Source: an uncultured Candidatus Saccharibacteria bacterium | GTDB taxonomy: Bacteria > Patescibacteriota > Saccharimonadia > Saccharimonadales > JACDBH01 | Direction of reading: 5' to 3' | NCBI GenBank assembly: GCA_964642275.1 | Contig: CAZXOA010000003.1 | Coordinates: 5,593-69,592 of the forward strand | Length of the DNA: 64,000 nt | In this document: in pieces, positions 1 to 64,000 of the stretch | Position numbering within the stretch: position 1 is the stretch's first letter | How the letters are laid out: each line of letters begins with the position of its first letter | Made by a program: the position numbers and the translations under genes | Notes under the pieces: generated by a model | Told to the model about the DNA's origin: nothing | What the model saw: only the letters and a program-made list of their open reading frames with translations | Databases searched by the model: none

Positions 1-1
1 C

Positions 2-238
2 ATCAAAGCTTGGTACATCTACATCAGATATAGCAACATCATTTGCATTATCCTTGGTAGCCTGGCGGTACACCCAGCGTCCAGCCAAAAATACTCCAAT
101 AATAATTAGCGCCACAATCACAACAGAAATCAATGCCAGCAACCACGCCAAACCTGCACGATCACGCCGTTCGCCTTCGTAGTATTTGTCTACCTCTGGT
201 AGAACTGAATCTGTCTTCTTTCGCCTGAATAATGCCAT
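2..238 (-). CDS. hypothetical membrane protein, N-terminal part only (gene runs off the left edge)
   Basis: Not in the ORF track because there is no stop inside the window. Reverse-strand ATG at 238-236 with GGAGAG a few nt upstream. My translation MALFRRKKTDSVLPEVDKYYEGERRDRAGLAWLLALISVVIVALIIIGVFLAGRWVYRQ... shows a charged N-terminus followed by one clear TM helix. Confidence 0.4.
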   Translation of the reverse strand, partial: MALFRRKKTDSVLPEVDKYYEGERRDRAGLAWLLALISVVIVALIIIGVFLAGRWVYRQATKDNANDVAISDVDVPSFD

Positions 239-421
239 GGTTCTCTCCCGTTTCGTGCTATTTTACTACATTTTAGCATTGTTTGCAACATTACTTACCT
301 AAATTATCGACTCGTCAATAACTTGGGTGAGGACAGTGTGAGAAAGAACGAATGAAGGCAGAGGCCGACAAGGCGAGGGGCATCTCTTGATAGAGGCTGT
401 ATCTTTATCGAATCTGTAGGC

Positions 422-997
422 CTAAGCAGTTTCCCACTGATATATGATGAGATGCTTGTGGGGGTTTATACAAAGTCTTTCTACTCCTCCAGGATCATGC
501 GGGTCGCTGCCCCTTACAACACACTTTGTTGAACTTGTCCTGATAATATCGCCAAGATCCATAGTATATCTATCGAGCAGTGGAATAACCCCTACACCCA
601 TAGTGAACTGTCGCAATGTCGTTATCGGAACCCAGGAATCTGTACAGGTTTGATTGTGGCAGTCTTTGAAGATACCCCCTGGTTGCAGTGCCTCCAGTGC
701 CTGAATGGAAGCACTGTCAACGATATAAACTCCTATATAACGCGGATCCATAAACGCACGACGCTGGTCAGACTCATAAATCTGTATACCCTTGTTCAGG
801 TGGTTATTTGCTTGGGCGGTAAGATTACCTCCCAAGCCATAGCTAAAGAAGAGCCAGACAATGAATATGAATAGGCCCAAAAGAATTACTATCCCGATCT
901 TTGTTATCCGTGATAAATTCTGCGGGATGTTTTTGTCATCAAGCCTTGAAAGGCCAGCCATCTCTCGCGCGGTAGGATCGTGCTGGCCTTTGCTCAT
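422..997 (-). CDS. hypothetical single-pass membrane protein (191 aa), apparently third gene of the groES-groEL transcription unit
   Basis: ORF track. TM helix IGIVILLGLFIFIVWLFFSYGL. Start lies 5 nt downstream of the groEL stop on the same strand. No family recognised. Confidence 0.6.
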   Translation of the reverse strand: MSKGQHDPTAREMAGLSRLDDKNIPQNLSRITKIGIVILLGLFIFIVWLFFSYGLGGNLTAQANNHLNKGIQIYESDQRRAFMDPRYIGVYIVDSASIQALEALQPGGIFKDCHNQTCTDSWVPITTLRQFTMGVGVIPLLDRYTMDLGDIIRTSSTKCVVRGSDPHDPGGVERLCINPHKHLIIYQWETA

Positions 998-1002
998 GGC
1001 TC

Positions 1003-2646
1003 TTACATCCCCATCATGCCGCCCATGCCTGACATGTCGGGGGCTACGGCGGCTTTGGCCTCTGGAACGTCTACAACCAGCGCGCCCATGGTGATAGCGG
1101 TACCGGCAATACTGGCGGCATTCTGCACGGCCTCTTTGGTGACGCGGGCCGGATCTACCACACCAGCGGCCTTGAGATCGACAAGTTTGCTTGGGTCATT
1201 AACGTTCACGCCCTGCCCCGGCTTGGCTTTCTTCACCTGCGGCAACCACTCGTCGGCATTGAGACCAGCGTTGGTCAACAGGATTCTAAATGGCTGCTCA
1301 AGCGCGCTGAGCAGGATAGTCTTGCCTGCGGCAACTGTTGCGTCATCATCTGTTGTCGATACTGTTGCTGCAACGTTGATGAGTGTCACCCCACCGCCAG
1401 ATACGATACCTTCATCCAAGGCAGCCTTCACAGCCGCTACAGCATCATCGACACGGAATTTCTTCTCTTCTATCTCGGTCTCTGTGGCACCGCCAACTTT
1501 GATGACGGCAACCTTGCCGTTGAGTGCCGCGCGACGCTTTTCGAGGTTTTCGCGGTCGTATTCGGAGCTGGCGTTGTCTATTTGGGCCGAGATCTGGGCA
1601 ATACGTGCTTTCAGGTCAGACGCTGCACCCTTACCCTCGATGATTGTCGTCTCATCTTTGGTCACGATGACTTTACGGGCAGAACCGATATCGGCAAGAC
1701 TTGCGCCGTCAAAGGCATTGTCGCCGCTCAGGAAAGTACCGCCGGTCAGGACTGCAATATCTTCGAGAATATCCTTGCGGCGGTCGCCAAAGCTTGGCGC
1801 CTTTACCGCCACCACATTCAGCACACCTTTGAGTTTGTTCAGTACCAGGCTCGCCAGCGCCTCGCCGTCAACGTCTTCGGCAATGATAACGATATCCTTC
1901 TTGCCAGTCTGTGCAATCGGCTCAAGTACTGGCAGGAATTCCTGCATTGAGCTGATTTTCTTGTCGGTAACAATAATGTGCGGGTTGTCGAGTACCGCCT
2001 CCATACGCGCGGTATCTGTCACCATGTAGGCGCTGACAAAACCGCGGTCAAAGGTAAAGCCTTCTACCACTTCGCTCTCGAGGTCGAGTCCCTTGCCCTC
2101 TTCCACCGTCACTACCCCGTCTTTGCCAACTTTTTCGATTACATCGGCAATCAGTGTGCCGATTTCGGCGTCACCAGCGGAGATAGTCGCTACCTCGGCC
2201 ACGCGCTTTTTGTTGCCGGCGATATCTTCACGCAGGCCATCAAGCGCCTTGATAACATCTTCGGCAGCAGCCTCAAGGCCTTTGCGCAGCTGCATCGGGT
2301 TATGGCCGGCGGCAATCAGCTTGTTGGCCTCGTTTAGAATGTGATAAGTCAGCACAGTTACAGTGGTCGTACCATCACCAGCGACGTCATTCATTTTGTT
2401 GGCGGCTTGCTTGATAAGCTCGGCGCCGACTTTGTAGCCCAAAGTTTCGTCATCGACATCAGCAATATCCACGCCTTTGGCAACGGTCACGCCATCGTGC
2501 GTAACTGTTGGGCCGCCGTAGCCCTTGCCAATCACCACATTGCGGCCTTTTGGCCCCATGGTTGTCTTGACTGCTTCGTATAGAATTTTTGCACCCTCGA
2601 GCACTCGCCTGCGAGCGTCTTCGTCATAAAAAACCTTCTTTGCCAT
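1003..2646 (-). CDS. groL: chaperonin GroEL (Cpn60)
   Basis: 547 aa. Full-length GroEL-type sequence with GDGTTT nucleotide motif, VAVKAPSFGDRRK segment and C-terminal Gly-Met tail (MSGMGGMMGM). Confidence 0.98.
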   Translation of the reverse strand: MAKKVFYDEDARRRVLEGAKILYEAVKTTMGPKGRNVVIGKGYGGPTVTHDGVTVAKGVDIADVDDETLGYKVGAELIKQAANKMNDVAGDGTTTVTVLTYHILNEANKLIAAGHNPMQLRKGLEAAAEDVIKALDGLREDIAGNKKRVAEVATISAGDAEIGTLIADVIEKVGKDGVVTVEEGKGLDLESEVVEGFTFDRGFVSAYMVTDTARMEAVLDNPHIIVTDKKISSMQEFLPVLEPIAQTGKKDIVIIAEDVDGEALASLVLNKLKGVLNVVAVKAPSFGDRRKDILEDIAVLTGGTFLSGDNAFDGASLADIGSARKVIVTKDETTIIEGKGAASDLKARIAQISAQIDNASSEYDRENLEKRRAALNGKVAVIKVGGATETEIEEKKFRVDDAVAAVKAALDEGIVSGGGVTLINVAATVSTTDDDATVAAGKTILLSALEQPFRILLTNAGLNADEWLPQVKKAKPGQGVNVNDPSKLVDLKAAGVVDPARVTKEAVQNAASIAGTAITMGALVVDVPEAKAAVAPDMSGMGGMMGM

Positions 2647-2773
2647 CGTATCTCCTCAATTAGCCATGGACAATGTGCTATTTGCAAAAAATTTGCGATT
2701 AGCTGTTGGCCATGAATTGTTAATTGCAAATTGCTACTATTTTGCCAATTGCGCATAGCTCATGGCAAATCGG

Positions 2774-3064
2774 CTATCTTACGATAGCCACTATGTCTTC
2801 CTCGCGGATCAGCTGATAGTCGTCGCCACCGAATTCCAGCTTGGCATCGGTGCTGGCATAGTTTTTTGCAATAACTCTATCGCCCACTTTTACTTCAGCA
2901 ACCGCCTTGCCCACAGCCACAACCTTCAGGGTTGTATCCTCGTCCTTGACCGATGCAGCCAGCAAGATGCCGCTGCCTGTTTTGAGTTCTTTTTTCTCTT
3001 CGCGGACGCATACCACGAAGTCCCTGAGAGGGGTAATTGGCACAGTGTTTGCCATGTCTGTCAT
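2774..3064 (-). CDS. groS: co-chaperonin GroES (Cpn10)
   Basis: 96 aa, directly upstream of groEL on the same strand. Typical ...ITPLRDFVV...SGILL...VVAVG...GDRVI... pattern. Confidence 0.95.
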   Translation of the reverse strand: MTDMANTVPITPLRDFVVCVREEKKELKTGSGILLAASVKDEDTTLKVVAVGKAVAEVKVGDRVIAKNYASTDAKLEFGGDDYQLIREEDIVAIVR

Positions 3065-3113
3065 TCCTCCGTTTAGATTAAGATTGGTAAACCTCGCAAG
3101 TGTTCACCAATCA

Positions 3114-3152
3114 CTAGCACTCACTATACATGAGTGCTAATTTTGCCGTCAA
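3114..3152 (-). promoter_or_regulatory. groES promoter with overlapping CIRCE (HrcA-type) operator
   Basis: Inverted repeat CTAGCACTC-N9-GAGTGCTAA at 3114-3140 (CIRCE consensus is TTAGCACTC-N9-GAGTGCTAA). On the minus strand there is TTGACG (3152-3147), an 18 nt spacer, then TATAGT (3128-3123), so the -10 sits inside the operator spacer. Confidence 0.85.
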
Positions 3153-3162
3153 CCGTTCACTG

Positions 3163-3726
3163 CTATGAATCGAAGGGAACTATCTCAAAGCCAGCTCTAA
3201 AGGCATGGTTCATCTCTCTCAGTCCTTTTATAGAACCCAGATGCTGCTGGACGCTACCAAGAACCAATTCCTCATCAAATACCTCAATTTCTTCCGAGAG
3301 TCCCTTACTAAAGAGCTCTCGAGCTTCCGATGTTCTGTCATTTTTATGCATGTAAGGTCGAACTCCTTCGGCATCAATTTCAAACATCGCCTCTGTCTCA
3401 TTAGCCTCGACATGCCGCAGCCATATCCTATTGAGAAATGCGTCGGGTACTGCGTCGACTGGCACAAATACATACATGTGACGCTTGCTCAGTGCACCCT
3501 TGGCACTCAGAAACTGTTGTTTTGAGTCCATGCGGAAGGCAACAGTATGCTCAGGTGTTTCGACCGCTACTCCTTGTAGATAGCCCTTTTGAGTTGCCTC
3601 AAGAGAAACGGCACGTCTATATGCAAGACTAGCACGCTGTAGGAGCAGCCGCCTCAAGCGGTGCTCTCTGTCCATAAGGACTTCCAAGTTTTGTGCGCGT
3701 TCTGAAGTGTTCATATTTATAAACAT
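3163..3726 (-). CDS. hypothetical protein (187 aa), no family recognised
   Basis: ORF track. Longest frame here, with overlapping ORFs that are shorter and low-complexity. AT-rich upstream region. No TM or signal peptide seen. Confidence 0.55.
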   Translation of the reverse strand: MFINMNTSERAQNLEVLMDREHRLRRLLLQRASLAYRRAVSLEATQKGYLQGVAVETPEHTVAFRMDSKQQFLSAKGALSKRHMYVFVPVDAVPDAFLNRIWLRHVEANETEAMFEIDAEGVRPYMHKNDRTSEARELFSKGLSEEIEVFDEELVLGSVQQHLGSIKGLREMNHAFRAGFEIVPFDS

Positions 3727-3848
3727 ATTTTAGAATAAAGTTTATAAATAATCAATTATATTCTTGATAAATCAATGCCAGAGGTGTATGATTGGCTGAA
3801 TCCCTAACCTGGGACACCGACGACCACATACAAAGGAAGTGGTAGTAC

Positions 3849-4229
3849 ATGTACAACAGCCAGATCGGCCAATTCAACATCGAAAGCATGGTGCTGGATC
3901 CGCCGCCCTACATCCGCCTCTGGACTGACGCTCCAGTCAACTCACCTGTCGCTCTCGAGTGGCTCGAGGAACTGCGTAATGGTCCCCGGGGCGTGGCGGA
4001 GATCACGGACATCAGCGTCGGCGAACACTATGTCATCCTCGAACTATCCGATGTTGTCAGCGACAGCGAGGAGGCCCGCGAGGTCGTGCGTTGCTTCATG
4101 CAGCGCGTGGCCACAGCCGCGACTGAGTTCACCGAGTGGGACATCGCTCGCTTCAGGAGCCTCGCCGTGTTCGACCCGCGTCGGGCGGAGGTGGTCTACG
4201 CGCCTACTTCGATGACGATCGATCACTGA
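3849..4229 (+). CDS. hypothetical protein (126 aa) in a high-GC islet
   Basis: ATG preceded by AAGGAAG. Acidic soluble protein. Visibly higher G+C than its neighbours (39/60 in the one line I counted, 4081-4140). Confidence 0.55.
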   Translation: MYNSQIGQFNIESMVLDPPPYIRLWTDAPVNSPVALEWLEELRNGPRGVAEITDISVGEHYVILELSDVVSDSEEAREVVRCFMQRVATAATEFTEWDIARFRSLAVFDPRRAEVVYAPTSMTIDH

Positions 4230-4394
4230 ACGTCGGGACCCGGATGGCCATCGGAAGACAATGTCGTCTTCCCTTGCCCATCCGGGCTCTGGGCTTGGTT
4301 TTACCGGGTAGAGTATTTTGACCGACGCATCTGCGCCGACCAACCTAACTCCCGACCAAAACCAAGCCCGATCCCAACCTTTTAGCTATTTTGT

Positions 4395-4420
4395 CCGCCA
4401 CGAAGGCGGTTTTTTATTTT
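4395..4420 (+). terminator. rho-independent terminator closing the high-GC islet (overlaps the stop of the convergent Mur ligase gene)
   Basis: CCGCC-ACGAA-GGCGG stem-loop (4395-4409) followed by TTTTTTATTTTT. Confidence 0.6.
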
Positions 4421-5664
4421 TCTAGGATTTCACGTGCGATTTCGCGTTCGTCCCACGGCATTTTTTTGCCGCCCATGGTGCGGTAGGTCTGGTGGCCGAT
4501 ACCTGTCAGCAACACGGTGTCGCCAGGTTTTGCCTCTGATAATGCCTGTCTGATAGCGTCTTTTCTATCTGGAATCACCTGGGTTTTGGCCTCGCCATCC
4601 GTCTTTTTGATACCTTCGTACACGGCATCAATGATTGCCTGCGGGTTCTCGGTATACGTCTCGTCATCTGTCAGATAGACATAATCCGCCAGGTCGGCCG
4701 CAACTTTGCCCATATCCGGCCTCTTGCCCTTGTCACGGTCGCCCGTGGCGCCAAATACCAGCCGGATATTCCCCTTTGTGGTGTCTCTGACAGTCTGCAG
4801 TACGTTTTTTAGCGCCTCGGCTGTGACGGCATAGTCCACAATCACCTCAAAGTCCTGTCCGGCCCCGATGCGCTCCATACGCCCCGGCACGCGCTTTAGG
4901 CTGGCAATCCCCTGCTCTATCTGATCGCCGGATAGCCCCACGGCTCCGCCGACACCAATGGCCGCCAGGCAGTTGTAGATATTGAACCGCCCAGGGATAT
5001 GACAGGTAATTTTTAGTTCCTTCCCCTTATAAAAAGCCGTAAACGTTGAGCCCGAAGCCGTCAGCGTGATGTCCCGTGCCTGCAGATCACCCTTGTCCAC
5101 CCCATACAAAATGGGGTTTGTGATGTCGCGCTTGAACAGCTCGGCATTGGGATCTTCGGCGTTGATAATCCCCACGCGCAGGCCCTTCTTATGCCGATTC
5201 GCCTGCTGGAATAATTTGCGCTTAGCGTCGCGATACTTTTCAAACGTCTCATGATAATCCAAGTGCTCATGTGTGACATTGGTCATAACGGCAATTTCGT
5301 ACGGCACGCCCCATGTCCGCCCCTGATGCAAAGCATGGCTTGAGGTCTCTAACACTACCCACTCCACGCCATTTTGTTTCATCTTGCCGAGCATATCCAG
5401 CAGCATGCTGACGCTCGGGGTTGTTTGCGATGTAGGACTCGGCTCTTCGCCGCTACCATAGTCTACGACTACAGTTGTAACCAGACCCACCTTGATACCG
5501 CTATCTCGCAGCATCTGAGCAACCATCAAGCAAGTCGTTGACTTACCATCAGTACCCGTTATACCAATAACCCTCATGCCGCGCAGCGGAAAGCCTCGTA
5601 ACCCATGATGCAAAACAGCCTCGATACGATGCAGCGGCGGCTTTATAGCTTCGACAATACCCAT
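4414..5664 (-). CDS. murE: Mur ligase, MurE-like, lacking the usual N-terminal domain
   Basis: 416 aa. P-loop GITGTDGKSTT at residues ~35-45. MurE-like C-terminal block DYAVTAEAL...FGATGDRDKGKRPDMG...YLTDDETYTENP. Confidence 0.8.
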   Translation of the reverse strand: MGIVEAIKPPLHRIEAVLHHGLRGFPLRGMRVIGITGTDGKSTTCLMVAQMLRDSGIKVGLVTTVVVDYGSGEEPSPTSQTTPSVSMLLDMLGKMKQNGVEWVVLETSSHALHQGRTWGVPYEIAVMTNVTHEHLDYHETFEKYRDAKRKLFQQANRHKKGLRVGIINAEDPNAELFKRDITNPILYGVDKGDLQARDITLTASGSTFTAFYKGKELKITCHIPGRFNIYNCLAAIGVGGAVGLSGDQIEQGIASLKRVPGRMERIGAGQDFEVIVDYAVTAEALKNVLQTVRDTTKGNIRLVFGATGDRDKGKRPDMGKVAADLADYVYLTDDETYTENPQAIIDAVYEGIKKTDGEAKTQVIPDRKDAIRQALSEAKPGDTVLLTGIGHQTYRTMGGKKMPWDEREIAREILEK

Positions 5665-5671
5665 ATAACCA

Positions 5672-5681
5672 AAGTATACTT
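5672..5681. promoter_or_regulatory. palindromic shared -10 element (AAGTATACTT) in the 23-nt divergent murE-like/tsaD gap
   Basis: TATACT reads on both strands. It lies 7 nt before the tsaD ATG (5688) and 8 nt before the murE-like ATG (5664). The gap has no room for an SD or a 5' UTR. Confidence 0.45.
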
Positions 5682-5687
5682 GATACG

Positions 5688-6755
5688 ATGAGAATTTTGG
5701 GCATAGAGAGCAGTTGCGACGAAACGGCAGCCGCGGTGGTCGAGATTGATGGCAGTCTGAACTGCACGCTGCTATCGAACGTAGTAGCCAGCAGCATGGA
5801 TCTTCACGTGCAATACGGCGGCGTGGTGCCCGAGATTGCAGCGCGTAGCCATATCGAGTCGATCATCCCTGTTATTGACAGGGCCGTCGCGCCTATCGGC
5901 TGGAATAACATTGACGGCATTGCCGTCACCCACGGGGCAGGACTCGGCGGTTCGCTTCTGGTAGGTGTCATGACCGCCCGTACATTGGCAATCACCAAGA
6001 ATAAACCCCTGTATGCCATGAACCACGTCGAGGGGCATGTCTACGCCAACTTCATTACCAAGACTCCCTTGTCCGGGTACGCCTTGCCGACTGCCGCGCC
6101 TGAATTCCCTTGTCTCGCCCTGATTGTCAGCGGCGGACACAGCCAATTGGCGCTCTTCCGTGATCATTTCGATTACACCTTGCTTGGGCAAACACAGGAC
6201 GATGCCGTTGGTGAGGCCTTTGATAAAGTAGCCAAAATTATCGGCCTGCCCTACCCTGGCGGCCCTTCTGTCGGTAAAAAAGCTCTTGAAGGCGACCCGC
6301 ACGCTTTCAACCTTCCAAAAGCAAAGATGGAGCGGAAATACGATTTTTCATTCTCCGGCCTAAAAACAGCCGTCCTACGGCAGGCACAAACCATGTGCGG
6401 GCAAGATTTCACGTTTCCATCCAGAATGCTGCCAGAGGCCCTCTCAGAGCCTCAGAAGGCCGACATTGCAGCTGTATTCCAACGTGTATCTATCGAAACC
6501 GTGGTTGATAAGACGACCCAAGCCTTTGAGGAGTTCTCTCCTGCCTCGGTGGTCATCGCTGGCGGCGTAGCTGCATCACCGGAGTTAAGACGCCAGCTCA
6601 AAGAGAGATTGCCCATAGAAATAAACTATCAGGACCCCAAACTCTGCACCGACAACGGTGCCATGATCGCTGCCCTCGGCGCCTTCAAAATGAAGCTCGG
6701 CCAGCCCGCCGCTGAACCCTACTCTCTCGAGATCCAACCAAACCTATCGATGTAG
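5688..6755 (+). CDS. tsaD: tRNA N6-adenosine threonylcarbamoyltransferase TsaD
   Basis: 355 aa. N-terminus MRILGIESSCDETAAAVV and the rest are typical of the Kae1/TsaD family. Confidence 0.95.
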   Translation: MRILGIESSCDETAAAVVEIDGSLNCTLLSNVVASSMDLHVQYGGVVPEIAARSHIESIIPVIDRAVAPIGWNNIDGIAVTHGAGLGGSLLVGVMTARTLAITKNKPLYAMNHVEGHVYANFITKTPLSGYALPTAAPEFPCLALIVSGGHSQLALFRDHFDYTLLGQTQDDAVGEAFDKVAKIIGLPYPGGPSVGKKALEGDPHAFNLPKAKMERKYDFSFSGLKTAVLRQAQTMCGQDFTFPSRMLPEALSEPQKADIAAVFQRVSIETVVDKTTQAFEEFSPASVVIAGGVAASPELRRQLKERLPIEINYQDPKLCTDNGAMIAALGAFKMKLGQPAAEPYSLEIQPNLSM

Positions 6756-6757
6756 AC

Positions 6758-8686
6758 CTAAAATGGACTATTTCTCATCTCTGTTGGTACCGTCTCAATT
6801 CTTGACGCATAGGGTAACACTCCCATCTCTACTGCCCGACGGCGCGTTGCACGAGGTGATGCCGCAAGCCAGTGCCACATACCGTCACCCTGAAACTTTG
6901 TCCAGTCAAAATCTGCCTTAACTCTGCCGTGCCTTGGGTCGTCCTCATATACCGTTGCCTCTTGAAGCGCCTTACCAAACTCTGTCTCAAACTTGGCCTC
7001 CCCGGAGTGATCATGCAAACCGGTGGGTACGCCTATGTTGCCTGCCAGTTCATTATTTGATTCTTGAAACCCATAAGATGTGGTGTAATGAGTACCGCCC
7101 TCAACTACCCGGCCTCCTTGCCTACGAATCGCTGCCTTTACTAGTGTGGTGCGCACCCTTTCGGCAAGAGCCTTGTGGAGCGTTTCATTTGTAGCAAGCA
7201 TGTCATCGTCTCCAAGAACACTGGTGAGCAACTCCTCTGGATTATCAATTCCTGGATATTTGTCTACGATCGCCTGCATATCATCGGCTACGGATTGATG
7301 TCTATCAATGTCTTTCTGGGGAAGGGTGTAACTGAGGTTCTCCCTCGCATTTTTTAGTCTGTTGAGAATATCAAAGTCGCTACCAATCAAATCCTCTTCA
7401 AACTTACGGTAGCCTAGCAACTCCTGGGCAGCCCGTCGATTCATCACTTCTGATACGAGCTCCGAACCTCGTAGCTCAGCAATTTCATGTGCCAACTTGT
7501 TTGCACCCTGCGCAGACCTCAGGTCGTTGGTACTGAACACCCACTTATCCTGGCCTTGCGCTATTTTGCCGTCAACAGACTCATTAGTCATCTCTATGAC
7601 AACCGTCCCAATCGGCAGAACCAGCCCCTCTCCTGGATTTACTGCAAAGTAGGTATCCACATCAGCCATCGCCGCTGGAGCACCATTAGCTTCAAGCAAA
7701 CCCGCCATCGGTGTCACAACAGTGAAGGGCCGGGCGCTAAACGTACCGTCCGAATGACTCTCGACCGGATGATTCATGGAAAAATGTATGGTGTCACGCG
7801 GAAATTGGTCTACCCTACCCTGATTAAACCCTGCTGTAGCACGTAGAAACCGACCGACTAAGGGATTGGTTTGGGTCGTGTGCACTGCCACAAGCCCTGC
7901 CTCGCGGACCCTTTCAATCACCCGAGCATCAACAAGTTCACCAGGTTCCGCAACGCGAGGATCCTCTATCTCTGCGCCCTCTATTCCAAGCCTACCTGCC
8001 TGTTGACTAACATAGTATTGCTGTAGTTTCTTTTCGCGATTTTCTACCTCTGCCATTGCCTCAGGGTTGCCCGCAGCTGCTAATGTAGCGAGCATCAAGC
8101 CCTCTTCCCTCTTTCCTCCGTCCAAAGCTGAGAGTGCCGATGCAGCAAAGATTTTATCTTCGATATCAAATAGGGCTTGGCTAGCTCCTGGATCGTTACG
8201 TAGTCGCAATAGACCTGGGAGGCGTGAAGGATCACCTTGACCATGCTTTATAAGGTGGAGCGCTGTGTCTATAACACCTTCTGGTGTAGCTGGCGCGTGG
8301 AGTACTACTTTATCTGCTGCTCGCTGACCTGCCATCTCCCATATTGATTCAGCCTGACTATCAAATGTCTCTGCGGCAGGTGTCGACATTATGGCGCTTC
8401 CGTCCTTTCGGCCACCTGTTACCATATCCGTCCATTCACCGAATCTATCACTACCAGTATGTAATGGATGTACATCGGCAGCTAAAACAACGCCAAGACT
8501 GGGCTGGTGTTCGTCTTCGATAAGAGGAAGTTCTTCCCTACCCCTGAACTGCACTTCTACATCACCGAATCCAAATCTAGTACGCTCAAAGCCTTGTGTG
8601 TCCACCACTGTCGTAGTAGTGAACAGCTGCTCCTGACTACGCAACGTTTCATTTGGATTTAACTGGAGTGAAAAAGTTTCTGTCAT
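6758..8686 (-). CDS. large hypothetical cytoplasmic protein (642 aa), orphan
   Basis: Long uninterrupted ORF with diverse composition. No signal peptide, TM or P-loop seen. Near-consensus promoter upstream (TTGACA-17-TACAAT). Confidence 0.7.
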   Translation of the reverse strand: MTETFSLQLNPNETLRSQEQLFTTTTVVDTQGFERTRFGFGDVEVQFRGREELPLIEDEHQPSLGVVLAADVHPLHTGSDRFGEWTDMVTGGRKDGSAIMSTPAAETFDSQAESIWEMAGQRAADKVVLHAPATPEGVIDTALHLIKHGQGDPSRLPGLLRLRNDPGASQALFDIEDKIFAASALSALDGGKREEGLMLATLAAAGNPEAMAEVENREKKLQQYYVSQQAGRLGIEGAEIEDPRVAEPGELVDARVIERVREAGLVAVHTTQTNPLVGRFLRATAGFNQGRVDQFPRDTIHFSMNHPVESHSDGTFSARPFTVVTPMAGLLEANGAPAAMADVDTYFAVNPGEGLVLPIGTVVIEMTNESVDGKIAQGQDKWVFSTNDLRSAQGANKLAHEIAELRGSELVSEVMNRRAAQELLGYRKFEEDLIGSDFDILNRLKNARENLSYTLPQKDIDRHQSVADDMQAIVDKYPGIDNPEELLTSVLGDDDMLATNETLHKALAERVRTTLVKAAIRRQGGRVVEGGTHYTTSYGFQESNNELAGNIGVPTGLHDHSGEAKFETEFGKALQEATVYEDDPRHGRVKADFDWTKFQGDGMWHWLAASPRATRRRAVEMGVLPYASRIETVPTEMRNSPF

Positions 8687-8721
8687 TTTTAAGGTTTTTT
8701 GTTTTATGTTGTTATAAGCTC

Positions 8722-8781
8722 ATTGTAGCAAAAAACTTATGTTTTGTCAACGGTTGACATAAGCAAGATGAAGGGTATGCT
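8722..8781. promoter_or_regulatory. back-to-back sigma70-like promoters sharing a palindromic -35 (TGTCAA-CGG-TTGACA)
   Basis: Minus strand has TTGACA (8750-8745), 17 nt, TACAAT (8727-8722), directed toward the 642-aa gene. Plus strand has TTGACA (8754-8759), 16 nt, TATGCT (8776-8781). Confidence 0.45.
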
Positions 8782-8787
8782 GAGAAG

Positions 8788-8901
8788 TGAAAATAAACAC
8801 TCTCTTGTCTATCGGAGGATAGATCGCACCTTATGAAACGGTTGTAGCAAATGCTGTAATCTTTTCGTGTGAAAAGACGTGCTATATTGTGCGTCTTTTT
8901 T
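8788..8901 (+). ncRNA. candidate small RNA or attenuated leader (~110 nt) between promoter and terminator
   Basis: Starts downstream of the plus-strand promoter above. Contains hairpin CTATC-GGAG-GATAG. Ends at AAAGACG-N12-CGTCTTT + T-run (8872-8901). No family recognised. Confidence 0.25.
8872..8901 (+). terminator. rho-independent terminator-like hairpin (A-tract upstream, so possibly bidirectional)
   Basis: GAAAAGACG tgctatattgtg CGTCTTTTTT. Confidence 0.5.
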
Positions 8902-9142
8902 CATTTTCACGTGAAGCTGATAACAGAGAAGCGGGGGCAGAACGGGATAAAATGACCGGCTTTATCGCCTCTTAACAACTGTTGGGCAGGTTTTTTGAGC
9001 CAAGGGTAATTTGCTCTAAGCTGAGGCTTCCATTTCGGAAGCGTATCTGTGAATACGATGAAGAAATGTCCTCGGCTTAGGACAAATTACCACTCTCAAA
9101 ATGTCTGCGCGCAAATATAACAGGGGTGATATAATACATTGG

Positions 9143-11704
9143 ATGAAACTCTCAAAAACCTACGAACCTAGCCAATATGAGTCAATGATCTATGAGCTCT
9201 GGGAGCAGAGCGGTGCTTTCAAACCGCGCGAGGGCAGGGAGCCGTTTGTGACTATCATGCCGCCACCAAACGCCAACGCAAACCTGCACATTGGGCACTC
9301 GCTCAACAATGCACTGCAGGATATCGCGGTACGCTACCAGCGTATGCAAGGAAAATCAGCCTTGTTTCTACCAGGGGCAGACCATGCCGGGTTCGAAACG
9401 CAGGTAGTGTACGAAAAGCACCTCGCCAAAGAAGGGAAGAGCCGGTTTGACCTGAGCCGTGAAGAGCTCTACAGCCAGATTTATGATTTTGTCCAAAACA
9501 ACAAGGGTGGATTTGAAAGGCAGCTGCGTACGCTTGGCGCATCAGTAGACTGGAGCCGGTTTACCTTCACGCTTGATGAAAAAGTGGTGAAGACCACCTA
9601 CGGCACCTTCAAGAAGCTGTGGGACGATAAACTTATTTACAGAGGTGAGAGACTGGTCAACTATTGCACCTTCCACCGCACCAGCTTCGCCGATATCGAG
9701 GTGGTGCACGAGGAGACTGCCAGCCCGCTGTACTATCTGAAGTACGGGCCGTTTACGCTGGCAACCACCCGGCCAGAAACCAAATTCGGCGATACTGCCG
9801 TGGCTGTACATCCAGATGACGAACGGTACAAAGAATATATCGGCAAGGTTTTGACGATCGAGGGCTTGAATGGGCCGTTTGAGCTGCGCGTCGTGGCTGA
9901 TGAATATGTTGACCAAGCATTTGGAACGGGGGTAGTAAAGATTACCCCTGCACACGACTTCAACGACTGGGACGTTGCCCAGCGCCACAACCTGGAAGCT
10001 GTCCGGGTCATTAACCATGACGGCACGCTCAACCATAGGGCAGGGAAGTTCGAAGGCATGACAGTGCTTGATGCCCGCAAGGCAGTGGTGAAGGAGCTGA
10101 AAGACAAAGGGCTGCTCGAGAAGATTGATGAGAAGTACCAGAACAGGGTAGGGAAGTGTTACAAATGCGGCACGGTTATCGAGCCGATGCTGATGGACCA
10201 ATGGTTTATCGATATGAAACAGCTTGCCGGGCCTGCCATCAAGGCACTCAAAGCGGATCACATTACCTTTTATCCGAGCTCGAAACGCGACCAGCTGATT
10301 GCCTACCTCGAGAATGTAAAGGATTGGAATATCTCACGGCAGATCGCTTGGGGCATACCGATTCCGGCCTTCCAGAACATCGAAGATACTGACGACTGGA
10401 TATTCGACGAACGGGTTGCCTCCGAAATACTCGAGATAGACGGCAAGACCTACCGGCGTGATCCGGATGTGTTCGACACCTGGTTCAGCTCGGGCCAGTG
10501 GCCATTCGTAACCATGGGCTATCCAGATAACCCTGATTTTGAGCAATTTTATCCCAACACACTCATGGAGACAGGCATCGATATCCTCTACCAGTGGGTA
10601 GGACGCATGATCGTGCTGGGGCTGTATGTGACGGGCAAGATGCCGTTTAAGGATGTCTACCTGCACGGCATGGTGCGCTCTGAGGATGGCCGCAAGATGA
10701 GCAAATCGCTCGGAAATGTCATTGACCCCAAAGAGGTTATTACCTCCCACGGCTCAGACGCGCTGAGAATGGGCATTATCGCTGGACGCAGCGCCGGTTT
10801 TAGCGCTGCGTACGCACCCGGCAAGATCGATGCGGCCCGCAACTTCTGTAACAAGCTCTGGAATGTGGCACGGTTTGTCGAAGGCATCATCGGCGACAGC
10901 TTCGACAGGCGTCACAAACCTGTACCAGAAACTGTTGCGGATCATTGGGTGTTGACTAAACTACAACAATCAATCGAAAAGATCTCTGCTGACCTAGAGA
11001 ACTACCGGTTCTCAGAAGCCTATGACACGCTGTACCATACCGTGTGGGATGATTTTGCCGATTGGTACATCGAGGCCAGCAAGAGCCATCCGAACCATGC
11101 GGTCCTGGCATATTCACTTGAAACCATCCTTAAACTTGCCCATCCGTTTGCACCGTTTGTGACCGAAACCATCTGGCAGACCCTTAAGTGGGAAAAGGAC
11201 ACGCTGTTGATTTCAAGCACATGGCCCACGCTGAAGCCAGGTGACGCTACTCAGACAGCCGCGTTTGAGACTGTTAGAGCCATTGTGAGCGAGGCTAGGG
11301 CCATGGTGCGTAATCTGGTCCTGAGGAGCCCTGAGATGTACTACACGGGCTCAGAATTGCTGAGGGAGCACGGTGCGCTTATCAAGCGTCTTGCTAGGCT
11401 CGAGAGCCTGAGAGAAGTGAGTGATGGTAACGGCTTGCATCTGACAGGGACCACCGAAAACTGCTGGATTGCGGTCGATCAAGAGACGGCAAGTAATTAC
11501 CTTGGCAAATTACAGGAGCAGCAGACCGCAGAAGCCGCCTCTGTACAGAGGCTAAAGGGCCGTCTCAGCAATGATTCCTACGTGAAAAACGCACCCAAGA
11601 AGCTGGTAGACGAAACCAAACAGCAGCTGCACGACAGCGAGCAGCGCCTGCAACAGATCAACACCGAAATCGACAGTTTTTCAGAGGCCAGCAAAACATT
11701 GTAA
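9143..11704 (+). CDS. valS: valine--tRNA ligase
   Basis: Class I motifs NLHIGH and KMSKS. C-terminal coiled coil. ORF track starts at 9101, but MKLSKTYEPSQYESMIYELWE (ATG 9143) matches the usual ValRS N-terminus and sits 7 nt after TGaTATAAT (9127-9135). Confidence 0.95.
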   Translation: MKLSKTYEPSQYESMIYELWEQSGAFKPREGREPFVTIMPPPNANANLHIGHSLNNALQDIAVRYQRMQGKSALFLPGADHAGFETQVVYEKHLAKEGKSRFDLSREELYSQIYDFVQNNKGGFERQLRTLGASVDWSRFTFTLDEKVVKTTYGTFKKLWDDKLIYRGERLVNYCTFHRTSFADIEVVHEETASPLYYLKYGPFTLATTRPETKFGDTAVAVHPDDERYKEYIGKVLTIEGLNGPFELRVVADEYVDQAFGTGVVKITPAHDFNDWDVAQRHNLEAVRVINHDGTLNHRAGKFEGMTVLDARKAVVKELKDKGLLEKIDEKYQNRVGKCYKCGTVIEPMLMDQWFIDMKQLAGPAIKALKADHITFYPSSKRDQLIAYLENVKDWNISRQIAWGIPIPAFQNIEDTDDWIFDERVASEILEIDGKTYRRDPDVFDTWFSSGQWPFVTMGYPDNPDFEQFYPNTLMETGIDILYQWVGRMIVLGLYVTGKMPFKDVYLHGMVRSEDGRKMSKSLGNVIDPKEVITSHGSDALRMGIIAGRSAGFSAAYAPGKIDAARNFCNKLWNVARFVEGIIGDSFDRRHKPVPETVADHWVLTKLQQSIEKISADLENYRFSEAYDTLYHTVWDDFADWYIEASKSHPNHAVLAYSLETILKLAHPFAPFVTETIWQTLKWEKDTLLISSTWPTLKPGDATQTAAFETVRAIVSEARAMVRNLVLRSPEMYYTGSELLREHGALIKRLARLESLREVSDGNGLHLTGTTENCWIAVDQETASNYLGKLQEQQTAEAASVQRLKGRLSNDSYVKNAPKKLVDETKQQLHDSEQRLQQINTEIDSFSEASKTL

Positions 11705-11871
11705 CTATTGACTTATACTGGAATTATTGAGATAATTCGCTGGTTTTGTCGAGTGATTTTATTGCTCCAAAGCACCTTGAAGCGCTACGTTATTCCTTTG
11801 TGATTGGTGACAAGTTTGTAAGATTTTTAGACCGATTTTTACAGGTTTATCTCCAATCACGAAAGGAAATC

Positions 11872-12138
11872 ATGGGAAATAACCAGGCACGGCCGATCGT
11901 AGGCCAGCCCCTGCAAGCTCGGGACGAACAGTATGGCGACGCCGTCACCATCAGCGTTCTCGGTTGCCGCCAGCTCCATGTTGGCGCTGTCCGACCCGGA
12001 GACCAGGTGTCGTATTTTAGTGGCATCGTCGTCTGGGGGCCAGGAACTGGTCGAGTGGTCGAAGGTCACATGGTGACAACCGCTTTGCTCAACTTCGAGC
12101 CTCGTCTGCTGCCTGCCCCCGAAAGGAGCTGGAGGTGA
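11872..12138 (+). CDS. hypothetical protein (88 aa) in the second high-GC islet
   Basis: ATG 11872 preceded by GAAAGGAAATC. GC3-rich codons. The ORF-track TTG start at 11746 lies in lower-GC sequence and looks like an artefactual extension. Confidence 0.4.
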   Translation: MGNNQARPIVGQPLQARDEQYGDAVTISVLGCRQLHVGAVRPGDQVSYFSGIVVWGPGTGRVVEGHMVTTALLNFEPRLLPAPERSWR

Positions 12139-12251
12139 GATGAAAGATCTCGTCTGCTGCCTTTTCGGGCGGCGTACCTGGCCATTTCGGTCCTCGTACC
12201 AATCTTCGGCCTCAGCTTCATTCTCTATCTAGACTCTCAGAAGGAGGTGAC

Positions 12252-12359
12252 ATGGAGAAGCTCGTCACACAGGCGATAGCTGCAGTGGTGATCCTCTTCG
12301 GAGGAATCACCTCAATGGCCATCGCTGGCATGGCGCGTCGGTTCGAGAGCCGTCGCTAG
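12252..12359 (+). CDS. possible 35-aa hydrophobic peptide
   Basis: Strong SD AGAAGGAGGTGAC before the ATG. My translation is MEKLVTQAIAAVVILFGGITSMAIAGMARRFESRR, one TM helix plus a basic tail. Below the ORF-track size cut-off. Confidence 0.3.
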   Translation: MEKLVTQAIAAVVILFGGITSMAIAGMARRFESRR

Positions 12360-12502
12360 CGCTTCAGATAGGAGGGGGAAGGGAATCGGAAGGTTCAAGG
12401 GAAGTTTGTGAACAGTAGTTCGCGCCAACAACCCCCATAACCAACCGACCCAACCCCTCCTGAAGCACCAGAGGAGATAATTCGGTTGTCTCTTGCGGTA
12501 CT

Positions 12503-13402
12503 TTACAGAGAAGCGGCTTGTGATGCTGGAGCAGGGGAAGGCGCTGGCTGTGTGGCAGCTACCCCAGTTTCGGGCTCTAGCGCATCACGCACGCGCGCTA
12601 CGGATTCGTCAGGGCGATAATCGTCAAACCACATGACCTTCCAGCCGAGCTGGCCGGCGGCCATGACATTGGGACGCGAATCATCGATCAGCAGGATTTC
12701 GGCAGCGTCTACGCCTGCCTTCTCCTGAGCGATCTCAAAGATCCGGGACTCCGGCTTGATAGCGTCCACCTGTGATGAGTCAATAATGGCGTCGTATGGC
12801 ACATCGGGCAATAACCCGGAGGTAATCATATCTGCTATAAACCCGGGCATGATGTTGCTGAGCAGACCGATCTTGTAATGCTGCGATGCCCATGCTACTA
12901 CCTCGTGCATCTGCGGAATCGCCTCGACTGCATCCATGTAGTATTGCTTCCAGTCCACCATGATGTGGCAGGTTTCTGCCATGATGCGGTTGAACTCGTC
13001 CAGCGGCATTTCACCGCGACAGACGGCATCGTTGTAGTGCCAAAAGGTGGTTTCTATCAGATCCGCCGAGACGCCGCTGTCGCCCGCTAGACGGTTAAAG
13101 GCCTGATGAAAGAAGCGCACCAGACAGCCGTTGATATCAAAGTAGACAAAGGTAATGCCGCTCTTGCTGCGGCCTTTTTTGACCGGGTCGGGGGCAAAGC
13201 TGCCCATAAGGCTATCAAGCGAGGTGCCAAGCACTTCGGCCAGCCGCTGGATCGTGAAAACCGAAGGGGACTTGATGGCCCCGCGCTCTATCTTGGCCAA
13301 GGTCGAATACGAGATGCCGGCTTTTTGGCATAATTCCTGCTGTGTCAATCCGGCTGCCTGCCTGGCCGTCTGCAGCTGCCTGCCTAAACTCTGTTCATCC
13401 AC
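12503..13402 (-). CDS. XRE-family HTH domain fused to a HAD-like hydrolase domain
   Basis: N-terminus LTQQELCQKAGISYSTLAKIERG is HTH_3-like. C-terminal part has HAD motifs FVYFDINGCL (DxN/DxD-type motif I) and LLIDDSRPNV (motif IV-like). Confidence 0.75.
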   Translation of the reverse strand: MDEQSLGRQLQTARQAAGLTQQELCQKAGISYSTLAKIERGAIKSPSVFTIQRLAEVLGTSLDSLMGSFAPDPVKKGRSKSGITFVYFDINGCLVRFFHQAFNRLAGDSGVSADLIETTFWHYNDAVCRGEMPLDEFNRIMAETCHIMVDWKQYYMDAVEAIPQMHEVVAWASQHYKIGLLSNIMPGFIADMITSGLLPDVPYDAIIDSSQVDAIKPESRIFEIAQEKAGVDAAEILLIDDSRPNVMAAGQLGWKVMWFDDYRPDESVARVRDALEPETGVAATQPAPSPAPASQAASL

Positions 13403-13595
13403 GACCTACGCACCACCCTTTCTCAGACCGAACCTGGCTCGCCGTGAGGCTTCGAGCGCAGACCGTACCCTCTCTACTGTCATTCCTTGGCTGCATTGTC
13501 CCTCCACCTAAATCCCGCCCTCTTTTGACGGAATTCATATAGGACTATGATACCAATGAATCGCGGTTTAGACTAGCAAAAGTTGTATTATCTGG

Positions 13596-13766
13596 CTAGT
13601 TGATCATGTTCGCGACAACAAACATGGTAAGAAAAATAAGGAGCCCAATGATCCCGGCTACCGTGAGAGATACCTTTACCTGGCTGCCGCTCTGCTTCAT
13701 CATCAGGTTGTATACCCAGCCGCCGACACCGAGGGCAAGAAGGAGGGCGATTAGTCCGTTGCTCAT
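13596..13766 (-). CDS. possible small two-TM membrane protein (56 aa)
   Basis: My translation of the minus strand is MSNGLIALLLALGVGGWVYNLMMKQSGSQVKVSLTVAGIIGLLIFLTMFVVANMIN. This is more protein-like than the overlapping 72-aa plus-strand track ORF. Confidence 0.4.
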   Translation of the reverse strand: MSNGLIALLLALGVGGWVYNLMMKQSGSQVKVSLTVAGIIGLLIFLTMFVVANMIN

Positions 13767-13807
13767 AAAATCCTATCTATTACCAAGCCAAGTATACAGG
13801 CAAAGCG

Positions 13808-14212
13808 TTAAAATCTGAGTTTTTCTGCAATTTCTGCTAGTTTTGCATGGTCTGGCTCAGATGGAATAGCGTGGCGGTTCTCGACCGCAGTAAAGTAATC
13901 TTGTTCGCTGCCTGCAGGCATGATGTGTACATGTGCATGCGGCACTTCGTATCCCATAATAACTGTGACTGCCTTGCGCACACCGTATACCCCTTTGATA
14001 CGTGCAGCTACTTTCTTGACAGTACCAAATAATGCCTGATAGTCATCATCTGGGAGCCTTTCGAAGTCATCTACCTGCGTCTTTGGGATAACGAGCGTGT
14101 GACCCTCTATGTAGGGTGCAATGGTCAGAAAGGCGAGTGTTTTGTCGTCTTCATACACTTTGTGACAGGGAATCTCGCCCTTGATAATTTTGGTAAAGAT
14201 TGAATCCTGCAT
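13808..14212 (-). CDS. HIT-family (histidine triad) nucleotide hydrolase
   Basis: 134 aa. Histidine triad HAHVHIMP. N-terminal IFTKIIKGEIP. Confidence 0.9.
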   Translation of the reverse strand: MQDSIFTKIIKGEIPCHKVYEDDKTLAFLTIAPYIEGHTLVIPKTQVDDFERLPDDDYQALFGTVKKVAARIKGVYGVRKAVTVIMGYEVPHAHVHIMPAGSEQDYFTAVENRHAIPSEPDHAKLAEIAEKLRF

Positions 14213-14264
14213 GCGTATTAGTATACCAGAATACCTCTGTTATACTGGAGATTGCCGAGTCTTA

Positions 14265-14298
14265 GGAGAGATGGCTGAGCTGGTTGAACGTGAGGACT
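14265..14298 (+). pseudogene. tRNA-Ser 5'-half-like fragment (acceptor 5' strand + D-arm + start of anticodon arm), no cloverleaf
   Basis: GGAGAGATGGCTGAGCTGGTTGAA matches the first 24 nt of tRNA-Ser(CGA) at 14440 with 1 mismatch. No T-arm or 3' acceptor strand follows. Confidence 0.35.
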
Positions 14299-14439
14299 GC
14301 CAGTGGCAGTTCGGAAACGAATAAACTCTTGCAAACTGGTTTGCAAAGATGTTTTTCGGGGGTCGCCAGAGGTGACCGCGACGTAGTCGTGCGCCGGTGT
14401 GCTTATAACTGTTCCTCTCTCGTATAATATCTCGTGCGG

Positions 14440-14530
14440 GGAGAGGTGGCTGAGCTGGTTGAAGGCGCACGACTCGAAATCGTGTGAGGCGTCAAAACCT
14501 CCGAGGGTTCGAATCCCTCTCTCTCCGCCA
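14440..14530 (+). tRNA. tRNA-Ser (anticodon CGA), CCA encoded
   Basis: Manual cloverleaf: acceptor GGAGAGG/TCTCTCC, anticodon arm CACGA-CTCGAAA-TCGTG, long variable arm, T-arm GAGGG-TTCGAAT-CCCTC. TATAAT at 14423-14428. Confidence 0.9.
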
Positions 14531-14533
14531 TAG

Positions 14534-14563
14534 AAAAACCCTCACCAAATAGTGAGGGTTTTT
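14534..14563. terminator. bidirectional terminator between convergent tRNA genes
   Basis: AAAAACCCTCAC-caaata-GTGAGGGTTTTT. Confidence 0.75.
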
Positions 14564-14566
14564 CTA

Positions 14567-14643
14567 TGGTATACCCGGCAGGATTTGAACCTACGACCTT
14601 CAGTACCGCAAACTGACGCTCTATCCAGCTGAGCTACGGGTAC
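14567..14643 (-). tRNA. tRNA-Arg (anticodon GCG), CCA encoded
   Basis: Reverse complement folds as GTACCCG-TA-GCTC-AGCTGGATA-GAGC-G-TCAGT-TTGCGGT-ACTGA-AGGTC-GTAGG-TTCAAAT-CCTGC-CGGGTAT-A-CCA. G1-U72 wobble. Confidence 0.85.
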
Positions 14644-14690
14644 ACAAACAACAGAGGTAATTCTAGCACATTCTCTGAGTATTTACCAGC

Positions 14691-15323
14691 CTAGAAACGG
14701 AAGCGGCGGGTCAGACTGTCTACAACATCTCGTTTGTATTCCTGATAGGGAAGGTACTCGGCAAGGGTGTTTACGATCTTTTCCTCGTCTTCTGGATCAT
14801 AATGGATCACTAGCGGCGGCATAAAACGGCGCAAGGGTGTAAGCGACAGATAGTGCACAGGTTGATTATCAGCCACCGAAAACGTCTTGAACGTGCCGTA
14901 GGGATAAAGCTTCTGCTCTATATGGATACCCTTATTATCAATCCCATAGGTAAGCACTCTTGGCTGGCGCGCGGCAAACACCCCAATAATAACCCCCAGC
15001 AGAGCGATAACACCAGTCGACACAACATCTCTTGTGACAAAATAAATAACCGCGGCTGTTAGAAACGATGCGAGCACGAGCATCATGAACCAGCCGGTAC
15101 TTTTGGGGTTGGCAGCATACTCTGACGCCGTCCACTCGATATGCGGAAGAACGGTATCAGCGGGCGGGCCGCCTTGGGGGATCTCGTCAGGACCTTCTGG
15201 AGCCTCCGGCTCGGCCGAGGCCGCGACCGCAAGGATACCTACCTCCGGAGCATCCTCTTGCTTCTGCCCGGGATCACCGGGGCGAAACACCCAGCCCGGC
15301 TCTCCTGTATCACCATCTTGCAT
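14691..15323 (-). CDS. hypothetical two-TM membrane protein (210 aa) with acidic/Pro-rich N-terminus
   Basis: ORF track. TM helices WFMMLVLASFLTAAVIYFV and GVIALLGVIIGVFAA. C-terminal soluble domain. No family firmly recognised. Confidence 0.7.
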   Translation of the reverse strand: MQDGDTGEPGWVFRPGDPGQKQEDAPEVGILAVAASAEPEAPEGPDEIPQGGPPADTVLPHIEWTASEYAANPKSTGWFMMLVLASFLTAAVIYFVTRDVVSTGVIALLGVIIGVFAARQPRVLTYGIDNKGIHIEQKLYPYGTFKTFSVADNQPVHYLSLTPLRRFMPPLVIHYDPEDEEKIVNTLAEYLPYQEYKRDVVDSLTRRFRF

Positions 15324-15325
15324 AC

Positions 15326-15640
15326 CTAGTAGTAGACTTTCTGCTGGCCTAAATCAGCCGTATTTTTCATATAATCTCGCAACATTCTTCTGAGAGCTAG
15401 TCTTCCTTGGGTTGTCTTTAGATAAGTCTCACGGCGCCTGGCGTCTGCTTCTTCTTTATATGCTTCGTAGAACACGAGTTCCCAAGGAAGCAGGTGCTTC
15501 GTGGACTGATTTAGGCCCTTATTGTGTTCCATTACCCTCTGCTTCAAGTTAGACGAATAGCCAACGTAAAAACTACCATTTACCACCGATTTTAAGTAAT
15601 AAACATAATGGAACACTGCAGAAAGCTCACTACTAGGCAT
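15326..15640 (-). CDS. GIY-YIG nuclease-domain protein
   Basis: 104 aa. YVYYLKS...GSFYVGYSSNLKQRVMEHN matches the GIY-YIG motif layout. TACAAT (15653-15648) lies 7 nt before the ATG. Confidence 0.85.
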   Translation of the reverse strand: MPSSELSAVFHYVYYLKSVVNGSFYVGYSSNLKQRVMEHNKGLNQSTKHLLPWELVFYEAYKEEADARRRETYLKTTQGRLALRRMLRDYMKNTADLGQQKVYY

Positions 15641-15749
15641 ATGGTTTATTGTACCACTAGGAATTGCGAGAAGAGAAGAGCTGGAATTTTTGGCCAGAGC
15701 CCTGTATAATCAACCCCTGTTACGAGGTGTTTCCGCATTGTGCACATAC

Positions 15750-15842
15750 GGAGAGGTACCCAAGTGGCTGAAGGGGACGGTTTGCTAAATCGTTAGTGGG
15801 GCGAGAGTTCCAGCGAGGGTTCGAATCCCTCTCTCTCCGCCA
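15750..15842 (+). tRNA. tRNA-Ser (anticodon GCU), CCA encoded
   Basis: Acceptor GGAGAGG/TCTCTCC. Anticodon arm ACGGT-TTGCTAA-ATCGT. Long variable arm. T-arm GAGGG-TTCGAAT-CCCTC. Confidence 0.9.
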
Positions 15843-15872
15843 GATATATGCACAGAAGAACATCTCTTACGT

Positions 15873-15962
15873 GGAGAGATGACCGAGCGGTTGAAGGTAG
15901 CTGTCTTGAAAACAGCCGTGCCGGAAACGGTACCGTGGGTTCGAATCCCACTCTCTCCGCCA
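15873..15962 (+). tRNA. tRNA-Ser (anticodon UGA), CCA encoded
   Basis: Acceptor GGAGAGA/TCTCTCC. Anticodon arm GCTGT-CTTGAAA-ACAGC. Variable arm CGTGCCGGAAACGGTACC. T-arm GTGGG-TTCGAAT-CCCAC. Confidence 0.9.
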
Positions 15963-15963
15963 A

Positions 15964-15997
15964 TCTAAAAACCCACCTTCGCGGTGGGTTTTTAGAT
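15964..15997 (+). terminator. rho-independent terminator after the tRNA-Ser pair
   Basis: TCTAAAAACCCACC-TTCGC-GGTGGGTTTTTAGA. Confidence 0.8.
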
Positions 15998-16295
15998 TGC
16001 TATATTTCTATCTTTGCTCAAGTGACGGTCGCAAGACTACCTGCGGAGTAAGGCCCTGGATCTCGAGTATTCCTCTTCCAAGCGCACCTGTGACGACCCA
16101 GCTTACGTGTCTCTTATCCATAAAATCACTTAAATCTAAGATCTGCCAACGAAACAAAACCTTCGCACCCGTCTAGATACGATTTAGGGAGCTCTCTATC
16201 GAGATCTGCTTGAGGACTTCGCTCATAGTCTCGTACCGGATTATCAAGAGGGAACCTGTCAGCTGAACATACTGTCATAAGCCGAGTATATTCCC

Positions 16296-17090
16296 TTAAC
16301 GGGCGCGGGCAAATACGGCGGCGTCTACGGATTTTGCGCCCGCCTCTTTGAGGGTCCGGGCGGCGGACTCGAGTGTGGCGCCAGTTGTGAGTACGTCATC
16401 TATCAGCAGAACAGGGCGGTTTTGAAGCAAAAACCCAGCCTTGGCACGAAAAGCGCCGTCCATGCTTTCCAATCGTTCTTTGCGCTTGGAGCCAACCTGG
16501 CGGTGCTGCCCGAGCCGGGTTAGGGCAGGGACATGCCTGTAGCCGCTCAACTTTGAAAATTCACGGGCAATCCGCGCCGCATGGTCGAAGCCGCGCTGGC
16601 GCACATGCGAAGTGATAGTCGGCACATGCACGATAAGCGTATTGGCGGGCAGGGCAGGAATTGTACTCATGAGCTCGCGGGCGATCAGGTCGGCTGCCTC
16701 GCCCGAGTACGAAAACTTCATTTTGTGCACCAGTTCCTTCGAGGCAGACGTGTACTCGGTCCTGGTAAAAACATGCTTCAGCGCTGTTTTTCGCCTGCAG
16801 GCGGGACAGACCTGGCCACCTTTGGACAGACGATTGCACCGATAGCACCGGCTTTCCTCGGCCGGCAGGAGGTCGTCAACACACCACAAACAGAGGAGTG
16901 GCCCCTCTGTTTGGCACCCCATACAGTGCGACGGGGCAATCAGGCGATAAAAGTGTTCAACAAGCCTCACTATGACTCCATTCTCCCACCGGCTGAACAA
17001 GTGTTGTGTATATTGTGTTGTAAATAAGTGCACAAAACCTTTGCACACTGTTATATATCTAGCTATACTAGTACCAAGATAAAAAATCAA
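16296..17090 (-). CDS. comFC: ComF-family protein (zinc-finger + phosphoribosyltransferase domain); start uncertain
   Basis: Cys clusters CMGC...CLWC and CYRC...CPAC. PRTase motif VLLIDDVLTTGATL. The track start at 17090 overlaps the hsp20 promoter, so the real start is probably further inside. Confidence 0.75.
   Translation of the reverse strand: MIFYLGTSIARYITVCKGFVHLFTTQYTQHLFSRWENGVIVRLVEHFYRLIAPSHCMGCQTEGPLLCLWCVDDLLPAEESRCYRCNRLSKGGQVCPACRRKTALKHVFTRTEYTSASKELVHKMKFSYSGEAADLIARELMSTIPALPANTLIVHVPTITSHVRQRGFDHAARIAREFSKLSGYRHVPALTRLGQHRQVGSKRKERLESMDGAFRAKAGFLLQNRPVLLIDDVLTTGATLESAARTLKEAGAKSVDAAVFARAR
17041..17069 (+). promoter_or_regulatory. hsp20 promoter
   Basis: TTGCAC (17041-17046), 17 nt, TATACT (17064-17069). 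Followed by SD GGAGGGGAG and ATG 17125. Confidence 0.5.
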
Positions 17091-17124
17091 ATGTTTTGTA
17101 ACTAAAGTGGAGGGGAGAAACCTA

Positions 17125-17610
17125 ATGGCAAGACGGAATCACGACGATGACCTCTTGATGGAAGATGAACTGACTGCTGCCTTCTTGGGCGATGACGACA
17201 TGCCTACCGCCGCAGACGAGCCAGTAGCAAACGATCAGGGGATGACAGGACCAGCTGCAAGCGACTGGGACGAAGATGAGCCAGTACCAGGCCAGCTCGC
17301 AGTAGATGTATATGAGACCAAGGACAAACTGGTCGTAAAGGCGCGTACTGCAGGTGTCAATAAGAATGACCTAGATGTCAGCATTAGCGACAACACGCTG
17401 TCTGTGCGCGGCACACTGAGCGCAGGCAACGAAGATGATGTAGAGAACTACTTTGTGCAGGAATGTTACTGGGGTGAGTTCAGCCGCAGTATTGCATTGC
17501 CTGTGCCAGTAAAAGAAGAGGAGATTGAGGCTATGCTCAAAGACGGCGTACTCACTATCTCATTTGCCAAGGTAAAACAAGATACCGTTAAGAAAATCGA
17601 AGTTCTGTAA
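17125..17610 (+). CDS. Hsp20/alpha-crystallin family small heat-shock protein
   Basis: ACD core LAVDVYETKDKLVVKARTAGVNKNDLDVSISDNTLSVRG...GVLTISFAK. ATG 17125 has a better SD than the track GTG at 17107. Confidence 0.9.
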   Translation: MARRNHDDDLLMEDELTAAFLGDDDMPTAADEPVANDQGMTGPAASDWDEDEPVPGQLAVDVYETKDKLVVKARTAGVNKNDLDVSISDNTLSVRGTLSAGNEDDVENYFVQECYWGEFSRSIALPVPVKEEEIEAMLKDGVLTISFAKVKQDTVKKIEVL

Positions 17611-17628
17611 AAGATACTTACGAGACAT

Positions 17629-17661
17629 AAAAATCCCCCTGGTCAGACCAGGGGGATTTTT
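17629..17661. terminator. bidirectional terminator shared by hsp20 (+) and the pilin operon (-)
   Basis: AAAAATCCCCCTGGT-CAG-ACCAGGGGGATTTTT. Confidence 0.85.
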
Positions 17662-17728
17662 ATGTAAGAGAATCAAGAGGTTAAGATGTGAACCGGCTAC
17701 CCCGAAACAGCGGGTACCGTATCTACTG

Positions 17729-18142
17729 CTACGTGCTCACATTCTTGGCATTCGCTACAACAAACTTCACAATGAACTGAGCAAGTGCAACAATGACCAA
17801 GCCGATGATAGCATAGATAATAGTGTTTTTGGCACCTGTAACCTTGTTGCTATCACCACCAGAGGTGATGTACTTGAAGCCACCGACAACGATCATGATG
17901 ACAGAAACGATACCAACGAACCAAGAAAGCCAGTTCACGACTTTTTGGACGATGTCGACGACGCCAGACCCATCCGCATCCGCATCTCCACAGTCACCCA
18001 CGCCGGGACCCTGGAGACCTACGCCAGCACAGAGATTATCAGTAATAGACTGTGCGTTTACATTGCCAACTGCAGCAACAGGCAGAGCAACGGCAAAGCC
18101 GAGTGCAAGTACTGCTATTAATGTTTTTATCTTTTTTAACAT
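17729..18142 (-). CDS. T4SS pilin-like protein (VirB2/TrbC-type two-helix hairpin), paralog 1, with its own promoter
   Basis: 137 aa. Signal peptide ending NVNA|QS, Cys-x12-Cys loop, then WLSWFVGIVSVIMIVVGGFKYITSGGDSNKVTGAKNTIIYAIIGLVIVALAQFIV. SD AAGGA. Confidence 0.8.
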   Translation of the reverse strand: MLKKIKTLIAVLALGFAVALPVAAVGNVNAQSITDNLCAGVGLQGPGVGDCGDADADGSGVVDIVQKVVNWLSWFVGIVSVIMIVVGGFKYITSGGDSNKVTGAKNTIIYAIIGLVIVALAQFIVKFVVANAKNVST

Positions 18143-18174
18143 AGTTTTATTATTCCTTATTTAGATCTAGTTTA

Positions 18175-18203
18175 TTTATACCACTGTATTATATCCTGTA
18201 CAA
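18175..18203 (-). promoter_or_regulatory. internal promoter for pilin paralog 1
   Basis: Minus strand has TTGTAC (18203-18198), 17 nt, TATAAA (18180-18175), inside the 77-nt gap after paralog 2. An alternative overlapping pair is TTGCCA/TATAAT. Confidence 0.4.
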
Positions 18204-18219
18204 CCCCACGGCTGGCAAG

Positions 18220-18705
18220 CTAACCGCACGTACCCCAATCCTCACGCGGAACCCTATCGCGACATTCTTGAATATCGGCCGCCGAACGCCCCGGGGCAGC
18301 GGGAGTAACATTCTGTAAAACAAACTGCACCAGCACCTGTGCCAGTGCGGCCACAGCGAGGCCGATTAGGGCGTACATAATGGTACTCTTGGCGCTATTA
18401 ATACCATTACTGTCCCCGTTAGAGGTAATGTATTTAAGGCCGCCGATGATAACCATAATTATGGCAATAACCCCAATAATCCAAGATAGCAGGTTGATCA
18501 CTGTGCGTAACAGCCCCCTAATGGAGCTGCCAGCGCTATCATTGGCGCAGCTCTGGCCAGATGCCGCGCCCAAGCCCTCGCAAGCCGCCTGCTTGGCCGC
18601 ATCAGGCACCTGTGCAGAGGCAGTCGAAGCAATGCCCAGTACAGGCACCGCCAAGCCAAGCAGCAACACAAGGCTGAATAAACTCTTTTGAATCAAGTTT
18701 TTCAT
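18220..18705 (-). CDS. T4SS pilin-like protein, paralog 2 (extra Cys-containing C-terminal tail)
   Basis: 161 aa. Signal peptide ...STASA|QV, Cys-x10-Cys, core LLSWIIGVIAIIMVIIGGLKYITSNGDSNGINSAKSTIMYALIGLAVAALAQ. Tail ...ECRDRVPREDWGTCG. Confidence 0.8.
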   Translation of the reverse strand: MKNLIQKSLFSLVLLLGLAVPVLGIASTASAQVPDAAKQAACEGLGAASGQSCANDSAGSSIRGLLRTVINLLSWIIGVIAIIMVIIGGLKYITSNGDSNGINSAKSTIMYALIGLAVAALAQVLVQFVLQNVTPAAPGRSAADIQECRDRVPREDWGTCG

Positions 18706-18709
18706 ATTT

Positions 18710-19093
18710 TTATAATACTCCTACTAAGAATCTAACAATTACTTGCGATATTGAAAAGACCGCTACACCGATAAGCGCGTAGATTATAGTGTCGCGGGCG
18801 CTTTTTATACTGGCAGGGTCGCCATTGGCGGTAATGTACTTTATTGCCGCAATCATTATCATCAGCACCGACACAAAGCCAACCACCCAGCCAAGCATTC
18901 TGACAACCCTTAGGATGATCCCATCGTTGCCGGATATTGGGTCAGTACCGTCTGTACTGCAGACGGATGCATCATCGGTTACGCCCTCTTGGCAAGCATG
19001 CTCGAACGGGTCACCCGTCCACTGCGCAGAGGCAGGCACAGCAACTGCCAGCGGCGCTATAGATAACATAAGAATTAAAACAAGTCTTTTCAT
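18710..19093 (-). CDS. T4SS pilin-like protein, paralog 3
   Basis: Start taken at MKRLVLILM (ATG 19093), where the track gives 19114. Signal peptide ...VPASA|QW, Cys-x10-Cys, core MLGWVVGFVSVLMIMIAAIKYITANGDPASIKSARDTIIYALIGVAVF. Confidence 0.75.
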   Translation of the reverse strand: MKRLVLILMLSIAPLAVAVPASAQWTGDPFEHACQEGVTDDASVCSTDGTDPISGNDGIILRVVRMLGWVVGFVSVLMIMIAAIKYITANGDPASIKSARDTIIYALIGVAVFSISQVIVRFLVGVL

Positions 19094-19094
19094 A

Positions 19095-19388
19095 TCAAAC
19101 ATTATCCACCACAAAGGCCACTATCATAAAGGCTATCATGCTAATTACCAGTCCAATTGCTGCATAGATGATGGCATTGCGGGCCTTTGAGATATCTTCT
19201 GACTTGCCACGGGAAATCACTATCCTGAACGCCGCAATCGCAATAATAAGCACTGCCACCGCACCGGCAATAGCAAAAACAATTTGCAACCCTGCCTGCA
19301 CCTGTGTCTCGCCAACTCCCTGTTGAGGAACATTCTTAATATCTTCGGGGCGAAGTGTCTGCGCAAAAGCTTGTAATGTATGTTTCAT
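19095..19388 (-). CDS. short pilin-like two-helix protein, paralog 4 (no classical signal peptide)
   Basis: 97 aa. Core IVFAIAGAVAVLIIAIAAFRIVISRGKSEDISKARNAIIYAAIGLVISMIAFMIV aligns by eye with the KYITSxGD...AKxTIIYAxIGL core of paralogs 1-3. Confidence 0.65.
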   Translation of the reverse strand: MKHTLQAFAQTLRPEDIKNVPQQGVGETQVQAGLQIVFAIAGAVAVLIIAIAAFRIVISRGKSEDISKARNAIIYAAIGLVISMIAFMIVAFVVDNV

Positions 19389-19402
19389 AACCTAAGGATA
19401 TT

Positions 19403-19915
19403 CTAACCCGTGAGCCTTCTTGCAACAAAACTTACAATAGCGGCCGATGCGAGAGCAATAATGAGACCTATAAGCGCATTAATAACGGTTTGGCGGGCAG
19501 ATTTTGCATTTTCCGGCTCACCCTGTGACAGGATAAAACGATACCCGCCGTAGATAATATAACCCACTGCAACCAGTGCAGCTATACGAAGCAAAATATC
19601 GACTACCGCAAGAGCAATGTAGCTAACTGTCTTCGTTACATCAGTTTCACCACCTGACTGGGGAAGAAAAACCTCGCACCTGCCGTTCACTGACGCACGA
19701 TCAAGATACTGATACCAAGCGGGTAGCCCCAAAAACGATCCGCCGCCACACGAGTCTAAACAAGTGCCCGTTGTCCCGTCCCAATATCTTCCACCAGCTC
19801 CACACTGCTGGGCTCTGCGCTCAAACGTATCAGCACTCTGAGCCGACACACTCGGTACAGGTAGCAGCAGTGTGAAAAAAATGCTGGCAAGAAGTATCTT
19901 TTGGAAAATTTTCAT
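19403..19915 (-). CDS. T4SS pilin-like protein, paralog 5 (4-Cys N-domain)
   Basis: 170 aa. Signal peptide ...PSVSA|QS, four Cys in the exposed part, core VAVGYIIYGGYRFILSQGEPENAKSARQTVINALIGLIIALASAAIV. Confidence 0.7.
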   Translation of the reverse strand: MKIFQKILLASIFFTLLLPVPSVSAQSADTFERRAQQCGAGGRYWDGTTGTCLDSCGGGSFLGLPAWYQYLDRASVNGRCEVFLPQSGGETDVTKTVSYIALAVVDILLRIAALVAVGYIIYGGYRFILSQGEPENAKSARQTVINALIGLIIALASAAIVSFVARRLTG

Positions 19916-20988
19916 ATTACTCCTCCTGGTACAAGGTAGTTTAGCAATCCATAACCGAAAACTAGCAGAATCAGGGCAATGATGGCATTTCTGATCCGCC
20001 CCCTGGCTGCCGAAACCTTCTGAGGGTCGCTACCGGCACTGGAGTACTGTATGCCGCCCGCGATAATAGCTATGGTAATTACTATACCTGCAAGCACCGC
20101 AAGCACATTAATAGTAAGGGCTATGTAGTTGAGGATCCCGCAGTAGTTTTCACTGCCAGCAGCCTCTCCGCTCGTAGGACTGGTGCCCTGACAGTCGTTC
20201 GTCTGAGGCTGATAGGGTACGCACCTTGCAATATCGCTCTTCCACACCCCGCCGTCTGCCTGGCACTGCTCTGAGGAGGTTGGTCCTGAAGGAGTAGTGT
20301 CCTCTTCCGACCCTGAGCATTCGGATAACCCACCCTCTGGAGTAGGATCACCATTAGGACAGTACTCTTGGCATCCAGCCGGTCCACCAGCTGGCACTGG
20401 TTGCCCGTCAGGACAATAATCCGTGGTGTTATTATCCTGATTATCTGCCTTTTCTCCAAGATCACCTGTGACCCTATCAATGTTTGGATTAGTTGGAGTC
20501 GGACTGGTTCCAAAAAGGTTAGTAAAATATGATTGATTTCCCACTGTAAATGAACTAGCGCTCACGACATAGTCGTCTATAGCAGCACCTGGGTTACCCT
20601 TATAGCCATAGCCCGGTCGAGCACCGTCCACATATATATTCTTTGTGCTCTGTAAGTGCGCCCCATTATTATCGGGGTAGAACATATAATTTGTCCCCGG
20701 TATCGAGCACCAGTAATGCTCAAACTCTCCGAACGTATCGTCTTGTCCTCGCTCTCTAATCGCAAGTATCTCTTCCTTATCTGTAAAACCATACAGATCA
20801 TAGTACGCGTCTATGTGAGTGGAGCAGGGGCCGCCATATTCTACCATCTCATAGTAGTAAGATGACTCGCTCTCAATTATCTCTGCCGAAGCACTTCGCC
20901 AAGATACAAAAGCAAATAAGTTAACGCACATGAGTATGGCGACTATCATGCCGATGAATAGCTTGGTGATTGATTCTCCGTATTTCAT
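19912..20988 (-). CDS. large secreted Cys-rich 'head' fused to a C-terminal pilin-like two-helix domain (fusion A)
   Basis: Start taken at MKYGESITKLF (20988), where the track gives 21033. N-terminal TM/signal, ~250 aa Cys/Pro/Gly-rich region. C-terminus CGILNYIALTINVLAVLAGIVITIAIIAGGIQYSSAGSDPQKVSAARGRIRNAIIALILLVFGYGLL. Confidence 0.75.
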   Translation of the reverse strand: MKYGESITKLFIGMIVAILMCVNLFAFVSWRSASAEIIESESSYYYEMVEYGGPCSTHIDAYYDLYGFTDKEEILAIRERGQDDTFGEFEHYWCSIPGTNYMFYPDNNGAHLQSTKNIYVDGARPGYGYKGNPGAAIDDYVVSASSFTVGNQSYFTNLFGTSPTPTNPNIDRVTGDLGEKADNQDNNTTDYCPDGQPVPAGGPAGCQEYCPNGDPTPEGGLSECSGSEEDTTPSGPTSSEQCQADGGVWKSDIARCVPYQPQTNDCQGTSPTSGEAAGSENYCGILNYIALTINVLAVLAGIVITIAIIAGGIQYSSAGSDPQKVSAARGRIRNAIIALILLVFGYGLLNYLVPGGVI

Positions 20989-20990
20989 TA

Positions 20991-21572
20991 CTAGTCTATG
21001 CTCCGCACTTCTACTACTTGCCCAAGAAGCCATTGTCCGTTCTGAGTCGTGTTGCGTCTCATTTCAAGTACAACGATCACTGGTACTCTGTTGCTTTTTG
21101 TGCAGGTATGTGCAGTTCGGACAGAATCATAATCGTCCCCATTAAATTGCCGGATCTCAGCTTTGTGGCTTGGTTGCTTTACTGTACGGCAACTAGCCCA
21201 ATCGACATTAGTTCCAAAATAACCAGCGGCCATCGCATCAGCCAGCGAACCCTCCCAATCATGCAGCAGACTTGTCATATCTGCTGCTGCACTTAGATCG
21301 TCTTGCCCCAAGAAACTTATTACTCCCTGGGCAGCAGTAACCGCCGGGACAGCATCGTCGGCAGTAACCGCTCCGTCCACCACTATCGAACTAGAAATAG
21401 GCTCTCTTTGAGTGATGGCAAAGAGGGCAACAACAAGTATAACAATAGCGGCAACTGCTGCCACAAATATTACTACCTTACGATACCTGCTCTTGGGCGG
21501 CTGGATATTCGGATTAGGTGTTGTCTGGAGCCATGAGTAGTCAAGTTGTGTTTCCTGCTGTTCTGGGATCAT
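20991..21572 (-). CDS. DYSWLQ-motif single-pass membrane protein A (193 aa)
   Basis: N-terminus ...QLDYSWLQTTP, TM VVIFVAAVAAIVILVVALFAI, ~130-aa exposed domain with 2 Cys. Paralog of 22688-23281. Confidence 0.7.
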   Translation of the reverse strand: MIPEQQETQLDYSWLQTTPNPNIQPPKSRYRKVVIFVAAVAAIVILVVALFAITQREPISSSIVVDGAVTADDAVPAVTAAQGVISFLGQDDLSAAADMTSLLHDWEGSLADAMAAGYFGTNVDWASCRTVKQPSHKAEIRQFNGDDYDSVRTAHTCTKSNRVPVIVVLEMRRNTTQNGQWLLGQVVEVRSID

Positions 21573-21669
21573 AGTTATAAGCCTACCCTAAAGGGCTTGA
21601 ACTGAAAAGTATCGCGTTATAGTTGCAGTGAGTATGCTTGGAGCATAGAAGAGCCAAGCTAATTATATT

Positions 21670-22683
21670 TCACAAAATCCCGCCAGGTACCAGATAGCTC
21701 AGCAATGCATACCCAAAGATAAGCAACAACAGGGCAATAACGGAGTTCCTGATCCGAGATTTGGCAGCTGAAACCTTCTGAGGGTCGCTACCGGCACTAG
21801 AATATTGCATACCAGCAACAATAAGCGAAGCCGTAATAACGATGCCCGCCAAAACCGCAAGAGCATCTATAAAAATAGCTATGTAGTTGAGAATCCCACA
21901 GTGGTTTTCATCACTCTCCCCAAGACCACTTGTAACGCTTGGTCCTTGGCAGTCGTTGGTTGTCTTGGACTGGTAGGCACGACATACACCGTCTGTGGGA
22001 TCATCGGGATTTTCTTCGTTCTGCACCCATTCACGCCCACCTTGTATACACGAGTCTCTCTGTGTGACACTTTCTGATGGAGTATAAGTGGTAGTGCCTC
22101 CTGAACTGCTCGAAGTCGAACCTGCGCTACCCCCTGTTGAGCCAGATGAAGATGAGCTGCCTCCGGGCAACGGCAGAGAACTGCTGACATATCCATGAAA
22201 AGTCTGTCTAGGCGTCATGGTTTCGCAGCCGGTACCCGTGCTAGGACCAGCAGTAACACAACTGGTCCCCCAGTTACAGGTCCTGGTAGTCGGACTCCAA
22301 TAACTATTCCCCTCTACAGCTTGACAGATGTTCTGAGCCTGGCGCAGGTTGTGAGCGTTCCGCGCCATCACCTCGGTTGCATCGCCCGACCCACAATGTA
22401 CATGAAACATTATTGTACTATTCCGGTCTCTCGTCATATAACAATGTCCGCGCGTACCCGAAGTGAGACGCGCATAATTTTCGGTAGGGCAAGTCATACG
22501 CTCAAAATTTCTATCGCCAGCCCTATAGTAGCAGCCCTGCGTTAGCGGAGGTGGCTGGGCAACAGTGTTATTGGGCGGCAAAAATAATAACAGACCCGCA
22601 GTCATGCCATAAGCCAAGGCAATCAGGACTGCAAACCTCCCAACCTTGCGGCCAGGGCGGCTGGCTCTAGAGATAATTGTCAT
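21670..22683 (-). CDS. large secreted Cys-rich 'head' fused to a C-terminal pilin-like domain (fusion B)
   Basis: 337 aa. The head differs from fusion A and includes a Ser/Gly-rich linker. C-terminus CGILNYIAIFIDALAVLAGIVITASLIVAGMQYSSAGSDPQKVSAAKSRIRNSVIALLLLIFGYALL is nearly identical to fusion A. Confidence 0.75.
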   Translation of the reverse strand: MTIISRASRPGRKVGRFAVLIALAYGMTAGLLLFLPPNNTVAQPPPLTQGCYYRAGDRNFERMTCPTENYARLTSGTRGHCYMTRDRNSTIMFHVHCGSGDATEVMARNAHNLRQAQNICQAVEGNSYWSPTTRTCNWGTSCVTAGPSTGTGCETMTPRQTFHGYVSSSLPLPGGSSSSSGSTGGSAGSTSSSSGGTTTYTPSESVTQRDSCIQGGREWVQNEENPDDPTDGVCRAYQSKTTNDCQGPSVTSGLGESDENHCGILNYIAIFIDALAVLAGIVITASLIVAGMQYSSAGSDPQKVSAAKSRIRNSVIALLLLIFGYALLSYLVPGGIL

Positions 22684-22687
22684 ATAC

Positions 22688-23281
22688 CTAATATACCTCT
22701 TTTAGCCCATGATCTTTTACAGTAGCATGAGCAAACCGCCACGTATCCGCACCTGCAATATTTCTGTTCATCTCCATAGTTATATCCAGCTCCCAGCCGT
22801 CTGTCTGTTTGCATGTAAGGTTAATGAGAGTGGTGTCATAGAGAGTCCCTCCGTGCTCGCTTACCCGGGCCGGGTAACTTTCGAGGGCTGAGTGCCTACA
22901 CGTTGCTGGATCCAGCGTATCGCCAAAATAGGTAAAGGCCACCTCCTCAGTAAATCCGCCACCAATTTTATTGTAAGCGCTTACCAAGCCCGATGCCTGC
23001 TGCATATTACCTTCACCTACCAGCTGCAGGAAGTTCTGGGCCGACTGAACCGCCGGCGCGGCTTTTTCAGCCGAAATTTGACCGTCTACGACATACGACA
23101 ACCCTTGGGTGGAGTCATTTCGTCCACCAAACGCCAACAATGCAAAAAGCAGCGCGATAAGCACAGCAGCTGCTATAACAATCAAAAATGCGCCTCCTCG
23201 CTTTGGCGAAGATGGTTGGACCTGGCTAGGCGGCTGCAGCCACGAGTAGTCGGGCGATGGTTGATCCTGATCGGGATTCAT
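22688..23281 (-). CDS. DYSWLQ-motif single-pass membrane protein B (197 aa), first gene of the minus arm
   Basis: N-terminus ...SPDYSWLQPPS, TM AFLIVIAAAVLIALLFALLAF, exposed domain with 2 Cys. TACACT (23294-23289) lies 7 nt before the ATG. Confidence 0.7.
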   Translation of the reverse strand: MNPDQDQPSPDYSWLQPPSQVQPSSPKRGGAFLIVIAAAVLIALLFALLAFGGRNDSTQGLSYVVDGQISAEKAAPAVQSAQNFLQLVGEGNMQQASGLVSAYNKIGGGFTEEVAFTYFGDTLDPATCRHSALESYPARVSEHGGTLYDTTLINLTCKQTDGWELDITMEMNRNIAGADTWRFAHATVKDHGLKEVY

Positions 23282-23353
23282 ATGGTCTAGTGTAGTTCAC
23301 CTTGACTATCTCTCCAAAATCTCTCGGCCTCCTGAGTAAATAAGCCCGTTTTA

Positions 23354-23362
23354 TGGTATATT
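23354..23362 (+). promoter_or_regulatory. extended -10-like element (TGgTATATT) 8 nt before the VirB6-like ATG
   Basis: TGG at 23354-23356 and TATATT at 23357-23362, with ATG at 23371. No SD in between. Confidence 0.35.
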
Positions 23363-23370
23363 TATGGCAA

Positions 23371-26136
23371 ATGAAACGTTTCAAAAAAATAGGGTTGGGA
23401 CTAGTTACTGCACCTATTCTTGTAAAATTTACTGTGCTTGTGGTTGTTTTTGTTGCATCTTTTTTTGTGTTAAGCGCACCGCAACACGTGGATGCACAGG
23501 CATATCAGAGCGGAGAGGATATCAAGTTTAGGGATACCGTATATGCTTATGCTGGTATAGATACTAGAAGCGGACGAGACACCTCTGGCTGGGCATTTTA
23601 CTTACCTGAAAATTTTTCTTGCGGGAACAAGGTTATTGTAGACAATCCTGCTACAGAAGGCCGAGTGTCGCTTCGCGATACGTTCCCATATACAGATGCT
23701 CAAAATCCAATCATTGGTGATTGTTGGGCCGCAAGTATAGACAGCGATCTAGACTGTTATGCAGTTGGTGGTGTTCCAGTAGCTAATGTTGGCTGTGTGA
23801 CTGGCAGTGTGACCGGGGGACCCGGAATCGCTACTGCACTAGAAAATGCTGATACACAAGACGTGTGCGAAAACTCTGCAAATGGGACTTGGACAAATGG
23901 GAGTTGTGACCTTGGAGCAAGCAGAGCAAGCACGAGAGACGATGCTTCGAGCACAGGGGAGGAACTTGCTAACACCTGCGAGAGTAGAAGTGGCGCATGG
24001 GGGTGGCTGCTTTGTTCTGGCATCGATCTTTTAGACGGCATGATTAACTGGGTCGATAATCAGATCCAACGCCTGCTTGAGGTCAATCAGGACAGGTACA
24101 CCAATGACGCGCTCAAACGTGCGTGGGCAACCCTTAGGAACATCTCATACATGATCCTCATCCCCATCATGCTCGTTATGGTTATTGGTACAGCTATAGG
24201 GCTTGAGACATTTAGCGCCTACACCGTACGCAAGGCGCTACCGCGCATGGTAATAGCTATAATATTCATTGCGCTGTCCTGGTATATCTGTGTATTTATG
24301 ATTGGTATGTTTAATGCCATTGGGAGCGGAGTTGTTGGCTTAGTTACCGCTCCCTTTAGAGCAGAGATTGCTGCCAACGAAATCGACCCTGCCTGCGCAG
24401 ATGGCAGCCTCAACCTTACGTGTCTATTCTCTACAGATATCGGAGTGGAAGGAGGGGCCGGAATACTGCGCGGAATTGCCACTACATTTGCTCAGGTTGG
24501 GTTAATTCTTGGCCTTGTCGTGTTCTTGGTATGGCAAGGGGCGATTCTGCTCTTGGGAGCCGTCGCTGCGTTTCTTGTCCTCTTTGCCAGGGAGATGTTT
24601 ATACTTGGGCTCATGTTGATGGCGCCACTTGCCATTCTCGCTTGGATATTCCCGGGTAACGATAAGCTATGGAAAATGTGGTGGAACTCGTTTTCAAAAC
24701 TCCTGATGATGTTTCCGCTCATTATGGGGATTATTGCTGTTGGTAGAATTTTTGCATGGATTATCAATGAAAGCCCAGGCGGTGCGCTAGAGGGCAGTGT
24801 GCTGCATCCAATCATGAAGCTGACCGCCTATCTGTTACCATACGCATTTATACCATTCACCTTTAAAATGGCTGGCGGCGTTTTTGCTAATCTCGCCGGA
24901 ATTGTTAATGACAAAGACAAGGGCCTTATCGACAGGGCCAAAAACCTTCGTGGTGGCCTGGCCAAGAAGGGCCACGAGACCCTTATGGATGGAAAAGGCC
25001 GTTTTGGTTCAGCAGACAGCAGGCTTGGCAACGCCTACAGGCGTAGTGCGAATTTTGGCAGACACGGTAGTTTAAGTCCTTTCGGAAGGGGTAAGAGCCG
25101 CTGGGAAGAATATGAAAAAATGCATCGTGAAAAAGTTGCTGACAAACTGCTTGAGGAGGGCGGCGGTAGAGCATTTAACGATGACGATGCCTCTGCTTTA
25201 CTCATACGAAAGGGGATGGATCGAAAGACTTTTGTTGCCGAGTATTCAAAGATGCTTCGTGAGGGGCGAGATAGTGGGAAGCGTGCAGACCTACAGGGCG
25301 TAAGCGATGCGCATATATCCGAACTAGCTGAGAACGCTCTATCAAGATCTGAACAGGCAGTAGGGGCTAGGGCTGGCAGCGCGACGATGCGTGTTGCTGC
25401 TCAGAAGTTCCGTACTGCTATGACAAATACTGCCTATGATCCTGGCAAGAAGGGTTTGGCAGATCTGCAGAAGGACCTCAAGTCATTGCAAGATGATGGC
25501 TTAATTACAGATGTAGATGCAGCGGGCTGGATGAAGTCAAACAGGGGTCGTGCTGATTTCAGCGCCAATGGATTCTCTGACACGATTAGCTTCGCAGGTG
25601 CGAAAATAAAGGCGGATGGCAGTACATATTCCGCCGCAGACCAATTAGCTGCCGCCTTCAGGGGAGCCGACCCTAGAGAGGTCGTAGGTAGCCACCAGAG
25701 AACCGTTGAAGGGTTCGCCGAACAAGCCGAGGAGAATCTCAAGGTCGCTCTTGCAAGTGGTTCCCAACGAGATATAGATCTTGCACTTGCAGACGTCGCA
25801 AACATATTCGATACAATGTCCAACATATCCACTAAAAAGGCACAGGTCTGGGCCGATAAGGTATACTCGATGCCCACCAGCATCGAACAGGAAGTGGTTA
25901 CCGGTGTAGGTGGAGTCAGGTATGACGTTGAGGACGGCAAAGCAATTCCTATTCCTGGACCAGACATAAGAAGAGAGTCTCGGAAACCTTCTGTAAGAGA
26001 ACTTATGGATCAAGCACGAACTACAAGTGATACTTTCCTCAATCGCAGAAGAGAGTATGGGAGTGCTCGTGATGCCCACTTAGCAGGAAGTGCCGCCGAG
26101 GCGACGAGACCGCCAGACCCCCCTGGAGGACCGTAG
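23371..26136 (+). CDS. VirB6/TrbL-like polytopic membrane protein with N-terminal exposed Cys-rich domain and long C-terminal soluble domain
   Basis: Track ORF is 927 aa from 23353; ATG 23371 gives MKRFKKIGLGL... with a signal-like segment ending VDA|QA. Central ~330 aa holds about 7 hydrophobic helices (e.g. ILIPIMLVMVIGTAIGL, MVIAIIFIALSWYICVFMIGMF, LLLGAVAAFLVLFAREMFILGLMLMAPLAILAWIF). Position directly upstream of PrgI/VirB3-like and VirB4 genes. Confidence 0.7.
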   Translation: MKRFKKIGLGLVTAPILVKFTVLVVVFVASFFVLSAPQHVDAQAYQSGEDIKFRDTVYAYAGIDTRSGRDTSGWAFYLPENFSCGNKVIVDNPATEGRVSLRDTFPYTDAQNPIIGDCWAASIDSDLDCYAVGGVPVANVGCVTGSVTGGPGIATALENADTQDVCENSANGTWTNGSCDLGASRASTRDDASSTGEELANTCESRSGAWGWLLCSGIDLLDGMINWVDNQIQRLLEVNQDRYTNDALKRAWATLRNISYMILIPIMLVMVIGTAIGLETFSAYTVRKALPRMVIAIIFIALSWYICVFMIGMFNAIGSGVVGLVTAPFRAEIAANEIDPACADGSLNLTCLFSTDIGVEGGAGILRGIATTFAQVGLILGLVVFLVWQGAILLLGAVAAFLVLFAREMFILGLMLMAPLAILAWIFPGNDKLWKMWWNSFSKLLMMFPLIMGIIAVGRIFAWIINESPGGALEGSVLHPIMKLTAYLLPYAFIPFTFKMAGGVFANLAGIVNDKDKGLIDRAKNLRGGLAKKGHETLMDGKGRFGSADSRLGNAYRRSANFGRHGSLSPFGRGKSRWEEYEKMHREKVADKLLEEGGGRAFNDDDASALLIRKGMDRKTFVAEYSKMLREGRDSGKRADLQGVSDAHISELAENALSRSEQAVGARAGSATMRVAAQKFRTAMTNTAYDPGKKGLADLQKDLKSLQDDGLITDVDAAGWMKSNRGRADFSANGFSDTISFAGAKIKADGSTYSAADQLAAAFRGADPREVVGSHQRTVEGFAEQAEENLKVALASGSQRDIDLALADVANIFDTMSNISTKKAQVWADKVYSMPTSIEQEVVTGVGGVRYDVEDGKAIPIPGPDIRRESRKPSVRELMDQARTTSDTFLNRRREYGSARDAHLAGSAAEATRPPDPPGGP

Positions 26137-26139
26137 TAC

Positions 26140-27264
26140 ATGGCGACATATAAAGTACTCCAAGACATCGAGGCAGAGGACAAGCTGTTTGGGCCGTTTA
26201 CGCTCAAGCAATTTATCTTTGGCGGTGTTACGGCAGTTATTATTTTTATTCTCTTTCAGATACTCGTGTCTCCGCTGCCGATATTCTTGAAGGCTCCTTT
26301 GGTCTTTGTGTTTATCCCGCCGCTTAGTCTCTTTGGATTCATGGCGGCACCGATAAGTCGCGACCAGCCAAATGATATTTGGCTGCTGGCGCGGCTGCGG
26401 TTTTTATTCAAGCCCCGGACTCGTATCTGGAGCCAGGACGGCATCAGCGAACTGGTTACCATAACAGCCCCCAAGCAAGACACCCATGTATATACAAACA
26501 GTATCTCCCAAACCGAGGTAAAGAGCCGCTTGCAAGCACTTGCCAACACAGTGGACACGCGGGGCTGGGCCACAAAGAACGTCAACACGAATTTGTTTAC
26601 TCAGCCAGACTACATATCCAGTGCTCAGTCAGACCGCCTGATAGATGCCGCGGAATTGCCGCAAGATACAGCTATCGTTAATGTCACTGCAGCCGACGAC
26701 GTTATGGATCCGCTCAACAATTCCACTGCGCAGCATCTGGATCAGCTGATCCAAGCTTCGACAGCCGCCCACAAGCAGCAGGCAATTGCTCAAATGACAA
26801 CACCCGCACCGCAGCCAGCAACTCCCGCAGCGGGCCAGGACTACTACTTTATGAATCAGCCGCAACCGCCGTCCGAGCCGCTGCCAACAAATTACGCGAC
26901 GTTTGATGCAAGTCAGGTTGTACAGCCCGGCGCAAACGACGTGGTTGCGTCTGCCCAATCCACTGCCGAAGAAGATGTGCTAGCACATAAATTACGTGAA
27001 GAGAAGCAACAAGCCGTGTCTCATATCAAGGATCGCATGAAGGTTGTCACACCACTGCACGACCAAGACGGCAACCTAGTCTCACCAACCCCTTTGCCCC
27101 AAGCTATACAGGCACGGCCAGCTCCTGTTCAGCAAAGTCCGAATAACCCCGCTCTGCAGCAACTCTCGCAGAACAACGACCTCAACATCTCGACCATTGC
27201 AAGACAAGCCAAGCAAGCGCAAGACAGCGGTGATGATAGTGAAGTGGTAATCTCTCTGCATTAG
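26140..27264 (+). CDS. PrgI/VirB3-like small-membrane-domain protein with long Gln/Pro/Ala-rich C-terminal extension
   Basis: N-terminus MATYKVLQDIEAEDKLFGPFTLKQFIFGGVTAVIIFILFQ... plus a second TM, as in PrgI-family (VirB3-like) proteins. About 250 extra low-complexity residues. Confidence 0.65.
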   Translation: MATYKVLQDIEAEDKLFGPFTLKQFIFGGVTAVIIFILFQILVSPLPIFLKAPLVFVFIPPLSLFGFMAAPISRDQPNDIWLLARLRFLFKPRTRIWSQDGISELVTITAPKQDTHVYTNSISQTEVKSRLQALANTVDTRGWATKNVNTNLFTQPDYISSAQSDRLIDAAELPQDTAIVNVTAADDVMDPLNNSTAQHLDQLIQASTAAHKQQAIAQMTTPAPQPATPAAGQDYYFMNQPQPPSEPLPTNYATFDASQVVQPGANDVVASAQSTAEEDVLAHKLREEKQQAVSHIKDRMKVVTPLHDQDGNLVSPTPLPQAIQARPAPVQQSPNNPALQQLSQNNDLNISTIARQAKQAQDSGDDSEVVISLH

Positions 27265-27370
27265 CAGAAAATATCACCTTGCCACTAGCTACTAGTCACT
27301 GGTTGCCAAATCATCTATAATCTATCTGAAGATCAACTCTTCTTGTAAGGTGGGCATATAATTACTATTT

Positions 27371-28282
27371 ATGGATCCAAATAATCAGATTCCGACTCCT
27401 TATCCCCAAGCAGGCGATCAGCCTGCGCCTGCAAACATAGCCCCCGGCAGTGTCCCGATTGGTCCACAAGGGCAGTATACGCAACCTGGATATGCCCCCC
27501 AGGCACAAGCCGCAAATACCGGACAAACCGCGGCGCCGGTCAGGCAGACAAACCCCAATAGTACCCAGAATACCCTCCAGGTTGCCGAGGTAAGGGATGG
27601 TATTGTTATCATGAACGATGGCTCATTCCGGTCGGTGCTTATGCTCAGGAGCATTAACTTTGACCTTATGAGCCCGCAGGAACGCGAATCTGTTGAGTAT
27701 GCATACCAAGGATTCCTGAATTCGCTTTATTTTCCAATCCAGATACTGGTGCGCTCGCGCAAGGTTGATATCCGGCCCTACATAGAGAAGCTCGACAAAA
27801 TCCGCTCAGAACATGACAACATGCTGCTGGCACTGCTTATGGAAGACTATATTGACTTCATGGGCAATATCGCCATGCAGACAAACATCATGGATAAACA
27901 ATTTTATATCGTGGTGCCTTTTATACCCGAAGGCCTTGAGGCTCAGAAGGCAATTGAGGCAAGTAAAAACTTTATGAATAACCTGCTTGGGGCATTCAAA
28001 AAAAGCCAGGAACAGCACGTAACCATAAACGAGGCCGATCTGGAAGCTGCAAAGACAGAGCTGCGCAATCGCGTGCAGGCGGTTTTGGCGGGCCTGCTTC
28101 AAACTGGCGTGCAGGGCCTGCCGCTCGATACTCAGGAACTCATTGAGCTTTTCTATGACACCTACAACCCGGATACGGCAACCCGGCAGCAGCTTCGCAA
28201 CTTTGGCGACCTTACAGCTCCTGTTGTCACCAAGGGCCAGGGAGAGGCAACGCAGCCAAATCTTCAGAAGGAACTAAGATGA
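27371..28282 (+). CDS. hypothetical protein resembling a VirB4/TrbE N-terminal domain without an ATPase domain
   Basis: 303 aa. Pro/Gln-rich N-terminus, then VRDGIVIMNDGSFRSVLMLRSINFDLMSPQERESVEYAYQGFLNSLYFPIQILVRSRKVD. No Walker motifs. Confidence 0.5.
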   Translation: MDPNNQIPTPYPQAGDQPAPANIAPGSVPIGPQGQYTQPGYAPQAQAANTGQTAAPVRQTNPNSTQNTLQVAEVRDGIVIMNDGSFRSVLMLRSINFDLMSPQERESVEYAYQGFLNSLYFPIQILVRSRKVDIRPYIEKLDKIRSEHDNMLLALLMEDYIDFMGNIAMQTNIMDKQFYIVVPFIPEGLEAQKAIEASKNFMNNLLGAFKKSQEQHVTINEADLEAAKTELRNRVQAVLAGLLQTGVQGLPLDTQELIELFYDTYNPDTATRQQLRNFGDLTAPVVTKGQGEATQPNLQKELR

Positions 28283-28289
28283 TAGGGAA

Positions 28290-28317
28290 ATTTTCAATTT
28301 TCAATTTTCAATTTTCA
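28290..28317. repeat. heptanucleotide tandem repeat ATTTTCA x4
   Basis: Read directly: attttca attttca attttca attttca, followed by degenerate atca/atcatca. Confidence 0.95.
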
Positions 28318-28367
28318 ATCAATCATCAATGCCATGATGAATTAAATAGCGCTGCGCAGCAGCTGCC

Positions 28368-28403
28368 TTCATTGCAAATTGTTCATTGCAAATTGTTCAT
28401 TGC
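28368..28403. repeat. 14-nt tandem repeat TTCATTGCAAATTG x2.6
   Basis: Read directly: ttcattgcaaattg ttcattgcaaattg ttcattgc. Ends 18 nt before the virB4 ATG, just upstream of SD GAAAGGAG. Confidence 0.95.
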
Positions 28404-28421
28404 TCCTGAAAGGAGCGTCTG

Positions 28422-30341
28422 ATGGCTTTTGGCAAAAAAAATGATGCCGCTGCAAGCGACCCTGTTGCATTGGCCCAGGCTCAGAGGCTCCGTGAAGAGC
28501 AAGAGGTACAGGCAGCATTCCAAAAAGGCATTACCGCGCTACGCGATTTTATTGCCCCAAGTTCGATCGAATTCCAGAGCGGATTTTTCCGCATCGGCAC
28601 ACGTTATGCGCGAACTTTTTATGTCTACGGCTATCCAAGACAGATCTTCACTGGCTGGCTCAGCGGCATGGTTAATCTTGATGAAGTCATCGACCTGAGT
28701 ATGTTTATCTATCCCGTGGAGAGTCAAGTGGTGCTCGAAAACCTCCGCAAAAAGGTCACCCAGCTCGAAGCTGGTCTGCAAATCGATGCCGAGAAGGGCC
28801 GTGTCCGCGACCCGGGCAAGCAGGCGGCAATCCAGGACGCTGAAGAAATGCGCGACAAACTGCAGGTAGGCGAAGAGCGATTTTTCCGTCTTGGCCTTTA
28901 CTTTACCCTGTACGCTGGCAGCCAGGAAGAGCTTGAGTTTGTCACCCACAAGGTTGAGTCTCTGCTTGGCCAGCAGCTCGTCTACAGCAAGCCCGCCAGC
29001 GCTCAGCAAGAGCAAGGACTCAACAGCAGCGTGCCTCAGTTTACCGACCAATTGCAGATCAGGCGCAACATGAACACCGGAGCCCTGAGCACAACTTTTC
29101 CGTTTACATCGGCAGATCTCAGTCAGGAAAACGGCATTATGTATGGTATTAATATGCACAACTCAGGGCTGGTTATCTTTGACCGTTTCTCTCTCGAAAA
29201 CGGTAACTCAGTGGTGTTTGCCAAGTCTGGTGCTGGTAAAAGTTTTGCTGTGAAGCTCGAAGCATTGCGATCGCTTATGTTCGGCACCGAGATATTTATT
29301 ATCGACCCGGAGAACGAATACCAGCGCATGGCCGAAGCGGTTGGTGGAGCCTATGTACGGCTCAGTCTCAACTCTGTCACCCGCATCAATCCGTTTGACC
29401 TCCCTCAGGTTGTCGACAGCGAGGAGGCTGACAATGCACTGCGGAGCAACCTCATCACCCTTCACGGGCTCCTACGCCTCATGATGGGCGGAGCACAGGC
29501 GCAGATGGCAGGACAGCAAGCCGGTGCAATCATGCCAGCCCTGAGCCCGGTCGAGGAGGCTGATCTCGATGCAGCGCTTATCGAGACGTACGCTCGGGCA
29601 GGGATTACCAACGATCCGCTCACACACCAGTCGCCAGCTCCGACTATTGCCGACCTGTACGACGTACTCCTGCACATGGGTAATACCGGGCCGCAGCTTG
29701 CCCAGCGGCTGCGCAAGTACACCAGCGGTACTTTTGCGGGTATTTTCAGCCAGCCGAGCAATATCGATATCAACAATCCGTTGGTAGTATTCAATGTCCG
29801 TGACCTCGAGGACGAACTTCGTCCAGTAGCAATGTATATTGTCCTGAACTATATCTGGAACAAAACCAAGGCTGACCAAAAGCGCCGTATTCTAGTGGTC
29901 GACGAAGCCTGGCAGCTTATGAAGTATGAAGATTCGGCCAGCTTCTTATTCTCATTAGCCAAGCGAGCGCGCAAGTACAACCTGGGTATCACTACTATTA
30001 CGCAAGATGTTGAAGATTTTATGGGCTCACGTATGGGTCGTGCAATTGTTGCCAACGCCAGTATGCAGCTGCTGCTCAAGCAGTCTACATCTGCGGTTGA
30101 CGTCTTGTCGGAGGTGTTTAAGTTGACGAGCGAAGAGAAGAAACGGCTTAGTCAATTCCCGGTTGGGCAGGGACTGTTCTTTGCCGGGCAAAATCATGTT
30201 CATATTCAGATTTTGGCCAGCCCAACCGAACAAGGGCTTATAACCACCAACCCATCACAAGTACAGGCCATGGAGGCTGGCGAAATAAGCCAGGGGCAAG
30301 GTACAATAGACCTTGATAACAGATTAGCTCCAGGGATGTAG
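28422..30341 (+). CDS. virB4: VirB4-family T4SS ATPase
   Basis: 639 aa. Walker A VVFAKSGAGKSF, Walker B RILVVDEAWQLM. N-domain ...FIAPSSIEFQSGFFRIGTRYARTFYVYGYPRQIFTGWL typical of Gram-positive-type VirB4 (PrgJ/TrsE-like). Confidence 0.9.
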   Translation: MAFGKKNDAAASDPVALAQAQRLREEQEVQAAFQKGITALRDFIAPSSIEFQSGFFRIGTRYARTFYVYGYPRQIFTGWLSGMVNLDEVIDLSMFIYPVESQVVLENLRKKVTQLEAGLQIDAEKGRVRDPGKQAAIQDAEEMRDKLQVGEERFFRLGLYFTLYAGSQEELEFVTHKVESLLGQQLVYSKPASAQQEQGLNSSVPQFTDQLQIRRNMNTGALSTTFPFTSADLSQENGIMYGINMHNSGLVIFDRFSLENGNSVVFAKSGAGKSFAVKLEALRSLMFGTEIFIIDPENEYQRMAEAVGGAYVRLSLNSVTRINPFDLPQVVDSEEADNALRSNLITLHGLLRLMMGGAQAQMAGQQAGAIMPALSPVEEADLDAALIETYARAGITNDPLTHQSPAPTIADLYDVLLHMGNTGPQLAQRLRKYTSGTFAGIFSQPSNIDINNPLVVFNVRDLEDELRPVAMYIVLNYIWNKTKADQKRRILVVDEAWQLMKYEDSASFLFSLAKRARKYNLGITTITQDVEDFMGSRMGRAIVANASMQLLLKQSTSAVDVLSEVFKLTSEEKKRLSQFPVGQGLFFAGQNHVHIQILASPTEQGLITTNPSQVQAMEAGEISQGQGTIDLDNRLAPGM

Positions 30342-30344
30342 GGA

Positions 30345-33300
30345 ATGGCAGTATACGACCCCGAAGATCAGGAAAAACAGGCTTTATCCCCATCAGAACT
30401 ATCGAGTAAGGAGGCTGAGCTCGGTAAATCTTATGATGAAAACTCTCGCCATTATCAAAGTGATATGCGCGGCGACAAGCAACGTGATTTGCGTGAACAA
30501 AGGCAAGCATACGACCAAGAAGAAAAAGAAAATCTTGCGAAGAGGCTACGAGATACTTTTCAGGAAGCTCTTGACCAAGATAAAGCCGACGGGAAAGATT
30601 TGGGGTACCTCTATAACCCAAACGATAAGGGCAAAGGAATCCGCGCCACAATCTCTGGCCTAAGTGGAAGGAAGAAGGGTCTCATAGTCGGAGCGGGGGG
30701 CGGTGTTATCGGTGTAGTACTTACCTTGAGTGGTATTTTCGGGTTTTTAAATTCGTTTAAATTAGATCATCTCATTACTAACCTCGACGCTACAGCATTT
30801 GCAAGAGTCAACTCTATGTTTGATCGGAGGAGCAGCAAATGGGTCGCGGCATATGTCAATATCCGCCTTGACGAGCTCGCTGGAGGTCTTGACCGGCTAC
30901 CTGACGGGTCTGTCAACTTTGCCTCAGGCAGAGTTGATACCAACAGACCCTTTACAGACTGGTATCGTACACTCAGATCAAACCGCTTCGAACAAAGAAT
31001 GTTCAATGACCGAGGGATCCACTTTTCGAGTAATGCCACGCCCGATGGGAGAGCACGGTTCGTACGTGTTCAGGTCGGACAATCGATAATAGACAGCCCC
31101 CATTTTGACTCTTCGCTCAATGCGGCTGGAAGACGGCAGCTTATTACCCAAAACCTAGACAATATGACAATGGATATATTTGAAGGTCCCGGAGCCAGTA
31201 AACAGATGCGCAGGCAATTAAGGAGCGACCTTAAGAACGATACGCGTTTCTATCAGGTACTGAAGAGGCGGCATATACGCAAGGATATTCAGAACAAGAT
31301 AGGCGTGAGGGACTGGAGGTTCTTTGAAGTAACCCGTGAAAAGGCGGCCGACAAAAGAAGAGAGTTCAAGAACAAGATGCTGACCAGAATTATTCCAGAA
31401 AGTACAAAAAGCGGCACGTTCCTCTTATGTGTCTTTGGGCTTGGCGCCTGCCAATCTACGGCTGATCCGGCAAGCCCGGAAAGCCGGATGGGAGGTGGAG
31501 CACGAGGCTCACCCCTGGATGAGGGTGACGCTGTTTCAAGAACGGATACTGACGGAAACCAGATAATTGATGAAAGCCGCCGGGGATCAGCCCAGCCGGA
31601 TGCCGATAAGGCAATCCTCGAGGCAAGCCAAGAAGCCGCTGAAGCAGCGGGTGATATTGTAGATGACTTGCCAGGGAGAAAATTCCGTAGCGCATTCATG
31701 AAGAAGATACTCTCTAAAGTGGTGGGGACTATAAATGTCATAAATGTCGTTGACACTATGGACATGCTCCTGCGCATCCACAAGAATATTTTAGGAGGCA
31801 AACTTAGCCACATGGTGATTGCGGCCAGAGCCGCACAAGCGCTCGCAGCATACACCACCTACGGCATTATGAGAGATCAGCTAAAAACCGGGGATGTAAC
31901 ACCGGAGGAACTCGGTTACGCTATGGAGGGCCTAAATGGTATAGCCAATAGTGAAGGTTATGATTTCTTCTTTAAGAGTAGCGGGCAATCAACAGTATCT
32001 GCCATGGCTGACCGCAAGACCTTTTGTAAGGATGATTATGTAAAACAGCCTAAGGATTATTACTTTTTGTGTGATGACACAAAGATTGGTGGGTCATCCA
32101 GAGCCAGCAGCCTGGAGGAAACCTACCAAAGCAACCCCGCCTTTGCTGCGTTTCGCCTCGCCATGGAGGGATACCGAAGGGCCAGGGACAGTTTTATAGG
32201 AAAAATAGTTGGCGGGTTTGCCAACTGGCTTATGGAGAGGTTTAGTGACGTTTTTTCGTTTGTCTTATCGCCTATCCTGAGTCTTTTTGAGGATGAGATG
32301 GAAGCGCTCGTTGCATGGCTCGGAGATAAGATTACCGTGGCACTTGGGGCAGGACCAATACTAACCGGCGACCCTGATGTCGATCACCCAGGGCTAACTA
32401 TGAATATGATCGCACAGGGGGCTGCATACGCTGGCGAGCTCAATGCAAGAATGTCTGGAGCTGCGATAGAAAATGAAGATACAAGAATCTACACAAACAA
32501 AATAACCGCGCAATACCTTGCGGACGAAGAAGCAAGCAAGAGCCTCTACGAACGCTACTTTGCTCTGGACAATCCAAAATCTTTTGCAGCAACTACATTC
32601 TTTGGTTTCATAAACACCTCCTTTAGTAATGTTTTCACAAACGTTGGCCAGGTGTTTAGTAACGGGCTTGCGGTACTCTTTTCGCCAAGGGCCTTAGCAG
32701 CCACAGACTCTTTCGGGGCCGCTGAGTTTGCAGGTCTCGAGACCTATGCTTTCCCGCCCGTTTGTATAGAGAACGATCCACTTACAGTGATGCCGCTTGA
32801 GATGACGAATGCAGATGATCTGGGGTTGATACCCGTTGACGACATCGACTGGAGCCTGTTAGGCAATGAAGAGGCCTTTTGGGAGAAGGTGTATGAGAGC
32901 CTTGACGAAGATAACCAGGATATCGCCCTTAAGGTTTACAATTGCGAACTGCTAGACAAGAGGATTAGGGGAGGTCTGGGCTACACCTCTGGGTACACAG
33001 ATGACGGAGGGCTGGAGGATGGCGACGGAGGAACCGCAAAGGGCGGAGCAAGCGGCCCAATAACTTTGGTTGGTGACTTAGCATTTCCATTAGCTGTACG
33101 AAAATCAAATATCGGGGGTGGTATGTTCACAGGGGGCGACACACAAATCTCAGGTCACCCGTACACGGCTTACGATATTATGGCGCCGAAGGGTACTACA
33201 GTAGTATCCATGACCAATGGGCGGGTCGTACGCGTTTCCCGTGATTGCACTGGTGACACAGTGGCCGCTATAACCGTCAACATCCCAGAGCAAGGGATAT

Positions 33301-33578
33301 CAATATGGTACGGCCACCTGAATCCGAGCAGTGTCCGTGTAAGCGAGGGGCAGCAAATAACAGCCGGGACCCCTCTGGCCACTGTGGTTGACAGTGCTGT
33401 AGATTGCAAGAGCGGGGCTGATCATCTCCACATAGACGCATCCGCTAATGAAGGCGGCAGTGTCTACCGGCCTGGTTGCGCACGACCAGGGAACGGCGGT
33501 TGCACAGACGCCAACAGGGCACGATTTAGGAGCATCGGGCGTCAGTTATATGAATTATTTCAACAACTTCCGGAGTAA
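30345..33578 (+). CDS. 1077-aa membrane-anchored protein with C-terminal M23 (LytM-type) peptidase domain, PrgK/VirB1-like role
   Basis: Charged N-terminus, TM GLIVGAGGGVIGVVLTLSGIFGFL, ~800 aa unknown region. C-terminus GHPYTAYDIMAPKGTTVVSMTNGRVV...WYGHL...ADHLHIDAS gives the H..D / HxH metal-ligand pattern. Confidence 0.75.
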   Translation: MAVYDPEDQEKQALSPSELSSKEAELGKSYDENSRHYQSDMRGDKQRDLREQRQAYDQEEKENLAKRLRDTFQEALDQDKADGKDLGYLYNPNDKGKGIRATISGLSGRKKGLIVGAGGGVIGVVLTLSGIFGFLNSFKLDHLITNLDATAFARVNSMFDRRSSKWVAAYVNIRLDELAGGLDRLPDGSVNFASGRVDTNRPFTDWYRTLRSNRFEQRMFNDRGIHFSSNATPDGRARFVRVQVGQSIIDSPHFDSSLNAAGRRQLITQNLDNMTMDIFEGPGASKQMRRQLRSDLKNDTRFYQVLKRRHIRKDIQNKIGVRDWRFFEVTREKAADKRREFKNKMLTRIIPESTKSGTFLLCVFGLGACQSTADPASPESRMGGGARGSPLDEGDAVSRTDTDGNQIIDESRRGSAQPDADKAILEASQEAAEAAGDIVDDLPGRKFRSAFMKKILSKVVGTINVINVVDTMDMLLRIHKNILGGKLSHMVIAARAAQALAAYTTYGIMRDQLKTGDVTPEELGYAMEGLNGIANSEGYDFFFKSSGQSTVSAMADRKTFCKDDYVKQPKDYYFLCDDTKIGGSSRASSLEETYQSNPAFAAFRLAMEGYRRARDSFIGKIVGGFANWLMERFSDVFSFVLSPILSLFEDEMEALVAWLGDKITVALGAGPILTGDPDVDHPGLTMNMIAQGAAYAGELNARMSGAAIENEDTRIYTNKITAQYLADEEASKSLYERYFALDNPKSFAATTFFGFINTSFSNVFTNVGQVFSNGLAVLFSPRALAATDSFGAAEFAGLETYAFPPVCIENDPLTVMPLEMTNADDLGLIPVDDIDWSLLGNEEAFWEKVYESLDEDNQDIALKVYNCELLDKRIRGGLGYTSGYTDDGGLEDGDGGTAKGGASGPITLVGDLAFPLAVRKSNIGGGMFTGGDTQISGHPYTAYDIMAPKGTTVVSMTNGRVVRVSRDCTGDTVAAITVNIPEQGISIWYGHLNPSSVRVSEGQQITAGTPLATVVDSAVDCKSGADHLHIDASANEGGSVYRPGCARPGNGGCTDANRARFRSIGRQLYELFQQLPE

Positions 33579-33581
33579 GCT

Positions 33582-35540
33582 ATGAGAATATTATCCCTGA
33601 AAAAAATAGCAAGACTCCTCGCACTAGCAACCGTGAGCGGCGTATTCTTTACAGCCCCTCTTGTATCTGCCCAGCTCGTGGATCCGCTTGGACATCCCTT
33701 CTACGACCCGGAATCAGGATGCGTTGGCATATCAAGCTCTGCGGCGTCCGGTTCGTCTCGTGTGTATCTTCTTGGCGATTCATGGTTGGCACGTATGAAG
33801 GGAGTGTCTCCTTCGATCGAAGAAACTCTCATGTCACGGGGGATGAGCGTTTTAGGAGCAAATAGCGTCGTGGGCAGATCCATAAACGGCAGGGGGCAAG
33901 GAGATGGAAACAATCAGCCGCAAAGCGGGCTGGAGGCAATTGGACAGGATAGAAAAGATATACAGAGTGCAGATAAGATTGTGGTGATCCTTGGCACTAA
34001 TCCCGACGACTATTCCGGGTCGATTGCCAACTTTGTGAATTCTTTTGGTAACTCCAATGCTCAAATCTACTGGGTTAACACCTCGGCGAACTCCTCACGG
34101 AGTATTGCACGGTCAGCCAGCCAAGCGAATGAAGCTATACGGAACTACGCAGCAACAAACAGCAATTTCCATGTGGTTGATTGGTTTTCTGTCGCGTTTC
34201 CAGGAGGAAATGCGACCAGCATCAGTACGACCGCTTCCAGCAGCCTCATGGACTCCGACAGATTACATCCCAGTTTAGGAGAGGGCACCTCCACGCTTAT
34301 AGATTTAATTGCCAGTTCACTGGGCGGTGGAACAGGATCGGTGAGACAAACCTCGCCAAGTTCAAGCCCGGCCTCAAGAGGGAGCCTTCCTCAGTTAGCC
34401 GTTGATAGGATGGCCCCCTACGAGGAGCGAGTGGCTGTCAACCGTCCGGTATACGAAGCTTTGGCTGCAAAACATCAGTTGTCTTGGCAAATTTTTGCGA
34501 CTCTCCACATACGAGAAGCTGGGGCTGATCCAAACAGGTCTATGCTTGGCGGAGAACCGCTTGGCACGAAGGCTGTAGATAGTGACAATACCCCACACAC
34601 ACTAGAGGAAAGTGGGGATAAGGCCGCAGGATTCTTTAAGGATCTCGCGAGGGGAGTTTATGATATTGAAATTACCTCAAACAGTTCTGATGAGGATCTT
34701 CGGCACGCCTTCCTTGCATACAATAGAGGATACCGATATAAGCGTGTACCCGCTTCTGAGGGCGGCCCCTGGCCTCCTGAAAAATCACCCTACGTTATGA
34801 ACTTGTTTAGTACGGAGTTTATGGGGCCGGATGGTGATGGGATGCTTTTTCCGGGCGGAGGCAACACAGACGGCCGAGGATGGGGTGAGCCATCTCAGAG
34901 ACCTGGAGATAAGAATTCCGTTCCAGGAGCGATGACAATTCTTGCATATCTAGGCATGTCTCTCCCTGGTAGTGGAGGATCTTGCGGCAACGTATCAGCA
35001 ACAGGTGATTTGGTATGGCCGGTCGTCGCAAACGGAGCTCCAGCGGGAAGAGTAACGGCTTGCTGGTCGGACTTAAGAACTAAAACTGTTAGCGGGGGGA
35101 AATACTACCACTCTGGTATTGATATCGGTGCGGCTGAAGGAACTGATGTTTTGGCAGTAAAGGCAGGAAGGGTAGTTTTTGCAGGACAGAACACCGCCTA
35201 TGGTAATCTTGTAGTTATTGAACACGCAGATGATGGCATCTGGTCTCACTATGGACATCTTGTAAATATTGAACCCGGTATTACGGCCGATACTACCGTC
35301 ACGAGCGGGCAAAAGATCGGGGGGGTTGGCAACACCGGCATCAGTCTTGGGGCGCATCTTCATTTGAATATGTATCGCTCTTGGCCCTTCGGAGCACTGC
35401 CAGAGGGCGCCGGAAACAGTAATGGGCAAGAAACCATAAACCCACTCACCAACGGGCTTGTGATTCCCGACAGCATACAGGACATACCAAATTGCAAAGC
35501 ATACCCAAACGGGGGAAGGGAGGATAGTCTTGCGCTCTAA
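33582..35540 (+). CDS. secreted SGNH/GDSL-type hydrolase + middle domain + C-terminal M23 peptidase (652 aa)
   Basis: Signal peptide ...APLVSA|QL. SGNH blocks VYLLGDSW, VVILGTNPDD, DSDRLHPS. M23 motifs YHSGIDIGAAEGTDVLAVKAGRVVFAG, HYGHL, GAHLHLNMY. Confidence 0.8.
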   Translation: MRILSLKKIARLLALATVSGVFFTAPLVSAQLVDPLGHPFYDPESGCVGISSSAASGSSRVYLLGDSWLARMKGVSPSIEETLMSRGMSVLGANSVVGRSINGRGQGDGNNQPQSGLEAIGQDRKDIQSADKIVVILGTNPDDYSGSIANFVNSFGNSNAQIYWVNTSANSSRSIARSASQANEAIRNYAATNSNFHVVDWFSVAFPGGNATSISTTASSSLMDSDRLHPSLGEGTSTLIDLIASSLGGGTGSVRQTSPSSSPASRGSLPQLAVDRMAPYEERVAVNRPVYEALAAKHQLSWQIFATLHIREAGADPNRSMLGGEPLGTKAVDSDNTPHTLEESGDKAAGFFKDLARGVYDIEITSNSSDEDLRHAFLAYNRGYRYKRVPASEGGPWPPEKSPYVMNLFSTEFMGPDGDGMLFPGGGNTDGRGWGEPSQRPGDKNSVPGAMTILAYLGMSLPGSGGSCGNVSATGDLVWPVVANGAPAGRVTACWSDLRTKTVSGGKYYHSGIDIGAAEGTDVLAVKAGRVVFAGQNTAYGNLVVIEHADDGIWSHYGHLVNIEPGITADTTVTSGQKIGGVGNTGISLGAHLHLNMYRSWPFGALPEGAGNSNGQETINPLTNGLVIPDSIQDIPNCKAYPNGGREDSLAL

Positions 35541-36948
35541 TAGTCTGTTACGAAATATCCTGGGAGCTACGTTGATAGCTGGAACATTGTTGTTGCTGTT
35601 TTTGCTGGTTCAGCATCTTATGCGGGCAACTATCATCATAACTCTGCAAGATGGGCAGGATACAGTCATACAAACCGTTGGTATTAGTCCAAAAACCATC
35701 GCCTCCAGCAACAAACCGGGTAAGAATACTTTTAGGGTGGCGCGCGGAGAATATACTATTACGGTGAGTGATGAAAAAAGAGCGTCAAAAGCAACCGTCA
35801 AGCTTGGCTTTCGGGGTAAGGCAGAGCCAAGCCTTGAACTAGTTGATCCCTTGTATGTCATCCAGTCAAGCAGCCGTCAGGTACTTTCCGCTGGCTTCGT
35901 AGACGACAATATAGCAACACTTGATGCAGATAGTCTTTCTGTAAGAAACCTCGACGGAAAGATTATGGGTGTAAGTGATGGTCTAAAAACAAGAAAAGTG
36001 GTGTTCTCTAATGATAGGCATTTTCTTATCATAGATGCCTACGGCCTTTTATTTATCGCAGATAATAAGGATGGCAGTGTCAACTTATCCAATACATCAC
36101 CAGATTTTAGACAGGTTGTTGCTGGCTCTTATGATAGTATTGCCAAAAAATTCTGCGTTCTTTCATCAGATAAACAAGTCGGCTGGGTTGATCCTTTAGG
36201 CAATGGTGTTGACGGTGTGACTTTTATTGAAACATCACAACAGCTGGACACTATCACATGTAGCGGAGGCACCGCTGTTGTTTCGAACCTTGATAGAGAT
36301 TTTGACGGCGAGACAAGGCTCACCGCAAGAACAACTAGAGTCTTTGTTGTGTCGGGCGGAACAACAACTTCGTTTGATGTCCACGACCTAAGCGCAGCTG
36401 TTGCTGTAGATTCACAGCACGCTGCCTACATAAGTGCCGGTGCAGTCTATCTCTATAAAACAGCCTCAGATGAGGCCTCTATTATACACACTACTCAGAA
36501 CAACAATAAAAATGCACTGGTGAGTATATCGGGAGATCTGTATGTATATGACAGAAATGAACTATGGAGGGTATCAAACGAAGGTCGGACTGCCCACAGA
36601 GTTCTCGCTCATCCTGATCTAACTGGTATAGTAGCAACAAATCAGCAGGGTGGAGGTATCATTTTTTCCATAAGTGTTGGGTTGCAGAGAGGAGCCTACG
36701 CTACAACCGAAAATGAAAGCTTACTGCGCGAAAGTCAACGGCTCTCACTGAAGCTACCTTATGTCGGTGATGATTTTATCGTTGAAAAGTATTTTGACGG
36801 AGAAAAAATAGTAATTAGGTCAACCAACCTCGCACCCATTCCGTCGCATGGGTCAACAGCCATATATGATACCACCACCGAAAAAATAACTACGTTTGTC
36901 CGGGGCCTAGGGATTGATACCGCTCTTATCCAAGTAAAATCTAACTAA
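35530..36948 (+). CDS. N-terminally anchored beta-rich hypothetical protein (472 aa), last gene of the plus arm
   Basis: TTG start overlapping the upstream stop. TM ILGATLIAGTLLLLFLLV. Remainder rich in short beta-like segments with S/T/G/D turns. No family recognised. Confidence 0.65.
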   Translation: MRSNSLLRNILGATLIAGTLLLLFLLVQHLMRATIIITLQDGQDTVIQTVGISPKTIASSNKPGKNTFRVARGEYTITVSDEKRASKATVKLGFRGKAEPSLELVDPLYVIQSSSRQVLSAGFVDDNIATLDADSLSVRNLDGKIMGVSDGLKTRKVVFSNDRHFLIIDAYGLLFIADNKDGSVNLSNTSPDFRQVVAGSYDSIAKKFCVLSSDKQVGWVDPLGNGVDGVTFIETSQQLDTITCSGGTAVVSNLDRDFDGETRLTARTTRVFVVSGGTTTSFDVHDLSAAVAVDSQHAAYISAGAVYLYKTASDEASIIHTTQNNNKNALVSISGDLYVYDRNELWRVSNEGRTAHRVLAHPDLTGIVATNQQGGGIIFSISVGLQRGAYATTENESLLRESQRLSLKLPYVGDDFIVEKYFDGEKIVIRSTNLAPIPSHGSTAIYDTTTEKITTFVRGLGIDTALIQVKSN

Positions 36949-37999
36949 GCGGGATTATCCTGCATTCGTCGAGGAAGTTTTGAACAACCACGTCGGCGTC
37001 GGTGGTGGTTATAAATGTCTGATAGCTTTTTAGATGATGTGTCAGCGCTTGCCGGCGCTTGCCGTCGAGCTCACTGAATACATCATCTAGCAACAGGAGG
37101 GGCCGCAGGCCGCGACTTTCCTCTAATATCGTGAGTTCGTACACCTTGAGCGCCAATAGGACTGTGCGCGTCTCTCCGCGCGAAGCTGTTGTGTGTATGG
37201 GCCTGTCATCAAAATAAACCATAAAATCATCGCGGTGAGGGCCATAGGTTGTAAATCCGCGTGCAATATCCAAGTCATACGACTTTTCAAGTGCCTGCAA
37301 AAGCACCGTCTCATACTGCTGATGGGGGAGTTTGCTTTCGTACCGTATAGTTACTTTTCTGGCCTTGCTGTCAGCGATATTCTCGTATAAATCTGGTAAT
37401 ACTTTGTCAATTTTTGACACAAATTCGTGCCGTTTTGCCGCAATCTCGCCGCCCAGTTCACTCAGCCTAATATTCCACACAAACAATTGATCCTCTGCGG
37501 GCGGGCGGGCGCTTTTAAGCAGAGCATTTCTCTGCGAAAGGACACGTTTGTAGTGTTTTCTCAGTGTTTTGTATGAAGGTACGATTTGTTCGAGCAGATT
37601 ATCAACATAGACACGGCGTTGTTCCGGCTGCCCATGCAGGAGGCTTAGATGATTCGGCTCGAACAAAACTACCGGGTGAGTATGTTGAAAAGTAAGCAGT
37701 TTGTAGGGTTTTTCATCAAAAACATAGCTCTTCTGAACACGACCACTAGAGCCTTCAAACTTAATAGTACGGCTATTTGATTCAAGCTGTGCATCCACCC
37801 GCGACCACTCTTGCCCAACAGTAACAAGATCCTGGTCTTGAGCACGATAAGAGCCGCCGCTACAGATCACAAGTATCGCTTCGAGTAGATTCGTCTTGCC
37901 GCTGCCGTTTGGGCCGACGATAATATTTACACCCGGCTCAAATTCAAAGCTCTCATCAGCATACGACCGGTAGTTTTGTAAGCGGATATTGGTAATCAT
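36941..37999 (-). CDS. recF: DNA replication/repair protein RecF
   Basis: Start taken at MITNIRLQNYRSY (ATG 37999); the track extension to 38167 overlaps dnaN. Walker A GPNGSGKTNLLEAI, Walker B LLLLDDVFSELD. Confidence 0.9.
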   Translation of the reverse strand: MITNIRLQNYRSYADESFEFEPGVNIIVGPNGSGKTNLLEAILVICSGGSYRAQDQDLVTVGQEWSRVDAQLESNSRTIKFEGSSGRVQKSYVFDEKPYKLLTFQHTHPVVLFEPNHLSLLHGQPEQRRVYVDNLLEQIVPSYKTLRKHYKRVLSQRNALLKSARPPAEDQLFVWNIRLSELGGEIAAKRHEFVSKIDKVLPDLYENIADSKARKVTIRYESKLPHQQYETVLLQALEKSYDLDIARGFTTYGPHRDDFMVYFDDRPIHTTASRGETRTVLLALKVYELTILEESRGLRPLLLLDDVFSELDGKRRQALTHHLKSYQTFITTTDADVVVQNFLDECRIIPLS

Positions 38000-38033
38000 G
38001 TACACATAAGAGTATATGCGATAGGTCCATTCC

Positions 38034-39125
38034 CTACGAACGAAGAGGCATAATAATATGCTTATAGTCAGTGCTCTTTGGGTCGGAAAGCAGACAGGCA
38101 TCCAGCTTGCCATTAAACTGAAAAGTGACGGTGTCTCCAGAAAATACGTGGAGCGCATCAAGTACATAACGCGAATTAAGCGTCACCTCTCCAGAGCCAG
38201 ACACCTGAGCATCGGCACTTGCGGTATTTTCTCCAAGCTGCGAGGCAACCGAGTTAATACTCACCTGACCAGACGCCTCGTCGACGAGGATTGTAATACT
38301 GCCGGCAGACTCGCGTGCAAATAGCGACGATACCTTTGTGATATTAGTAAAGTCAGCCCTGCTGAGTGTAGCGGTCACTGAGAATTCAGATGGTATGAGC
38401 TTTCGGTAATCCGGATATGACCCCTCGATTAATCTGCTCACAAGCTCGATTTCGCCTACTGTAAACAAGATTTGCTGGTCATCAAACGAAACAGTGACTA
38501 CCTCGTCACCATCGCCCAGTATGCGCAGCAAATCCTGCATGGCGCTGCCGGGAATCAACAAAGCTGTCTCTCCGCTTGATTTTATCAGTGCCTTTTCAGC
38601 CAGCCGGTAGCTATCAGTGGCAACAATATGGAACTTTCCCTCAAATGTATGGAGATATACGCCTGTGAGCACGGGCCGGGCCTCGTCTGTAGACACTGCT
38701 ACCACTACTTGCTGAAGCGCCTTTTTGAGAACTGTTGAAGAAATCTCAATAGACTGCCCGCCTGTAATTGCCGGCATAACAGGGAAGTCGTCTGCTGGCA
38801 CACCATTGATGGTTGACGTATATTGGCCAGCCGCAATATGAAGCTTGTTATCAGTTAATTCTAGGTCAATAACGCCACTTGGTAGACTGCTCACAAAATC
38901 CTGCATGAGACGCGCCGGCACTGTGATTGCACCGCCTTCGCTTACCTTCGAGCCGATGTGGTGTGTAATAGCTATATCAAGGTTTGTCGCTACGACGCTT
39001 AGTCTATTATCGACAGTCTTTATAAGTACGTTGCCAAGAATAGGGAGGGAGTTGCGGGTATTTGCAATACGGGCAACCGATCCAAGTGCTTTGCTCAGAT
39101 TTTCCTGGGTGACTTGGAGCTTCAT
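38034..39125 (-). CDS. dnaN: DNA polymerase III beta sliding clamp
   Basis: 363 aa. MKLQVTQENLSKALGSVARIANTRNSLPILGNVLI... Position between dnaA and recF. Confidence 0.95.
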   Translation of the reverse strand: MKLQVTQENLSKALGSVARIANTRNSLPILGNVLIKTVDNRLSVVATNLDIAITHHIGSKVSEGGAITVPARLMQDFVSSLPSGVIDLELTDNKLHIAAGQYTSTINGVPADDFPVMPAITGGQSIEISSTVLKKALQQVVVAVSTDEARPVLTGVYLHTFEGKFHIVATDSYRLAEKALIKSSGETALLIPGSAMQDLLRILGDGDEVVTVSFDDQQILFTVGEIELVSRLIEGSYPDYRKLIPSEFSVTATLSRADFTNITKVSSLFARESAGSITILVDEASGQVSINSVASQLGENTASADAQVSGSGEVTLNSRYVLDALHVFSGDTVTFQFNGKLDACLLSDPKSTDYKHIIMPLRS

Positions 39126-39380
39126 ATACTTATTCCTTTCTTTATTTTGCCTTGGTATTTATAAGCCCTGTGGACGATGTGCACAAACTGGTGGATTACA
39201 GATGTGATATGTTCAAATAGGTGTGTGAAAAATGCGGAAGACCGCGAGGCTATCTGTGTGCACTTTGCGGAAAATAAAGAGCCTTTACGCACAGGCATGT
39301 AGCAGGCATTAGACGGGTGTGTATATGTGGAGCAGTTATCCCACACCCTCAGCCACTGGTTGTACACAGCCTCTCCACAC

Positions 39381-40757
39381 TTATGCATAGAGACGCTCCT
39401 TGATATCGTTGACGTGCTGGCGAAGCACGGTGTCAAACGACATCTCCTGCTCGACCTTGTCTACGGAATGGATAGCGGTGGTGTGGTCTTTGCGGCCGAG
39501 CTCACGGGCAATCTTAGGGAAGCTGAGGTGTAGTTCGCTGCGCAGTATATACATAGCGATTTGCCGGGGCATGACAATATCCTTGTCTCGCTTCGGCCCC
39601 ATGATTTCCTCGAGCGACACCTGGAAGTGTTTCGATACGCGTTCAACCACTTGCCGGGCGCTAATGTGCTTTGGTCGCGACTTATTACTGTTTAGCAAAC
39701 TCGTCACAATAGCGACGTCTGGCTCAAGATTGCGCATTTCGCAAAAAGCGATCAGCTGGTTAAGTGCTCCCTCGAGCTCGCGGATATTCGTCTGAATATG
39801 ATTAGCCAGATAGTCTACTACGTCGCTCGGTAGCTTGATCCCAACAGCGTCTGCCTTTGACTGCACAATCGCGCAGCGCGTCTCAAAATCCGGGTTTTGC
39901 ATATCAATCGACATGCCCCAGGCAAAGCGGCTGCGCAGCCTCTCCTCAAGAGTAGGAATATCTTTCGGCGGCTTGTCGCTGCTAATAATGACCTGTTTAT
40001 TAGCCTGATGCAGGGCGTTGAAGGTATGAAAAAACTCCTCCTGAGTCTTATCTTTACCGGCAATAAACTGCATATCGTCAATTATCAACACATCGGCATT
40101 GCGGTAATACCCGGCAAAGTCAGTATTTTTTTTGTAGCGAACCGCGTCGATAAATTCCTGGACAAACTGCTCAGTCGATACGTATACCACACGCGTTCCG
40201 GGATTTCTGGTAAGAATTGCATTGCCGACTGCCTGGATGAGGTGGGTTTTTCCAATCCCGACACCGCCATAAATAAACAATGGGTTGTACTTTGTGCCAG
40301 GATTCGTGGCGATTGCCTGGCAGGCCGCATGAGCCAGCTCGTTGCCAGACCCGACGATAAAATTATCAAAGGTATATTTTTCGTTGAGACCCTGCCGGTA
40401 TGAGTGGCTCAGCCCGCTGCTGGTCGGGTGGGGAGTTGTACTCCCGGAGTTGGCGGGTGCTGGCGCGGGGTTGAGCTGCATGGGCTCCTCGGCTTCACGC
40501 ACAGGCTTGATATCGGTGTGGATTTTGTATTCGATCCGCTCGGGGTTTATCTGATTTTTTGCCAGTGTTTCGCGGATGAGGTCGTCATATTTCTTCTCAA
40601 GCTGCTGTTTTATGAATACATTGGCTACACCCACAGTCAGGACATCATCCTTATAACGCAGCAGGCGCGTGTTTTTGAACCACGTCAGGTAATTGCCTCT
40701 CGACACACTGAGCTCGATCTCGCCCAAAACAGCCTGCCAAAGTCTTTCGTCGTGCAC
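39381..40757 (-). CDS. dnaA: chromosomal replication initiator DnaA
   Basis: 458 aa. AAA+ Walker A GGVGIGKTHL. C-terminal DNA-binding segment ...KDHTTAIHSVDKV. GTG start with GAGG SD. Confidence 0.97.
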   Translation of the reverse strand: MHDERLWQAVLGEIELSVSRGNYLTWFKNTRLLRYKDDVLTVGVANVFIKQQLEKKYDDLIRETLAKNQINPERIEYKIHTDIKPVREAEEPMQLNPAPAPANSGSTTPHPTSSGLSHSYRQGLNEKYTFDNFIVGSGNELAHAACQAIATNPGTKYNPLFIYGGVGIGKTHLIQAVGNAILTRNPGTRVVYVSTEQFVQEFIDAVRYKKNTDFAGYYRNADVLIIDDMQFIAGKDKTQEEFFHTFNALHQANKQVIISSDKPPKDIPTLEERLRSRFAWGMSIDMQNPDFETRCAIVQSKADAVGIKLPSDVVDYLANHIQTNIRELEGALNQLIAFCEMRNLEPDVAIVTSLLNSNKSRPKHISARQVVERVSKHFQVSLEEIMGPKRDKDIVMPRQIAMYILRSELHLSFPKIARELGRKDHTTAIHSVDKVEQEMSFDTVLRQHVNDIKERLYA

Positions 40758-41094
40758 AGTTACCTCAAAATCCCTCGCGTTACCTTTTCATTACTGTAGC
40801 AAAGTTACCTACTTTTCCACAAGCTGTGAGCAAAAATTACAAAAACTATAGAGAAATTTACCAAAACAGGGTAGGAATTATGCACAGATTTCCCCAACAC
40901 CTTGAATTCTGTGGAAAGGTATAGCAAAAAAGTGGAAAACCTGATAAAATTTGTGGGTTATTATTGTCAAAACTACGGCAGCGACAAAAACAAGAAGCTA
41001 GGAATCAGGAAGGGGCCGCGGTAATGCCCTAACAGGGTTTCGTAGATCTGCTTTCTTGTTACACTATCTCCGAGTTACTAATCAAAGGATTTAT
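40758..41094. other. probable oriC / dnaA control region (cluster of DnaA-box-like 9-mers between divergent dnaA and rpmH)
   Basis: TTTTCCACA (40813-40821), TTATGCACA (40878-40886), TGTGGAAAG (40910-40918), AGTGGAAAA (40931-40939), TGTGGGTTA (40952-40960). Each has 1-2 mismatches to TTATCCACA/TGTGGATAA. AT-rich stretches lie between them. Confidence 0.65.
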
Positions 41095-41232
41095 ATGCCA
41101 AAGCGAACCTATCAGCCAAAGAAGCGCAAGCGAGCACGCGAGCACGGCTTTTTTGCACGCATGAAGACCCGGGCGGGGCAGAACGTACTTGCACGCCGCC
41201 GCCTCAAGGGCCGCAAGAAAATCTCTGCTTAA
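41095..41232 (+). CDS. rpmH: 50S ribosomal protein L34
   Basis: Below the ORF-track cut-off. My translation is [53 protein letters not shown]. Confidence 0.95.
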
Positions 41233-41258
41233 GAGAGTCTTTAAACCTCCTGCAGAGT

Positions 41259-41300
41259 GTCAAAAACTCATTCAACCGTTCAGTTGAATGAGTTTTTGAC
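41259..41300 (+). terminator. 18-bp perfect inverted repeat after rpmH (attenuator/terminator before rnpA)
   Basis: GTCAAAAACTCATTCAAC-cgttca-GTTGAATGAGTTTTTGAC. The inner 10 bp followed by TTTTT has intrinsic-terminator geometry. Confidence 0.6.
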
Positions 41301-41333
41301 AGAACAGCTCTGCAAGTAACGTATCATAGAACT

Positions 41334-41684
41334 ATGCTCTCACAGATCAATCGATTCCATGGTCACGGCAGCGTCCGCCGGGCGTATCGGACGGGCACAC
41401 CGGTTCGCGGCGGTGCAATGAGCCTGCATGTCGTAAAGGGCGAGCACGTCAAAAAAACCCACGTTGCAGTTGTTGTCAGTCGAAAGATCCACAAATCAGC
41501 CGTCAAGCGCAACCGGATCCGCCGCCGGATTTATGAAATTATGCGCCGCCGCATTGACTCATGGCGGACCCCCTGCGAGGTAGTCGTAACCATCTATCAG
41601 CCCGACATTATCCACATGCCGTCCCCGGAGCTCGAAAAAACAATCGACGATCTGCTTCGCCGGGCACACATATCCCAAAAATGA
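41334..41684 (+). CDS. rnpA: ribonuclease P protein component
   Basis: 116 aa. Basic, with the KSAVKRNRIRRRIYEIMRRR RNR-type motif. Position after rpmH. Confidence 0.9.
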   Translation: MLSQINRFHGHGSVRRAYRTGTPVRGGAMSLHVVKGEHVKKTHVAVVVSRKIHKSAVKRNRIRRRIYEIMRRRIDSWRTPCEVVVTIYQPDIIHMPSPELEKTIDDLLRRAHISQK

Positions 41685-41707
41685 CCAGCAGAGGCCAGCG
41701 CTCATGC

Positions 41708-41736
41708 TTGGTCTCATGATGTAAAACAGATATAAT
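41708..41736 (+). promoter_or_regulatory. promoter upstream of yidC leader
   Basis: TTGGTC (41708-41713), 17 nt, TATAAT (41731-41736). Confidence 0.5.
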
Positions 41737-41742
41737 TGAACC

Positions 41743-41896
41743 ACTAGTAGTCACCAGTCCTGGTATTGCCTGGGGTTAAAGCCAGGCCCCACAGCGAAGC
41801 TCGCTCATACGGTGGGCAGCACTGGGAGCCCGGGGTTCCGCCTAGAGCACGCCGAGCTTGTGACTTCTGCATAATTTACCAAAGGGGGTCTGCCTC
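41743..41896 (+). ncRNA. GC-rich structured 5' leader of yidC, or an independent small RNA (~150 nt), family unknown
   Basis: Hairpins ACCA-GTCC-TGGT, GCCTGG-GGTTAAAG-CCAGGC, CCCAC-[AGCGA-AGC-TCGCT]-CATACG-GTGGG. Visibly GC-richer than its surroundings. Ends at SD AAAGGGGG and the yidC GTG. Confidence 0.35.
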
Positions 41897-42880
41897 GTGT
41901 TCACAACGTTTATTGTCCAGCCAATCTTTAACCTCTTGGTTGCTATTTACGCAATCTTGCCAGGGCACAATTTTGGCATCGCAATTATCCTCTTTACTAT
42001 CACGGTACGGCTGCTTATGTGGCCGTTGGTCAAAAAACAGCTGCGCAACGCCAAGATGATGCGAAGCCTCCAGCCCGAACTCAAGCGGATCAAGCAAGAG
42101 ACAAAGGGTGATCGCCAGCGGGAGTCGGTCCTGGTTATGGAGCTTTATAAAGAGCGCGGTGTCAGCCCGTTCGGCTCCATCGGTATTCTGCTGCTGCAGC
42201 TGCCGATCCTGATTGGTTTGTACGCCGGCCTCCAGAAGATTATCCAGGATCCAAACCAGATCGTCAGTTTTGCGTATCCTTTTCTGCAGAATTTATCCTG
42301 GATGCAAGAGCTCGCCACAGATATAAGCAAGCTCGATGCGACACTGTTCGGCGTGGTAAACCTCAAGCAGTCGGCGCTCAACCCAGAAGGTATCTACTGG
42401 CCGGCTATGGTGCTGGTGCTCGGCAGTGCGGTGACGCAGTTTTATCAGAGCAAGCAGCTCATGCCCAATGACAAAGATGCCCGCAAGCTCCGCCATATCC
42501 TGCGTGACGCCAGCAAAGGCACAGAGGCAGATCAATCAGAGGTCAATGCCGCAGTTGGTCGCAGTACCCGCTACTTTATCCCCGTGCTCATCTTCTTTTT
42601 TACCGTCAATATCGCTTCGGCGCTGAGTCTTTACTGGTTGGTGAGCGGACTCGTTGCTATGATCCAGCAGGCCCGCGTGCTCAAAGACGATGAAGTAGAG
42701 ATAACCAGAACCCTACACAAAGACGACAAAAAGCCAAAAGCCGGCCGCAAAAAAGTCGCTTCTACGGCCCGTGTTGTCTCGGTTACTACAGAGAAAGACA
42801 CTGATACAAAAACAGCGGCTCCAAAGCCAAAATCCAGCAAGAAGTCATCCTCAAAATCAGCTAAAAAGAGGAGGAAGTAA
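41897..42880 (+). CDS. yidC: membrane protein insertase YidC (short, Gram-positive type) with Lys-rich C-terminal tail
   Basis: 327 aa, GTG start. Multi-TM with ...LLMWPLVKKQLRNAKMMRSLQPELKRIKQ... Tail KKSSSKSAKKRRK. Synteny rnpA-yidC-jag. Confidence 0.9.
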   Translation: MFTTFIVQPIFNLLVAIYAILPGHNFGIAIILFTITVRLLMWPLVKKQLRNAKMMRSLQPELKRIKQETKGDRQRESVLVMELYKERGVSPFGSIGILLLQLPILIGLYAGLQKIIQDPNQIVSFAYPFLQNLSWMQELATDISKLDATLFGVVNLKQSALNPEGIYWPAMVLVLGSAVTQFYQSKQLMPNDKDARKLRHILRDASKGTEADQSEVNAAVGRSTRYFIPVLIFFFTVNIASALSLYWLVSGLVAMIQQARVLKDDEVEITRTLHKDDKKPKAGRKKVASTARVVSVTTEKDTDTKTAAPKPKSSKKSSSKSAKKRRK

Positions 42881-42989
42881 TGGTTGAAGCAAGGGAAAAG
42901 AGCAGCCAAAGTTTGGATTCATTCCAAACCTTGCGCGATGAGAAAAACCGCAAGGTTTGTCTCATAGTCGAGACGAGGAGGAAATAATC

Positions 42990-43484
42990 ATGGAAGAATC
43001 AATTTTATACGCCAAGCGATATCTCGAAGACATTCTGTCGTTCTTCGGGCTTAATACCGATGTCTACGCCACCGCAGACGAAGAGGTCATAGAGCTGTCG
43101 ATTCCCTCGACCCACCTCAACGGCTTCCTTATCGGCCAGCGTGGCGATACCATGCGCGCCCTGCAATTTATGGTCAGCCAGGCACTCCGCAACCAGGGGT
43201 ACGAATACGTACGCGTCAATGTCGATGTAGCAGACTACAAAAAACAGCGTGCCGAGCGCCTTGCCGAAACCGCCCAAGATTGGATTAACAAGGTTAAAGA
43301 CTCAGGCGAAGAATTTGCCCTGCGCCCCATGAGTGCCGCCGACAGGCGTATCGTGCACAAGGTTGCTTCAGAAGCGGGCCTCACCACCGAATCTGTCGGC
43401 GAGGGCAGAGACAGGCATATTGTCCTGAAGCCGGGCGAAGCCGCTGCTAACAGCGAAGAGCCAGCCGAGCCCTCAGAAGAGTAG
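42990..43484 (+). CDS. jag: Jag/KhpB-like RNA-binding protein (KH + R3H)
   Basis: ATG 42990 preceded by GAGGAGGAAATAATC. R3H region MSAADRRIVHKVASEAGLTTESVGEGRDRHIVLKP. Confidence 0.85.
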   Translation: MEESILYAKRYLEDILSFFGLNTDVYATADEEVIELSIPSTHLNGFLIGQRGDTMRALQFMVSQALRNQGYEYVRVNVDVADYKKQRAERLAETAQDWINKVKDSGEEFALRPMSAADRRIVHKVASEAGLTTESVGEGRDRHIVLKPGEAAANSEEPAEPSEE

Positions 43485-43499
43485 ACTCCAGTCTCACAA

Positions 43500-43529
43500 C
43501 TTGACAAAAGCACAAGTATTATGCTATAA
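43500..43529 (+). promoter_or_regulatory. near-consensus promoter for candidate sRNA
   Basis: TTGACA (43500-43505), 18 nt, TGcTATAAT (43521-43529). Confidence 0.6.
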
Positions 43530-43535
43530 TGGAAG

Positions 43536-43658
43536 GATAGAGAGCGTGCAAAGTAAGTTTACTTACGCTGCACCGAACGTGTTTCATTATCCCCTCTCGG
43601 GCATAATGAAAATATAGGGTGCTGTGTGCCCAAAAACCGCCACCCCTGGCGGTTTTTC
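43536..43658 (+). ncRNA. candidate ~120-nt small RNA, family unknown
   Basis: Bounded by the promoter above and terminator ACCGCCA-CCCC-TGGCGGT+TTTT (43636-43657). Internal hairpins GTGCA-AA-GTAAGT-TT-ACTTAC-GC-TGCAC and TTCATTATCCC-CTCTC-GGGCATAATGAA. No ORF. Confidence 0.45.
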
Positions 43659-43681
43659 TTCTGGGGTGTATAATTCTGCTT

Positions 43682-43894
43682 ATGACAGAATATCTTCAAC
43701 TTTTCGCCGGTTGGGATTTCACCTCTAACCAACGTGCAGTTTTGGGCTTCATAATCTTTGTCCTTCCAGTGGTCATAATACTTCTAATCATTGGTATTCT
43801 AACTAAGAAAAAGTACATACTTTGGCCAGCTATAGTACTCTTGGTTGTATATGTCGTAGTTTTTACTATTGTTGCACCGCCAATGTTTAAGTAG
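43682..43894 (+). CDS. small two-TM membrane protein (70 aa)
   Basis: MTEYLQLFAGWDF... with helices AVLGFIIFVLPVVIILLIIGIL and ILWPAIVLLVVYVVVFTIVA. TATAAT (43669-43674) lies 7 nt before the ATG. The track start at 43619 would run through the terminator. Confidence 0.55.
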   Translation: MTEYLQLFAGWDFTSNQRAVLGFIIFVLPVVIILLIIGILTKKKYILWPAIVLLVVYVVVFTIVAPPMFK

Positions 43895-43896
43895 AG

Positions 43897-46503
43897 CTAG
43901 TTTTCCTTGATGTGGAACTTTCGATATCCGAGCGGGGCTAGTGCTAAGATAATTGCGCACAGCACCACTACTATAAAAGATTGTGAGTGGTTAGTTTTTG
44001 TCGTTTCATCGTGGGTGGAGGATTGGGTGTTTGGCATAAAATCTCTTGTGTCAGACTCCATCACATCATCGGTTGTTGTACCGAAGACTTTTGTTGTGGA
44101 GTCGGTGGCTGGAGACGCGGTTGCGTGATGTTGTGCGGAGCTATCTTTTACAAAAGAATTTCTCACCCTGTCATTACATGCATCATCGGCACCATTTTGA
44201 TCAAAATCTTCGTGCAACGGAGTGATGAATTCTCCACAAACCTCTTCATCTATCCCTATGCCGTCTCCGTCGTAATCATCACTCTCTGCATATACAAGAA
44301 CAAACTGTCGTAGACTAACGGGCTCACCGCTCTCGTCCACCCCGTCAATACGGAGTTCGTGCATGCCAGGGGGTGTATTGGCAGGAATGGTGAGGCTTGC
44401 CTCAATAGTTCCGTCCTCGCGGACCGTGCCCTCGCCAAGATCGGTCGGATCTGACATAAGAACAAAACGTACTGTTGAGTTTGGACCGTGTACAATAGCT
44501 TCTTTTACAACCCTCACAATAAAAGGTATGCCACGTTGTACAAATGCATTATCGACGATTACGTTGTATCTGATACGGTGGACAATTCCGTTGCGTTTCG
44601 GAACATTAAGGAATGGATAATTGTATGGTTCAGGCACCTCGGCATATGAGCTGGCTCTCGGCATCCCCTTTCTTAAGCTGTTTGTCTGCTCAAGTACTTT
44701 TTCACCGAGTAACCTCTGACCAAGGCTGTTCGGGTGGTAGGAGCTGTTACTAAAGGGGCCAATTCCCATAAGTGGCGCTTCATTACCAAAGGTTAGCCCA
44801 TTCATTGCAGAGGTCCTATATGGGCTCCCGCATAGTTTATAGTCACCAAGAGCATTCTCAACCCCAACATAAAACGCACCGGCCTCTCTAGCTGCCTCAC
44901 GAATTACAGCGTTGAAATATGTGATGAGCTCGGTAATCATTTGTCTTTGATATGGATTGAAATTTACATTGGCATCACACTTCGCATTCTCACTAAAATT
45001 AACAATCTGAGGGTATCCGACGACATATAGTCGCCTTTTATTGATACCAGTGCCGAGAATTGCCTTATACATAGAAACTAAACGAGGATATTGATCCTTT
45101 ACTTCGTTGGCAATCTCAAGACGTTCTTCATAGCTGTTATAGCAGTGCACCGACAGCATTAGACAGTACGTAAGTTTATCAACAAACCCTATGTCATTAC
45201 CCGACATGGTGATAGTGACTATGTCTGCATTTGATAATGTATTTATTTGGGGTACTGTGCCCGGGAACATTGGTCCGTAAGGAGTGGGTGTAAGGGGTTT
45301 CTGTGCCCATTGCCAGAAGTTCTCGATCTTTGCACCAGAGCAGGCGACAGAAAAGAAGGAGTCGACACTTGCTCGATTAGCAACATAGTAAGGGTATGAT
45401 TTAGTAGAAGTGTGACAAGTATTGATGTGTTGATTCGCGGTGTCCGTCCCGTACAGGTAGTTTCCAGCTCCTTCTCCTGAGGCAAACGAATCACCAAGTG
45501 CAACATAATGACTGGTGCGCTTAACCTGGGGGTCTTGCATGATAGTTTCGCTTCCATCAGGGGAGCGCAGACCAAGGATGCCATCTTCATAGAAATAAGG
45601 CATTGAGTTCGAAATCTTGGACCAATATTCGCTGTCAAAGTCCTGTCTTACTGTCATGGCACACGTCGCTTCTTCTGGAATTCGAATCCTATCTAGAGAA
45701 GTTGTACAACCCTGCGTGTCCAAGACGATAAAGTGTGTGCCGTAATTGTTTATGGCAATGTATCGACCACTATCTGATATTCCAATGGCCGCATAATGTG
45801 AATCGGCTTCGGATAACACGCGATAAGTTGCGAATTTCATGTGCACAAGGTCAACACGAATAATCCATCCAGTATCGTTCCAGACGACCATCCAACGCCC
45901 GTCGTTGGAGTAGTTTACCCGAGCATAAGTAACTGAAGGGCTAAATTCATAATCACCACCATCTTCATATCTAAATTCCAAGCTTGCAGGATTATTCCAA
46001 CTGTAGTCATTCGGGTAGCCTCGTTGAAAAGTATACTCAAGGGCTGTGTCTCGACGCAGTTTTGCTGAATTACTGCCATCGTTTGACCATTCTAAGAGCG
46101 TACCCATATTCATGGTTGGGTAGACAAGGGTTTGCGAACCATCGGTAAAACCACCATATTCACTATCAGTTGCCTTATAGCCACTGCCACCATACAGAAA
46201 CCAGCCCGCGCCGGTCTTGTACCAGCATTGGTCTGTATAGTTATATTCACTAGCAATCTCGACAGACGCCTCGCCCTCACACTTTAACGTGCCATATATA
46301 TCTTGTTTTAGGTTAGTGCTCTCGGCCATCGCATGTGCTTCCATGGAGTCTGCATAGGTTATCTCGGGCTGGTTTAAGAAATCAGTCCAGAGGTCAGGCT
46401 GGTCATCTGCAGAGGTAATCGTCGAGTTTGTCGTAAGAAACAGGGCCGTGATAAAGAGGGGAAGTATCAACAATCTTGGTAGATGAGTGAGTATCTTGCG
46501 CAT
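43897..46503 (-). CDS. large secreted, C-terminally membrane-anchored protein with central SGNH/GDSL hydrolase domain (868 aa)
   Basis: Signal peptide. N-terminal beta-rich region. SGNH blocks YVALGDSFASGEG, TITMSGNDIGF, SSYHPNS. Ig-like segment, acidic DDYDGDGIGIDEE, C-terminal TM FIVVVLCAIILALAPLGY. SD GGGAGG. Confidence 0.8.
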   Translation of the reverse strand: MRKILTHLPRLLILPLFITALFLTTNSTITSADDQPDLWTDFLNQPEITYADSMEAHAMAESTNLKQDIYGTLKCEGEASVEIASEYNYTDQCWYKTGAGWFLYGGSGYKATDSEYGGFTDGSQTLVYPTMNMGTLLEWSNDGSNSAKLRRDTALEYTFQRGYPNDYSWNNPASLEFRYEDGGDYEFSPSVTYARVNYSNDGRWMVVWNDTGWIIRVDLVHMKFATYRVLSEADSHYAAIGISDSGRYIAINNYGTHFIVLDTQGCTTSLDRIRIPEEATCAMTVRQDFDSEYWSKISNSMPYFYEDGILGLRSPDGSETIMQDPQVKRTSHYVALGDSFASGEGAGNYLYGTDTANQHINTCHTSTKSYPYYVANRASVDSFFSVACSGAKIENFWQWAQKPLTPTPYGPMFPGTVPQINTLSNADIVTITMSGNDIGFVDKLTYCLMLSVHCYNSYEERLEIANEVKDQYPRLVSMYKAILGTGINKRRLYVVGYPQIVNFSENAKCDANVNFNPYQRQMITELITYFNAVIREAAREAGAFYVGVENALGDYKLCGSPYRTSAMNGLTFGNEAPLMGIGPFSNSSYHPNSLGQRLLGEKVLEQTNSLRKGMPRASSYAEVPEPYNYPFLNVPKRNGIVHRIRYNVIVDNAFVQRGIPFIVRVVKEAIVHGPNSTVRFVLMSDPTDLGEGTVREDGTIEASLTIPANTPPGMHELRIDGVDESGEPVSLRQFVLVYAESDDYDGDGIGIDEEVCGEFITPLHEDFDQNGADDACNDRVRNSFVKDSSAQHHATASPATDSTTKVFGTTTDDVMESDTRDFMPNTQSSTHDETTKTNHSQSFIVVVLCAIILALAPLGYRKFHIKEN

Positions 46504-46595
46504 TTTCGCCTCCCAGAGAAAACACTAACGATATTATGCACAAAATACACTAAAGTTATAAATATAGCAATAAAATTATATGATAGTTCTAAAGG

Positions 46596-47804
46596 TTAAA
46601 GCAAGTGCTGCTGCTCTCTGTACCAATACCGCAACTGGTAAACACCGGTCTCCATAACCCTATAAGAAATATTGTCGGGCACCGCCGCTGAGGCATGGGT
46701 AAGTAAGCCTGCGCCCTCAAGCTCAGAAAAGAGGGCGGTGACAGAGTCCACAGCAGGGTACTGGACGTCTGGGGTGGTTCTATTGTGTACAGTACCCAGG
46801 GCATCAATCAAGAACGATACAGTCCAAAGGTGTTTCTCGATGGGTTTACGGGTTTCCACTCTGGCTATAAGAGGGAGAAGCACTTCGGCATTCTTTGTTC
46901 TTTTGGCAGTTAGTTGTTCATATTGTTTTAGTATTTCGGCCTGGGCTTGGTCTTGGCGGGCGACGATCAATGCGTACTCGGCATCGAAGTCGTCAATCTT
47001 TTGCTGCGCCAAATGACCAAATCCCGCATCAAGCGCTACGATTGCATCATAAAATTTCCCATACCAGTTAAATTTCTGCCGAACAGTATCTATATATGAA
47101 TCTCCAAAAAATTCCCTCAGTCCATCCTCGTCTGGTATCTGAAACCTCCCATTTGAATAAGGTGCCAATCTGTTGACATCATCCCAGGAGGTGGCTCGTG
47201 TCTCGATAGTATTCAGTAGGTCGAGCTGAGCTTTCTCAAGGAGGATAACAACTCTTTTGTGGCCGAAGTTTGCGGACCGTGGTTCGCACGAGATGCTCGT
47301 CTCATCTCGCTCATCAAGTGCTGCTTTAAGTCCGGCAAGAAGAGTCTGCTTGTCCGTCGGAAGGAGGAAAACACGGCCACCTACAGGTATCTCTGAGGCG
47401 TCCAACATATCTTCGACGTAATTGGCGCAGTAGCTCTCGTGTATCTCCTCTAGCTCTTCCAGCTTATCTAGTGCTACGCCAAGATCCGTGACTCGTTCCA
47501 TGTATTCATGCTGGCTATACTTTTTGTCTAAGGCTCGCAAAGAATCAATCTCTTTCATAGCATGGCTCGTCCGCGAGCCATGCTGGAGCCGTGCATATTC
47601 AGTCTCTTCTAGTCTGTAAAAGATATCTTCAAATGTACGTTCGGCCTGGCCTTTACGGTGTATAAAGGAAAATGCGCAGAGCATAATGGAAAAGGCAAGC
47701 ACAAGACTTAGTATGACAACTGGCTTTCTAGACATATTACTAGGGTAAATGGTAATAAACGTAACCACAAATACAAATATGAAGAAGCCAGCAAGGCTGC
47801 CCAT
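46596..47804 (-). CDS. hypothetical N-terminally anchored protein (402 aa)
   Basis: ORF track. One or two N-terminal hydrophobic segments, then a helical, acidic region. No family recognised. Confidence 0.6.
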   Translation of the reverse strand: MGSLAGFFIFVFVVTFITIYPSNMSRKPVVILSLVLAFSIMLCAFSFIHRKGQAERTFEDIFYRLEETEYARLQHGSRTSHAMKEIDSLRALDKKYSQHEYMERVTDLGVALDKLEELEEIHESYCANYVEDMLDASEIPVGGRVFLLPTDKQTLLAGLKAALDERDETSISCEPRSANFGHKRVVILLEKAQLDLLNTIETRATSWDDVNRLAPYSNGRFQIPDEDGLREFFGDSYIDTVRQKFNWYGKFYDAIVALDAGFGHLAQQKIDDFDAEYALIVARQDQAQAEILKQYEQLTAKRTKNAEVLLPLIARVETRKPIEKHLWTVSFLIDALGTVHNRTTPDVQYPAVDSVTALFSELEGAGLLTHASAAVPDNISYRVMETGVYQLRYWYREQQHLL

Positions 47805-48038
47805 TTCATTGTTATAACATGTGTTTTTTCAGCCCAGTACACATGCAGTGGATAAACAGCGGTATCATCTGTTAAACTGCAATAAAAATGTATTGTATAA
47901 TATAGTATTCTTTCAGCCATTGAGTGTCGACATAAGCGGAAATTTAGTGAAATCGTTTGTAACTTTTGTTAAGCTTCATTCAACAATATGAACAGCTACA
48001 CCAAATTCCTGAGATTTCTTCTTTGACTTCAGCTTGCT

Positions 48039-48293
48039 ATGCATTTTGCATGGTTTGGGATATTGCTCAATGCGATGAAGCCAAATGCTCCCTATATGTC
48101 AGGACTTGGAGCGATGCTGCCTATGATTATCTATTTCGGCCTTTGTTTTATCACTGTTCCAATGACCATCTTCTACCTCTATAAGTTGATATCTGGTAAG
48201 TGGGAAGGCGTTGACACCTGGATAATGGTGCTCATCGTCATGCTCGTTGTAGGTGTTCTTACATACGATGCACAGATCGATTTTCTAACCTAG
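48039..48293 (+). CDS. small membrane protein (84 aa)
   Basis: ORF track. Three hydrophobic segments (e.g. LGAMLPMIIYFGLCFITVPMTIFYLY, WIMVLIVMLVVGVLTY). Confidence 0.45.
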   Translation: MHFAWFGILLNAMKPNAPYMSGLGAMLPMIIYFGLCFITVPMTIFYLYKLISGKWEGVDTWIMVLIVMLVVGVLTYDAQIDFLT

Positions 48294-48340
48294 AACAGAG
48301 GGCAGGGGACAAAGCCCGAGAAGGTAAGATATGGCGGCTA

Positions 48341-49489
48341 TCACTTAGTGAGCACCGACTCGTAGACAAAGAAAGTTTGTTTTGCCATTTTTTCCCAAGA
48401 AAACAAGAGCAGGCGCTTATCCCCTAGTGTTCGTAATTTGTCCGCTAGCTTTGAATCTGTCAGAATTTGGTTAACTACAACAGCCATTGCGTGAATGTCA
48501 AACGGGTCGAAATAAAGCGCCGCCTCGCCGTATACCTCTGGCATACAGGTATTGTTGCTGGCAGCAACTGGCGCCCGGTGCGCCATAGCTTCGAGGCCCG
48601 GCAAACCAAAGCCTTCGCTCAGGCTTGGCAGCACGTAGCATGCGGTATTTTCGTACAGCCACTTGAGTTCCCTGTCGTCGACAAAACCTGGCGTGACAAC
48701 ATCGCTGCTGAATGCATTGGCGGCAAGACTGGCGTCGAAATCTGCCTTGAACTGACCCTTCATCTTGCCTGGCAAAACCAGCTGCAGATCTGGCTGATCA
48801 GCTTTGAGGAGCTCAAAAGCTTGCAGGAGACGGTCGAGGTTCTTATGCGGGAATGGTGCTCCTACATGCATGATGAATGGCCTTTTCACCCCTTTTATCG
48901 GCTTAGACTTCTCTTTTAGCGGCGGCTCGCTTGATTCATGGGTGACTACCAGCCGCCCGCTCGTAAACGGGTGCATAGTAAAAACGTCCCTTCCGACGAA
49001 ACGAGTTGGTACGATGATACGGTTGGACTTGCGGTGGCTTTGCCAGTACATAAATCGGAGCAGCCAAATGCCAATACGATGCATGATCGGGTTAAAGCGG
49101 CTGGCCCGCGTGTGGCGGAACATGGTGAGGTCGTGCGTGGTAGTGACTATCTTGCCAAAGTACAGAAACGGTTGCTGTGTCATGGTGAAATGCACCAGAT
49201 CCGGCTTGAGTTTATAGAGCAGGCGGGCAAACTTGATTTGCTGGAGAGGGTTAAAGGAGAACTGGGCAAAGGGAATTTGCATGGTTGTGAAGTTGGAACT
49301 GGTCATTTTCCAGTCGTCGTCAGCTTCGACCAAAATGGTGTAGCGGTTGGTTTTGTCGATGTTTTGCAGGTGGGTCACGAGCCTGTCGGTGTAGCGGCCG
49401 GTGCTGGAGCGCCGAATGCGCGCATCAATAACGATATGCCTTGCGGCAATATTTGATAGCTGAGGTTTGATATTTGAGGATTTATGCAT
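48341..49489 (-). CDS. glycosyltransferase, GT4-like (GT-B fold)
   Basis: 382 aa. C-terminal ...YVLPSLSEGFGLPGLEAMAHRAPVAASN... is the EX7E-type motif region of the Glycos_transf_1 family. Confidence 0.85.
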   Translation of the reverse strand: MHKSSNIKPQLSNIAARHIVIDARIRRSSTGRYTDRLVTHLQNIDKTNRYTILVEADDDWKMTSSNFTTMQIPFAQFSFNPLQQIKFARLLYKLKPDLVHFTMTQQPFLYFGKIVTTTHDLTMFRHTRASRFNPIMHRIGIWLLRFMYWQSHRKSNRIIVPTRFVGRDVFTMHPFTSGRLVVTHESSEPPLKEKSKPIKGVKRPFIMHVGAPFPHKNLDRLLQAFELLKADQPDLQLVLPGKMKGQFKADFDASLAANAFSSDVVTPGFVDDRELKWLYENTACYVLPSLSEGFGLPGLEAMAHRAPVAASNNTCMPEVYGEAALYFDPFDIHAMAVVVNQILTDSKLADKLRTLGDKRLLLFSWEKMAKQTFFVYESVLTK

Positions 49490-49544
49490 AAATGTATCTC
49501 ATTAATCCGGCCTAGAGCGAACCGTGTGAGACAATTATACCCGA

Positions 49545-50891
49545 ATGGCTTCACTTTCAAGTATCAAGTATCAAGTATCAAGTATGCCGAGGATATCCCT
49601 TTGGATATTTTTTAGCCTGCTGGCGTATATGCCGCTGCATATCTTTCTGTCGACATGGATCGGTACGAGTTTTGGGGTTTTGGATTTTGCAAAGATCGTC
49701 AAAGACGTAGTGTTAGTTATCGGCGCCCTGCTGATTGTTATCGCGAGTGTGCGCGAGCCGTGGTTCAAGACATTTCTGCGCGACAAGCTTGTGTGGCTTA
49801 TTGGCGGCTATGCTGCCTTAACACTCTGCATGGCACTCATCAAGCCGACTGATGCCGATGCCGAGGTGCTTGGCATTGTCTATAACATACGATTTCTGCT
49901 CTTCTTTGTGTATGCTTGGTTGCTTACTTATTTCTACCAAGTAGGATGGTTGCGGCGGACCGCTCTCAAGATAGTTCTCGGCATAGCAACTATCGTGATG
50001 CTGTTCGGGTTTGTGCAATACATGTGGCTGCCCGACAATGGGCTGGCGCACGTAGGCTATTCAAGAGAAAGCGGGGTTCTGCCAGCCTTTCATATTGATG
50101 ACAAGCCGGATCTGGAGCGCGTAATGTCTACTCTGCGGGATCCAAATTCATTTGGTTCGTATATCATTATTATCTTGGCAATCACCCTTGCCTACCTGAT
50201 GCGCACTAAGGATCGGGACCTAAAAAAGGCGCTAGCCGGGCTGGCCGTGCTTAGTGGGATGTGTTTACTGTTTACCTTCTCGAGGAGCGCCTGGCTTGGC
50301 GCTGTTGCTATGATACTGACAATCTTAGTGCTCCGGCTGAAGGCAGACGGCAGGCTGCGGTTTCACCCCGGTTGGGTAATAGGACTGGGCTTGGTTCTGT
50401 TCGTAACGATAGCCGGTCTCTATGCGGCGCGCGACACGTACTTTGTCAGGAACGTCATCTTTCATGCAGACAGCAGTACAGTGCTCGAGGATCCCAACCA
50501 GTTGAGGCTGCGGTTTTGGCGCGAGTCTATCGAATCTGCCGCTAAAAATCCTCTGGGCAACGGCCCTGGAACGGCCGGGCTGGCTTCTATCAGGAATGAA
50601 AAACAGGGTGTCGTATTGAATGAAAACTACTACCTGCAGATACTCCATGAGGTTGGTATTATCGGTCTGGCGCTGTTCGCTACAATTTTGGTAGTGGTAT
50701 TTTTGCGACTGATTCGCAATTATTCAGATCCGCTGACTGCTGGACTCATAGCTTCGTTCATTGGCCTTTTGCTGACAAACTTTCTTGTCCATATATGGGC
50801 AAACGAAGCAGTTGCCTATACGTGGTGGGGCTTGGCCGGGCTGGTCATACCAATGGTGGCTGCTAACAAACCAGCAAAGCGCCGCATTTGA
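49545..50891 (+). CDS. O-antigen ligase/polymerase-like (Wzy_C-type) polytopic membrane protein; start 49545 or 49584
   Basis: 448 aa, at least 10 TM. Characteristic LLFTFSRSAWLGAVAMIL segment and large loop ...RFWRESIESAAKNPLGNGPGTAG... Confidence 0.8.
   Translation: MASLSSIKYQVSSMPRISLWIFFSLLAYMPLHIFLSTWIGTSFGVLDFAKIVKDVVLVIGALLIVIASVREPWFKTFLRDKLVWLIGGYAALTLCMALIKPTDADAEVLGIVYNIRFLLFFVYAWLLTYFYQVGWLRRTALKIVLGIATIVMLFGFVQYMWLPDNGLAHVGYSRESGVLPAFHIDDKPDLERVMSTLRDPNSFGSYIIIILAITLAYLMRTKDRDLKKALAGLAVLSGMCLLFTFSRSAWLGAVAMILTILVLRLKADGRLRFHPGWVIGLGLVLFVTIAGLYAARDTYFVRNVIFHADSSTVLEDPNQLRLRFWRESIESAAKNPLGNGPGTAGLASIRNEKQGVVLNENYYLQILHEVGIIGLALFATILVVVFLRLIRNYSDPLTAGLIASFIGLLLTNFLVHIWANEAVAYTWWGLAGLVIPMVAANKPAKRRI
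49557..49585. repeat. heptanucleotide tandem repeat (T)CAAGTAT x4 at the 5' end of the O-antigen-ligase-like gene
   Basis: Read directly: t caagtat caagtat caagtat caagtat g. The last unit supplies the AT of the in-frame ATG at 49584. Confidence 0.95.
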
Positions 50892-50925
50892 TTGGCGCCG
50901 CCGGGGTGGTATGCTTAGTACTTAA

Positions 50926-51624
50926 ATGGCAGAGAAGCAAAAGAGATTTACTATAAGCCCCAGGCACGTGCTCGCTGTTGTCTCGGCTATATCGCTGTCA
51001 TTGGTATTGCTGCATGTTATGTTCCAGGCACTGTATCAAGTCGTTGGCATAGAGAAGGTAATCTTCCTGCGCGAACTGTTTGACCTAGAGCTTGAGGTGA
51101 GTATACCGACTTGGTATTCTCAGACGCAGTTGTTGCTTTGTGCTCTCTTTGCCGGCATGATTGCCCTGCATTTTTCGGTAACCAACAAGAAGCGAGACAA
51201 GAGAGCTTGGTTGCTTGTGACCGCACTCATGGTATTTCTATCTATTGATGAGGGCGGGGGTATTCACGAGCAGTCTATAGGCATTATTCAAAACAGCGAT
51301 CGGATTACAGGCACGGCCATCAATCCCTGGGTTGTATACGCGGTGCTGGTACTGGCGGTAGTCGGGGTGCTGTTCATAAGGTTCTTTATGCGCCTGCCGC
51401 GTAGGACGAAGGTTCTTGTTGCCGCCTCGGCCGTCATCTTTGTAACAGGCGCGTTCTTCATGGATATGGTCGGCGGCGGGTATGTGGACCGCCCTGCTCT
51501 ACATTCGTTGTTCTTCATCCCAGTTGAAGAAGGGTTGGAGCTGCTCGGTATTGCGTTGCTGACCTATGCTTTTGCCGATTATGCGAAACAGGCTGGTGTC
51601 AAGCTGTTCACTGAGTTTAAATAA
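50926..51624 (+). CDS. hypothetical polytopic membrane protein (232 aa)
   Basis: ORF track. About 6 hydrophobic helices. No family recognised. Confidence 0.6.
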   Translation: MAEKQKRFTISPRHVLAVVSAISLSLVLLHVMFQALYQVVGIEKVIFLRELFDLELEVSIPTWYSQTQLLLCALFAGMIALHFSVTNKKRDKRAWLLVTALMVFLSIDEGGGIHEQSIGIIQNSDRITGTAINPWVVYAVLVLAVVGVLFIRFFMRLPRRTKVLVAASAVIFVTGAFFMDMVGGGYVDRPALHSLFFIPVEEGLELLGIALLTYAFADYAKQAGVKLFTEFK

Positions 51625-51803
51625 GTATCCGAAGAGTACCAATATTACTAATTTCGAGTTCTGGAGTATTCTTGCGTGCCATGACACCCATCTTGTCGGA
51701 GTTGGCGAATGGCACAGAATGAGTGTGTTGGATACATTTGATGGAAGCAATTTACAAAATTGGTATACTCTAAGGTATAGAAGTGTTAAAGGAGATATAT
51801 AAG

Positions 51804-51974
51804 ATGTCGGAGCAGGCAGCTGAGGTAGGTTCATTTAAAGATTTTGAAGGGACCACAGACGAGTACACCCAAGCTCTTATCGCACACAGAGCTAGGCTGG
51901 CCGACTTGGCGGGCGTAACGCCTGAAAAGTTGCACATGATTAGCACTCCCGAGGCGACCCAGCGGGCATCGTAA
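51804..51974 (+). CDS. small hypothetical protein (56 aa)
   Basis: ATG 51804 preceded by strong SD AAAGGAGATATATAAG. Sequence MSEQAAEVGSFKDFEGTTDEYTQALIAHRARLADLAG... Confidence 0.45.
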   Translation: MSEQAAEVGSFKDFEGTTDEYTQALIAHRARLADLAGVTPEKLHMISTPEATQRAS

Positions 51975-52044
51975 CGCTCCCAAGTGATAAGAGGCTTCTA
52001 CGGGGAGCTAGCTGTACGTAAGACAGGTTTCTCTCGATAAAATT

Positions 52045-53181
52045 TCAGATGTTCTCAAGCTCGCTTTTGAGTGTCGCAGCTACTGTGTCCCAAGAGTAGT
52101 TTTTGAGGCGGGCGTTACCTTTGCTGACGAGTAACTCCCTAAGAGCGGGATCTTTCAGCGCCATTTCTAGTATCCTAGCAATAGACGCAGGGCTTTCTTT
52201 ATCAAAGTATAGGCTGGCATCGCCGGCTACCTCATGGAATACATCAATGTCGCTCAGGGCAGTTGGCAGCTGATGCTGCATAGCCTCCAATATCGGCATG
52301 CCGAATCCTTCGTAATGAGAAGGCATGACAAACAAGGTCGCATTATTATATAGCCATTCTTTTTCTGCATCACTAATATAACCGGACAAAATAATTCGGT
52401 AGCCTTTCTCTTGCAAAGCCTGGATGTAGGCAATGTCCTGCTCCATGTACCAGCCCATGCCGCCCGCGAGGACGAGCGCATAGGTATCTCGAATTTTCTT
52501 AGGCAAAGCCTCGTATCCCTTGACGAGTCCAATGACATTCTTTCTTGGCTCGAGAGTACTCACGAACAAGATGAACTTTCCCGCTAAGCCTTCAGGCCTT
52601 TGCGGCTTAACAGGGTGAGCGGCGGCAGGAGGTATTGGCGTGAGGACAAACTTAGAATCTGGCGTAGTGTAGTGCTTCTGGATGGCTCTTTTTGTGCTTT
52701 CTGATATGGTGATGACTCGAGCGGCTGCTTTAACAGACCGCGGTACAAACTTTGTCAGAAACCTCCTGTTCTGCTCGGCAACGAACTCAGGTACGTCAAT
52801 GTAGCAGAGATCGTGTACGGCCACGAACGTTGGAATTCGGAATATACTCGGGAGGGATACAAAATTGGGAAATACTGCCACATCACCGCGGGACTTGAAG
52901 AAGAGTTCCAGTGGAAGCTGGAGGCCAATACGCCGTAGCATATTCAGGATTTTTCCGGGTAAAATTCTCGACTCAACATAGGTTATATTGGGATGTCTCG
53001 GTAGTTCGAGATTCTTACGGCGTCCAAGAAAATTAAAGTAGTGGACTCTGAATTCTAGTTCGTCGGGGTACTTTGCAGCTAAGTTATCCAATACACGGTA
53101 GGTGTAGTAGCCCACGCCGGATTTGCTGCCATTTACTAGCGGTCCAGCGTCAAACAGAATCTTTAGCGGCTTATTTTTCAT
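52045..53181 (-). CDS. glycosyltransferase, GT4-like
   Basis: 378 aa. ...FVMPSHYEGFGMPILEAMQHQLPTALSD... motif region. Confidence 0.85.
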   Translation of the reverse strand: MKNKPLKILFDAGPLVNGSKSGVGYYTYRVLDNLAAKYPDELEFRVHYFNFLGRRKNLELPRHPNITYVESRILPGKILNMLRRIGLQLPLELFFKSRGDVAVFPNFVSLPSIFRIPTFVAVHDLCYIDVPEFVAEQNRRFLTKFVPRSVKAAARVITISESTKRAIQKHYTTPDSKFVLTPIPPAAAHPVKPQRPEGLAGKFILFVSTLEPRKNVIGLVKGYEALPKKIRDTYALVLAGGMGWYMEQDIAYIQALQEKGYRIILSGYISDAEKEWLYNNATLFVMPSHYEGFGMPILEAMQHQLPTALSDIDVFHEVAGDASLYFDKESPASIARILEMALKDPALRELLVSKGNARLKNYSWDTVAATLKSELENI

Positions 53182-54319
53182 ATAGGGGCAAAAACCTTTC
53201 TCTTACAATTGCCTCAAAATCAAAGTCAGCTTCAAATGTACGGCGGGCTGCCTCTCCATACTTTAGCCGCAATGTTTTTTGATTGGCAAACATCTCCATT
53301 GCGCTTCTGAGTGATTCGGTGTCGCGTTCTTTTATGAGAACTCCATTTTTGCCATTCTTGATTATCTCGGGATTGCCGCCTACGCTGCAGGTAATAATAG
53401 GTTTTCCAAGCATGGCGGCCTCAACGAGCGAAATACTGAAACCCTCATGATAACTCGGGTGCACGAAGATGTCTGCAGCCGCAACGTACGAAAGCGCATC
53501 TTCCGGAAACCCGAGAAAAGAGACGTGCTTATTGTTCTGTGCCATTTCTCTGAACCGAGCTTCTTCAGGCCCTTCCCCTAGAAGCCACAGCCGTGCATCT
53601 ATTTTCTTGTCTATGGATTGGAATGCTCCGATAAGTTCCCCGATACCCTTGGCGGTAACGAGCCGAGAGGTCGCAGCAAATACCAAGGCATCTTTGTCCG
53701 TACTGCTGCGAGGCATGGGTGCGATGGCTTTATCGTGTACGCCATTGTAAACAACAGTGAATTTGTCCGAGAGCGGACGTCCAAGATGATTTTCTATAAG
53801 CCGTTTCTCACTCAGGCTCACAAGCGTGATGTGATCGGCGAGCTTGCTTGCAAGATACACAAGCTTACCCACCGGGTTCTTGTACCAAATTCGGTGGTTC
53901 TGCCAGACGTACTTGAGATCGGCATGATCAGTCCAGACCACCTTCTTGAGCCACAACTTGCCAGCAAGGGTCGCAGCTATGAAATCGTCTCGGCTTTGCG
54001 GGTGCACAACAGCGGGCCGGTGGTAAGCTATCTTACCAAAGTACCAAATAAACAGAACTGCCTGCCACAGAATATACAAGGGGAGAAGAGCAACGCGTTT
54101 ACCGCTATAGTCCTGTTCGCTCAGCCAGGGTCCGCGCTTTGCCTCGATCTTCTCAGACGCAGCGAATTTGAGCAGCTTGGGGTTGCGCGATATTATTACT
54201 GGTTCGTAGTTTTGCCCGCGGAGTTCCTTGGCAAGATTAACAGGAAAACGCTCGCCGCCCCCAAAGTCATAAGCGAAGGCATTCCTGATGATGAGGATTC
54301 TCTTGGTCACATCTGTCAT
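53171..54319 (-). CDS. glycosyltransferase, GT4-like
   Basis: 382 aa. ...FVHPSYHEGFSISLVEAAMLGKPIITCSVGGNPEII... 11-nt overlap with the downstream GT4 gene. Confidence 0.85.
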   Translation of the reverse strand: MTDVTKRILIIRNAFAYDFGGGERFPVNLAKELRGQNYEPVIISRNPKLLKFAASEKIEAKRGPWLSEQDYSGKRVALLPLYILWQAVLFIWYFGKIAYHRPAVVHPQSRDDFIAATLAGKLWLKKVVWTDHADLKYVWQNHRIWYKNPVGKLVYLASKLADHITLVSLSEKRLIENHLGRPLSDKFTVVYNGVHDKAIAPMPRSSTDKDALVFAATSRLVTAKGIGELIGAFQSIDKKIDARLWLLGEGPEEARFREMAQNNKHVSFLGFPEDALSYVAAADIFVHPSYHEGFSISLVEAAMLGKPIITCSVGGNPEIIKNGKNGVLIKERDTESLRSAMEMFANQKTLRLKYGEAARRTFEADFDFEAIVRERFLPLYEK

Positions 54320-54355
54320 TATAGCCTTTCATCCTCTATAATACATGGGCAACGT

Positions 54356-55159
54356 ATGGTAAAACATTTTATCTCTAAGCAGAACAGAGCTTTGCTGTCT
54401 GAGCTAGTACGCACAGACTTTAAGCTGCGCTATCAGGGATCTGTTTTGGGTTATGCGTGGTCATTGTTGCGTCCGATATTCATGTTCTTGATACTCTATT
54501 TGGTATTTACTAGGTTTATTCGCTTAGGAAACAGTGTTCCACACTATCCTGTCTACTTGTTGCTTGGTATTGTGCTTTGGCAGTTCTTTGCCGACATGAC
54601 TAACCAAAGCCTAGGCTCGGTAGTGGGTCGTGGTGACCTTATTCGTAAGATACGCATTCCTCGCTGGATGATCGTACTTACGAGTAGCGTATCTGCTGTT
54701 ATTAATCTAGGCCTGAACCTGATCGTTTTCGGTATACTTATGGCTATCATTCAAGTACCGGTGACCATATCGGTTTTATGGCTTCCTCTCATATTACTGG
54801 AAATCTATATATTCGGTGTCGGTCTGGCATTATTCTTATCGGCTGCATATGTGAAATATCGTGATATCAGCTATATTTGGGACGTTGTTATGCAGGCAGG
54901 TTTTTATCTAACACCTATCATCTATCCACTTACAGTCATTGCCAGCGTAAAGGTGCAAAAGCTTCTGTTGTTGAGTCCAGTTGCCCAAGCCATACAAGAC
55001 GCTCGTAATGTATTGGTGACTACAGAAACAATTACTATTGCAAACGTCTGGGGTACACCGGCAGCCCGGCTTATTCCCCTGGCGATCAGCCTTGTCGTAT
55101 TGATTATCGGGGTGCTGTATTTTAAGAAAGAGTCTAAGTACTTTGCGGAGAATCTATAG
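54356..55159 (+). CDS. ABC-2 type polysaccharide/teichoic-acid exporter permease (TagG/Wzm-like)
   Basis: Start taken at MVKHFISKQNRALLSELVRTDFKLRYQGSVLGYAWSLLRP. The track ORF from 53618 is an antisense extension over the GT4 gene. Six TM. Confidence 0.85.
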   Translation: MVKHFISKQNRALLSELVRTDFKLRYQGSVLGYAWSLLRPIFMFLILYLVFTRFIRLGNSVPHYPVYLLLGIVLWQFFADMTNQSLGSVVGRGDLIRKIRIPRWMIVLTSSVSAVINLGLNLIVFGILMAIIQVPVTISVLWLPLILLEIYIFGVGLALFLSAAYVKYRDISYIWDVVMQAGFYLTPIIYPLTVIASVKVQKLLLLSPVAQAIQDARNVLVTTETITIANVWGTPAARLIPLAISLVVLIIGVLYFKKESKYFAENL

Positions 55160-56355
55160 TGGCTAGATCTGGTGAAGTTGCGGTTAGGGTTAGCAATGTT
55201 AGTAAAACATTCAAGCTGCCGCACGAGAAGCAGAACTCTATCAAAGGTTTGTTTGTGAATATGTTCCGCCGCAAGCGCACTTATGAAAAACAACAGGTTC
55301 TAAAAGATATCTCGCTTGAGGTGAAAAAGGGCGAATTCTTCGGCATCGTCGGACGTAATGGCAGCGGTAAAAGCACTCTACTCAAACTATTGGCCGGCAT
55401 ATACACTCAGGATAGCGGAAATATAGAAGTAAATGGCAAGCTTGTTCCGTTTATTGAGTTAGGGGTAGGCTTTAACCCAGAGCTTACAGGACGCGAGAAC
55501 ATATTTCTTAACGGTGCTCTGCTTGGCTTTAGCCGCAAGGAAATGGACTCAATGTACGACGATATCGTAGAGTTTGCTGAGCTAGAAAAGTTCATGGATC
55601 AAAAACTCAAAAACTATAGCTCTGGCATGCAGGTGCGTCTGGCATTTTCTATAGCCATACGTGCCCAAGGGGATATCCTTGTATTGGATGAAGTCCTCGC
55701 AGTTGGAGATGAGGCATTTCAACGTAAGTGCAATGAGTATTTTGACAAGATAAAAAAAGATGACACCAAGACAATTATCTTAGTAACTCACGGTATGGAT
55801 AGCGTGCGTAAATACTGTGATCGCGCGGTCATGATTCGTGATGGCAGGATTATTGTTGATGGGTCTCCGGAAGACATAGCAAACGAATATAGTCTTGAGA
55901 ATACTGTCTCCACGGCTGAGAGCGATGATGGCGAGTTTACCAAAGGCACTGTTGAAAATATTAAGGTAAAATTACTTTCCCCACGCAAAATATCCGAAAA
56001 AGAAATGGTTGAGGTGCGGGTGGGGTATCGTATGTTGAAAGACCAAAAAACACGGATTTTGCTTAACCTACTTGATATGGATAGGCAGGTGCCACTATAT
56101 GCCGGTTCAACTGAGTTGATAAGCGCTCGCGCTGGAGATACTGTCACAAAAACCTTCAGAATGGCGCTTACTGAGATAAACAATACAAATCTAAAGATAG
56201 CAATGACTATTCGTGACGAAGACAATGAGGTCGTAGCTTTCCCGCAGCAAAACACTCTCCCTGCTTTCATAGTGCGCCGGAGTGACTACAAGAGCCCTCT
56301 TCAGAAAAATAAAATCCCGTACGCTATCTTGCATAACCGAGGAGAATGGCAATAG
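55159..56355 (+). CDS. ABC exporter ATP-binding protein (TagH/Wzt-like) with extra C-terminal domain
   Basis: Walker A GIVGRNGSGKSTLL, signature YSSGMQVRL, Walker B ILVLDEVLAVGD. About 150-aa C-terminal extension. Confidence 0.9.
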   Translation: MARSGEVAVRVSNVSKTFKLPHEKQNSIKGLFVNMFRRKRTYEKQQVLKDISLEVKKGEFFGIVGRNGSGKSTLLKLLAGIYTQDSGNIEVNGKLVPFIELGVGFNPELTGRENIFLNGALLGFSRKEMDSMYDDIVEFAELEKFMDQKLKNYSSGMQVRLAFSIAIRAQGDILVLDEVLAVGDEAFQRKCNEYFDKIKKDDTKTIILVTHGMDSVRKYCDRAVMIRDGRIIVDGSPEDIANEYSLENTVSTAESDDGEFTKGTVENIKVKLLSPRKISEKEMVEVRVGYRMLKDQKTRILLNLLDMDRQVPLYAGSTELISARAGDTVTKTFRMALTEINNTNLKIAMTIRDEDNEVVAFPQQNTLPAFIVRRSDYKSPLQKNKIPYAILHNRGEWQ

Positions 56356-57551
56356 TGTCGGCCAAAGAGAACTGTGACGTCGCGGTAATATTTGATGACT
56401 TAACCGAGTTTTTTGCTATTCGCGGGGACATTGACGCTCTGATAAAAAAAGGTGTAAGTGTTGACATCCATGTAGCACCAAATAATAGCGAGGCAATGAG
56501 ACTGGACACACAAAGTAAAATAGAGGGCCTTGGATATCCAGTAATCAATAAGCCGGTTTACGGTAGGGAGTATAAGGTTCTTCTTGAGCCCTACCCTCTT
56601 CAATACAGTGAAGGAGTAAGGTTTGAGTTCCGGATAAAATACTCATATAGTGCGAGTTCGGCTAAGCCAGATCCGGTATTCTTGCCGGGGTGGAATTTAC
56701 CATATGACGCAACGATATCATACTCAAAAAGGGATGCCGAGATTCGGAGTGTCTACGGGAGAGCTCACTTGGTAAACTATACAAAATACAAAAAATTCCA
56801 AAAAAAGAGACACAAAGGTAAGCCCAATTTATTATATCTACCTACCTTTGGTGAGATTAGCTCAATCAGTAGATTCAATGACAAAGTAGTTCTGGACATC
56901 AAGAAAAAATACAACCTTATCGTTAAAGCACATCATGCAGTTCAATTTTCTGCGGGTGAGCAAGGCGGCTATAGCTTAATAAAGAAAATGGCGGACGAGT
57001 TCTATGATTCAGATACCCCATTAGAAAGCCTCCTTGCACGCGCTGATATGGTGCTATCTGATAATTCAGGGGCTATATTTGAAGCAATTTATTCTGAGAC
57101 ACCAGTGGCTGTCTTCTCGGATAAGCTTAACAAGCGGAAACTTGGTGGCATTAACACGCTCCAGTATAAGCTGGTCATGGAGGGCATAGTTCCGTGCGCT
57201 ACAAAACCAGGGGAGGTTATGAAGGTCCTTGACAGAGCGATGGAGCTATCTTCAAAGCAAAAGGGAGTTAAACTGCAGAACTTTACTGTAGTTGGTGGAG
57301 GCTCCTCTAATGAGTTTGTGTCAATCATCAGGGAATATCTCAACAAGGATAGAGAAGATGACGTCTATCTTATGTCGCATGATGTGTTATTAAAGGACTT
57401 TAACGAAAAGAATCACAGAATCCAGGCACTAGAGATACAGCTTCAGCAACTACACGTGAAGATAGTGGAGTATGAAAACTCTAAGAGCTGGAAAATTACG
57501 CGGCCACTACGTAAGATCAATAAGATCACAGGGAGAAAAAGGCATGATTAA
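56346..57551 (+). CDS. CDP-glycerol glycerophosphotransferase-like (TagF/TagB family) protein with C-terminal coiled coil
   Basis: ...KPNLLYLPTFGE...AHHAVQ...LLARADMVLSDNSGAIFEAIYSETPVAVF... layout resembles TagF-family catalytic domains. Adjacent to tagD. Confidence 0.6.
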   Translation: MAIVSAKENCDVAVIFDDLTEFFAIRGDIDALIKKGVSVDIHVAPNNSEAMRLDTQSKIEGLGYPVINKPVYGREYKVLLEPYPLQYSEGVRFEFRIKYSYSASSAKPDPVFLPGWNLPYDATISYSKRDAEIRSVYGRAHLVNYTKYKKFQKKRHKGKPNLLYLPTFGEISSISRFNDKVVLDIKKKYNLIVKAHHAVQFSAGEQGGYSLIKKMADEFYDSDTPLESLLARADMVLSDNSGAIFEAIYSETPVAVFSDKLNKRKLGGINTLQYKLVMEGIVPCATKPGEVMKVLDRAMELSSKQKGVKLQNFTVVGGGSSNEFVSIIREYLNKDREDDVYLMSHDVLLKDFNEKNHRIQALEIQLQQLHVKIVEYENSKSWKITRPLRKINKITGRKRHD

Positions 57552-57978
57552 GGATAAAAAGGTAATTGGCTATACATCAGGGGTATTTGACTTATTTCAT
57601 ATCGGTCATCTCAATCTATTGAGGAATGCTAAAGGTATGTGCGACAAACTTGTTGTTGGTGTAACAGTTGATGAGTTAGTAACATACAAAGGCAAGAAGG
57701 CCATGATGCCTTTTGAGGATCGTGCTGAGATTGTACGAGCGGTTAAATATGTTGATGCGGTAGTGCCGCAATATGACATGAATAAACTAGCAATGTGCAA
57801 GAAGCTCAAAGCCAATGTATTGTTTGTGGGCGATGATTGGTACGACACACCAAAGTGGCAGAAAATTGAGGAAGAATTAAAGGCACTTGGTGTAAAAGTT
57901 GTTTACTTCCCATATACCAAAGGAATTTCATCGACAAAAGTTACCTTGGCCCTAAAAGCAGGCAGAGGAGAAAAATAG
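57544..57978 (+). CDS. tagD: glycerol-3-phosphate cytidylyltransferase
   Basis: Start at MIKDKKVIGYTSGVFDLFHIGHLNLLRNAK (HxGH motif). 144 aa. Confidence 0.9.
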   Translation: MIKDKKVIGYTSGVFDLFHIGHLNLLRNAKGMCDKLVVGVTVDELVTYKGKKAMMPFEDRAEIVRAVKYVDAVVPQYDMNKLAMCKKLKANVLFVGDDWYDTPKWQKIEEELKALGVKVVYFPYTKGISSTKVTLALKAGRGEK

Positions 57979-59042
57979 TGGAAGTCGACAAACAGTTCTG
58001 TATGGCGAGCTATCTGCAATTTCGCAATATTGTTGATCCACGAAAAACTTTCAAAGAAGGCATCATACCAACAAGATTTCTGCCCACCAGACCGTTATAT
58101 CCAGTCGGTAATAAAGAAGAGCTAAAAAGCGCCATAAAAGACTACATAGAACCCCTATATGAAAATGCTGGTGACACGACCTTAATGCTCTCGGGCGGGA
58201 TGGATTCGGCAATCTTGGCGGCATTGGTGCCCAAGGGCACAAAGGCTTTTACCTTTCGCTCAAATACTCCCGGCACTACCGATGAAAGCCCCTTTGCTGC
58301 GGAGTATGCTAGGCAGAATGATTTAGAGCATGAAATAATTGATATTGATTGGCAGGATTTTTTGGACTATGCACCCGATTTAATGAGGCGAAAAGGTGCG
58401 CCGATACATTCTATTACCGTGCAGGTATATGTTGCTGCCAGGAAGGCTAGGGAGCAAGGGTATCTTAACCTGGTGTTTGGTGAGCTTGCAGATGCGATTT
58501 ACGGCGGTCTGTCTGATCTGCTGAGCAGGGATTGGACTGAGGAGCAGTTTATAGATAGATATTCTTTTGTTGATCCAATGGAGATACTGAAGGATGCTCA
58601 GCGTATCACATATCCTATCACGCGATACACAGATGAAAGTGGCATAGTTGATGTTCACGAGTTTATGGGTAGTGTTTTTTTGCCAGAATCTGCCGATAGC
58701 TACATAAGTGCTTGCGACACAGCTGGCGTTAAATTCGTGTCTCCTTATGCAGTGTCACGTATGTCTAAGCCGCTTGACCTAGAACGTGTACGCGGAGGCG
58801 AGAACAAATATATCATTCGTGAGCTGTTTGCCGAGCTTTATCCTGATGAGCAGCCACGTAAAAAACTGCCAATGCCTCGCGCGGTGGATCAATATCTTGC
58901 TGAGTGGGAGGGTCCAACTCGCCCAGAATTTCGCGAAGATATAGATTTGTCAAAATTGAGCGGAGACCAAAAGTGGTATATTTACTGTCTGGAGTGGTTC
59001 CTCAACATAATTGAGGAGGAAAAAAGTGGCCAGGATACTTAA
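57978..59042 (+). CDS. asparagine-synthetase-like PP-loop ATP pyrophosphatase domain protein (no glutaminase domain)
   Basis: SGGxDS motif in TLMLSGGMDSAILAAL. 354 aa. Confidence 0.7.
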   Translation: MEVDKQFCMASYLQFRNIVDPRKTFKEGIIPTRFLPTRPLYPVGNKEELKSAIKDYIEPLYENAGDTTLMLSGGMDSAILAALVPKGTKAFTFRSNTPGTTDESPFAAEYARQNDLEHEIIDIDWQDFLDYAPDLMRRKGAPIHSITVQVYVAARKAREQGYLNLVFGELADAIYGGLSDLLSRDWTEEQFIDRYSFVDPMEILKDAQRITYPITRYTDESGIVDVHEFMGSVFLPESADSYISACDTAGVKFVSPYAVSRMSKPLDLERVRGGENKYIIRELFAELYPDEQPRKKLPMPRAVDQYLAEWEGPTRPEFREDIDLSKLSGDQKWYIYCLEWFLNIIEEEKSGQDT

Positions 59043-60057
59043 GAAAATTCGTGACTGGGTGTTTAACTCGGATATCAAGCGAAGTCTAGAAGATCTGACA
59101 ACGCAAAATCAAAATCTCAAAACTGAGCTAGCGGCTATACGGAATCAGATACATGGGCTGCATGAGCATAATCAGGTGTTTACAGACATTTCGCTCGCTC
59201 CACCTGCGAGAGGCAACTTGCTGTTGCAGCAGGAAGCGGGCGCGAAGATGTTGGAAATATTTGATGCAATCTGCCGCAAAAACAATCTTGTCTATTGGCT
59301 CGGTGCAGGCAACCTCATAGGTATCGTGAGGCATAGAGGCGGGGCGGTTCCATGGGATGATGATGTAGATGTCTATATGCCCCGAGAAGACTTTGAAAAG
59401 GCAGTAGCAATATTGCCAAAACTATTTAAAGGTAGCGACTTTGGATTAATCTATCGAGGGTTTTCACTAAAGTTTGCACGATATAAGGGTACTGCGATAA
59501 GCTTTGATATCTTTCCAATTGATCAGTACTATAAAAAAATTGAAAATGACCAAGAGCTTGACGCATTGCATGCAAAAATTGTCAGTGCCGGTCTTTATTC
59601 TTCTGACGAATGGTTAGGGGCCGCCGGATATGGGCCAAATTGGGATGACTTTTTTATACCAATCTGGGAAGGTGGCAATGTGAAGACTCCGGAGGAGATC
59701 ATTAAGATAAAGGAGCAATCTTTAGCAAGATGGAATAAGTCTTTGATGGATAGCAAACCGCCAACCAAAGACGGCCATCTTGTCAAAGGATATGAGCGGG
59801 CTGCATTTCCTGCTAGGCAGTACAGTTGGAAGCATGACTGGGTTTTCCCGTTGAAGCGCGAAAAATATATGGGCATCAAAGTAAATATTCCAAACAACCC
59901 GGATGCATACCTTCGATCTCAGTATGGCGATTATTGGGGTATTCCAAATGATTTCCATAGACATACTTCGCATTTCGGATCAAAATTTGAGAATATTGAT
60001 GACTTGAAGACATTGGCCACCCTGGATATAAAGAGTTTTTCTAGACAAGTAAAATAG
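59011..60057 (+). CDS. licD: LicD-family phosphotransferase (phosphocholine/polyol-phosphate transferase type); start uncertain
   Basis: LVYWLGAGNLIGIVRHRGGAVPWDDDVDVYMPREDF matches the LicD DxD region. N-terminal coiled coil. Confidence 0.75.
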   Translation: MRRKKVARILKKIRDWVFNSDIKRSLEDLTTQNQNLKTELAAIRNQIHGLHEHNQVFTDISLAPPARGNLLLQQEAGAKMLEIFDAICRKNNLVYWLGAGNLIGIVRHRGGAVPWDDDVDVYMPREDFEKAVAILPKLFKGSDFGLIYRGFSLKFARYKGTAISFDIFPIDQYYKKIENDQELDALHAKIVSAGLYSSDEWLGAAGYGPNWDDFFIPIWEGGNVKTPEEIIKIKEQSLARWNKSLMDSKPPTKDGHLVKGYERAAFPARQYSWKHDWVFPLKREKYMGIKVNIPNNPDAYLRSQYGDYWGIPNDFHRHTSHFGSKFENIDDLKTLATLDIKSFSRQVK

Positions 60058-60124
60058 CCGCATATGTTGTGCGTCCCTAGTTCGTTTACAGGTATAATAA
60101 ACACATGAGAAGCTCGGTAGAAAC

Positions 60125-61195
60125 ATGAAGAAGGCTAGGGGTGTAGCCGGGGGACCACTTTTTTCTATCATTGTGCCCTTGTACAACAAGGCAGGGTACA
60201 TTGCTGCCTGTCTCGATCGAATCAAAGAGCAGACTGAGCTTAGCTGGGAGTGCGTAGTCATAAATGATGGCTCGACTGACGGTGGGGAGAAAGTTGCAGA
60301 ATCCTTCGCGGAGGAGGACCATCGCTTTAAACTGGTGAATCAGAAAAACTTAGGGCCAAGTATAGCGCGCAACAGAGGAATCCAAGAAGCACGAGGCAAA
60401 ATACTACACTTCTTGGATGCTGACGACTATTACCCCGATACCACCACCCTTGAAACTGTAGGAAAAATCTACTTGAAGGATATACCGACTGCCATAGCCG
60501 GCAGTATCGGTGTTCTAACATCTAAGGATACCCCAGTAAACTATGACCTACTGGAAGTAAATTCAAAGTCAAATAAAACACAATCATTCAGAGAGTTGCA
60601 GAACGACTACTACTTTACCCGGTTTTTCTTCGACAGAAAATTTATCGTGGATAACTCCATAACTTTCCCAACATACACAAGGGTTGGTGAAGACCCCATA
60701 TTTTTGGTCAAGGCTCTTTCCCTGATGGATCAGTTTATTGTTACGAACATACCAGTGTATGTTTATAACACACTGGGTAGTAGTGCCAATGTCTTTGGCG
60801 CTTATGACGATGACGAAGCACTCAGCTACTCGGAGACACAGATTGAGATTCTAGAGATATGTAAACAGCACGGATACAAAGCACTCACGAAACGAATACT
60901 CGACCGTATAGACGCGCAAATGCTTGATGGGTATATCAAGAAAAGTATCGCGGGCAATAAAGCTATAGGTAAAAACCTAGAGAAATTGCTGAGTTTTATG
61001 AGCCCGGAAATCTACCACGAAAGAATTATTCGAATGAGAGAGAGGGATGATCGTATTACTGAACTTGAGGAAAAAATCCATACCCTAGAAAGTCAGATTT
61101 TACAAATTAGTCAGCCAGGTATCAAAATATCATTTCGAAAACTGATAGGGGCGCTAAAACGGCGGATAAAAAAGGGCCTAAGGAGGCTATCGTAG
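60125..61195 (+). CDS. glycosyltransferase family 2
   Basis: FSIIVPLYNKAGYIAACLDRI...VINDGSTDG...LDADDY. GT-A fold with DxD. Confidence 0.9.
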   Translation: MKKARGVAGGPLFSIIVPLYNKAGYIAACLDRIKEQTELSWECVVINDGSTDGGEKVAESFAEEDHRFKLVNQKNLGPSIARNRGIQEARGKILHFLDADDYYPDTTTLETVGKIYLKDIPTAIAGSIGVLTSKDTPVNYDLLEVNSKSNKTQSFRELQNDYYFTRFFFDRKFIVDNSITFPTYTRVGEDPIFLVKALSLMDQFIVTNIPVYVYNTLGSSANVFGAYDDDEALSYSETQIEILEICKQHGYKALTKRILDRIDAQMLDGYIKKSIAGNKAIGKNLEKLLSFMSPEIYHERIIRMRERDDRITELEEKIHTLESQILQISQPGIKISFRKLIGALKRRIKKGLRRLS

Positions 61196-62374
61196 ATGAG
61201 CAGTAAAGTCTTGGTTTCTATTATAATTCCTGTGTATAACGTCGAGAAGTACCTAGATGTATGTCTTAAATCAGTACTCGGACAGACATATGAGAGCATA
61301 GAGGTTGTCTTAGTGGACGATGGTTCAACTGATTCGTCTGGCGAGAAGTGCGATGAGTGGTCTCGAAAGGACGATCGTATTAAAGTAATACATAAAGATA
61401 ATGAAGGGCTGAATTATGCGCGTCGAGATGGTTTGGCGGTGTCAACTGGAGATTGGGTTAGCTTTATCGACAGTGATGATATAGCACATCAGGACCTGGT
61501 CAAAGACTTGCTGGAAGCAGCGGTCGCAACAAAGACTGACATTGTTACGGCCCGCAATAAGAAGTTCACGAATGAAGAAGAGATAGTGCTCGGACGGGGT
61601 GTGCCAAGTGAGGGTATGCAGGTAATCAAAGATAGAGCCGAACTTATGCGCTATGTGCTAGTAAGGTCGCCAGATGAGAATGTCTTTATGGTAACTGCCT
61701 GGTGTAAACTGTTCAGACGTTCTGTCATAGAATCCATCGACTGGGACCTTTCTAACTCTCGCACAAATGAGGATGAGCTAGAAGCAATTCAGTACTACAG
61801 CTTACAAAGAAACGGGGTGACTGTACTTAAGAAAGCGCTCTACTATTACAGGGATAATCCAACTTCCATAATGAATAAACCCTACACGAACCTTTATCAG
61901 GGGAAGAATTTCTCAAGGTTCGAATGGATTGAAGAACTATATAAGATCTCGAACAACTATTTCGGCAGAAAGTTGTACGCTGATGAGCTGCTCTATCACA
62001 ATGTTATGTTAAACCTGTTATTTTTAAATAAAGATATCGCACGGGGGACGTTTTCGGATAAGGACTATGATGTGTTCTGTAGATACTTCTACCCAAAGAT
62101 AAAGCCCTATAAAAAAATAAGGAATAAATACCCGCTGTTTTACGAAGAGAAGCGAGCTTTTGAATATGCAGACAGCGGTAATATCTTTATGATCTGGACT
62201 GCAGATAGGCGGCTGATTGAAGAGCTTCGCCAGAACAACGAAAATCTGAATCAGGAGATAGGAAAATTACGTCAGAACAACGAAAATCTGAATCAGGAGA
62301 TAGAGACTATAAAGATGTCGCGTTTCTACAGGCTAGGTACAAATTACCATAAGATAACCAGGAAAAAAGGATAG
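61196..62374 (+). CDS. glycosyltransferase family 2 with duplicated C-terminal heptad segment
   Basis: VSIIIPVYNVEKYLDVCLKSV...LVDDGSTDSS...IDSDD. The C-terminus contains a 14-aa tandem duplication. Confidence 0.9.
   Translation: MSSKVLVSIIIPVYNVEKYLDVCLKSVLGQTYESIEVVLVDDGSTDSSGEKCDEWSRKDDRIKVIHKDNEGLNYARRDGLAVSTGDWVSFIDSDDIAHQDLVKDLLEAAVATKTDIVTARNKKFTNEEEIVLGRGVPSEGMQVIKDRAELMRYVLVRSPDENVFMVTAWCKLFRRSVIESIDWDLSNSRTNEDELEAIQYYSLQRNGVTVLKKALYYYRDNPTSIMNKPYTNLYQGKNFSRFEWIEELYKISNNYFGRKLYADELLYHNVMLNLLFLNKDIARGTFSDKDYDVFCRYFYPKIKPYKKIRNKYPLFYEEKRAFEYADSGNIFMIWTADRRLIEELRQNNENLNQEIGKLRQNNENLNQEIETIKMSRFYRLGTNYHKITRKKG
62228..62311 (+). repeat. 42-nt tandem duplication inside the GT2 gene
   Basis: cagaacaacgaaaatctgaatcaggagata occurs at 62231-62260 and again at 62273-62302, encoding RQNNENLNQEI twice. 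Confidence 0.95.
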
Positions 62375-62385
62375 GTTCAGAAAGC

Positions 62386-64000
62386 ATGAATAAAGTCATT
62401 CACTACGTTTGGGTTGGCGGCAAGCCTCTGCCACGTCTTGCAAAAAAATGTATCAAAAGCTGGAAGAAACATTTGCCCGATTGGGAGATTATCGAGTGGA
62501 ACGAAAAAAATTTTGACATAGAGAACTCAGTGCCGTTCGTGCAACAGGCCTATAAGCAAAAAAAATGGGCGTTTGTGGCCGATTACATACGCACCAAGGC
62601 TCTCTATGAGCATGGCGGCTTGTATTTTGATACGGATATGGAGGTGTTGGGAGATGTAAGTAAGATTCTAAAAAAGCCGGCTTTCTTTGGGCGCGAGTAT
62701 GAGGGAGATGATAGGGAAATGGTGTGTGCCGGTGTCATGTATTTTGCGCAGAAGCACGACCCGTTCCTTCAAGAAATGCTGGATTTTTACAACGGTATAG
62801 AACGATTTAACACAGGTCTGATGTACTCGTACGCTATACCAAAAGTCATAACTAGGATACTAGACAAGTATCCAGTGAGGGTTAACGCAGATGGGACAGA
62901 AGTATTTAACGATTACATCTGGGTGTATCCAAAAGACTATTTTTATCCGGTTAACTTCGATTGGACGAAGGAATTCTACTCAGAAAATACGGTGATGATA
63001 CACCACTATGACGCATCGTGGACGGGATCTTCTAATAAACGGAATGTTGCTATACGCAAAGCGCTCCCGAAGCCGGTCTCTAGTGTTGCTCTGCGTTCTT
63101 TAGCTGTTGGCGCCCGGATGAAGCACAGTTCCAAGGAGCGCGTGCAGACATTAAACAGAAAGCTCCGCACAAAAGCCTCGATATACGTAAAGTCAAAGAG
63201 CCGCTTGTATCGCTTGGCCAAAAGTATTGATAAGTTCAAAGATAAGGATTTTCTTGTGCTTTCTAATCCGGACTGGGTTGGCGTATCCCATGTTGCTGAA
63301 GACATGTTTGGTGGCTATGCTCCAATTGGGGAGGTAAGCATATATAGGCAGCAGGAAATCGAAGAGATAGCCAAAATCATAGTGAGTTCGCAGAAACCCC
63401 TGGTGATCTTTAATGGTTTAGTAGCTGGGTGGGATAGGGTTATTGAGTCCATGCGCAAGCTCGATAAAGCTATGAGGGTAAAAATACTCTATCATGGGGG
63501 AGATGTGCGTTTAGCTAGGTATGTAGACTATGCTTCTTTCATGAAGATACTAGGCCTGCACAACATGGGGTTGATAGATGAAATTGGTTTTGTGAAGAAA
63601 CAGCAAGCAGAATTCTATAAGAAAAAGGGTTTCAGGGCTAAATTTGTAGCAAATAATATCACGATAGATAACCCGAAAAAGTATAAAATAGCAGATAATA
63701 CAAAGGGCCAAAACACAGTTAAAATCGGGCTTTACAGCTCGGGTGACATCGAGTGGAAAAATGTTTTTAACCAAGTAGCAGCAGCGAGTTTAGTGGAAGG
63801 TGCCGAGCTTGATGTAGTACCTATCAACCATATGGTAGCTGGCTATGCAGACAGGGTGGGGATTAAGGTGGTGGGCGACGATCGGCTGCTGCCGAGGGAC
63901 GTACTTTTGTCGCGGATGGCAAACAATGATATTAACTTGTATGTGTCCTTTGCGGAAGCGTCTCCTCTGCTTCCACTCGAGAGCATGGAACTAGGCGTAC
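62386..64000 (+). CDS. fused glycosyltransferase: N-terminal DXD sugar-transferase (GT32/'Gly_transf_sug'-like) + C-terminal GT4-like domain; runs off the right edge
   Basis: Not in the ORF track because there is no stop in the window. My translation is MNKVIHYVWVGGKPLPRLAKKCIKSWKKHLPDWEIIEWNEKNF...YFDTDMEVL..., continuing open to 64000 and ending ...NLYVSFAEASPLLPLESMELGV. Confidence 0.75.
   Translation, partial: MNKVIHYVWVGGKPLPRLAKKCIKSWKKHLPDWEIIEWNEKNFDIENSVPFVQQAYKQKKWAFVADYIRTKALYEHGGLYFDTDMEVLGDVSKILKKPAFFGREYEGDDREMVCAGVMYFAQKHDPFLQEMLDFYNGIERFNTGLMYSYAIPKVITRILDKYPVRVNADGTEVFNDYIWVYPKDYFYPVNFDWTKEFYSENTVMIHHYDASWTGSSNKRNVAIRKALPKPVSSVALRSLAVGARMKHSSKERVQTLNRKLRTKASIYVKSKSRLYRLAKSIDKFKDKDFLVLSNPDWVGVSHVAEDMFGGYAPIGEVSIYRQQEIEEIAKIIVSSQKPLVIFNGLVAGWDRVIESMRKLDKAMRVKILYHGGDVRLARYVDYASFMKILGLHNMGLIDEIGFVKKQQAEFYKKKGFRAKFVANNITIDNPKKYKIADNTKGQNTVKIGLYSSGDIEWKNVFNQVAAASLVEGAELDVVPINHMVAGYADRVGIKVVGDDRLLPRDVLLSRMANNDINLYVSFAEASPLLPLESMELGV

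Follow-up and report, generated by a model that had tools for sequence, protein, structure and literature searches.

Promoter geometry and comparative evidence point to a mixed leaderless and SD-led regime of translation initiation in a Saccharibacteria genome

The divergent gap between the Mur-ligase gene and tsaD

In the window (the whole 64,000-nt stretch of DNA analysed here), a Mur-ligase-family gene encoding 416 aa (4414–5664, minus strand, its ATG reading as CAT at 5662–5664) lies head to head with tsaD (5688–6755, plus strand, ATG 5688–5690). A direct check of the coordinates places the two divergent ATGs 24 bp apart, with a gap of 23 nt between them (5665–5687). The initial annotation had described this gap as holding just a palindrome that reads TATACT toward both genes with spacers of 7 and 8 nt, and the coordinates bear this out. 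On direct inspection the palindrome, AAGTATACTT, is perfect over 10 bp and occupies 5672–5681. Its 8-bp core, AGTATACT, amounts to two overlapping -10 hexamers, one per strand: TATACT at 5675–5680 on the plus strand, separated from the tsaD ATG by 7 nt, and TATACT at 5678 to 5673 on the minus strand, separated from the Mur-ligase ATG by 8 nt. The two hexamers share 4 bp. A -35-like TCGACA (5651–5656, plus strand) precedes the tsaD -10 by 18 nt and falls within the Mur-ligase coding sequence; in a generic two-hexamer promoter scan the pair TCGACA-18-TATACT scores 10 of 12 matches. Across 15 genomes in which the gap measures 22–24 nt, AGTATACT is unchanged while the flanking spacers of 7–9 nt vary.

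The identity of the minus-strand gene is confirmed by Pfam matches to Mur_ligase_M and Mur_ligase_C, the former beginning at residue 35; its N-terminus, M.FR..VKK.IP, is kept in orthologues, and its start at 5664 is matched by an independent public gene call. The tsaD product is identified by Pfam TsaD, and because its N-terminus, MRILGIESSCDE, is the conserved N-terminus of TsaD, a start downstream of 5688 is ruled out. Its relatives, at 65–81% identity, are all Saccharibacteria/Saccharimonadales MAGs.

Other starts of the same type

The same geometry had been claimed for several further starts, and a -10-like hexamer is indeed found 7–8 nt before the ATG at each of them. On the plus strand, valS (Pfam class-I tRNA synthetase) has an extended -10, TGaTATAAT at 9127–9135, 7 nt before ATG 9143; the sequence that follows this codon, MKLSKTYEP, is the conserved N-terminus of 69 orthologues, and the upstream ATG at 9101 is not the start. 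On the minus strand, the HIT gene (Pfam HIT from residue 11) has TGgTATACT at 14228 to 14220, 7 nt before ATG 14212, and the GIY-YIG gene (Pfam GIY-YIG) has TGgTACAAT at 15656 to 15648, 7 nt before ATG 15640. Both arms of the T4SS cluster are headed in this way. The first gene of the minus arm (197 aa) has TACACT at 23294 to 23289, 7 nt before ATG 23281, an ambiguous case with the weakest hexamer of the set (4 of 6 matches and no TGn), while the first gene of the plus arm (921 aa) has TGgTATATT at 23354–23362, 8 nt before ATG 23371. The 921-aa protein, as read from its sequence, begins with MKRFKK and then a hydrophobic stretch, a typical signal or transmembrane N-terminus; ATG 23353 falls within the predicted promoter and is an unlikely start. 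A 70-aa plus-strand gene (TATAAT at 43669–43674, 7 nt, ATG 43682) comes straight after a hairpin (about 43637–43660) that carries a T-run and resembles a terminator.

Two plus-strand cases absent from the earlier list can be added: a 303-aa gene with TATAAT at 27357–27362, 8 nt before ATG 27371, and rnpA (Pfam Ribonuclease_P, residues 6–111) with TATCAT at 41322–41327, 6 nt before ATG 41334. The starts at 18705 and 22683 are ambiguous, each combining a -10-like hexamer at 6 nt with an SD-like core at 12 nt. All ten of the clean cases in the window are divergent, or follow a gap of at least 100 nt or a terminator.

Positional enrichment

A strong -10 was defined as TA...T with at least 2/3 middle matches, placed 6–9 nt before an ATG. 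The scan covered the window and 1.36 Mb from 80 related Saccharibacteria genomes, and metagenome loci totalling 0.43 Mb formed a second set; the related loci were taken around two anchor genes, and the gene calls are crude, resting on codon usage and the first ATG. A positional scan of this kind was the check originally proposed, and it returns a -10-like peak at 6–9 nt both in the window and in the loci of the 80 related genomes. Of the 55 curated starts in the window, 11 have a strong -10 at this distance, where shuffles of the upstream 30 nt lead one to expect 1.2±1.1 of 55 (maximum 6 in 2000); even under a naive first-ATG rule, the count is 6 of 46 against 1.0±1.0 in shuffles. Both strands of the window together hold 29 sites of the form [strong -10]-N6-9-ATG, and 11 of these 29 are gene starts as opposed to 47 of 2033 other ATGs (Fisher p = 8e-11).

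The related genomes give a larger count of the same kind, a strong -10 at a spacer of 6–9 nt preceding 23% of 1263 first ATGs (295 observed, 31±6 in shuffles). Spacers of 6, 7, 8 and 9 nt account for 8.1, 6.6, 5.1 and 3.6% of first ATGs, over a background of about 0.6% per position elsewhere upstream and 0.1–0.2% at internal ATGs. When 460 gene families are counted once each, the 6–9 nt bin still holds 19%, against 2–5% in other 4-nt bins, and among 379 singleton families it holds 72, against 8–21; the peak is thus not an artefact of orthologue redundancy. Starts of this type make up about 23% in the loci around tsaD, about 7% in those around yidC and about 17–20% in the window, and any genome-wide fraction is an extrapolation because the loci surround only two anchor genes.

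A 7-codon ORF at 60105 had raised the question whether short leaderless ORFs are commonly coupled to the genes that follow them. This was rejected as a general feature, the count being 36 against 23–40 at control spacings.

SD-led genes and exclusion between the two signals

The initial annotation had pointed to other genes as clearly SD-led, and its examples are all present: AGGAGG before jag/KhpB, AGGAG before the VirB4-like gene, GGAGG before Hsp20 and GGGAGG before the GDSL/SGNH gene. The VirB4-like gene makes the contrast plain, with AAAGGAG 6 nt before ATG 28422 (region 28405–28424, plus strand). Further SD-led starts lie at 2646 (groEL), 3055 (groES), 17125 (hsp20), 19915, 26140, 33582, 35530, 42990 (jag), 46503 (GDSL) and 61196. 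Altogether, an SD core (GGAG, GAGG or AGGA) is found 3–13 nt upstream in 28 of the 55 curated window starts, and the genes that lack the leaderless-type geometry show an SD peak at 5–9 nt before the start. The 3' end of a 16S rRNA, sought for an anti-SD check, was not present in the window or the fetched loci.

The two signals rarely meet. Just 7 of the 295 leaderless-type starts also have an SD, where independence would predict about 70. They also differ in their genomic setting: when another gene on the same strand ends no more than 25 nt away, 12% of starts are of the leaderless type, as opposed to 25–52% otherwise, and in this tight class 43% have an SD. Certain genes hold to the SD throughout, with groES/EL SD-led in 84–93% of cases and leaderless-type in none, and yidC, jag, dnaN and dnaA stably SD-led in 30–78 metagenome orthologues, with 0–1 of the leaderless type. 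Because groES/EL, yidC, jag, dnaN, dnaA and operon-internal genes are SD-led, the regime would be a mixed one, as originally proposed, and comparative evidence supports this reading well.

Conservation and switching between genomes

Leaderless-type hexamers are conserved gene by gene across genomes. The start of valS can be anchored in 69 genomes by the conserved MKLPKxYEP. In 38 of these, a TGn-10 lies 6–10 nt upstream, and only 2 of the 38 have an SD-like core; in 22 others, the -10 lies more than 20 nt upstream, mostly at 26–46 nt, and 15 of the 22 have an SD-like core. The Mur ligase (family L013) and rnpA alternate between genomes in the same manner; among 15 rnpA orthologues, 3–4 have the leaderless geometry and 6 are SD-led.

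A separate motif, TAACAGRGGT, was considered as a general promoter element and rejected. The window holds 3 exact matches to it, and its conservation is seen chiefly before valS. The motif probably acts as a gene-specific operator and has no part in the leaderless signal.

Promoter or ribosome-binding site

The features that accompany the hexamers are those of promoters. A TG at the extended -10 position is present in 38% of cases, compared with 2–11% (about 4%) at neighbouring offsets, and a match of at least 4/6 to TTGACA at exactly 17-nt spacing is present in 18%, compared with about 3.5% at other spacings. In the spacer-6 class, a pyrimidine directly precedes the ATG in 90% of cases, as against about 60% in other genes, which fits the Y(-1)R(+1) rule with a predicted transcription start at the A of the ATG. 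A generic two-hexamer promoter scan of the window from 5 to 16 kb found no enrichment (13 sites, 9.4±3.3 in shuffles), because most such promoters have an extended -10 and lack a -35. Hits at spacers of 6–9 nt number 401 at candidate ATGs and 17, equal to background, at GTG. This preference discriminates weakly because GTG and TTG starts are rare overall, even in SD-led genes, and exclusive use of ATG was dropped as a proof of 5'-AUG initiation for the same reason, GTG and TTG being rare in the loci overall.

One might nonetheless suppose that the TA-rich hexamer is a non-SD ribosome-binding site or translation enhancer within an ordinary leader, the true promoters lying further upstream. The distance from hexamer to start is, after all, the same as that from SD to start; Saccharibacteria ribosomes are reduced (PMC9297842); and on sequence alone an upstream promoter could sit inside the opposite gene of the 23-nt gap. 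We consider this quite improbable. Neither a TGn nor a -35 at exactly 17 nt has a role in any ribosome-binding site, and the -1 pyrimidine, too, is consistent with a transcription start. The hexamers are under-represented in front of closely spaced genes inside operons, a setting in which a motif of the GeneMarkS-2 group B kind should persist. In valS, moreover, when the TGn-10 shifts to 26–46 nt upstream in other genomes, an SD appears between box and ATG. The hexamers behave, then, as sigma-70 promoters would rather than as ribosome-binding sites.

Highly improbable, in our view, is the alternative that the promoters are real but translation begins downstream, the transcripts having ordinary leaders in which an ATG occurs by coincidence. 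The start codons here are predicted, and in-frame alternatives do occur a few codons on, such as TTG 5697 in tsaD and GTG 15616 in the GIY-YIG gene. Against this, the proteins encoded by tsaD, valS, the Mur-ligase gene, rnpA and the HIT gene have conserved sequence from residues 1–11 of the proposed start, and no SD precedes the downstream candidate starts in these five genes. In genome after genome, moreover, the -10 and the ATG stay 6–9 nt apart, and an untranslated ATG would leave this constancy without explanation. Chance or base composition, with favourable cases picked out of AT-rich intergenic DNA by the earlier reader, has a negligible probability and is refuted by the positional and shuffle tests: bare TANNNT is frequent (about 3% per upstream position) and the two-hexamer scan does not rise above shuffles, but the shuffled counts fall far below those observed in window and loci alike, the peak is limited to four positions with flat flanks, the Fisher test finds gene starts strongly over-represented among motif-ATG sites, and the palindrome is kept amid diverged flanks.

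A model with two modes of initiation

The geometry, its positional enrichment, the promoter-specific features, the exclusion of SD and the conservation across genomes are best explained, we think with good confidence, by a Saccharibacteria genome that uses two translation-start modes, one SD-led and one leaderless. The word leaderless is applied here by virtue of promoter geometry, from which we infer both the translation pathway and the precise 5' ends. Some half of the genes, including those internal to operons, would have a classical SD 5–9 nt before the start. Roughly a fifth of the genes, in every case the first of a transcription unit, would instead have a sigma-70 -10 box just 6–9 nt before the ATG, often in the extended form TGnTAnnnT, which needs no -35. 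RNA polymerase initiates 7–9 nt downstream of the -10 box, so that transcription should begin at the A of the ATG or 1–2 nt earlier. The resulting mRNA would have neither leader nor SD and would be decoded by direct recognition of its 5'-terminal AUG through the 70S/initiator-tRNA pathway, which is known from Actinobacteria, Deinococcus and archaea.

At the Mur-ligase/tsaD locus, the 23-bp gap would, on the two-mode reading, be a bidirectional promoter that yields one leaderless mRNA in each direction, as compact as such an arrangement can be, with both -10 hexamers supplied by the single 8-bp palindrome. The polymerase-binding modes on the two strands overlap and are thus presumably mutually exclusive. 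Either transcript could start 1–2 nt before the A (for example, at G5687 or A5666), which would leave leaders of 1–2 nt.

Relation to known systems

Leaderless mRNA is itself well known in other phyla. Searches of the literature found no paper linking it with Saccharibacteria, CPR, Patescibacteria or Nanosynbacter, in agreement with the initial annotation, which knew of no record of such a regime for genomes of this kind. The one Saccharibacteria TSS set that they turned up is the 188 coverage-inferred TSS for TM7x used in PMC12641261. A preprint on the TM7x transcriptome offers no analysis of TSS, promoters or UTRs.

The closest parallels are GeneMarkS-2 group C, in which a Pribnow box lies 6–8 nt from the start (Lomsadze et al. 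2018, PMC6028130), and the TA-led genes of Zheng et al. 2011 (PMC3160421). As in these Actinobacteria and Deinococcus-Thermus systems, TANNNT stands 6–8 nt before the first gene of a transcription unit, the remaining genes are SD-led in a mixed regime with roughly 20–40% of transcripts leaderless, and a gene's initiation type changes between related genomes. The Saccharibacteria case would thus belong with group C, a known kind in a new lineage. What differs is the host, a CPR/Saccharibacteria genome of roughly 1 Mb and 50% GC whose ribosome is reduced, CPR ribosomes being without several proteins and rRNA helices (PMC9297842); as far as could be checked, the phylum is missing from the surveys of PMC6028130 and PMC3160421. 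The -10 here is a full TAtaaT, frequently with an extended TGn, as Zheng et al. (PMC3160421) describe for medium- and low-GC groups, whereas high-GC Actinobacteria have a bare TAnnnT; and the signal here goes with ATG alone, as far as the few GTG and TTG starts can tell, whereas mycobacteria use GTG too. The resemblance to the non-SD genes of Bacteroidetes (GeneMarkS-2 group B) is looser, consisting in many genes without SD and an A/T-rich signal near the start. The group B motif lies inside the leader and also precedes internal operon genes, whereas the motif described here has the features of a promoter (TGn, -35), is avoided in front of genes within operons and trades places with a genuine SD.

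For the divergent gap, the relevant precedent is the class of bidirectional promoters with overlapping symmetrical -10 elements (Warman et al., bioRxiv 10.1101/2020.01.31.928960). Here, too, the -10 hexamers of opposite strands overlap in one pseudo-palindrome, and the predicted divergent starts, 21–24 bp apart, fall in the 7–25 bp range of Warman et al. and adjoin their 23-bp class. Both directions drive mRNA production in their promoters, which is predicted from sequence in ours. Unlike theirs, both transcripts at this locus are predicted to be leaderless, the control region is the whole 23-bp gap between start codons, and the palindrome AGTATACT is perfect and conserved across at least 15 species.

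Implications

The broader proposition, on which we are evenly divided, is that leaderless initiation is a major and selectively maintained mode in Saccharibacteria, and perhaps across CPR at large, serving essential housekeeping genes (valS, tsaD, Mur ligase, rnpA) and the heads of T4SS operons, with lineages switching repeatedly by sliding one extended -10 and with a minimal bidirectional unit at the 23-bp palindromic promoter. That conserved promoter would in itself be a neat minimal regulatory unit.

There are practical consequences as well. Gene callers that consider only ribosome-binding sites tend to choose upstream ATGs, which here puts valS (9101 in place of 9143) and the T4SS plus-arm gene (23353 in place of 23371) at risk, and recognition of a leaderless class would better the start calls in thousands of CPR MAGs. 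Saccharibacteria have become genetically tractable only recently, and for expression cassettes a bare TGnTATAAT-N7-ATG may suffice, many native genes having no ribosome-binding site.

A leaderless regime of this size would add to the lineages known to have one, hitherto Actinobacteria and Deinococcus-Thermus, and would tie the ribosome reduction of CPR to a pathway of initiation that is regarded as ancestral. Were leaderless initiation indeed a major mode in Saccharibacteria, the reduced CPR ribosome would be naturally proficient at 5'-AUG (70S-type) initiation, and cultured Saccharibacteria would offer a tractable model of that supposedly ancestral pathway.

Start codons beside −10 hexamers

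The minus-strand Mur-ligase-family gene (4414–5664, its ATG read as CAT at 5662–5664) and the plus-strand tsaD (5688–6755, ATG 5688–5690) diverge from starts separated by the 23-nt gap 5665–5687, and within this gap, as the initial annotation described, lies the perfect palindrome AAGTATACTT (5672–5681). Its core presents TATACT to both genes: at 5675–5680 on the plus strand, 7 nt before the tsaD ATG, and at 5678→5673 on the minus strand, 8 nt before that of the Mur ligase. The tsaD −10 is preceded, at a distance of 18 nt, by a −35-like TCGACA.

The other starts listed in that annotation also have the geometry ascribed to them, four with an extended −10 (TGn before the hexamer): valS (TGaTATAAT, 7 nt, ATG 9143), the HIT gene (TGgTATACT, 7 nt, ATG 14212), the GIY-YIG gene (TGgTACAAT, 7 nt, ATG 15640) and one of two divergent type IV secretion (T4SS) arms (TGgTATATT, 8 nt, ATG 23371). 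The opposite arm (TACACT, 7 nt, ATG 23281), where no extended −10 was counted, and a 70-aa gene (TATAAT, 7 nt, ATG 43682) complete that list, to which two clean cases can be added, a 303-aa gene at 27371 (TATAAT, 8 nt) and rnpA at 41334 (TATCAT, 6 nt). Four tRNA genes are present at 14440–14643 and 15750–15962.

Pfam bears out the gene names given to these cases and likewise those of the genes led by a Shine-Dalgarno (SD) sequence, namely jag/KhpB, VirB4-like, Hsp20 and GDSL/SGNH (also GroES/EL and DnaA). An SD is present at all tightly coupled internal genes of the window (26140, 33582, 35530, 61196 and others). The 642-aa gene at 6758–8686 (minus strand) has a near-consensus promoter, TTGACA-17-TGnTACAAT at 8750→8722 (region 8686–8750), followed by an A-rich leader of ~35 nt without an SD, and therefore represents a third class, leadered and SD-less.

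Positional enrichment

Counting as strong any TA...T hexamer with at least two of three middle matches, a −10 falls 6–9 nt before 11 of 55 curated starts in the window, versus 1.2±1.1 (maximum 6 in 2000 shuffles) when their upstream 30 nt are shuffled; under a motif-blind rule taking the first ATG of each ORF, the figures are 6 of 46 and 1.0±1.0. Across the whole window a strong −10 followed by N6–9 and ATG occurs at 29 sites, 11 of which are gene starts, as compared with 47 of 2033 for other ATGs (Fisher p = 8e-11).

The closest TsaD relatives (65–81% identity) all come from Candidatus Saccharibacteria/Saccharimonadales MAGs, and 80 loci (1.36 Mb in total) were assembled from such relatives as a larger test set. 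The positional scan proposed in the initial annotation yields here a −10 peak at 6–9 nt, with 8.1, 6.6, 5.1 and 3.6% of 1263 first ATGs at spacers of 6, 7, 8 and 9 nt (23% in sum), against ~0.6% per position elsewhere upstream and 0.1–0.2% at internal ATGs. Starts of this leaderless type number 295, versus 31±6 in shuffles. Because the loci are syntenic, proteins were clustered into 460 families, each counted once: 19% of families fall in the 6–9 nt bin versus 2–5% in each other 4-nt bin, and among 379 singleton families the counts are 72 versus 8–21.

Promoter or ribosome-binding site

A non-SD ribosome-binding site of the Bacteroidetes type does not match this pattern. When upstream regions of the 80 loci are aligned on the hexamer, T-G-G appears at −3 to −1, with TG at the extended −10 position in 38% versus 2–11% at neighbouring offsets, and TTG at −23 to −21; a match to TTGACA of at least 4/6 at exactly 17-nt spacing is found in 18%, versus ~3.5% at spacings 12–23. 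TGn and the −35 both belong to sigma-70 promoters; ribosome binding uses neither.

The two signals also exclude one another, an SD core accompanying only 7 of the 295 leaderless-type starts. The leaderless type accounts for 12% of starts that have the end of a same-strand gene within 25 nt, versus 25–52% otherwise, and SD rises to 43% in this tight class.

The start of valS could be fixed in 69 genomes by its conserved N-terminus (MKLPKxYEP...YxxWE). A −10, with or without TGn, lies 6–10 nt from the ATG in 38 of these, only 2 of which have an SD-like core; a further 22 have such a box >20 nt upstream (mostly 26–46 nt), and 15 of the 22 carry an SD-like core (AGGA/GAGG/AAGG) between box and ATG. 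As read from these upstream regions, valS is a natural experiment on putatively leaderless versus SD-led layout. Finally, the spacer-6 class places the A of ATG exactly at the seventh base after the hexamer, and 90% of its members have a pyrimidine just before that A, compared with ~60% of other genes, in agreement with the tendency of transcription to start at Y(−1)R(+1). These four results (TGn/−35, SD exclusion, valS shifts and the pyrimidine at −1) point to a promoter over a ribosome-binding site.

RNA polymerase holoenzyme would thus engage a −10 box, often an extended one, and initiate 7–9 nt downstream, at the A of ATG or 1–2 nt earlier; the resulting mRNA would have no SD, and its 5' AUG would be recognised directly for translation. 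We consider this leaderless explanation quite likely. The tsaD transcript is predicted to begin at G5687 or A5688 and that of the Mur ligase at A5666 or A5664.

A conserved, putatively bidirectional promoter

The two genes diverge across a gap of 22–24 nt in 15 genomes (the window and 14 species representatives), always in the form CAT-N7-8-AGTATACT-N7-9-ATG. The 8-bp core AGTATACT is invariant, the flanking spacers vary at almost all positions, and the N-termini of both proteins are conserved (M.FR..VKK.IP in the Mur ligase, M[KR][IV]LGIE[TS]SCDE in TsaD). Since the opposite-strand −10 hexamers overlap by 4 bp, the palindrome has room for one polymerase at a time. The predicted divergent starts are 21–24 bp apart, within the classes of −10-symmetry bidirectional promoters of Warman et al. 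Most other genomes place tsaD and the Mur ligase apart, and there each has its own TAnnnT 6–9 nt before the ATG. One relative (L013, ~9956–10001) keeps the AGTATACT palindrome 9 nt before the tsaD ATG and gives its Mur ligase a 27-nt leader, in which AGGAG is separated by 7 nt from the ATG; this is a one-sided change, on the Mur-ligase side, from an apparently leaderless to an SD-led layout. The compact, conserved and presumably bidirectional palindromic promoter between the two genes is the most attractive detail of the case.

Genes that keep a Shine-Dalgarno sequence

The overall leaderless-type signal is much weaker (~7% of starts) in a further 80 metagenome loci, taken independently from around yidC. 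Here yidC has an SD in 56 of 78 cases (leaderless-type, 1), jag in 48 of 59, dnaN in 27 of 30 and dnaA in 17 of 37 (leaderless-type, 0 for all three); these genes are stably SD-led. By comparison rnpA is mixed (3–4 leaderless-type, 6 SD, n = 15), and the architecture thus follows the gene and is inherited, rather than belonging to upstream DNA in general.

The leadered design of yidC is conserved across this set (L082–L161) as catgcTATAGT, ~12–18 nt, AAGGAG, 7–10 nt and ATG (MFTT[LI]IV.PI), and the window yidC (upstream region 41850–41899) has the same N-terminus from a GTG at 41897. It belongs to a replication-origin-type neighbourhood (38034–43484) comprising dnaN (38034–39125, minus), dnaA (39381–40757, minus, GTG start with SD), rnpA (41334–41684, plus), the yidC-like gene (41897–42880, plus) and jag/khpB (42990–43484, plus).

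Small ORFs and a candidate operator

At 60093–60128 (plus strand), TATAAT (60093–60098) precedes by 6 nt the ATG (60105) of a 7-codon mini-ORF, MRSSVET, whose TGA overlaps the ATG (as ATGA) of an SD-less 356-aa gene (60125–61195). The mini-ORF could be leaderless and supply ribosomes to that gene by termination-reinitiation; a pooled test of such coupling gave no general enrichment (36 versus 23–40 at control spacings). At 13395–13555 (minus strand), TGgTATCAT lies 8 nt before the ATG (13538) of a 47-aa ORF that ends 8 nt inside a 299-aa HTH-like gene (GTG 13402, poor SD only); this ORF may represent either a small upstream gene that is leaderless or a frameshifted N-terminus. A further candidate small leaderless gene at 16129–16290 (minus strand; TATACT, 6 nt, ATG 16278, 50 aa) sits just downstream of a poorly scoring 264-aa ORF (16296–17090).

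TAACAGRGGT directly precedes the valS and HIT −10 boxes, with three exact matches in the window, at 9118–9127 (plus), 14233–14242 (minus) and 15713–15722 (minus), and 13 at up to one mismatch versus 5.5±2.2 in shuffles. Before valS it is kept in most loci of the tsaD set as aACAGAGGTGnTAnnAT, often with an inverted copy, CCTCTGTTA, 20–30 nt upstream (L032, L047, L054, L068). The motif is a possible operator. Elsewhere in that set a conserved ATGATnGAGTGGAgcG...CCTCTGCCGAaCG...GCTAGATG runs directly from a TGgTAttAT box up to the ATG of a 280–300-aa gene (L057 ~15830, L036 ~15535, L042 ~7958, L059 ~14923, all minus strand), as would either a leaderless upstream ORF of 7–24 codons or a structured leader RNA.

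A probable mixed regime in Saccharibacteria

The pattern of the window and the 80 loci is the defining pattern both of ‘TA-led’ leaderless genes, with TANNNT ~12 bp from the start, which in Actinobacteria and Deinococcus-Thermus account for >20% of genes and in lower-GC groups take the form TAtaaT with a TG peak (Zheng et al., 2011; PMC3160421), and of GeneMarkS-2 ‘group C’, with a Pribnow box 6–8 nt from the start and 25–50% of transcripts leaderless (PMC6028130). The initial annotation was aware of no documentation for this kind of genome, and our literature search, with survey genome tables outside its scope, agrees, finding nothing that ties leaderless mRNA to Saccharibacteria, CPR, Patescibacteria or Nanosynbacter; large-survey tables may already class Saccharibacteria among leaderless genomes. 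The nearest literature on leaderless/SD initiation and CPR comprises only GeneMarkS-2 citations, YchF and anti-SD loss in some Parcubacteria, and a TM7x transcriptome preprint is without TSS or UTR analysis.

The observed geometry, enrichment, promoter signature, SD exclusion and conservation are strong comparative evidence for the mixed leaderless/SD reading first proposed. They support Saccharibacteria as a further phylum with a probable mixed regime, a phenomenon already known and of little surprise to the specialist. Its practical value would lie in start-codon annotation in CPR MAGs and in the design of expression cassettes, and its contextual value in placing reduced ribosomes alongside leaderless initiation.

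What the first reader, a model, noticed from the sequence alone, without database searches (positions are those of the whole stretch)
17729..19915. Array of five short pilin paralogs sharing an AxA|Q signal site, a Cys-x10-12-Cys loop and a KYITSxGD / AKxTIxYAxIGL core
Four of the five back-to-back genes (137, 161, 127 and 170 aa) have a signal peptide ending (S/N)A|Q: NVNA|QS, TASA|QV, PASA|QW, SVSA|QS. In three of them (137, 161 and 127 aa) this is followed by a short exposed segment with a Cys pair 10-12 residues apart (the 170-aa protein instead has four Cys), and in all four by helix 1 - polar loop - helix 2. The loop motif is (G)GxKYITSxGDxxxxxxAKxTIxYAxIGL. The 97-aa member keeps the hairpin (RIVISRGKSEDISKARNAIIYAAIGL) but has no hydrophobic signal peptide. 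The same A|Q cleavage context recurs in the VirB6-like protein (VDA|QA), the SGNH-M23 enzyme (VSA|QL) and fusion B (TVA|QP). Five to seven pilin-type subunits in a single T4SS locus is unusual. It suggests major and minor subunits or antigenic/functional diversification.
Basis: seen in the sequence. Interest (0 to 1): 0.75.

Follow-up and report, generated by a model that had tools for sequence, protein, structure and literature searches.

The report
Saccharibacterial type IV secretion pilin array
These five small genes, plus two longer neighbours, are the VirB2-like pilin gene array that sits in the type IV secretion locus of Saccharibacteria; the array is already published and is essential in a cultivated relative, so the finding is real but not new.

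Summary
Five back-to-back minus-strand genes (137, 161, 127, 97 and 170 aa) all score above Pfam's threshold for PF18895 T4SS_pilin. So do the C-termini of the next two longer proteins (373 and 337 aa). Four of the five have a signal peptide ending A|Q. Three have one Cys pair and one has four Cys. The 97-aa protein has no signal peptide.

The window is an uncultured Saccharibacterium, and the locus lies next to dnaA. It has the same gene order as SEML1_0013-0021 of Southlakia epibionticum, where six PF18895 genes are each essential by Tn-seq (Wang 2023). Such arrays were described in 2020 and catalogued in 2025 (441 arrays of 2-11 genes), so "unusual" does not apply within this phylum.

- In 70 related genomes the six genes keep a fixed order with position-specific orthologs.
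- The first five genes abut, while the last one (137-aa type) follows a ~74-nt spacer with a conserved extended -10 promoter.
- The first gene carries a hypervariable outer domain, and in this window it is duplicated.

I therefore favour a fixed major-plus-minor subunit set over interchangeable variants. No filament has been shown.

The parts
17729..18142 (-). 137-aa pilin, array position 5 (last gene). Candidate major subunit. Signal peptide ends VNA|Q, Cys38-x12-Cys51, TM hairpin at about residues 68-94 and 103-132.
   Evidence: PF18895 57.4 bits, TrbC 27.3 bits. The hairpin of its orthologs is the most conserved, 64% mean identity. Extra copies in other genomes are of this type. The AF2 model shows two long helices, 58-93 and 98-135.
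18143..18219 (-). 77-nt spacer with a candidate internal promoter: -35 TTGTAC (18203-18198), 17-nt spacer, TG (18183-18182), -10 TATAAA (18180-18175), and RBS AAGGA (18157-18153).
   Evidence: Sequence read. In 70 related loci this junction has a median gap of 73.5 nt, while the other junctions have -1 to 9 nt. TGnTAWAA is present in 55 of 70 spacers, a median 34 nt before the ATG, against 3.4 expected from shuffles. Transcription start not shown.
17625..17665 (-). Stem-loop followed by a U-run between the 137-aa gene and the convergent hsp20 gene. Probable bidirectional terminator that ends the array.
   Evidence: RNA fold -30.8 kcal/mol, z = -8.0, 0 of 200 shuffles as stable.
18220..18705 (-). 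161-aa pilin, position 4. Signal peptide ends ASA|Q, Cys42-x10-Cys53. Has a 30-aa C-terminal tail with a second Cys pair.
   Evidence: PF18895 46.2 bits, TrbC 26.6 bits. Two Cys in the N-terminal segment in 64 of 70 orthologs; a C-tail Cys pair in 11 of 70.
18710..19093 (-). 127-aa pilin, position 3. Signal peptide ends ASA|Q, Cys34-x10-Cys45.
   Evidence: PF18895 32.6 bits. The nearest neighbour in other genomes is at the same position in 65 of 70.
19095..19388 (-). 97-aa pilin-domain protein, position 2. No signal peptide, no Cys, hairpin only.
   Evidence: PF18895 36.4 bits. Orthologs have a median of 98 aa, 50 of 70 have no Cys, and only 9 of 70 have any signal-like hydrophobic stretch.
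19403..19915 (-). 170-aa pilin, position 1. Signal peptide ends VSA|Q, 67-aa outer segment with four Cys.
   Evidence: PF18895 38.6 bits. The nearest neighbour is at the same position in 70 of 70; two Cys spaced 22-39 residues apart in 60 of 70 orthologs.
19912..21033 (-). 373-aa protein, position 0, copy A. The true start is probably Met16 at 20988, giving 358 aa. Signal peptide, roughly 250-aa acidic Cys-rich outer domain, C-terminal pilin hairpin.
   Evidence: PF18895 29.8 bits at residues 310-367. 68% identical to the 337-aa protein over the last 104 aa only. The longest ORF overlaps the upstream gene by 43 nt.
20991..21572 (-). 193-aa single-TM protein that precedes fusion copy A. Paralog of the 197-aa protein.
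   Evidence: 31% identity, E 2e-23. No Pfam family. A homolog was found in only 1 of 80 related loci.
21670..22683 (-). 337-aa protein, position 0, copy B. Signal peptide ends TVA|Q, roughly 225-aa Cys-rich outer domain unrelated to copy A, C-terminal pilin hairpin.
   Evidence: PF18895 27.5 bits.
22688..23281 (-). 197-aa single-TM protein that precedes fusion copy B.
23353..26136 (+). 927-aa membrane protein transcribed divergently from the array. VirB6-like by position only.
   Evidence: No Pfam or NCBIfam hit. A homolog lies divergently upstream of the array in 57 related loci. The gene at the same position in S. epibionticum, SEML1_0013, is annotated by structure as TrbL/VirB6.
26140..27264 (+). 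374-aa protein with a PrgI (VirB3-like) N-terminal domain.
   Evidence: PF12666 36.5 bits.
28422..30341 (+). 639-aa VirB4-type ATPase.
   Evidence: PF19044 TraG P-loop 92.1 bits, AAA_10 48.3 bits.
30345..35540 (+). Two M23 peptidase-domain proteins (1077 and 652 aa). Probable cell-wall hydrolases of the system.
   Evidence: PF01551 43.9 and 85.8 bits.

Best explanation
What it is. This is the VirB2-like pilin array of the chromosomal, origin-proximal, monoderm-type T4SS of a Saccharibacterium. It is orthologous to SEML1_0014-0019 of Southlakia epibionticum.

Proposed steps.
1. Each protein except the 97-aa one is inserted by Sec and cut by signal peptidase I, here after A and before Q.
2. This leaves a two-helix membrane hairpin. 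The acidic N-terminal segment, probably disulfide-looped, and the C-terminus face outward. The short basic loop faces the cytoplasm.
3. The subunits are then drawn from the membrane at the VirB6-like/VirB3-like/VirB4 platform. They are built into a pilus, or a short wall-spanning pseudopilus, that contacts the host bacterium.

Proposed roles. The set is fixed and non-redundant.
- The 137-aa type has its own conserved promoter and is the bulk (major) subunit.
- The translationally coupled 170-, 97-, 127- and 161-aa types are low-copy minor subunits for initiation, base or tip.
- The position-0 protein presents a hypervariable outer domain on a pilin anchor. This is a likely host-specificity element, and it is duplicated in this window with two unrelated domains.

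Shown versus inferred. Shown: family membership, synteny, position-specific orthology, gene spacing, the promoter motif and domain variability. Inferred: cleavage, disulfides, topology, filament formation and the major/minor/tip roles.
For: - Family: PF18895 is above threshold for all seven proteins, and TrbC/VirB2 gives E 4e-06.
- All seven show sub-threshold similarity to the Mycoplasma ICE pilin-like family NF045849.
- T4SS neighbours are present.
- dnaA, dnaN, recF and yidC lie 2-7 kb beyond the locus.
- All 80 related loci come from Saccharibacteria or CPR genome bins.
- Gene order is VirB6-like, then the array, then hsp20, comF and tRNA-Ser. This matches SEML1_0013-0022, where the six PF18895 genes are each scored GD/ES/ES by Tn-seq.
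- In 70 of 70 complete arrays the order is the same. Nearest neighbours in other genomes sit at the same position in 100, 100, 96, 93, 64 and 99% of cases.
- Junction gaps are -1, 0, -1 and 9 nt, then 73.5 nt before the last gene.
- That spacer carries TGnTAWAA in 55 of 70 loci, against 3.4 expected.
- The position-5 hairpin is the most conserved (64%), and extra copies are of that type.
- Position-0 outer domains are alignable in only 2% of pairs, although they are the longest.
- All members share the hydrophobic-segment layout and charge pattern.
- The AF2 model shows a helical hairpin.
Against: - No filament has been seen for any CPR T4SS.
- Foldseek against the PDB gave nothing significant. 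The best E was about 1, and an archaeal conjugative pilin ranked 32nd.
- There was no PDB sequence match.
- Profile-profile comparison with seven genuine VirB2 proteins was weak (E 0.002, probability 12%), although the register was correct.
- The AF2 model is only moderate (pLDDT 70.6) and is unreliable over the Cys loop.
- The promoter is a conserved motif, not a mapped transcription start.
- Position-4 and position-5 types are not cleanly separated: 24 of 70 position-4 proteins have a position-5 protein as nearest neighbour.
- The related loci were chosen by similarity to the 137-aa protein, so they sample only part of the phylum.
Confidence: 0.55

Rival explanations
1. The paralogs are interchangeable major pilins. 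They are kept for antigenic or host-range variation, as proposed for the VirB2 paralog arrays of Bartonella and Anaplasma and suggested for CPR by the 2025 survey.
For: - Identity between paralogs within an array is low: 24-38% to the 137-aa protein here and 25% on average in the survey.
- The exposed N-terminal segments vary.
- 17 of 70 related loci carry one or two extra 137-aa-type copies.
Against: - The same six types occur in the same order in 70 of 70 genomes, with position-specific orthologs.
- Each of the six genes is essential in S. epibionticum, so they do not substitute for each other.
- Tight translational coupling of the first five genes argues for co-production, not choice.
- One member always lacks a signal peptide.
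Confidence: 0.12
2. The proteins never form an external filament. They are membrane-embedded parts of the translocation channel. VirB2 is needed for substrate transfer even in systems or mutants that make no pilus.
For: - Monoderm T4SSs are not known to make pili.
- The related Mycoplasma ICE family is only called 'pilin-like'.
- No filament has been reported for CPR T4SS.
- The 97-aa member has no exported segment at all.
Against: - The position-0 members carry 225-250-aa Cys-rich exported domains, and the others carry conserved exported Cys loops. These features are hard to explain for purely intramembrane parts.
- A separately promoted, highly conserved subunit suggests a need for bulk amounts.
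Confidence: 0.25
3. The array encodes Sec-exported effector or toxin subunits that the T4SS releases, like the pertussis toxin S1-S5 genes next to ptl. This was the original 2020 reading of the TM7x array.
For: The genes are small, carry signal peptides and flank T4SS apparatus genes.
Against: - Every member ends in a two-TM hairpin that matches a pilin family.
- No toxin or enzyme domain was found.
- The later literature re-read the genes as pilins.
Confidence: 0.03

Closest known systems
Essential T4SS pilin array of Southlakia epibionticum ML1, SEML1_0014-0019 (Wang et al. 2023, PMC10633639; reviewed in PMC12857230)
   Same: - Same phylum.
- Six consecutive PF18895 genes with a matching size pattern: 132, 185, 103, 126, 127 and 138 aa there; long fusion, 170, 97, 127, 161 and 137 aa here.
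- Divergent VirB6-like gene upstream, and hsp20, comFC and tRNA-Ser downstream.
- Close to the replication origin.
   Different: - This window has a second position-0 gene and two extra ~195-aa single-TM genes. None of the 70 related loci has a second position-0 gene.
- Its position-0 proteins are much longer (337 and 373 aa against 132 aa).
- Orthology to the ML1 proteins is inferred from synteny, sizes and Pfam. No direct alignment was made.
'Sec-secreted array' of Nanosynbacter lyticus TM7x (McLean et al. 2020, PMC7427843), and the 441 CPR VirB2 arrays of Quinonero-Coronel et al. 2025 (PMC12102498)
   Same: An array of 4-6 (2-11 in the survey) small signal-peptide proteins beside VirB4/VirB6. 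It is conserved across Saccharibacteria and detected with PF18895/PF04956.
   Different: Those papers do not mention fixed positional orthology, the internal promoter, the conserved Cys pairs or the signal-less member. A term search of the 2025 paper found none of these.
VirB2/TrbC pilins of Gram-negative T4SS (Agrobacterium T-pilus), together with the VirB5 tip protein
   Same: - Long signal peptide, then a two-helix hydrophobic hairpin with a short loop.
- Seven genuine VirB2 proteins have an invariant A|Q at the cleavage site, as do four proteins here.
- The Pfam TrbC model scores E 4e-06.
   Different: - The scores are just below Pfam's TrbC cut-off (27.3 against 27.9 bits).
- hhalign against VirB2 is weak.
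- The cell is a monoderm with no outer-membrane complex.
- There are six to seven paralogs instead of one pilin plus VirB5.
- The loop is longer and an exported Cys loop is present.
- No VirB5 homolog was noticed.
Mbov_0395 family pilin-like conjugal transfer protein of Mycoplasma ICEs (NCBIfam NF045849)
   Same: All seven proteins align over the whole 80-position model, with E from 3e-08 to 6e-03. It is a monoderm T4SS, consistent with the MPF-FATA ancestry reported for CPR T4SS.
   Different: All scores (16-33 bits) are below the 40-bit cut-off. The Mycoplasma proteins belong to mobile elements. Whether they occur singly or in arrays was not examined.
Major plus minor pilin sets of type IV pili and type II secretion pseudopili (analogy only)
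   Same: One abundant subunit plus a fixed set of several low-copy paralogs encoded together. One of them carries a larger outer domain.
   Different: The fold and processing are unrelated. There is no class III prepilin leader (G|F...E5) at any N-terminus here. Assembly would use a VirB4 ATPase, not a PilB/GspE ATPase.

Membership tests
Pfam PF18895 T4SS_pilin | Score at or above the curated gathering threshold (26.6 bits) | tested here: met
   Scores of 57.4, 46.2, 32.6, 36.4 and 38.6 bits for the five proteins, and 29.8 and 27.5 bits for the two long fusions.
Pfam PF18895 T4SS_pilin | Two hydrophobic helices joined by a short polar loop at the C-terminus | tested here: met
   Hydropathy segments and loops for all seven proteins. 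AF2 helices 58-93 and 98-135 in the 137-aa protein.
Pfam PF18895 T4SS_pilin | Encoded in a T4SS gene cluster with a VirB4-type ATPase | tested here: met
   PrgI/VirB3-like, VirB4-like and M23 peptidase genes lie at 26140-35540.
TrbC/VirB2 pilin (Pfam PF04956) | Score at or above the curated threshold (27.9 bits) | tested here: inconclusive
   Scores of 27.3, 26.6, 20.3 and 17.5 bits (E 4e-06 to 5e-03), and no hit for the 97-aa protein. Most close orthologs carry a precomputed PF04956 hit.
TrbC/VirB2 pilin (Pfam PF04956) | Profile-profile similarity to genuine VirB2 proteins | tested here: inconclusive
   hhalign of A2 against seven plasmid VirB2 proteins gave E 0.0023, probability 12%, and aligned helix 1, loop and helix 2 in register. 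A 491-sequence profile gave P 0.007.
TrbC/VirB2 pilin (Pfam PF04956) | Similarity of fold to solved conjugative pilins | tested here: inconclusive
   Foldseek against the PDB gave no hit with E below 1. The A. pernix conjugative pilin 8dfu ranked 32nd with TM 0.62. Helical hairpins are not discriminating.
TrbC/VirB2 pilin (Pfam PF04956) | Polymerises into an extracellular pilus; the mature N-terminus is produced by signal peptidase and, in some systems, cyclised | not testable with these tools
   Only the A|Q context shared with VirB2 can be read from sequence.
Saccharibacterial six-gene T4SS pilin array (SEML1_0014-0019 type) | Six consecutive PF18895 genes between a divergent VirB6-like gene and hsp20/comFC/tRNA-Ser | tested here: met
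   Window gene order. The same order is seen in related loci and in the S. epibionticum gene table.
Saccharibacterial six-gene T4SS pilin array (SEML1_0014-0019 type) | Each gene is required for epibiotic growth | not testable with these tools
   Known only for S. epibionticum Tn-seq.
Pertussis-toxin-like secreted subunit array | Toxin or binding-subunit domains in the small proteins | tested here: not met
   Only pilin-type families match in Pfam and NCBIfam.
Type IV pilus (T4P) pilins | Class III leader cut by prepilin peptidase (G|F/M...E5), followed by a single N-terminal hydrophobic helix | tested here: not met
   The N-termini are ordinary Sec signal peptides ending AxA. The hydrophobic hairpin is at the C-terminus.

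The most novel reading that the evidence does not exclude
The Saccharibacterial T4SS builds a heteromeric pilus from a fixed kit that is conserved across at least the sampled part of the phylum. The kit has three parts:
- one separately promoted major subunit;
- four minor subunits in invariant order, one of them never signal-processed;
- a pilin-anchored, hypervariable outer domain that sets host specificity.

This genome would then carry two alternative specificity cassettes, each with its own ~195-aa partner protein, and could engage two kinds of host surface. No VirB2-type pilus with such a minor-subunit set is known.
Probability: 0.3. Interest if true: 0.6.

Novelty: already known. Interest (0 to 1): 0.27.

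Why it matters
The T4SS and its pilin array are essential for the epibiotic growth of the one Saccharibacterium tested genetically. What the system moves, and whether a monoderm cell really makes a VirB2-type pilus, remain open questions.

This window adds no new kind of system. The comparison made here does sharpen the question in three ways:
- The six paralogs look like a fixed, co-produced set and not like variants.
- The 137-aa type is the obvious candidate for the filament body.
- The position-0 outer domain is the obvious candidate for host recognition.

Each of these points gives a concrete target for proteomics, cryo-EM and domain-swap experiments in the cultivable strains.

Tried and rejected
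- Foldseek of the AF2 model against the PDB gave only generic helical hairpins and nothing below E = 1.
- A profile search of PDB sequences gave one chance hit to cytochrome bd subunit II.
- tblastn of the 137-aa protein against 72,556 plasmids gave no match.
- R388 could not be fetched by accession. I used seven alphaproteobacterial VirB2 genes instead.
- hhalign against that narrow VirB2 set was weak.
- The generic promoter scan did not flag the spacer promoter and missed the terminator hairpin. Both were then found by cross-genome comparison and by folding.
- My first crude cleavage-site predictor placed sites unreliably. I replaced it with a simple [AGS]Q count.
- The TM7x transcriptome paper and the Gracilibacteria metaproteome paper gave no usable abundance data for individual pilins.
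- I considered and rejected a type IV pilus pilin reading (no class III leader) and a VirB3 reading for the 97-aa protein. The 97-aa protein passes PF18895, and a PrgI/VirB3-like gene lies elsewhere in the locus.
- I did not run a second structure prediction, further large protein searches or a codon-usage test for expression. None could change the verdict.
Full report

Yes. Five consecutive minus-strand ORFs occupy 17729-19915: 137, 161, 127, 97 and 170 aa. The 127-aa length counts from the ATG at 19093. The 127-aa start lies 1 nt after the stop of the 97-aa gene.

Four of the five have a classical signal peptide ending NVNA|QS, TASA|QV, PASA|QW or SVSA|QS. The Cys pairs are C38/C51, C42/C53 and C34/C45. 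The 170-aa protein has four Cys before helix 1.

The 97-aa ORF starts 14 nt after the stop of the preceding gene, so it cannot have a signal peptide.

Alignment A1 shows the shared core, for example GGFKYITSGGDSNKVTGAKNTIIYAIIGL. Identity to the 137-aa protein is 24-38%.

**2. What family?**

All five proteins exceed the curated threshold of Pfam PF18895 (T4SS_pilin), with E from 1.5e-15 to 8.8e-08. So do the C-termini of the next two proteins, of 373 and 337 aa. Four of the five also hit TrbC/VirB2 (PF04956) at E 4e-06 to 5e-03, which is 0.6 to about 10 bits under its cut-off.

All seven show sub-threshold similarity to NCBIfam NF045849, the Mbov_0395 pilin-like conjugal transfer protein of Mycoplasma ICEs. 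A profile I built from them finds exactly these seven in the window.

Every member has the same layout:
- a signal peptide, absent in the 97-aa protein;
- an acidic exported segment;
- a hydrophobic helix;
- a short loop flanked by K/R;
- a second hydrophobic helix and a very short tail.

AlphaFold2 on a 28-sequence alignment gives a moderate model (pLDDT 70.6) with helices 58-93 and 98-135. The Cys-loop segment is unreliable.

Direct links to solved pilins failed or were weak:
- No PDB sequence hit.
- No Foldseek hit below E = 1.
- hhalign against seven genuine VirB2 proteins gave E 0.002 and probability 12%, with the correct helix-loop-helix register.

Membership of PF18895 is therefore met. 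Membership of TrbC/VirB2 proper is borderline.

**3. Context and organism**

Downstream on the plus strand lie several T4SS genes:
- a PrgI/VirB3-like gene at 26140-27264;
- a VirB4-type ATPase at 28422-30341;
- two M23 peptidases at 30345-35540.

recF, dnaN, dnaA and yidC follow at 36.9-42.9 kb, so the cluster sits beside the chromosomal origin. All 80 related loci recovered from one-genome-per-species contigs are Saccharibacteria or CPR genome bins. The best is 57% identical to the 137-aa protein.

**4. Already published**

- McLean et al. 2020 described a conserved array of 4-6 small signal-peptide proteins beside VirB4/VirB6 across Saccharibacteria. They read it as pertussis-toxin-like.
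- Wang et al. [quoted passage not shown]
- Their gene table lists SEML1_0013 (VirB6-like, divergent). It then lists SEML1_0014-0019, six PF18895 genes of 132, 185, 103, 126, 127 and 138 aa, each scored GD/ES/ES. Hsp20, a K02242 (ComFC) gene and tRNA-Ser follow.
- The window has the same order: 927-aa gene, array, hsp20 at 17107-17610, comF-like gene at 16296-17090, and tRNA-Ser genes at 15750-15962.
- Quinonero-Coronel et al. 2025 catalogued 441 VirB2 arrays of 2-11 genes in 383 CPR assemblies. Arrays were especially frequent in Saccharibacteria, mean identity was 25%, and the clusters lay near dnaA. They suggested host-range versatility.

The finding is therefore correct but known. 'Five to seven is unusual' holds only against classical T4SSs.

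**5. What the comparison adds**

In 70 related loci with complete arrays, 53 have six pilin-domain genes, 15 have seven and 2 have eight. The order is always the same:
- position 0: a long fusion;
- position 1: 170-aa type;
- position 2: 97-aa type;
- position 3: 127-aa type;
- position 4: 161-aa type;
- position 5: 137-aa type;
- sometimes followed by extra 137-aa-type copies.

A protein's nearest neighbour in other genomes lies at the same position in 100, 100, 96, 93, 64 and 99% of cases for positions 0 to 5. Hairpin identity within a position is 45, 49, 42, 40, 51 and 64%.

The Cys pair is conserved at four positions:

| Position | Orthologs with two Cys | Typical spacing |
|---|---|---|
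| 5 | 66 of 70 | about 12 |
| 4 | 64 of 70 | about 11 |
| 3 | 60 of 70 | about 10 |
| 1 | 60 of 70 | 22-39 |

The position-2 type usually has no Cys (50 of 70) and no signal-like stretch (61 of 70).

A|Q is not conserved. Only 14-24 of about 69 orthologs per position have it. Seven genuine VirB2 proteins do have an invariant A|Q.

Gene junctions are -1, 0, -1 and 9 nt. A 73.5-nt spacer (interquartile range 64-87) then precedes the position-5 gene. The window spacer is 77 nt.

That spacer contains an extended -10 motif, TGnTAWAA, in 55 of 70 loci. The motif lies a median 34 nt before the ATG, against 3.4 loci expected by shuffling. A -35 match of 4-5 out of 6 occurs in 41 of those 55, and a strong AAGAAAGG ribosome-binding site follows. 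In the window the elements are TTGTAC-17 nt-TATAAA, with TG at 18183-18182.

A stable hairpin with a U-run (-30.8 kcal/mol, z = -8) ends the array.

The position-0 outer domains are the longest exported segments, yet they are alignable in only 2% of genome pairs. The figures are 61% for position 1 and 57% for position 5.

The window has two position-0 proteins. They are 68% identical over the last 104 aa, and their outer domains are unrelated. Each is preceded by a ~195-aa single-TM paralog; the two paralogs are 31% identical. None of the 70 loci has a second position-0 gene. Only one locus has a homolog of the ~195-aa protein.

**6. Most likely mechanism**

The subunits are inserted by Sec and trimmed by signal peptidase I. 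They wait in the membrane as hairpins with both ends outside, as VirB2 does. They are then assembled at the VirB6-like/VirB3-like/VirB4 platform into a pilus, or a short wall-spanning pseudopilus, that engages the host bacterium.

Three observations point to one bulk subunit (137-aa type) plus a fixed set of low-copy partners:
- the fixed positional orthology;
- the individual essentiality of each gene in S. epibionticum;
- the tight coupling of five genes, with a separate conserved promoter for the sixth.

The hypervariable position-0 domain would be the host-recognition element.

The steps from cleavage onward are inferences. No filament has been shown for any CPR T4SS. A channel-only role for these proteins remains a serious rival. 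Interchangeable antigenic variants and toxin subunits fit the data poorly.

**7. Verdict**

Interest is low to moderate. It rests mainly on the unresolved biology of the system and on the incremental regulatory and evolutionary details found here.

Noticed in passing
window 19912-23281 (minus strand): A two-gene cassette is duplicated: a ~195-aa single-TM protein plus a long pilin-anchored fusion. The two fusions share 68% identity only in the last 104 aa. Their 225-250-aa Cys-rich outer domains are unrelated to each other and to those of 70 related genomes, none of which has the duplication.
   Followed up: partly
window 18143-18219, and the equivalent spacer in loci L002-L081: A conserved ~74-nt spacer carries an extended -10 motif (TGnTAWAA) and a strong ribosome-binding site just before the last pilin gene. 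It occurs in 55 of 70 Saccharibacterial loci. I did not find this mentioned in the papers read.
   Followed up: yes
window 18220-18312 (C-terminal 30 aa of the 161-aa protein): This pilin has a C-terminal extension with a second Cys pair (ECRDRVPREDWGTCG). 11 of 70 orthologs at this position also have two Cys after the hairpin.
   Followed up: partly
window 20988-21033: The longest ORF of the 373-aa fusion overlaps the upstream gene by 43 nt. Met16 (ATG at 20988) lies 2 nt after that gene's stop and begins a normal signal peptide, so the protein is probably 358 aa.
   Followed up: partly
loci L082-L088 (alignment A3): Seven genuine VirB2/TrbC proteins from alphaproteobacterial plasmids have an invariant Ala-Gln at the signal-peptide cleavage site. 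This is the same context as in four pilins and three other exported proteins of this window.
   Followed up: partly
window 36941-42880: recF, dnaN, dnaA and yidC lie just beyond the T4SS cluster, so the cluster is next to the chromosomal origin. This matches what the 2025 survey reported for some CPR genomes.
   Followed up: partly
window 14440-15962: A cluster of three tRNA-Ser genes and one tRNA-Arg gene. A 104-aa GIY-YIG domain ORF (15326-15640) and a 210-aa membrane protein lie between them.
   Followed up: no
Here that protein gave only a weak, sub-threshold DUF459 hit (E 0.0055) besides M23.
   Followed up: no
window 54000-64000: G+C drops from about 0.49 to 0.42-0.44 and GC skew turns strongly positive over the last 10 kb. 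The genes there were not examined.
   Followed up: no
window 17625-17665: A perfect 19-bp hairpin flanked by A-runs and U-runs lies between the convergent pilin and hsp20 genes. It is probably a bidirectional terminator. The generic terminator scan missed it.
   Followed up: yes

Follow-up and report, generated by a model that had tools for sequence, protein, structure and literature searches.

The repeat-rich spacer before virB4 in a Saccharibacteria type IV secretion operon: a probable gene-less PF05635 cassette remnant spanned by a relay open reading frame

Introduction

Why does an otherwise compact secretion operon carry 139 nt of dense tandem repeats directly before the start codon of its ATPase gene? 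The window analyzed here, a single stretch of 64 kb, contains a type IV secretion system (T4SS) operon of Saccharibacteria (TM7), a group for whose epibiotic growth the T4SS is reportedly essential (10.1101/2025.01.22.634366). The spacer between the TraC-like gene and virB4 is indeed anomalous for this operon, as the original prediction had pointed out, since the other junctions measure 3, 3, 3, and −11 nt, with the exception of a 106-nt gap (27265-27370). The same prediction proposed that the repeats could act as slipped-strand or iterated operator sites, tuning expression of the ATPase through the spacing of an internal promoter or through a bound regulator. Our analysis indicates that the spacer is probably the gene-less remnant of a small PF05635 cassette, which is kept as a relay open reading frame (ORF) that appears to pass ribosomes to virB4.

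Results

Layout of the spacer

Upon re-reading of the sequence, both repeat arrays, the palindrome, the Shine-Dalgarno (SD) sequence, the virB4 ATG, and the A8 run were all found where the original prediction had placed them. The features used throughout are as follows.

27371 to 28282, plus strand: TraC-like protein (VirB4 N-terminal-domain-like), 303 aa, with its stop TGA at 28280-28282
28279 to 28422, plus strand: 47-codon relay (bridging) ORF; at its start it shares ATGA with the upstream TGA, and at its TGA stop it shares TGATG with the virB4 ATG
28283 to 28421, plus strand: 139-nt spacer or insertion, made up of 5' arm, relic ORF ends, apical palindrome, 3' arm, and SD hairpin
28289 to 28319: AATTTTC array, 4.4 units, 100% matches, TRF score 62
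28289 to 28331, plus strand: 5' arm, consisting of AATTTTC x4.4, CAATCATCA, and a relic start codon ATG at 28329-28331
28334 to 28345, plus strand: ATGATGAATTAA, probably what is left of the final four codons and the stop of the four-helix-bundle gene
28351 to 28360, no strand assigned: 10-bp palindrome GCTGCGCAGC, the apex between the arms
28368 to 28403, plus strand: TTCATTGCAAATTG array (14-mer unit), 2.6 units, 100% matches, TRF score 72; this array is the probable 3' arm, an inverted match to the 5' arm
28402 to 28416, plus strand: hairpin GCTCC-TGAAA-GGAGC, pairing the virB4 SD (AGGAG, 28411-28415) with an upstream anti-SD
28408 to 28415: Shine-Dalgarno GAAAGGAG, upstream of the virB4 ATG
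28422: virB4 ATG
28422 to 30341, plus strand: virB4, 639 aa, T4SS ATPase (Pfam PF19044, PF12846, PF01935)
28434 to 28441: A8 run within the virB4 5' end

The AATTTTC and TTCATTGCAAATTG arrays have the two highest TRF scores within the 64-kb window. In the predicted fold, the palindrome GCTGCGCAGC becomes a small hairpin at the apex; we assign no separate function to it.

The spacer is an insertion into a coupled junction

Homologues of the TraC-like protein (59-81% identical) precede virB4 in 79 of 80 loci, orthologues in related loci being annotated as PF26593 TraC-like, and VirB4 itself is 82-91% identical to its counterparts in 80 Saccharibacteria genomes. The TraC-like stop and the virB4 start overlap by 1 nt in about 55 of 79 related loci, and the ancestral junction reads TAATG or TGATG. 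The same overlap is present in the two closest relatives (95% and 93% VirB4 identity), and L086-L089 and L002, the closest relatives, lack the 139 nt. Because most related loci, the closest relatives included, keep this overlap, the 139 nt is, as judged by comparison of the loci, a lineage-specific insertion into a junction that was ancestrally coupled by the 1-nt stop/start overlap. The insertion in the window and those in L004 and L014 are one shared event. In exact-sequence look-ups, VirB4 and the TraC-like protein are both single-member clusters, and no second strain with this spacer was found in metagenome, protein, or contig indexes. A metagenome scan with the spacer ORF retrieved AATTTTC arrays in unrelated GC-rich genomes and no strain-level relatives.

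PF05635 cassettes are common in Saccharibacteria

In its full form, the cassette consists of a gene for a four-helix-bundle protein (Pfam PF05635, "23S rRNA intervening-sequence protein") placed between complementary arms with a 7-nt period, and it is common in Saccharibacteria. Its varied sites and its occurrence in both orientations mark the cassette as mobile. At the T4SS operon it occupies the junctions between the PrgI and TraC-like genes, between the TraC-like gene and virB4, and between virB4 and the next gene, with three copies in L041 alone, while other copies are located after T4SS pilin genes, upstream of the gene for DNA polymerase III delta, and after a giant surface protein. The z score of the arm duplex ranges from −2.4 to −4.1 in the first five full cassettes and reaches −9.1 in L099, where the arms form a 35/36 inverted repeat. 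Arm sequences vary between cassettes while complementarity is kept, as in L102, in which AATTTCGA pairs with TCGAAATT. A lag of 7 or 14 gave the best self-match in all 36 of 36 arms compared with ~11% of random 45-mers, and the virB4 spacers hold 6 of the 15 period-7 arrays found in 807 kb.

The spacer as a probable gene-less derivative of the cassette

The left half of the spacer is homologous to the leader of the four-helix-bundle gene in L041 (39/44 identity), with an alignment score of 61 against 20.2 ± 3.8 for shuffles and none of 1000 shuffles reaching it. Part of this similarity is low-complexity, because AATTTTC arrays recur as a simple repeat in unrelated genomes that have no PF05635 gene. 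As the array alone is not diagnostic, we used the non-repetitive signature CAATTTWCAATCAAT-N3-6-RTG as the test. It matches once in the window, at 28309-28331, where 0 matches are expected, and among 140 fetched loci it is found only in the 13 that carry this cassette subfamily, always ending on the start codon of the gene. As in a gene-less derivative, the 5' end of the spacer is homologous to the cassette 5' arm and stops where the start codon of the gene would lie. Moreover, the 139-nt spacer aligns end to end with the gene-deleted cassettes of L041, L090, L096, L098, and L099. Within this alignment ATGATGAATTAA is placed against TTGAAGAATTGA, TTGAAAAATTGA, and TTGAATAAATGA, the 3' ends of cassette genes; the stretch is short, and its reading as a relic of the gene's end is suggestive only. 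A viral origin of the arm motif was also considered and rejected, given that in none of 32 viral contigs with AATTTTC arrays was the array followed by a PF05635 gene.

The two halves of the spacer are complementary, with 20 of 25 positions of the 3' arm matching the reverse complement of the 5' arm. The arm–arm RNA duplex has a predicted energy of −17.0 kcal/mol compared with −8.7 ± 2.5 kcal/mol for shuffles (z = −3.3, 3/500). Both arms are 7-nt periodic, their best self-matches falling at lag 7 (left) and lag 14 (right). The 3' arm shares homology with the right half of the L004 spacer and with that of L014, and in the multiple alignment it also lines up with (GAAAATTG)n arms, whereas its similarity to the 3' arm of the L041 cassette, the sole cassette 3' arm compared, is not significant. 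The right half is presumed to be an arm from where it lies, from its period, from the complementarity it has with the left arm, and from the homology it shows to the spacers of L004 and L014. No significant arm pairing was found in the spacers of L004, L014, L029, and L031; the arm boundaries of short spacers were set partly by eye.

Unlike the full form, in which a PF05635 protein is encoded between the arms, the window has no PF05635 gene; a tblastn search of the window with a cassette protein gave E > 1, and the 47-aa ORF has no Pfam hit. At most one other copy of the arms, a weak one, is present in the 64-kb window. The repeats most likely did not arise at this locus but came in as the complementary pair of arms of a PF05635 cassette that later lost its gene. 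The AATTTTC array and the "decaying" ATCAATCATCAATG behind it are the cassette 5' arm up to the relic ATG, and the 14-mer array is probably the 3' arm. Loss of the gene would have left behind the 5' arm (the AATTTTC array and CAATCAATCATCA) up to the relic ATG, approximately a dozen bases resembling the last codons of the gene, the apical palindrome, and the 3' arm with its 14-mer array. The insertion, the homology to the cassette, the complementarity of the arms, their 7-nt periodicity, and the conserved architecture of the relay ORF described below are what the sequence comparisons show.

A proposed relay ORF bridges the TraC-like gene and virB4

Translational coupling commonly operates through overlapping stop and start codons, such as ATGA, TGATG, and TAATG. 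The spacer is not ORF-free: one 47-codon ORF (28279-28422; peptide MIGKFSIFNFQFSINHQCHDELNSAAQQLPSLQIVHCKLFIAPERSV) spans exactly that stretch, and both of its ends are coupling overlaps of the classical kind. It differs from classical coupling in that the coupling is apparently relayed through an inserted, non-conserved ORF rather than passed directly from gene to gene.

ORFs in the relay frame were found at 17 of the 17 spacer-bearing junctions examined. All 13 short spacers are open in this frame from the upstream stop to the virB4 start, ending on it or within 7 nt, while their other frames carry stops; the combined shuffle P for the relay frame is ~10^-9.7, a probability that is somewhat overstated because the spacer-bearing loci lack phylogenetic independence (one insertion is common to the window, L004, and L014). 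Of 15 spacer-bearing loci, 14 have the upstream stop overlapped by a start codon, compared with 5 of 62 spacer-free loci (Fisher p = 2e-10). L017 and L041 hold a second relay ORF that runs from the stop of the cassette gene to virB4, L090 and L096 also have a relay ORF, and in L091 one had been annotated by the gene caller. Because all 17 spacer-bearing junctions examined keep relay ORFs, their universal presence argues for selection to keep translational coupling.

Ribosomes that finish the TraC-like gene would re-initiate at the overlapping ATG (ATGA, 28279) and would then read 47 codons across both arms and the SD-sequestering hairpin, and their termination at TGATG on the virB4 start would relay the coupling to virB4. 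The relay ORF thus appears to pass ribosomes from the TraC-like gene to virB4, although its translation, the re-initiation, and any RNA processing at the stem are steps that we infer from sequence.

The 47-aa product might itself be a genuine and functional small T4SS protein, as the ORF is embedded perfectly in the operon and its C-terminal 19 residues resemble the L004 peptide and, less closely, that of L014. However, the spacer ORFs at this junction encode peptides of 8 to 57 aa that, apart from this resemblance among the window, L004, and L014, share no sequence relationship, and a conserved small protein was rejected on this ground. The ORF is absent from most relatives and has no recognizable domain in Pfam. 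Conservation of the DNA itself, in the 3' arm and SD hairpin, accounts for the likeness to L004 and L014, and the stretch shared with them has 3 synonymous and 5 non-synonymous differences. The exact 47-aa peptide is absent from a collection of 15 billion proteins. We consider a functional small protein exceedingly improbable.

Predicted RNA structure of the spacer

The virB4 SD of the window is predicted to be paired with a probability of 0.96, and the mean predicted SD pairing is higher in spacer-bearing than in spacer-free loci (0.73 vs 0.46; Mann–Whitney p = 5.6e-4). The fold of the whole spacer is unremarkable for the window (z = −0.75 and −1.28), and eight folded spacers gave z scores from −1.6 to +1.5, leaving the arm-against-arm duplex as the only informative structure test. 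Rfam searches of the spacer at a permissive threshold and of the 64-kb window at the gathering threshold returned no relevant family; the matches in the window were four tRNAs and one chance snoRNA-like match, with no rRNA.

The arms resemble the borders of rRNA intervening sequences (IVSs), in which an S23p/PF05635 ORF lies in a loop closed by complementary borders, as in Coxiella burnetii and Leptospira (PMC4990558). RNase III could cut the arm–arm stem of the polycistronic mRNA, separating the TraC-like and virB4 messages and setting their relative stability. Such processing would be compatible with the remnant origin of the spacer and competes with the relay only as an account of present function. 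[quoted passage not shown] On the other hand, the stem of the window is weak (−17 kcal/mol) and broken every few base pairs, the whole-spacer fold is not unusual, and a relay ORF under constant translation would keep the stem melted. Processing of this kind is conceivable, but we find it doubtful.

Lack of a promoter or operator signature

As to the proposal that a regulator binds the repeats or that they govern the spacing of a virB4 promoter, both arrays do lie within 130 nt of the virB4 start, and direct reading of the 14-mer unit reveals the small palindromes TTGCAA and AATT. However, a scan of the spacer predicted no sigma-70-like promoter or terminator on the plus strand; the sole promoter-like match in the spacer is weak, lies on the minus strand, and is made by the repeat itself, and a promoter-like site is located further upstream, at 27293-27321, before the TraC-like gene. 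The arm sequences at the same junction are wholly different between species (AGGGTNT, ACAGTCA, AAGTTCA, GATCGAA, CAAACTT, and others), unlike a conserved regulator site, and the spacer is absent in most relatives. An iterated operator fits neither the 7-bp phase nor these locus-to-locus differences, and we judge regulation by an operator or internal promoter to be very improbable. Of the suggestion that the repeats tune the ATPase, the part invoking promoter spacing falls with the missing plus-strand promoter, whereas a change in copy number could still affect VirB4 expression.

Slippage of the arrays

The perfect tandem copies must be products of slippage, and because the copies inside each array are perfect, the arms have evidently been further expanded or homogenized by recent slippage in this lineage. 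Whether the arrays still slip and thereby toggle VirB4 is a separate matter. Heptamer or 14-mer slippage could do so by shifting the frame of the relay ORF, which would halt ribosomes ahead of the sequestered SD, by changing a hairpin sensitive to RNase III, or by both, rather than through promoter spacing. A change of ±1 or ±2 heptamers would frameshift the relay ORF and bring a stop 63-99 nt before virB4; ±1 14-mer would also break it, and only ±3 heptamers would restore it. Both arrays are 100% perfect compared with degenerate homologous arms elsewhere, as expected of recent slippage, and the number of AATTTTC units differs naturally by ±1 at one site between the related viral contigs L116, L119, L126, and L127 and the contig L129. 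An independent Logan contig (run SRR16797981) breaks off precisely at 28319; this is the final base of the array and the first position at which an allele with at least 5 units would diverge. This hint is ambiguous, since the break can also be explained by the same 30-mer elsewhere in the sample, by low coverage, or by sequencing stutter.

A precedent exists in Haemophilus influenzae, where hmw1A has an (ATCTTTC)n heptamer and a 5'-UTR hairpin (PMC12721329, PMC8262952). There, the heptamer is the left arm of a long hairpin that is cleaved by RNase III and controls both expression and change in repeat count (PMC12721329). In both cases the left arm of an mRNA hairpin immediately before a surface or secretion gene consists of a 7-nt tandem repeat, and unit number could act post-transcriptionally on expression. 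However, hmw1A has at least 11 natural units (PMC12721329), a G-rich right arm, and demonstrated copy-number variation and RNase III cleavage, whereas the window has 4.4 units, a right arm that is itself built of repeats, and a repeat derived from an inserted cassette. As in a contingency locus, a short-unit tandem repeat is placed where a unit change alters a reading frame, here that of the relay ORF, but the tracts of such loci are long, typically well above 5 units, compared with 4.4 and 2.6 here. Furthermore, heptamer arms are present on every cassette whatever its neighbors, so that no locus-specific function is needed, and virB4 has its own SD, so that uncoupling might be mild. Taking both sides together, we regard a phase switch as unlikely.

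Discussion

The literature searched contains no description of this arrangement, although parts of it recall several known systems. The closest is the 23S rRNA IVS, which shares with the cassettes the protein family, the ORF in a loop between stem-forming complementary sequences, and the existence of short gene-less versions. The cassettes differ in residing in protein-coding operons and intergenic regions instead of rRNA helices, and the spacer of the window accordingly lies between two protein-coding genes and not in helix 9, 25, or 45 of 23S rRNA. The strict 7-nt periodicity of the arms is not mentioned for rRNA IVSs in PMC4990558 or PMC11270868, and relay ORFs thread the present cassettes at coupled junctions.

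[quoted passage not shown] The gene-less form likewise shares its ends with a longer, gene-bearing form. In contrast, the 64 kb here contain one or two copies versus hundreds per genome, and the arms vary between copies while complementarity and the 7-nt phase are kept. The spacer has the terminal inverted repeats of a MITE, shared with a longer element, but not its target-site duplication, many copies, or transposase partner; the 64-kb window contains one clear and one weak copy. No clear target-site duplication was seen at the junctions, which share only TGA or ATGA, a sharing also explained by selection for overlapping codons. To our knowledge, PF05635 is not a recognized transposase, and we know of no transposase partner for it. 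Rickettsia palindromic elements, reported by Ogata et al. in 2000 and mentioned in PMC1458961, are inserted in frame into coding regions. They too are palindromic, selfish insertions that persist by keeping a reading frame open, but they extend existing proteins, whereas here the insertion makes up a separate mini-ORF with a start and a stop that overlap its neighbors.

The origin and mobility of rRNA IVSs and the role of their four-helix-bundle ORF are described as unclear (PMC4990558). Cassettes in ordinary operons, with gene-bearing and gene-less forms side by side, offer a comparative system for the movement of the element and for the role of its arms and protein. The relay ORFs suggest a route by which an insertion may persist in an essential and tightly coupled operon, namely by keeping up the flow of ribosomes. 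Repeat-rich "intergenic" spacers of CPR genomes may be translated, and a promoter or operator should not be their default reading. If the arrays slip, the locus would represent a new kind of phase switch acting on a secretion ATPase.

In the most far-reaching interpretation, the PF05635 cassettes, with arms that are complementary and 7-nt periodic, would make up an undescribed mobile, IVS-like class that colonizes Saccharibacteria gene junctions, translationally coupled ones among them, as well as rRNA; host and element would coexist because each gap is closed by overlapping mini-ORFs that relay ribosomes, and the perfect heptamer arrays would serve, through slippage, as frameshift switches of this relay, making the T4SS ATPase phase-variable by a new mechanism. 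We regard this combination as a long shot.

Finally, the A8 run near the virB4 start was considered as a slippage site and rejected. It encodes the ordinary and conserved Lys-Lys(-Asn) codons of the N terminus, and A-runs of 5-8 are found in 45 of 75 related loci.

Insertion at the TraC-like/virB4 junction

The operon encodes a PrgI-family protein, a 303-aa TraC-like protein, VirB4, and two M23-peptidase proteins, and represents the conserved patescibacterial T4SS (10.1101/2025.01.22.634366). Its VirB4 shares 82–91% identity with proteins of 80 species-level Saccharibacteria genomes. In ~55 of 79 related loci, the stop codon of the TraC-like gene shares 1 base with the virB4 start codon (TAATG or TGATG), and the closest relatives in a large protein database (VirB4 identity 95% and 93%) also lack a spacer. 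Extra sequence of 22–516 bases occurs at this junction in about 15 lineages, and only two of these spacer-bearing relatives, L004 and L014, have sequence in common with the spacer of the window. By sequence comparison, the window's spacer is an insertion at the TraC-like/virB4 junction. The spacer and the adjoining start of virB4 contain the following features:

28289–28319, tandem array AATTTTC x4.4, 100% matches, score 62 (Tandem Repeats Finder)
28351–28360, palindrome GCTGCGCAGC
28368–28403, tandem array TTCATTGCAAATTG x2.6, 100% matches, score 72 (Tandem Repeats Finder)
upstream of virB4, its Shine-Dalgarno sequence GAAAGGAG
28422, virB4 start ATG
28434–28441, A8 run

The two arrays have the top two Tandem Repeats Finder scores of the 64-kb window. 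All of these features were found as the original prediction gave them; what it missed is a 47-codon ORF (28279–28422) that spans the spacer exactly, its ATG overlapping the upstream TGA (ATGA) and its TGA overlapping the virB4 ATG (TGATG).

Nearby operon junctions measure 3, 3, 3, and −11 nt, the exception being a 106-nt gap 5' of the TraC-like gene. This gap carries a sigma-70-like site (TAGTCA-17-TATAAT, 10/12, 27293–27321), a candidate that may serve as an internal promoter for the TraC-like/relay ORF/virB4 unit. Between its TraC-like gene and virB4, the related locus L096 likewise has a 139-nt spacer (3974–4112), unrelated in sequence, with ~11 GATCGAA-type heptamers followed by TCCTCAG-type heptamers and a relay ORF encoding 47 aa; the equal length is probably a coincidence. 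In the related operon L090, a PemK/MazE toxin-antitoxin pair (4014–4570) adjoins the PrgI gene, and a PF05635 cassette and a heptamer spacer are also present; from this example, the T4SS operon seems to accumulate selfish insertions.

PF05635 cassettes in related loci

At the same junction, the relatives L017 and L041 carry a gene of 128–133 aa whose product falls in the four-helix-bundle family Pfam PF05635 ("23S rRNA intervening-sequence protein"). Such genes occupy three junctions of one operon in L041, and a further relative, L043, has a single one. Each gene in these three loci is flanked by short 7-nt-period arrays, the 5' arm complementary to the 3' arm, with arm–arm duplex z-scores of −2.4 to −4.1. 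The three cassettes of L041 (MAG ASO77; 1871–2236, 3478–3879, and 5959–6351) differ from one another within the single T4SS operon, each having its own arm sequence (CAATTTT, GAAGCAC, and TGAGTAG).

The protein of the L041 cassette whose leader resembles the window's spacer (see below) belongs to a large family, with >7,000 proteins at E≤1e-10. Its close homologues have in common the 5' arm AATTTTCAATTTT.CAATTTACAATCAAT-N4-5-ATG and the 3' arm ...TGAATGAAAATTGAAAATTG, and are found in both orientations, between PrgI and TraC-like genes, after T4SS pilin genes, and 5' of DNA pol III delta. A further homologue, less closely related (L102–L107), is located after a giant surface protein, and its arms differ in a compensating way, AATTTCGA being paired with TCGAAATT. 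In another locus, L099, the arms form a 35/36 inverted repeat.

The best self-match fell at lag 7 or 14 in 36/36 arms examined (the 5' and 3' arms of 11 full cassettes, plus 14 segments from short spacers), as against ~11% of random 45-mers drawn from these loci. Arm sequences are diverse, including AATTTTC, GAAGCAC, TGAGTAG, TAAGACN, AGGGTNT, ACAGTCA, AAGTTCA, GATCGAA, and CAAACTT. Period and complementarity are retained across these differing sequences, which points to a structural rather than a sequence-specific constraint. Both arrays are perfect in the window, whereas homologous arms in other loci are degenerate, from which we infer that the window's arms have recently been expanded or homogenised by slippage. 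Elsewhere in the window, a perfect heptamer array, TCAAGTA x4.1 (49557–49585, Tandem Repeats Finder score 58), lies within a divergent gap of 55 nt, where a + strand ORF (49545–50891) has its 5' end, with an alternative ATG at 49583 immediately after it; no complementary arm is visible near this array.

The spacer as a probable gene-less cassette remnant

The leader of one L041 cassette and the left half of the window's spacer are identical at 39/44 positions, the alignment ending exactly at the gene's ATG (score 61 versus 20±4 in shuffles; 0/1000 as high). After removal of the gene, the cassettes align with the spacer end to end, in the order 5' arm, ATGcc, ATGATGAATTAA, and 3' arm, with ATGATGAATTAA placed against the last codons TTGAAGAATTGA. 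Because simple AATTTTC repeats recur across unrelated genomes, such arrays alone are not diagnostic, and the non-repetitive part of the arm was tested instead. The signature CAATTTWCAATCAAT-N3-6-RTG has one match in the window (28309–28331; 0 expected) and, among 140 fetched loci, occurs only in the 13 with this cassette subfamily, always ending on the start codon of the cassette gene. The supposed decay of the first repeat into ATCA/ATCATCA is instead the conserved inner end of the cassette 5' arm. Moreover, the window's two arrays pair at −17.0 kcal/mol compared with −8.7±2.5 by chance (z=−3.3), so that the two repeats, originally taken as different, form the opposing arms of a single stem.

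We consider it probable that the spacer is what an IVS-like PF05635 cassette left behind after losing its gene, and that it is retained as a translated relay from the TraC-like gene to virB4; of the two parts of this explanation, the origin is the more certain and the relay function the less so. On the minus strand, a 127-nt gap (2647–2773; the groES|groEL junction by reading of its termini) has modest non-random similarity to both virB4-spacer arms, matching the reverse complement of the 14-mer array at 18/19 positions (1/500 shuffles; 5/500 for the other half). It has no relay ORF and is a candidate for another gene-less cassette in a more decayed state.

Full cassettes and rRNA intervening sequences are alike in both protein family and stem-loop architecture (PMC4990558), and PF05635 ORFs have been reported in CPR rRNA insertions (PMC11270868). 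However, the cassettes differ in lying in protein-coding operons and in having strict heptamer-periodic arms and relay ORFs, three traits of which we found no description in the literature searched by family names and such cassettes. The gene-less form is MITE-like in having ends in common with the gene-bearing form, but unlike a MITE it has no clear target-site duplication, high copy number, or known transposase.

Putative relay ORFs and the phase-variation alternative

All 13 of 13 short spacers contain one ORF running from the upstream stop (ATGA, GTGA, or TAATG) to the virB4 start, ending on it or ≤7 nt from it, with stops in the other two frames. The combined shuffle probability of these open frames is ~10^-9.7 (n=13), a figure that somewhat exaggerates the significance, since common ancestry links the window, L004, and L014. 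L017 and L041 each have an additional small ORF that bridges the stop of the cassette gene and the start of virB4. L090/L091 and L096, retrieved for a different purpose, showed the same pattern, and the L091 ORF was annotated by the gene caller. A start codon lies over the upstream stop in 14/15 spacer-bearing versus 5/62 spacer-free loci (Fisher p=2e-10). Since the relay peptides are unrelated in most loci, conservation applies to the open frame and not to the protein. In the predicted structure, the virB4 Shine-Dalgarno pairs within a small hairpin, GCUCC-UGAAA-GGAGC (P=0.96), and predicted pairing is 0.73 in spacer-bearing versus 0.46 in spacer-free loci (p=5.6e-4). On our reading, the ancestral stop/start coupling would be relayed across the insertion through its putative translation.

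The original prediction was that the repeats could tune virB4 expression, either by changing the spacing of an internal promoter or by binding a regulator as an operator array. Neither function is supported. No + strand promoter is predicted inside the spacer, and both the phase of 7 bp and the change of arm sequence from locus to locus make an operator array unlikely. Slippage could still act by another route, in which heptamer or 14-mer gain or loss would switch the relay-ORF frame upstream of virB4, a phase-variable switch that we regard as improbable. A change of ±1 or ±2 heptamers, or ±1 14-mer, would make the relay ORF stop 13–99 nt before virB4 or overrun, and solely ±3 heptamers would restore it. 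An independent Logan contig with an identical TraC-like gene (L108, SRR16797981_193170, 1080–1158) ends at window position 28319, which closes the AATTTTC array and is the first point where a longer array would diverge; this break is compatible with copy-number heterogeneity and also with other assembly-graph causes. A second strain with the window's spacer was searched for and not found. Among related viral contigs, AATTTTC copy number differs by one unit at one site (L129 has one more than L116, L119, L126, and L127). In H. influenzae hmw1A, a heptamer repeat forms one arm of an RNase III-cleaved hairpin and can drive phase variation, but this works with at least 11 units (PMC12721329).

AATTTTC arrays outside Saccharibacteria

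In 32 IMG/VR viral contigs (L109–L140; GC 0.21–0.63), ≥3.4 exact AATTTTC units were present, reaching 11–12 or more in some (L114 and L124). These arrays are mostly intergenic, often just 5' of a start codon, and are followed by a PF05635 gene in 0/32 contigs. In a GC-rich non-Saccharibacteria genome (L085, 2965–3037), an AT-rich hairpin in which a loop joins (GAAAATT)n to (AATTTTC)n lies directly against a start codon, and in two human-gut contigs (L081 and L083, around 3001–3040) an AATTCTC/AATTTTC array runs directly into the ATG of another gene. The arrays in these three loci indicate that the arm motif reaches beyond the Saccharibacteria phylum.
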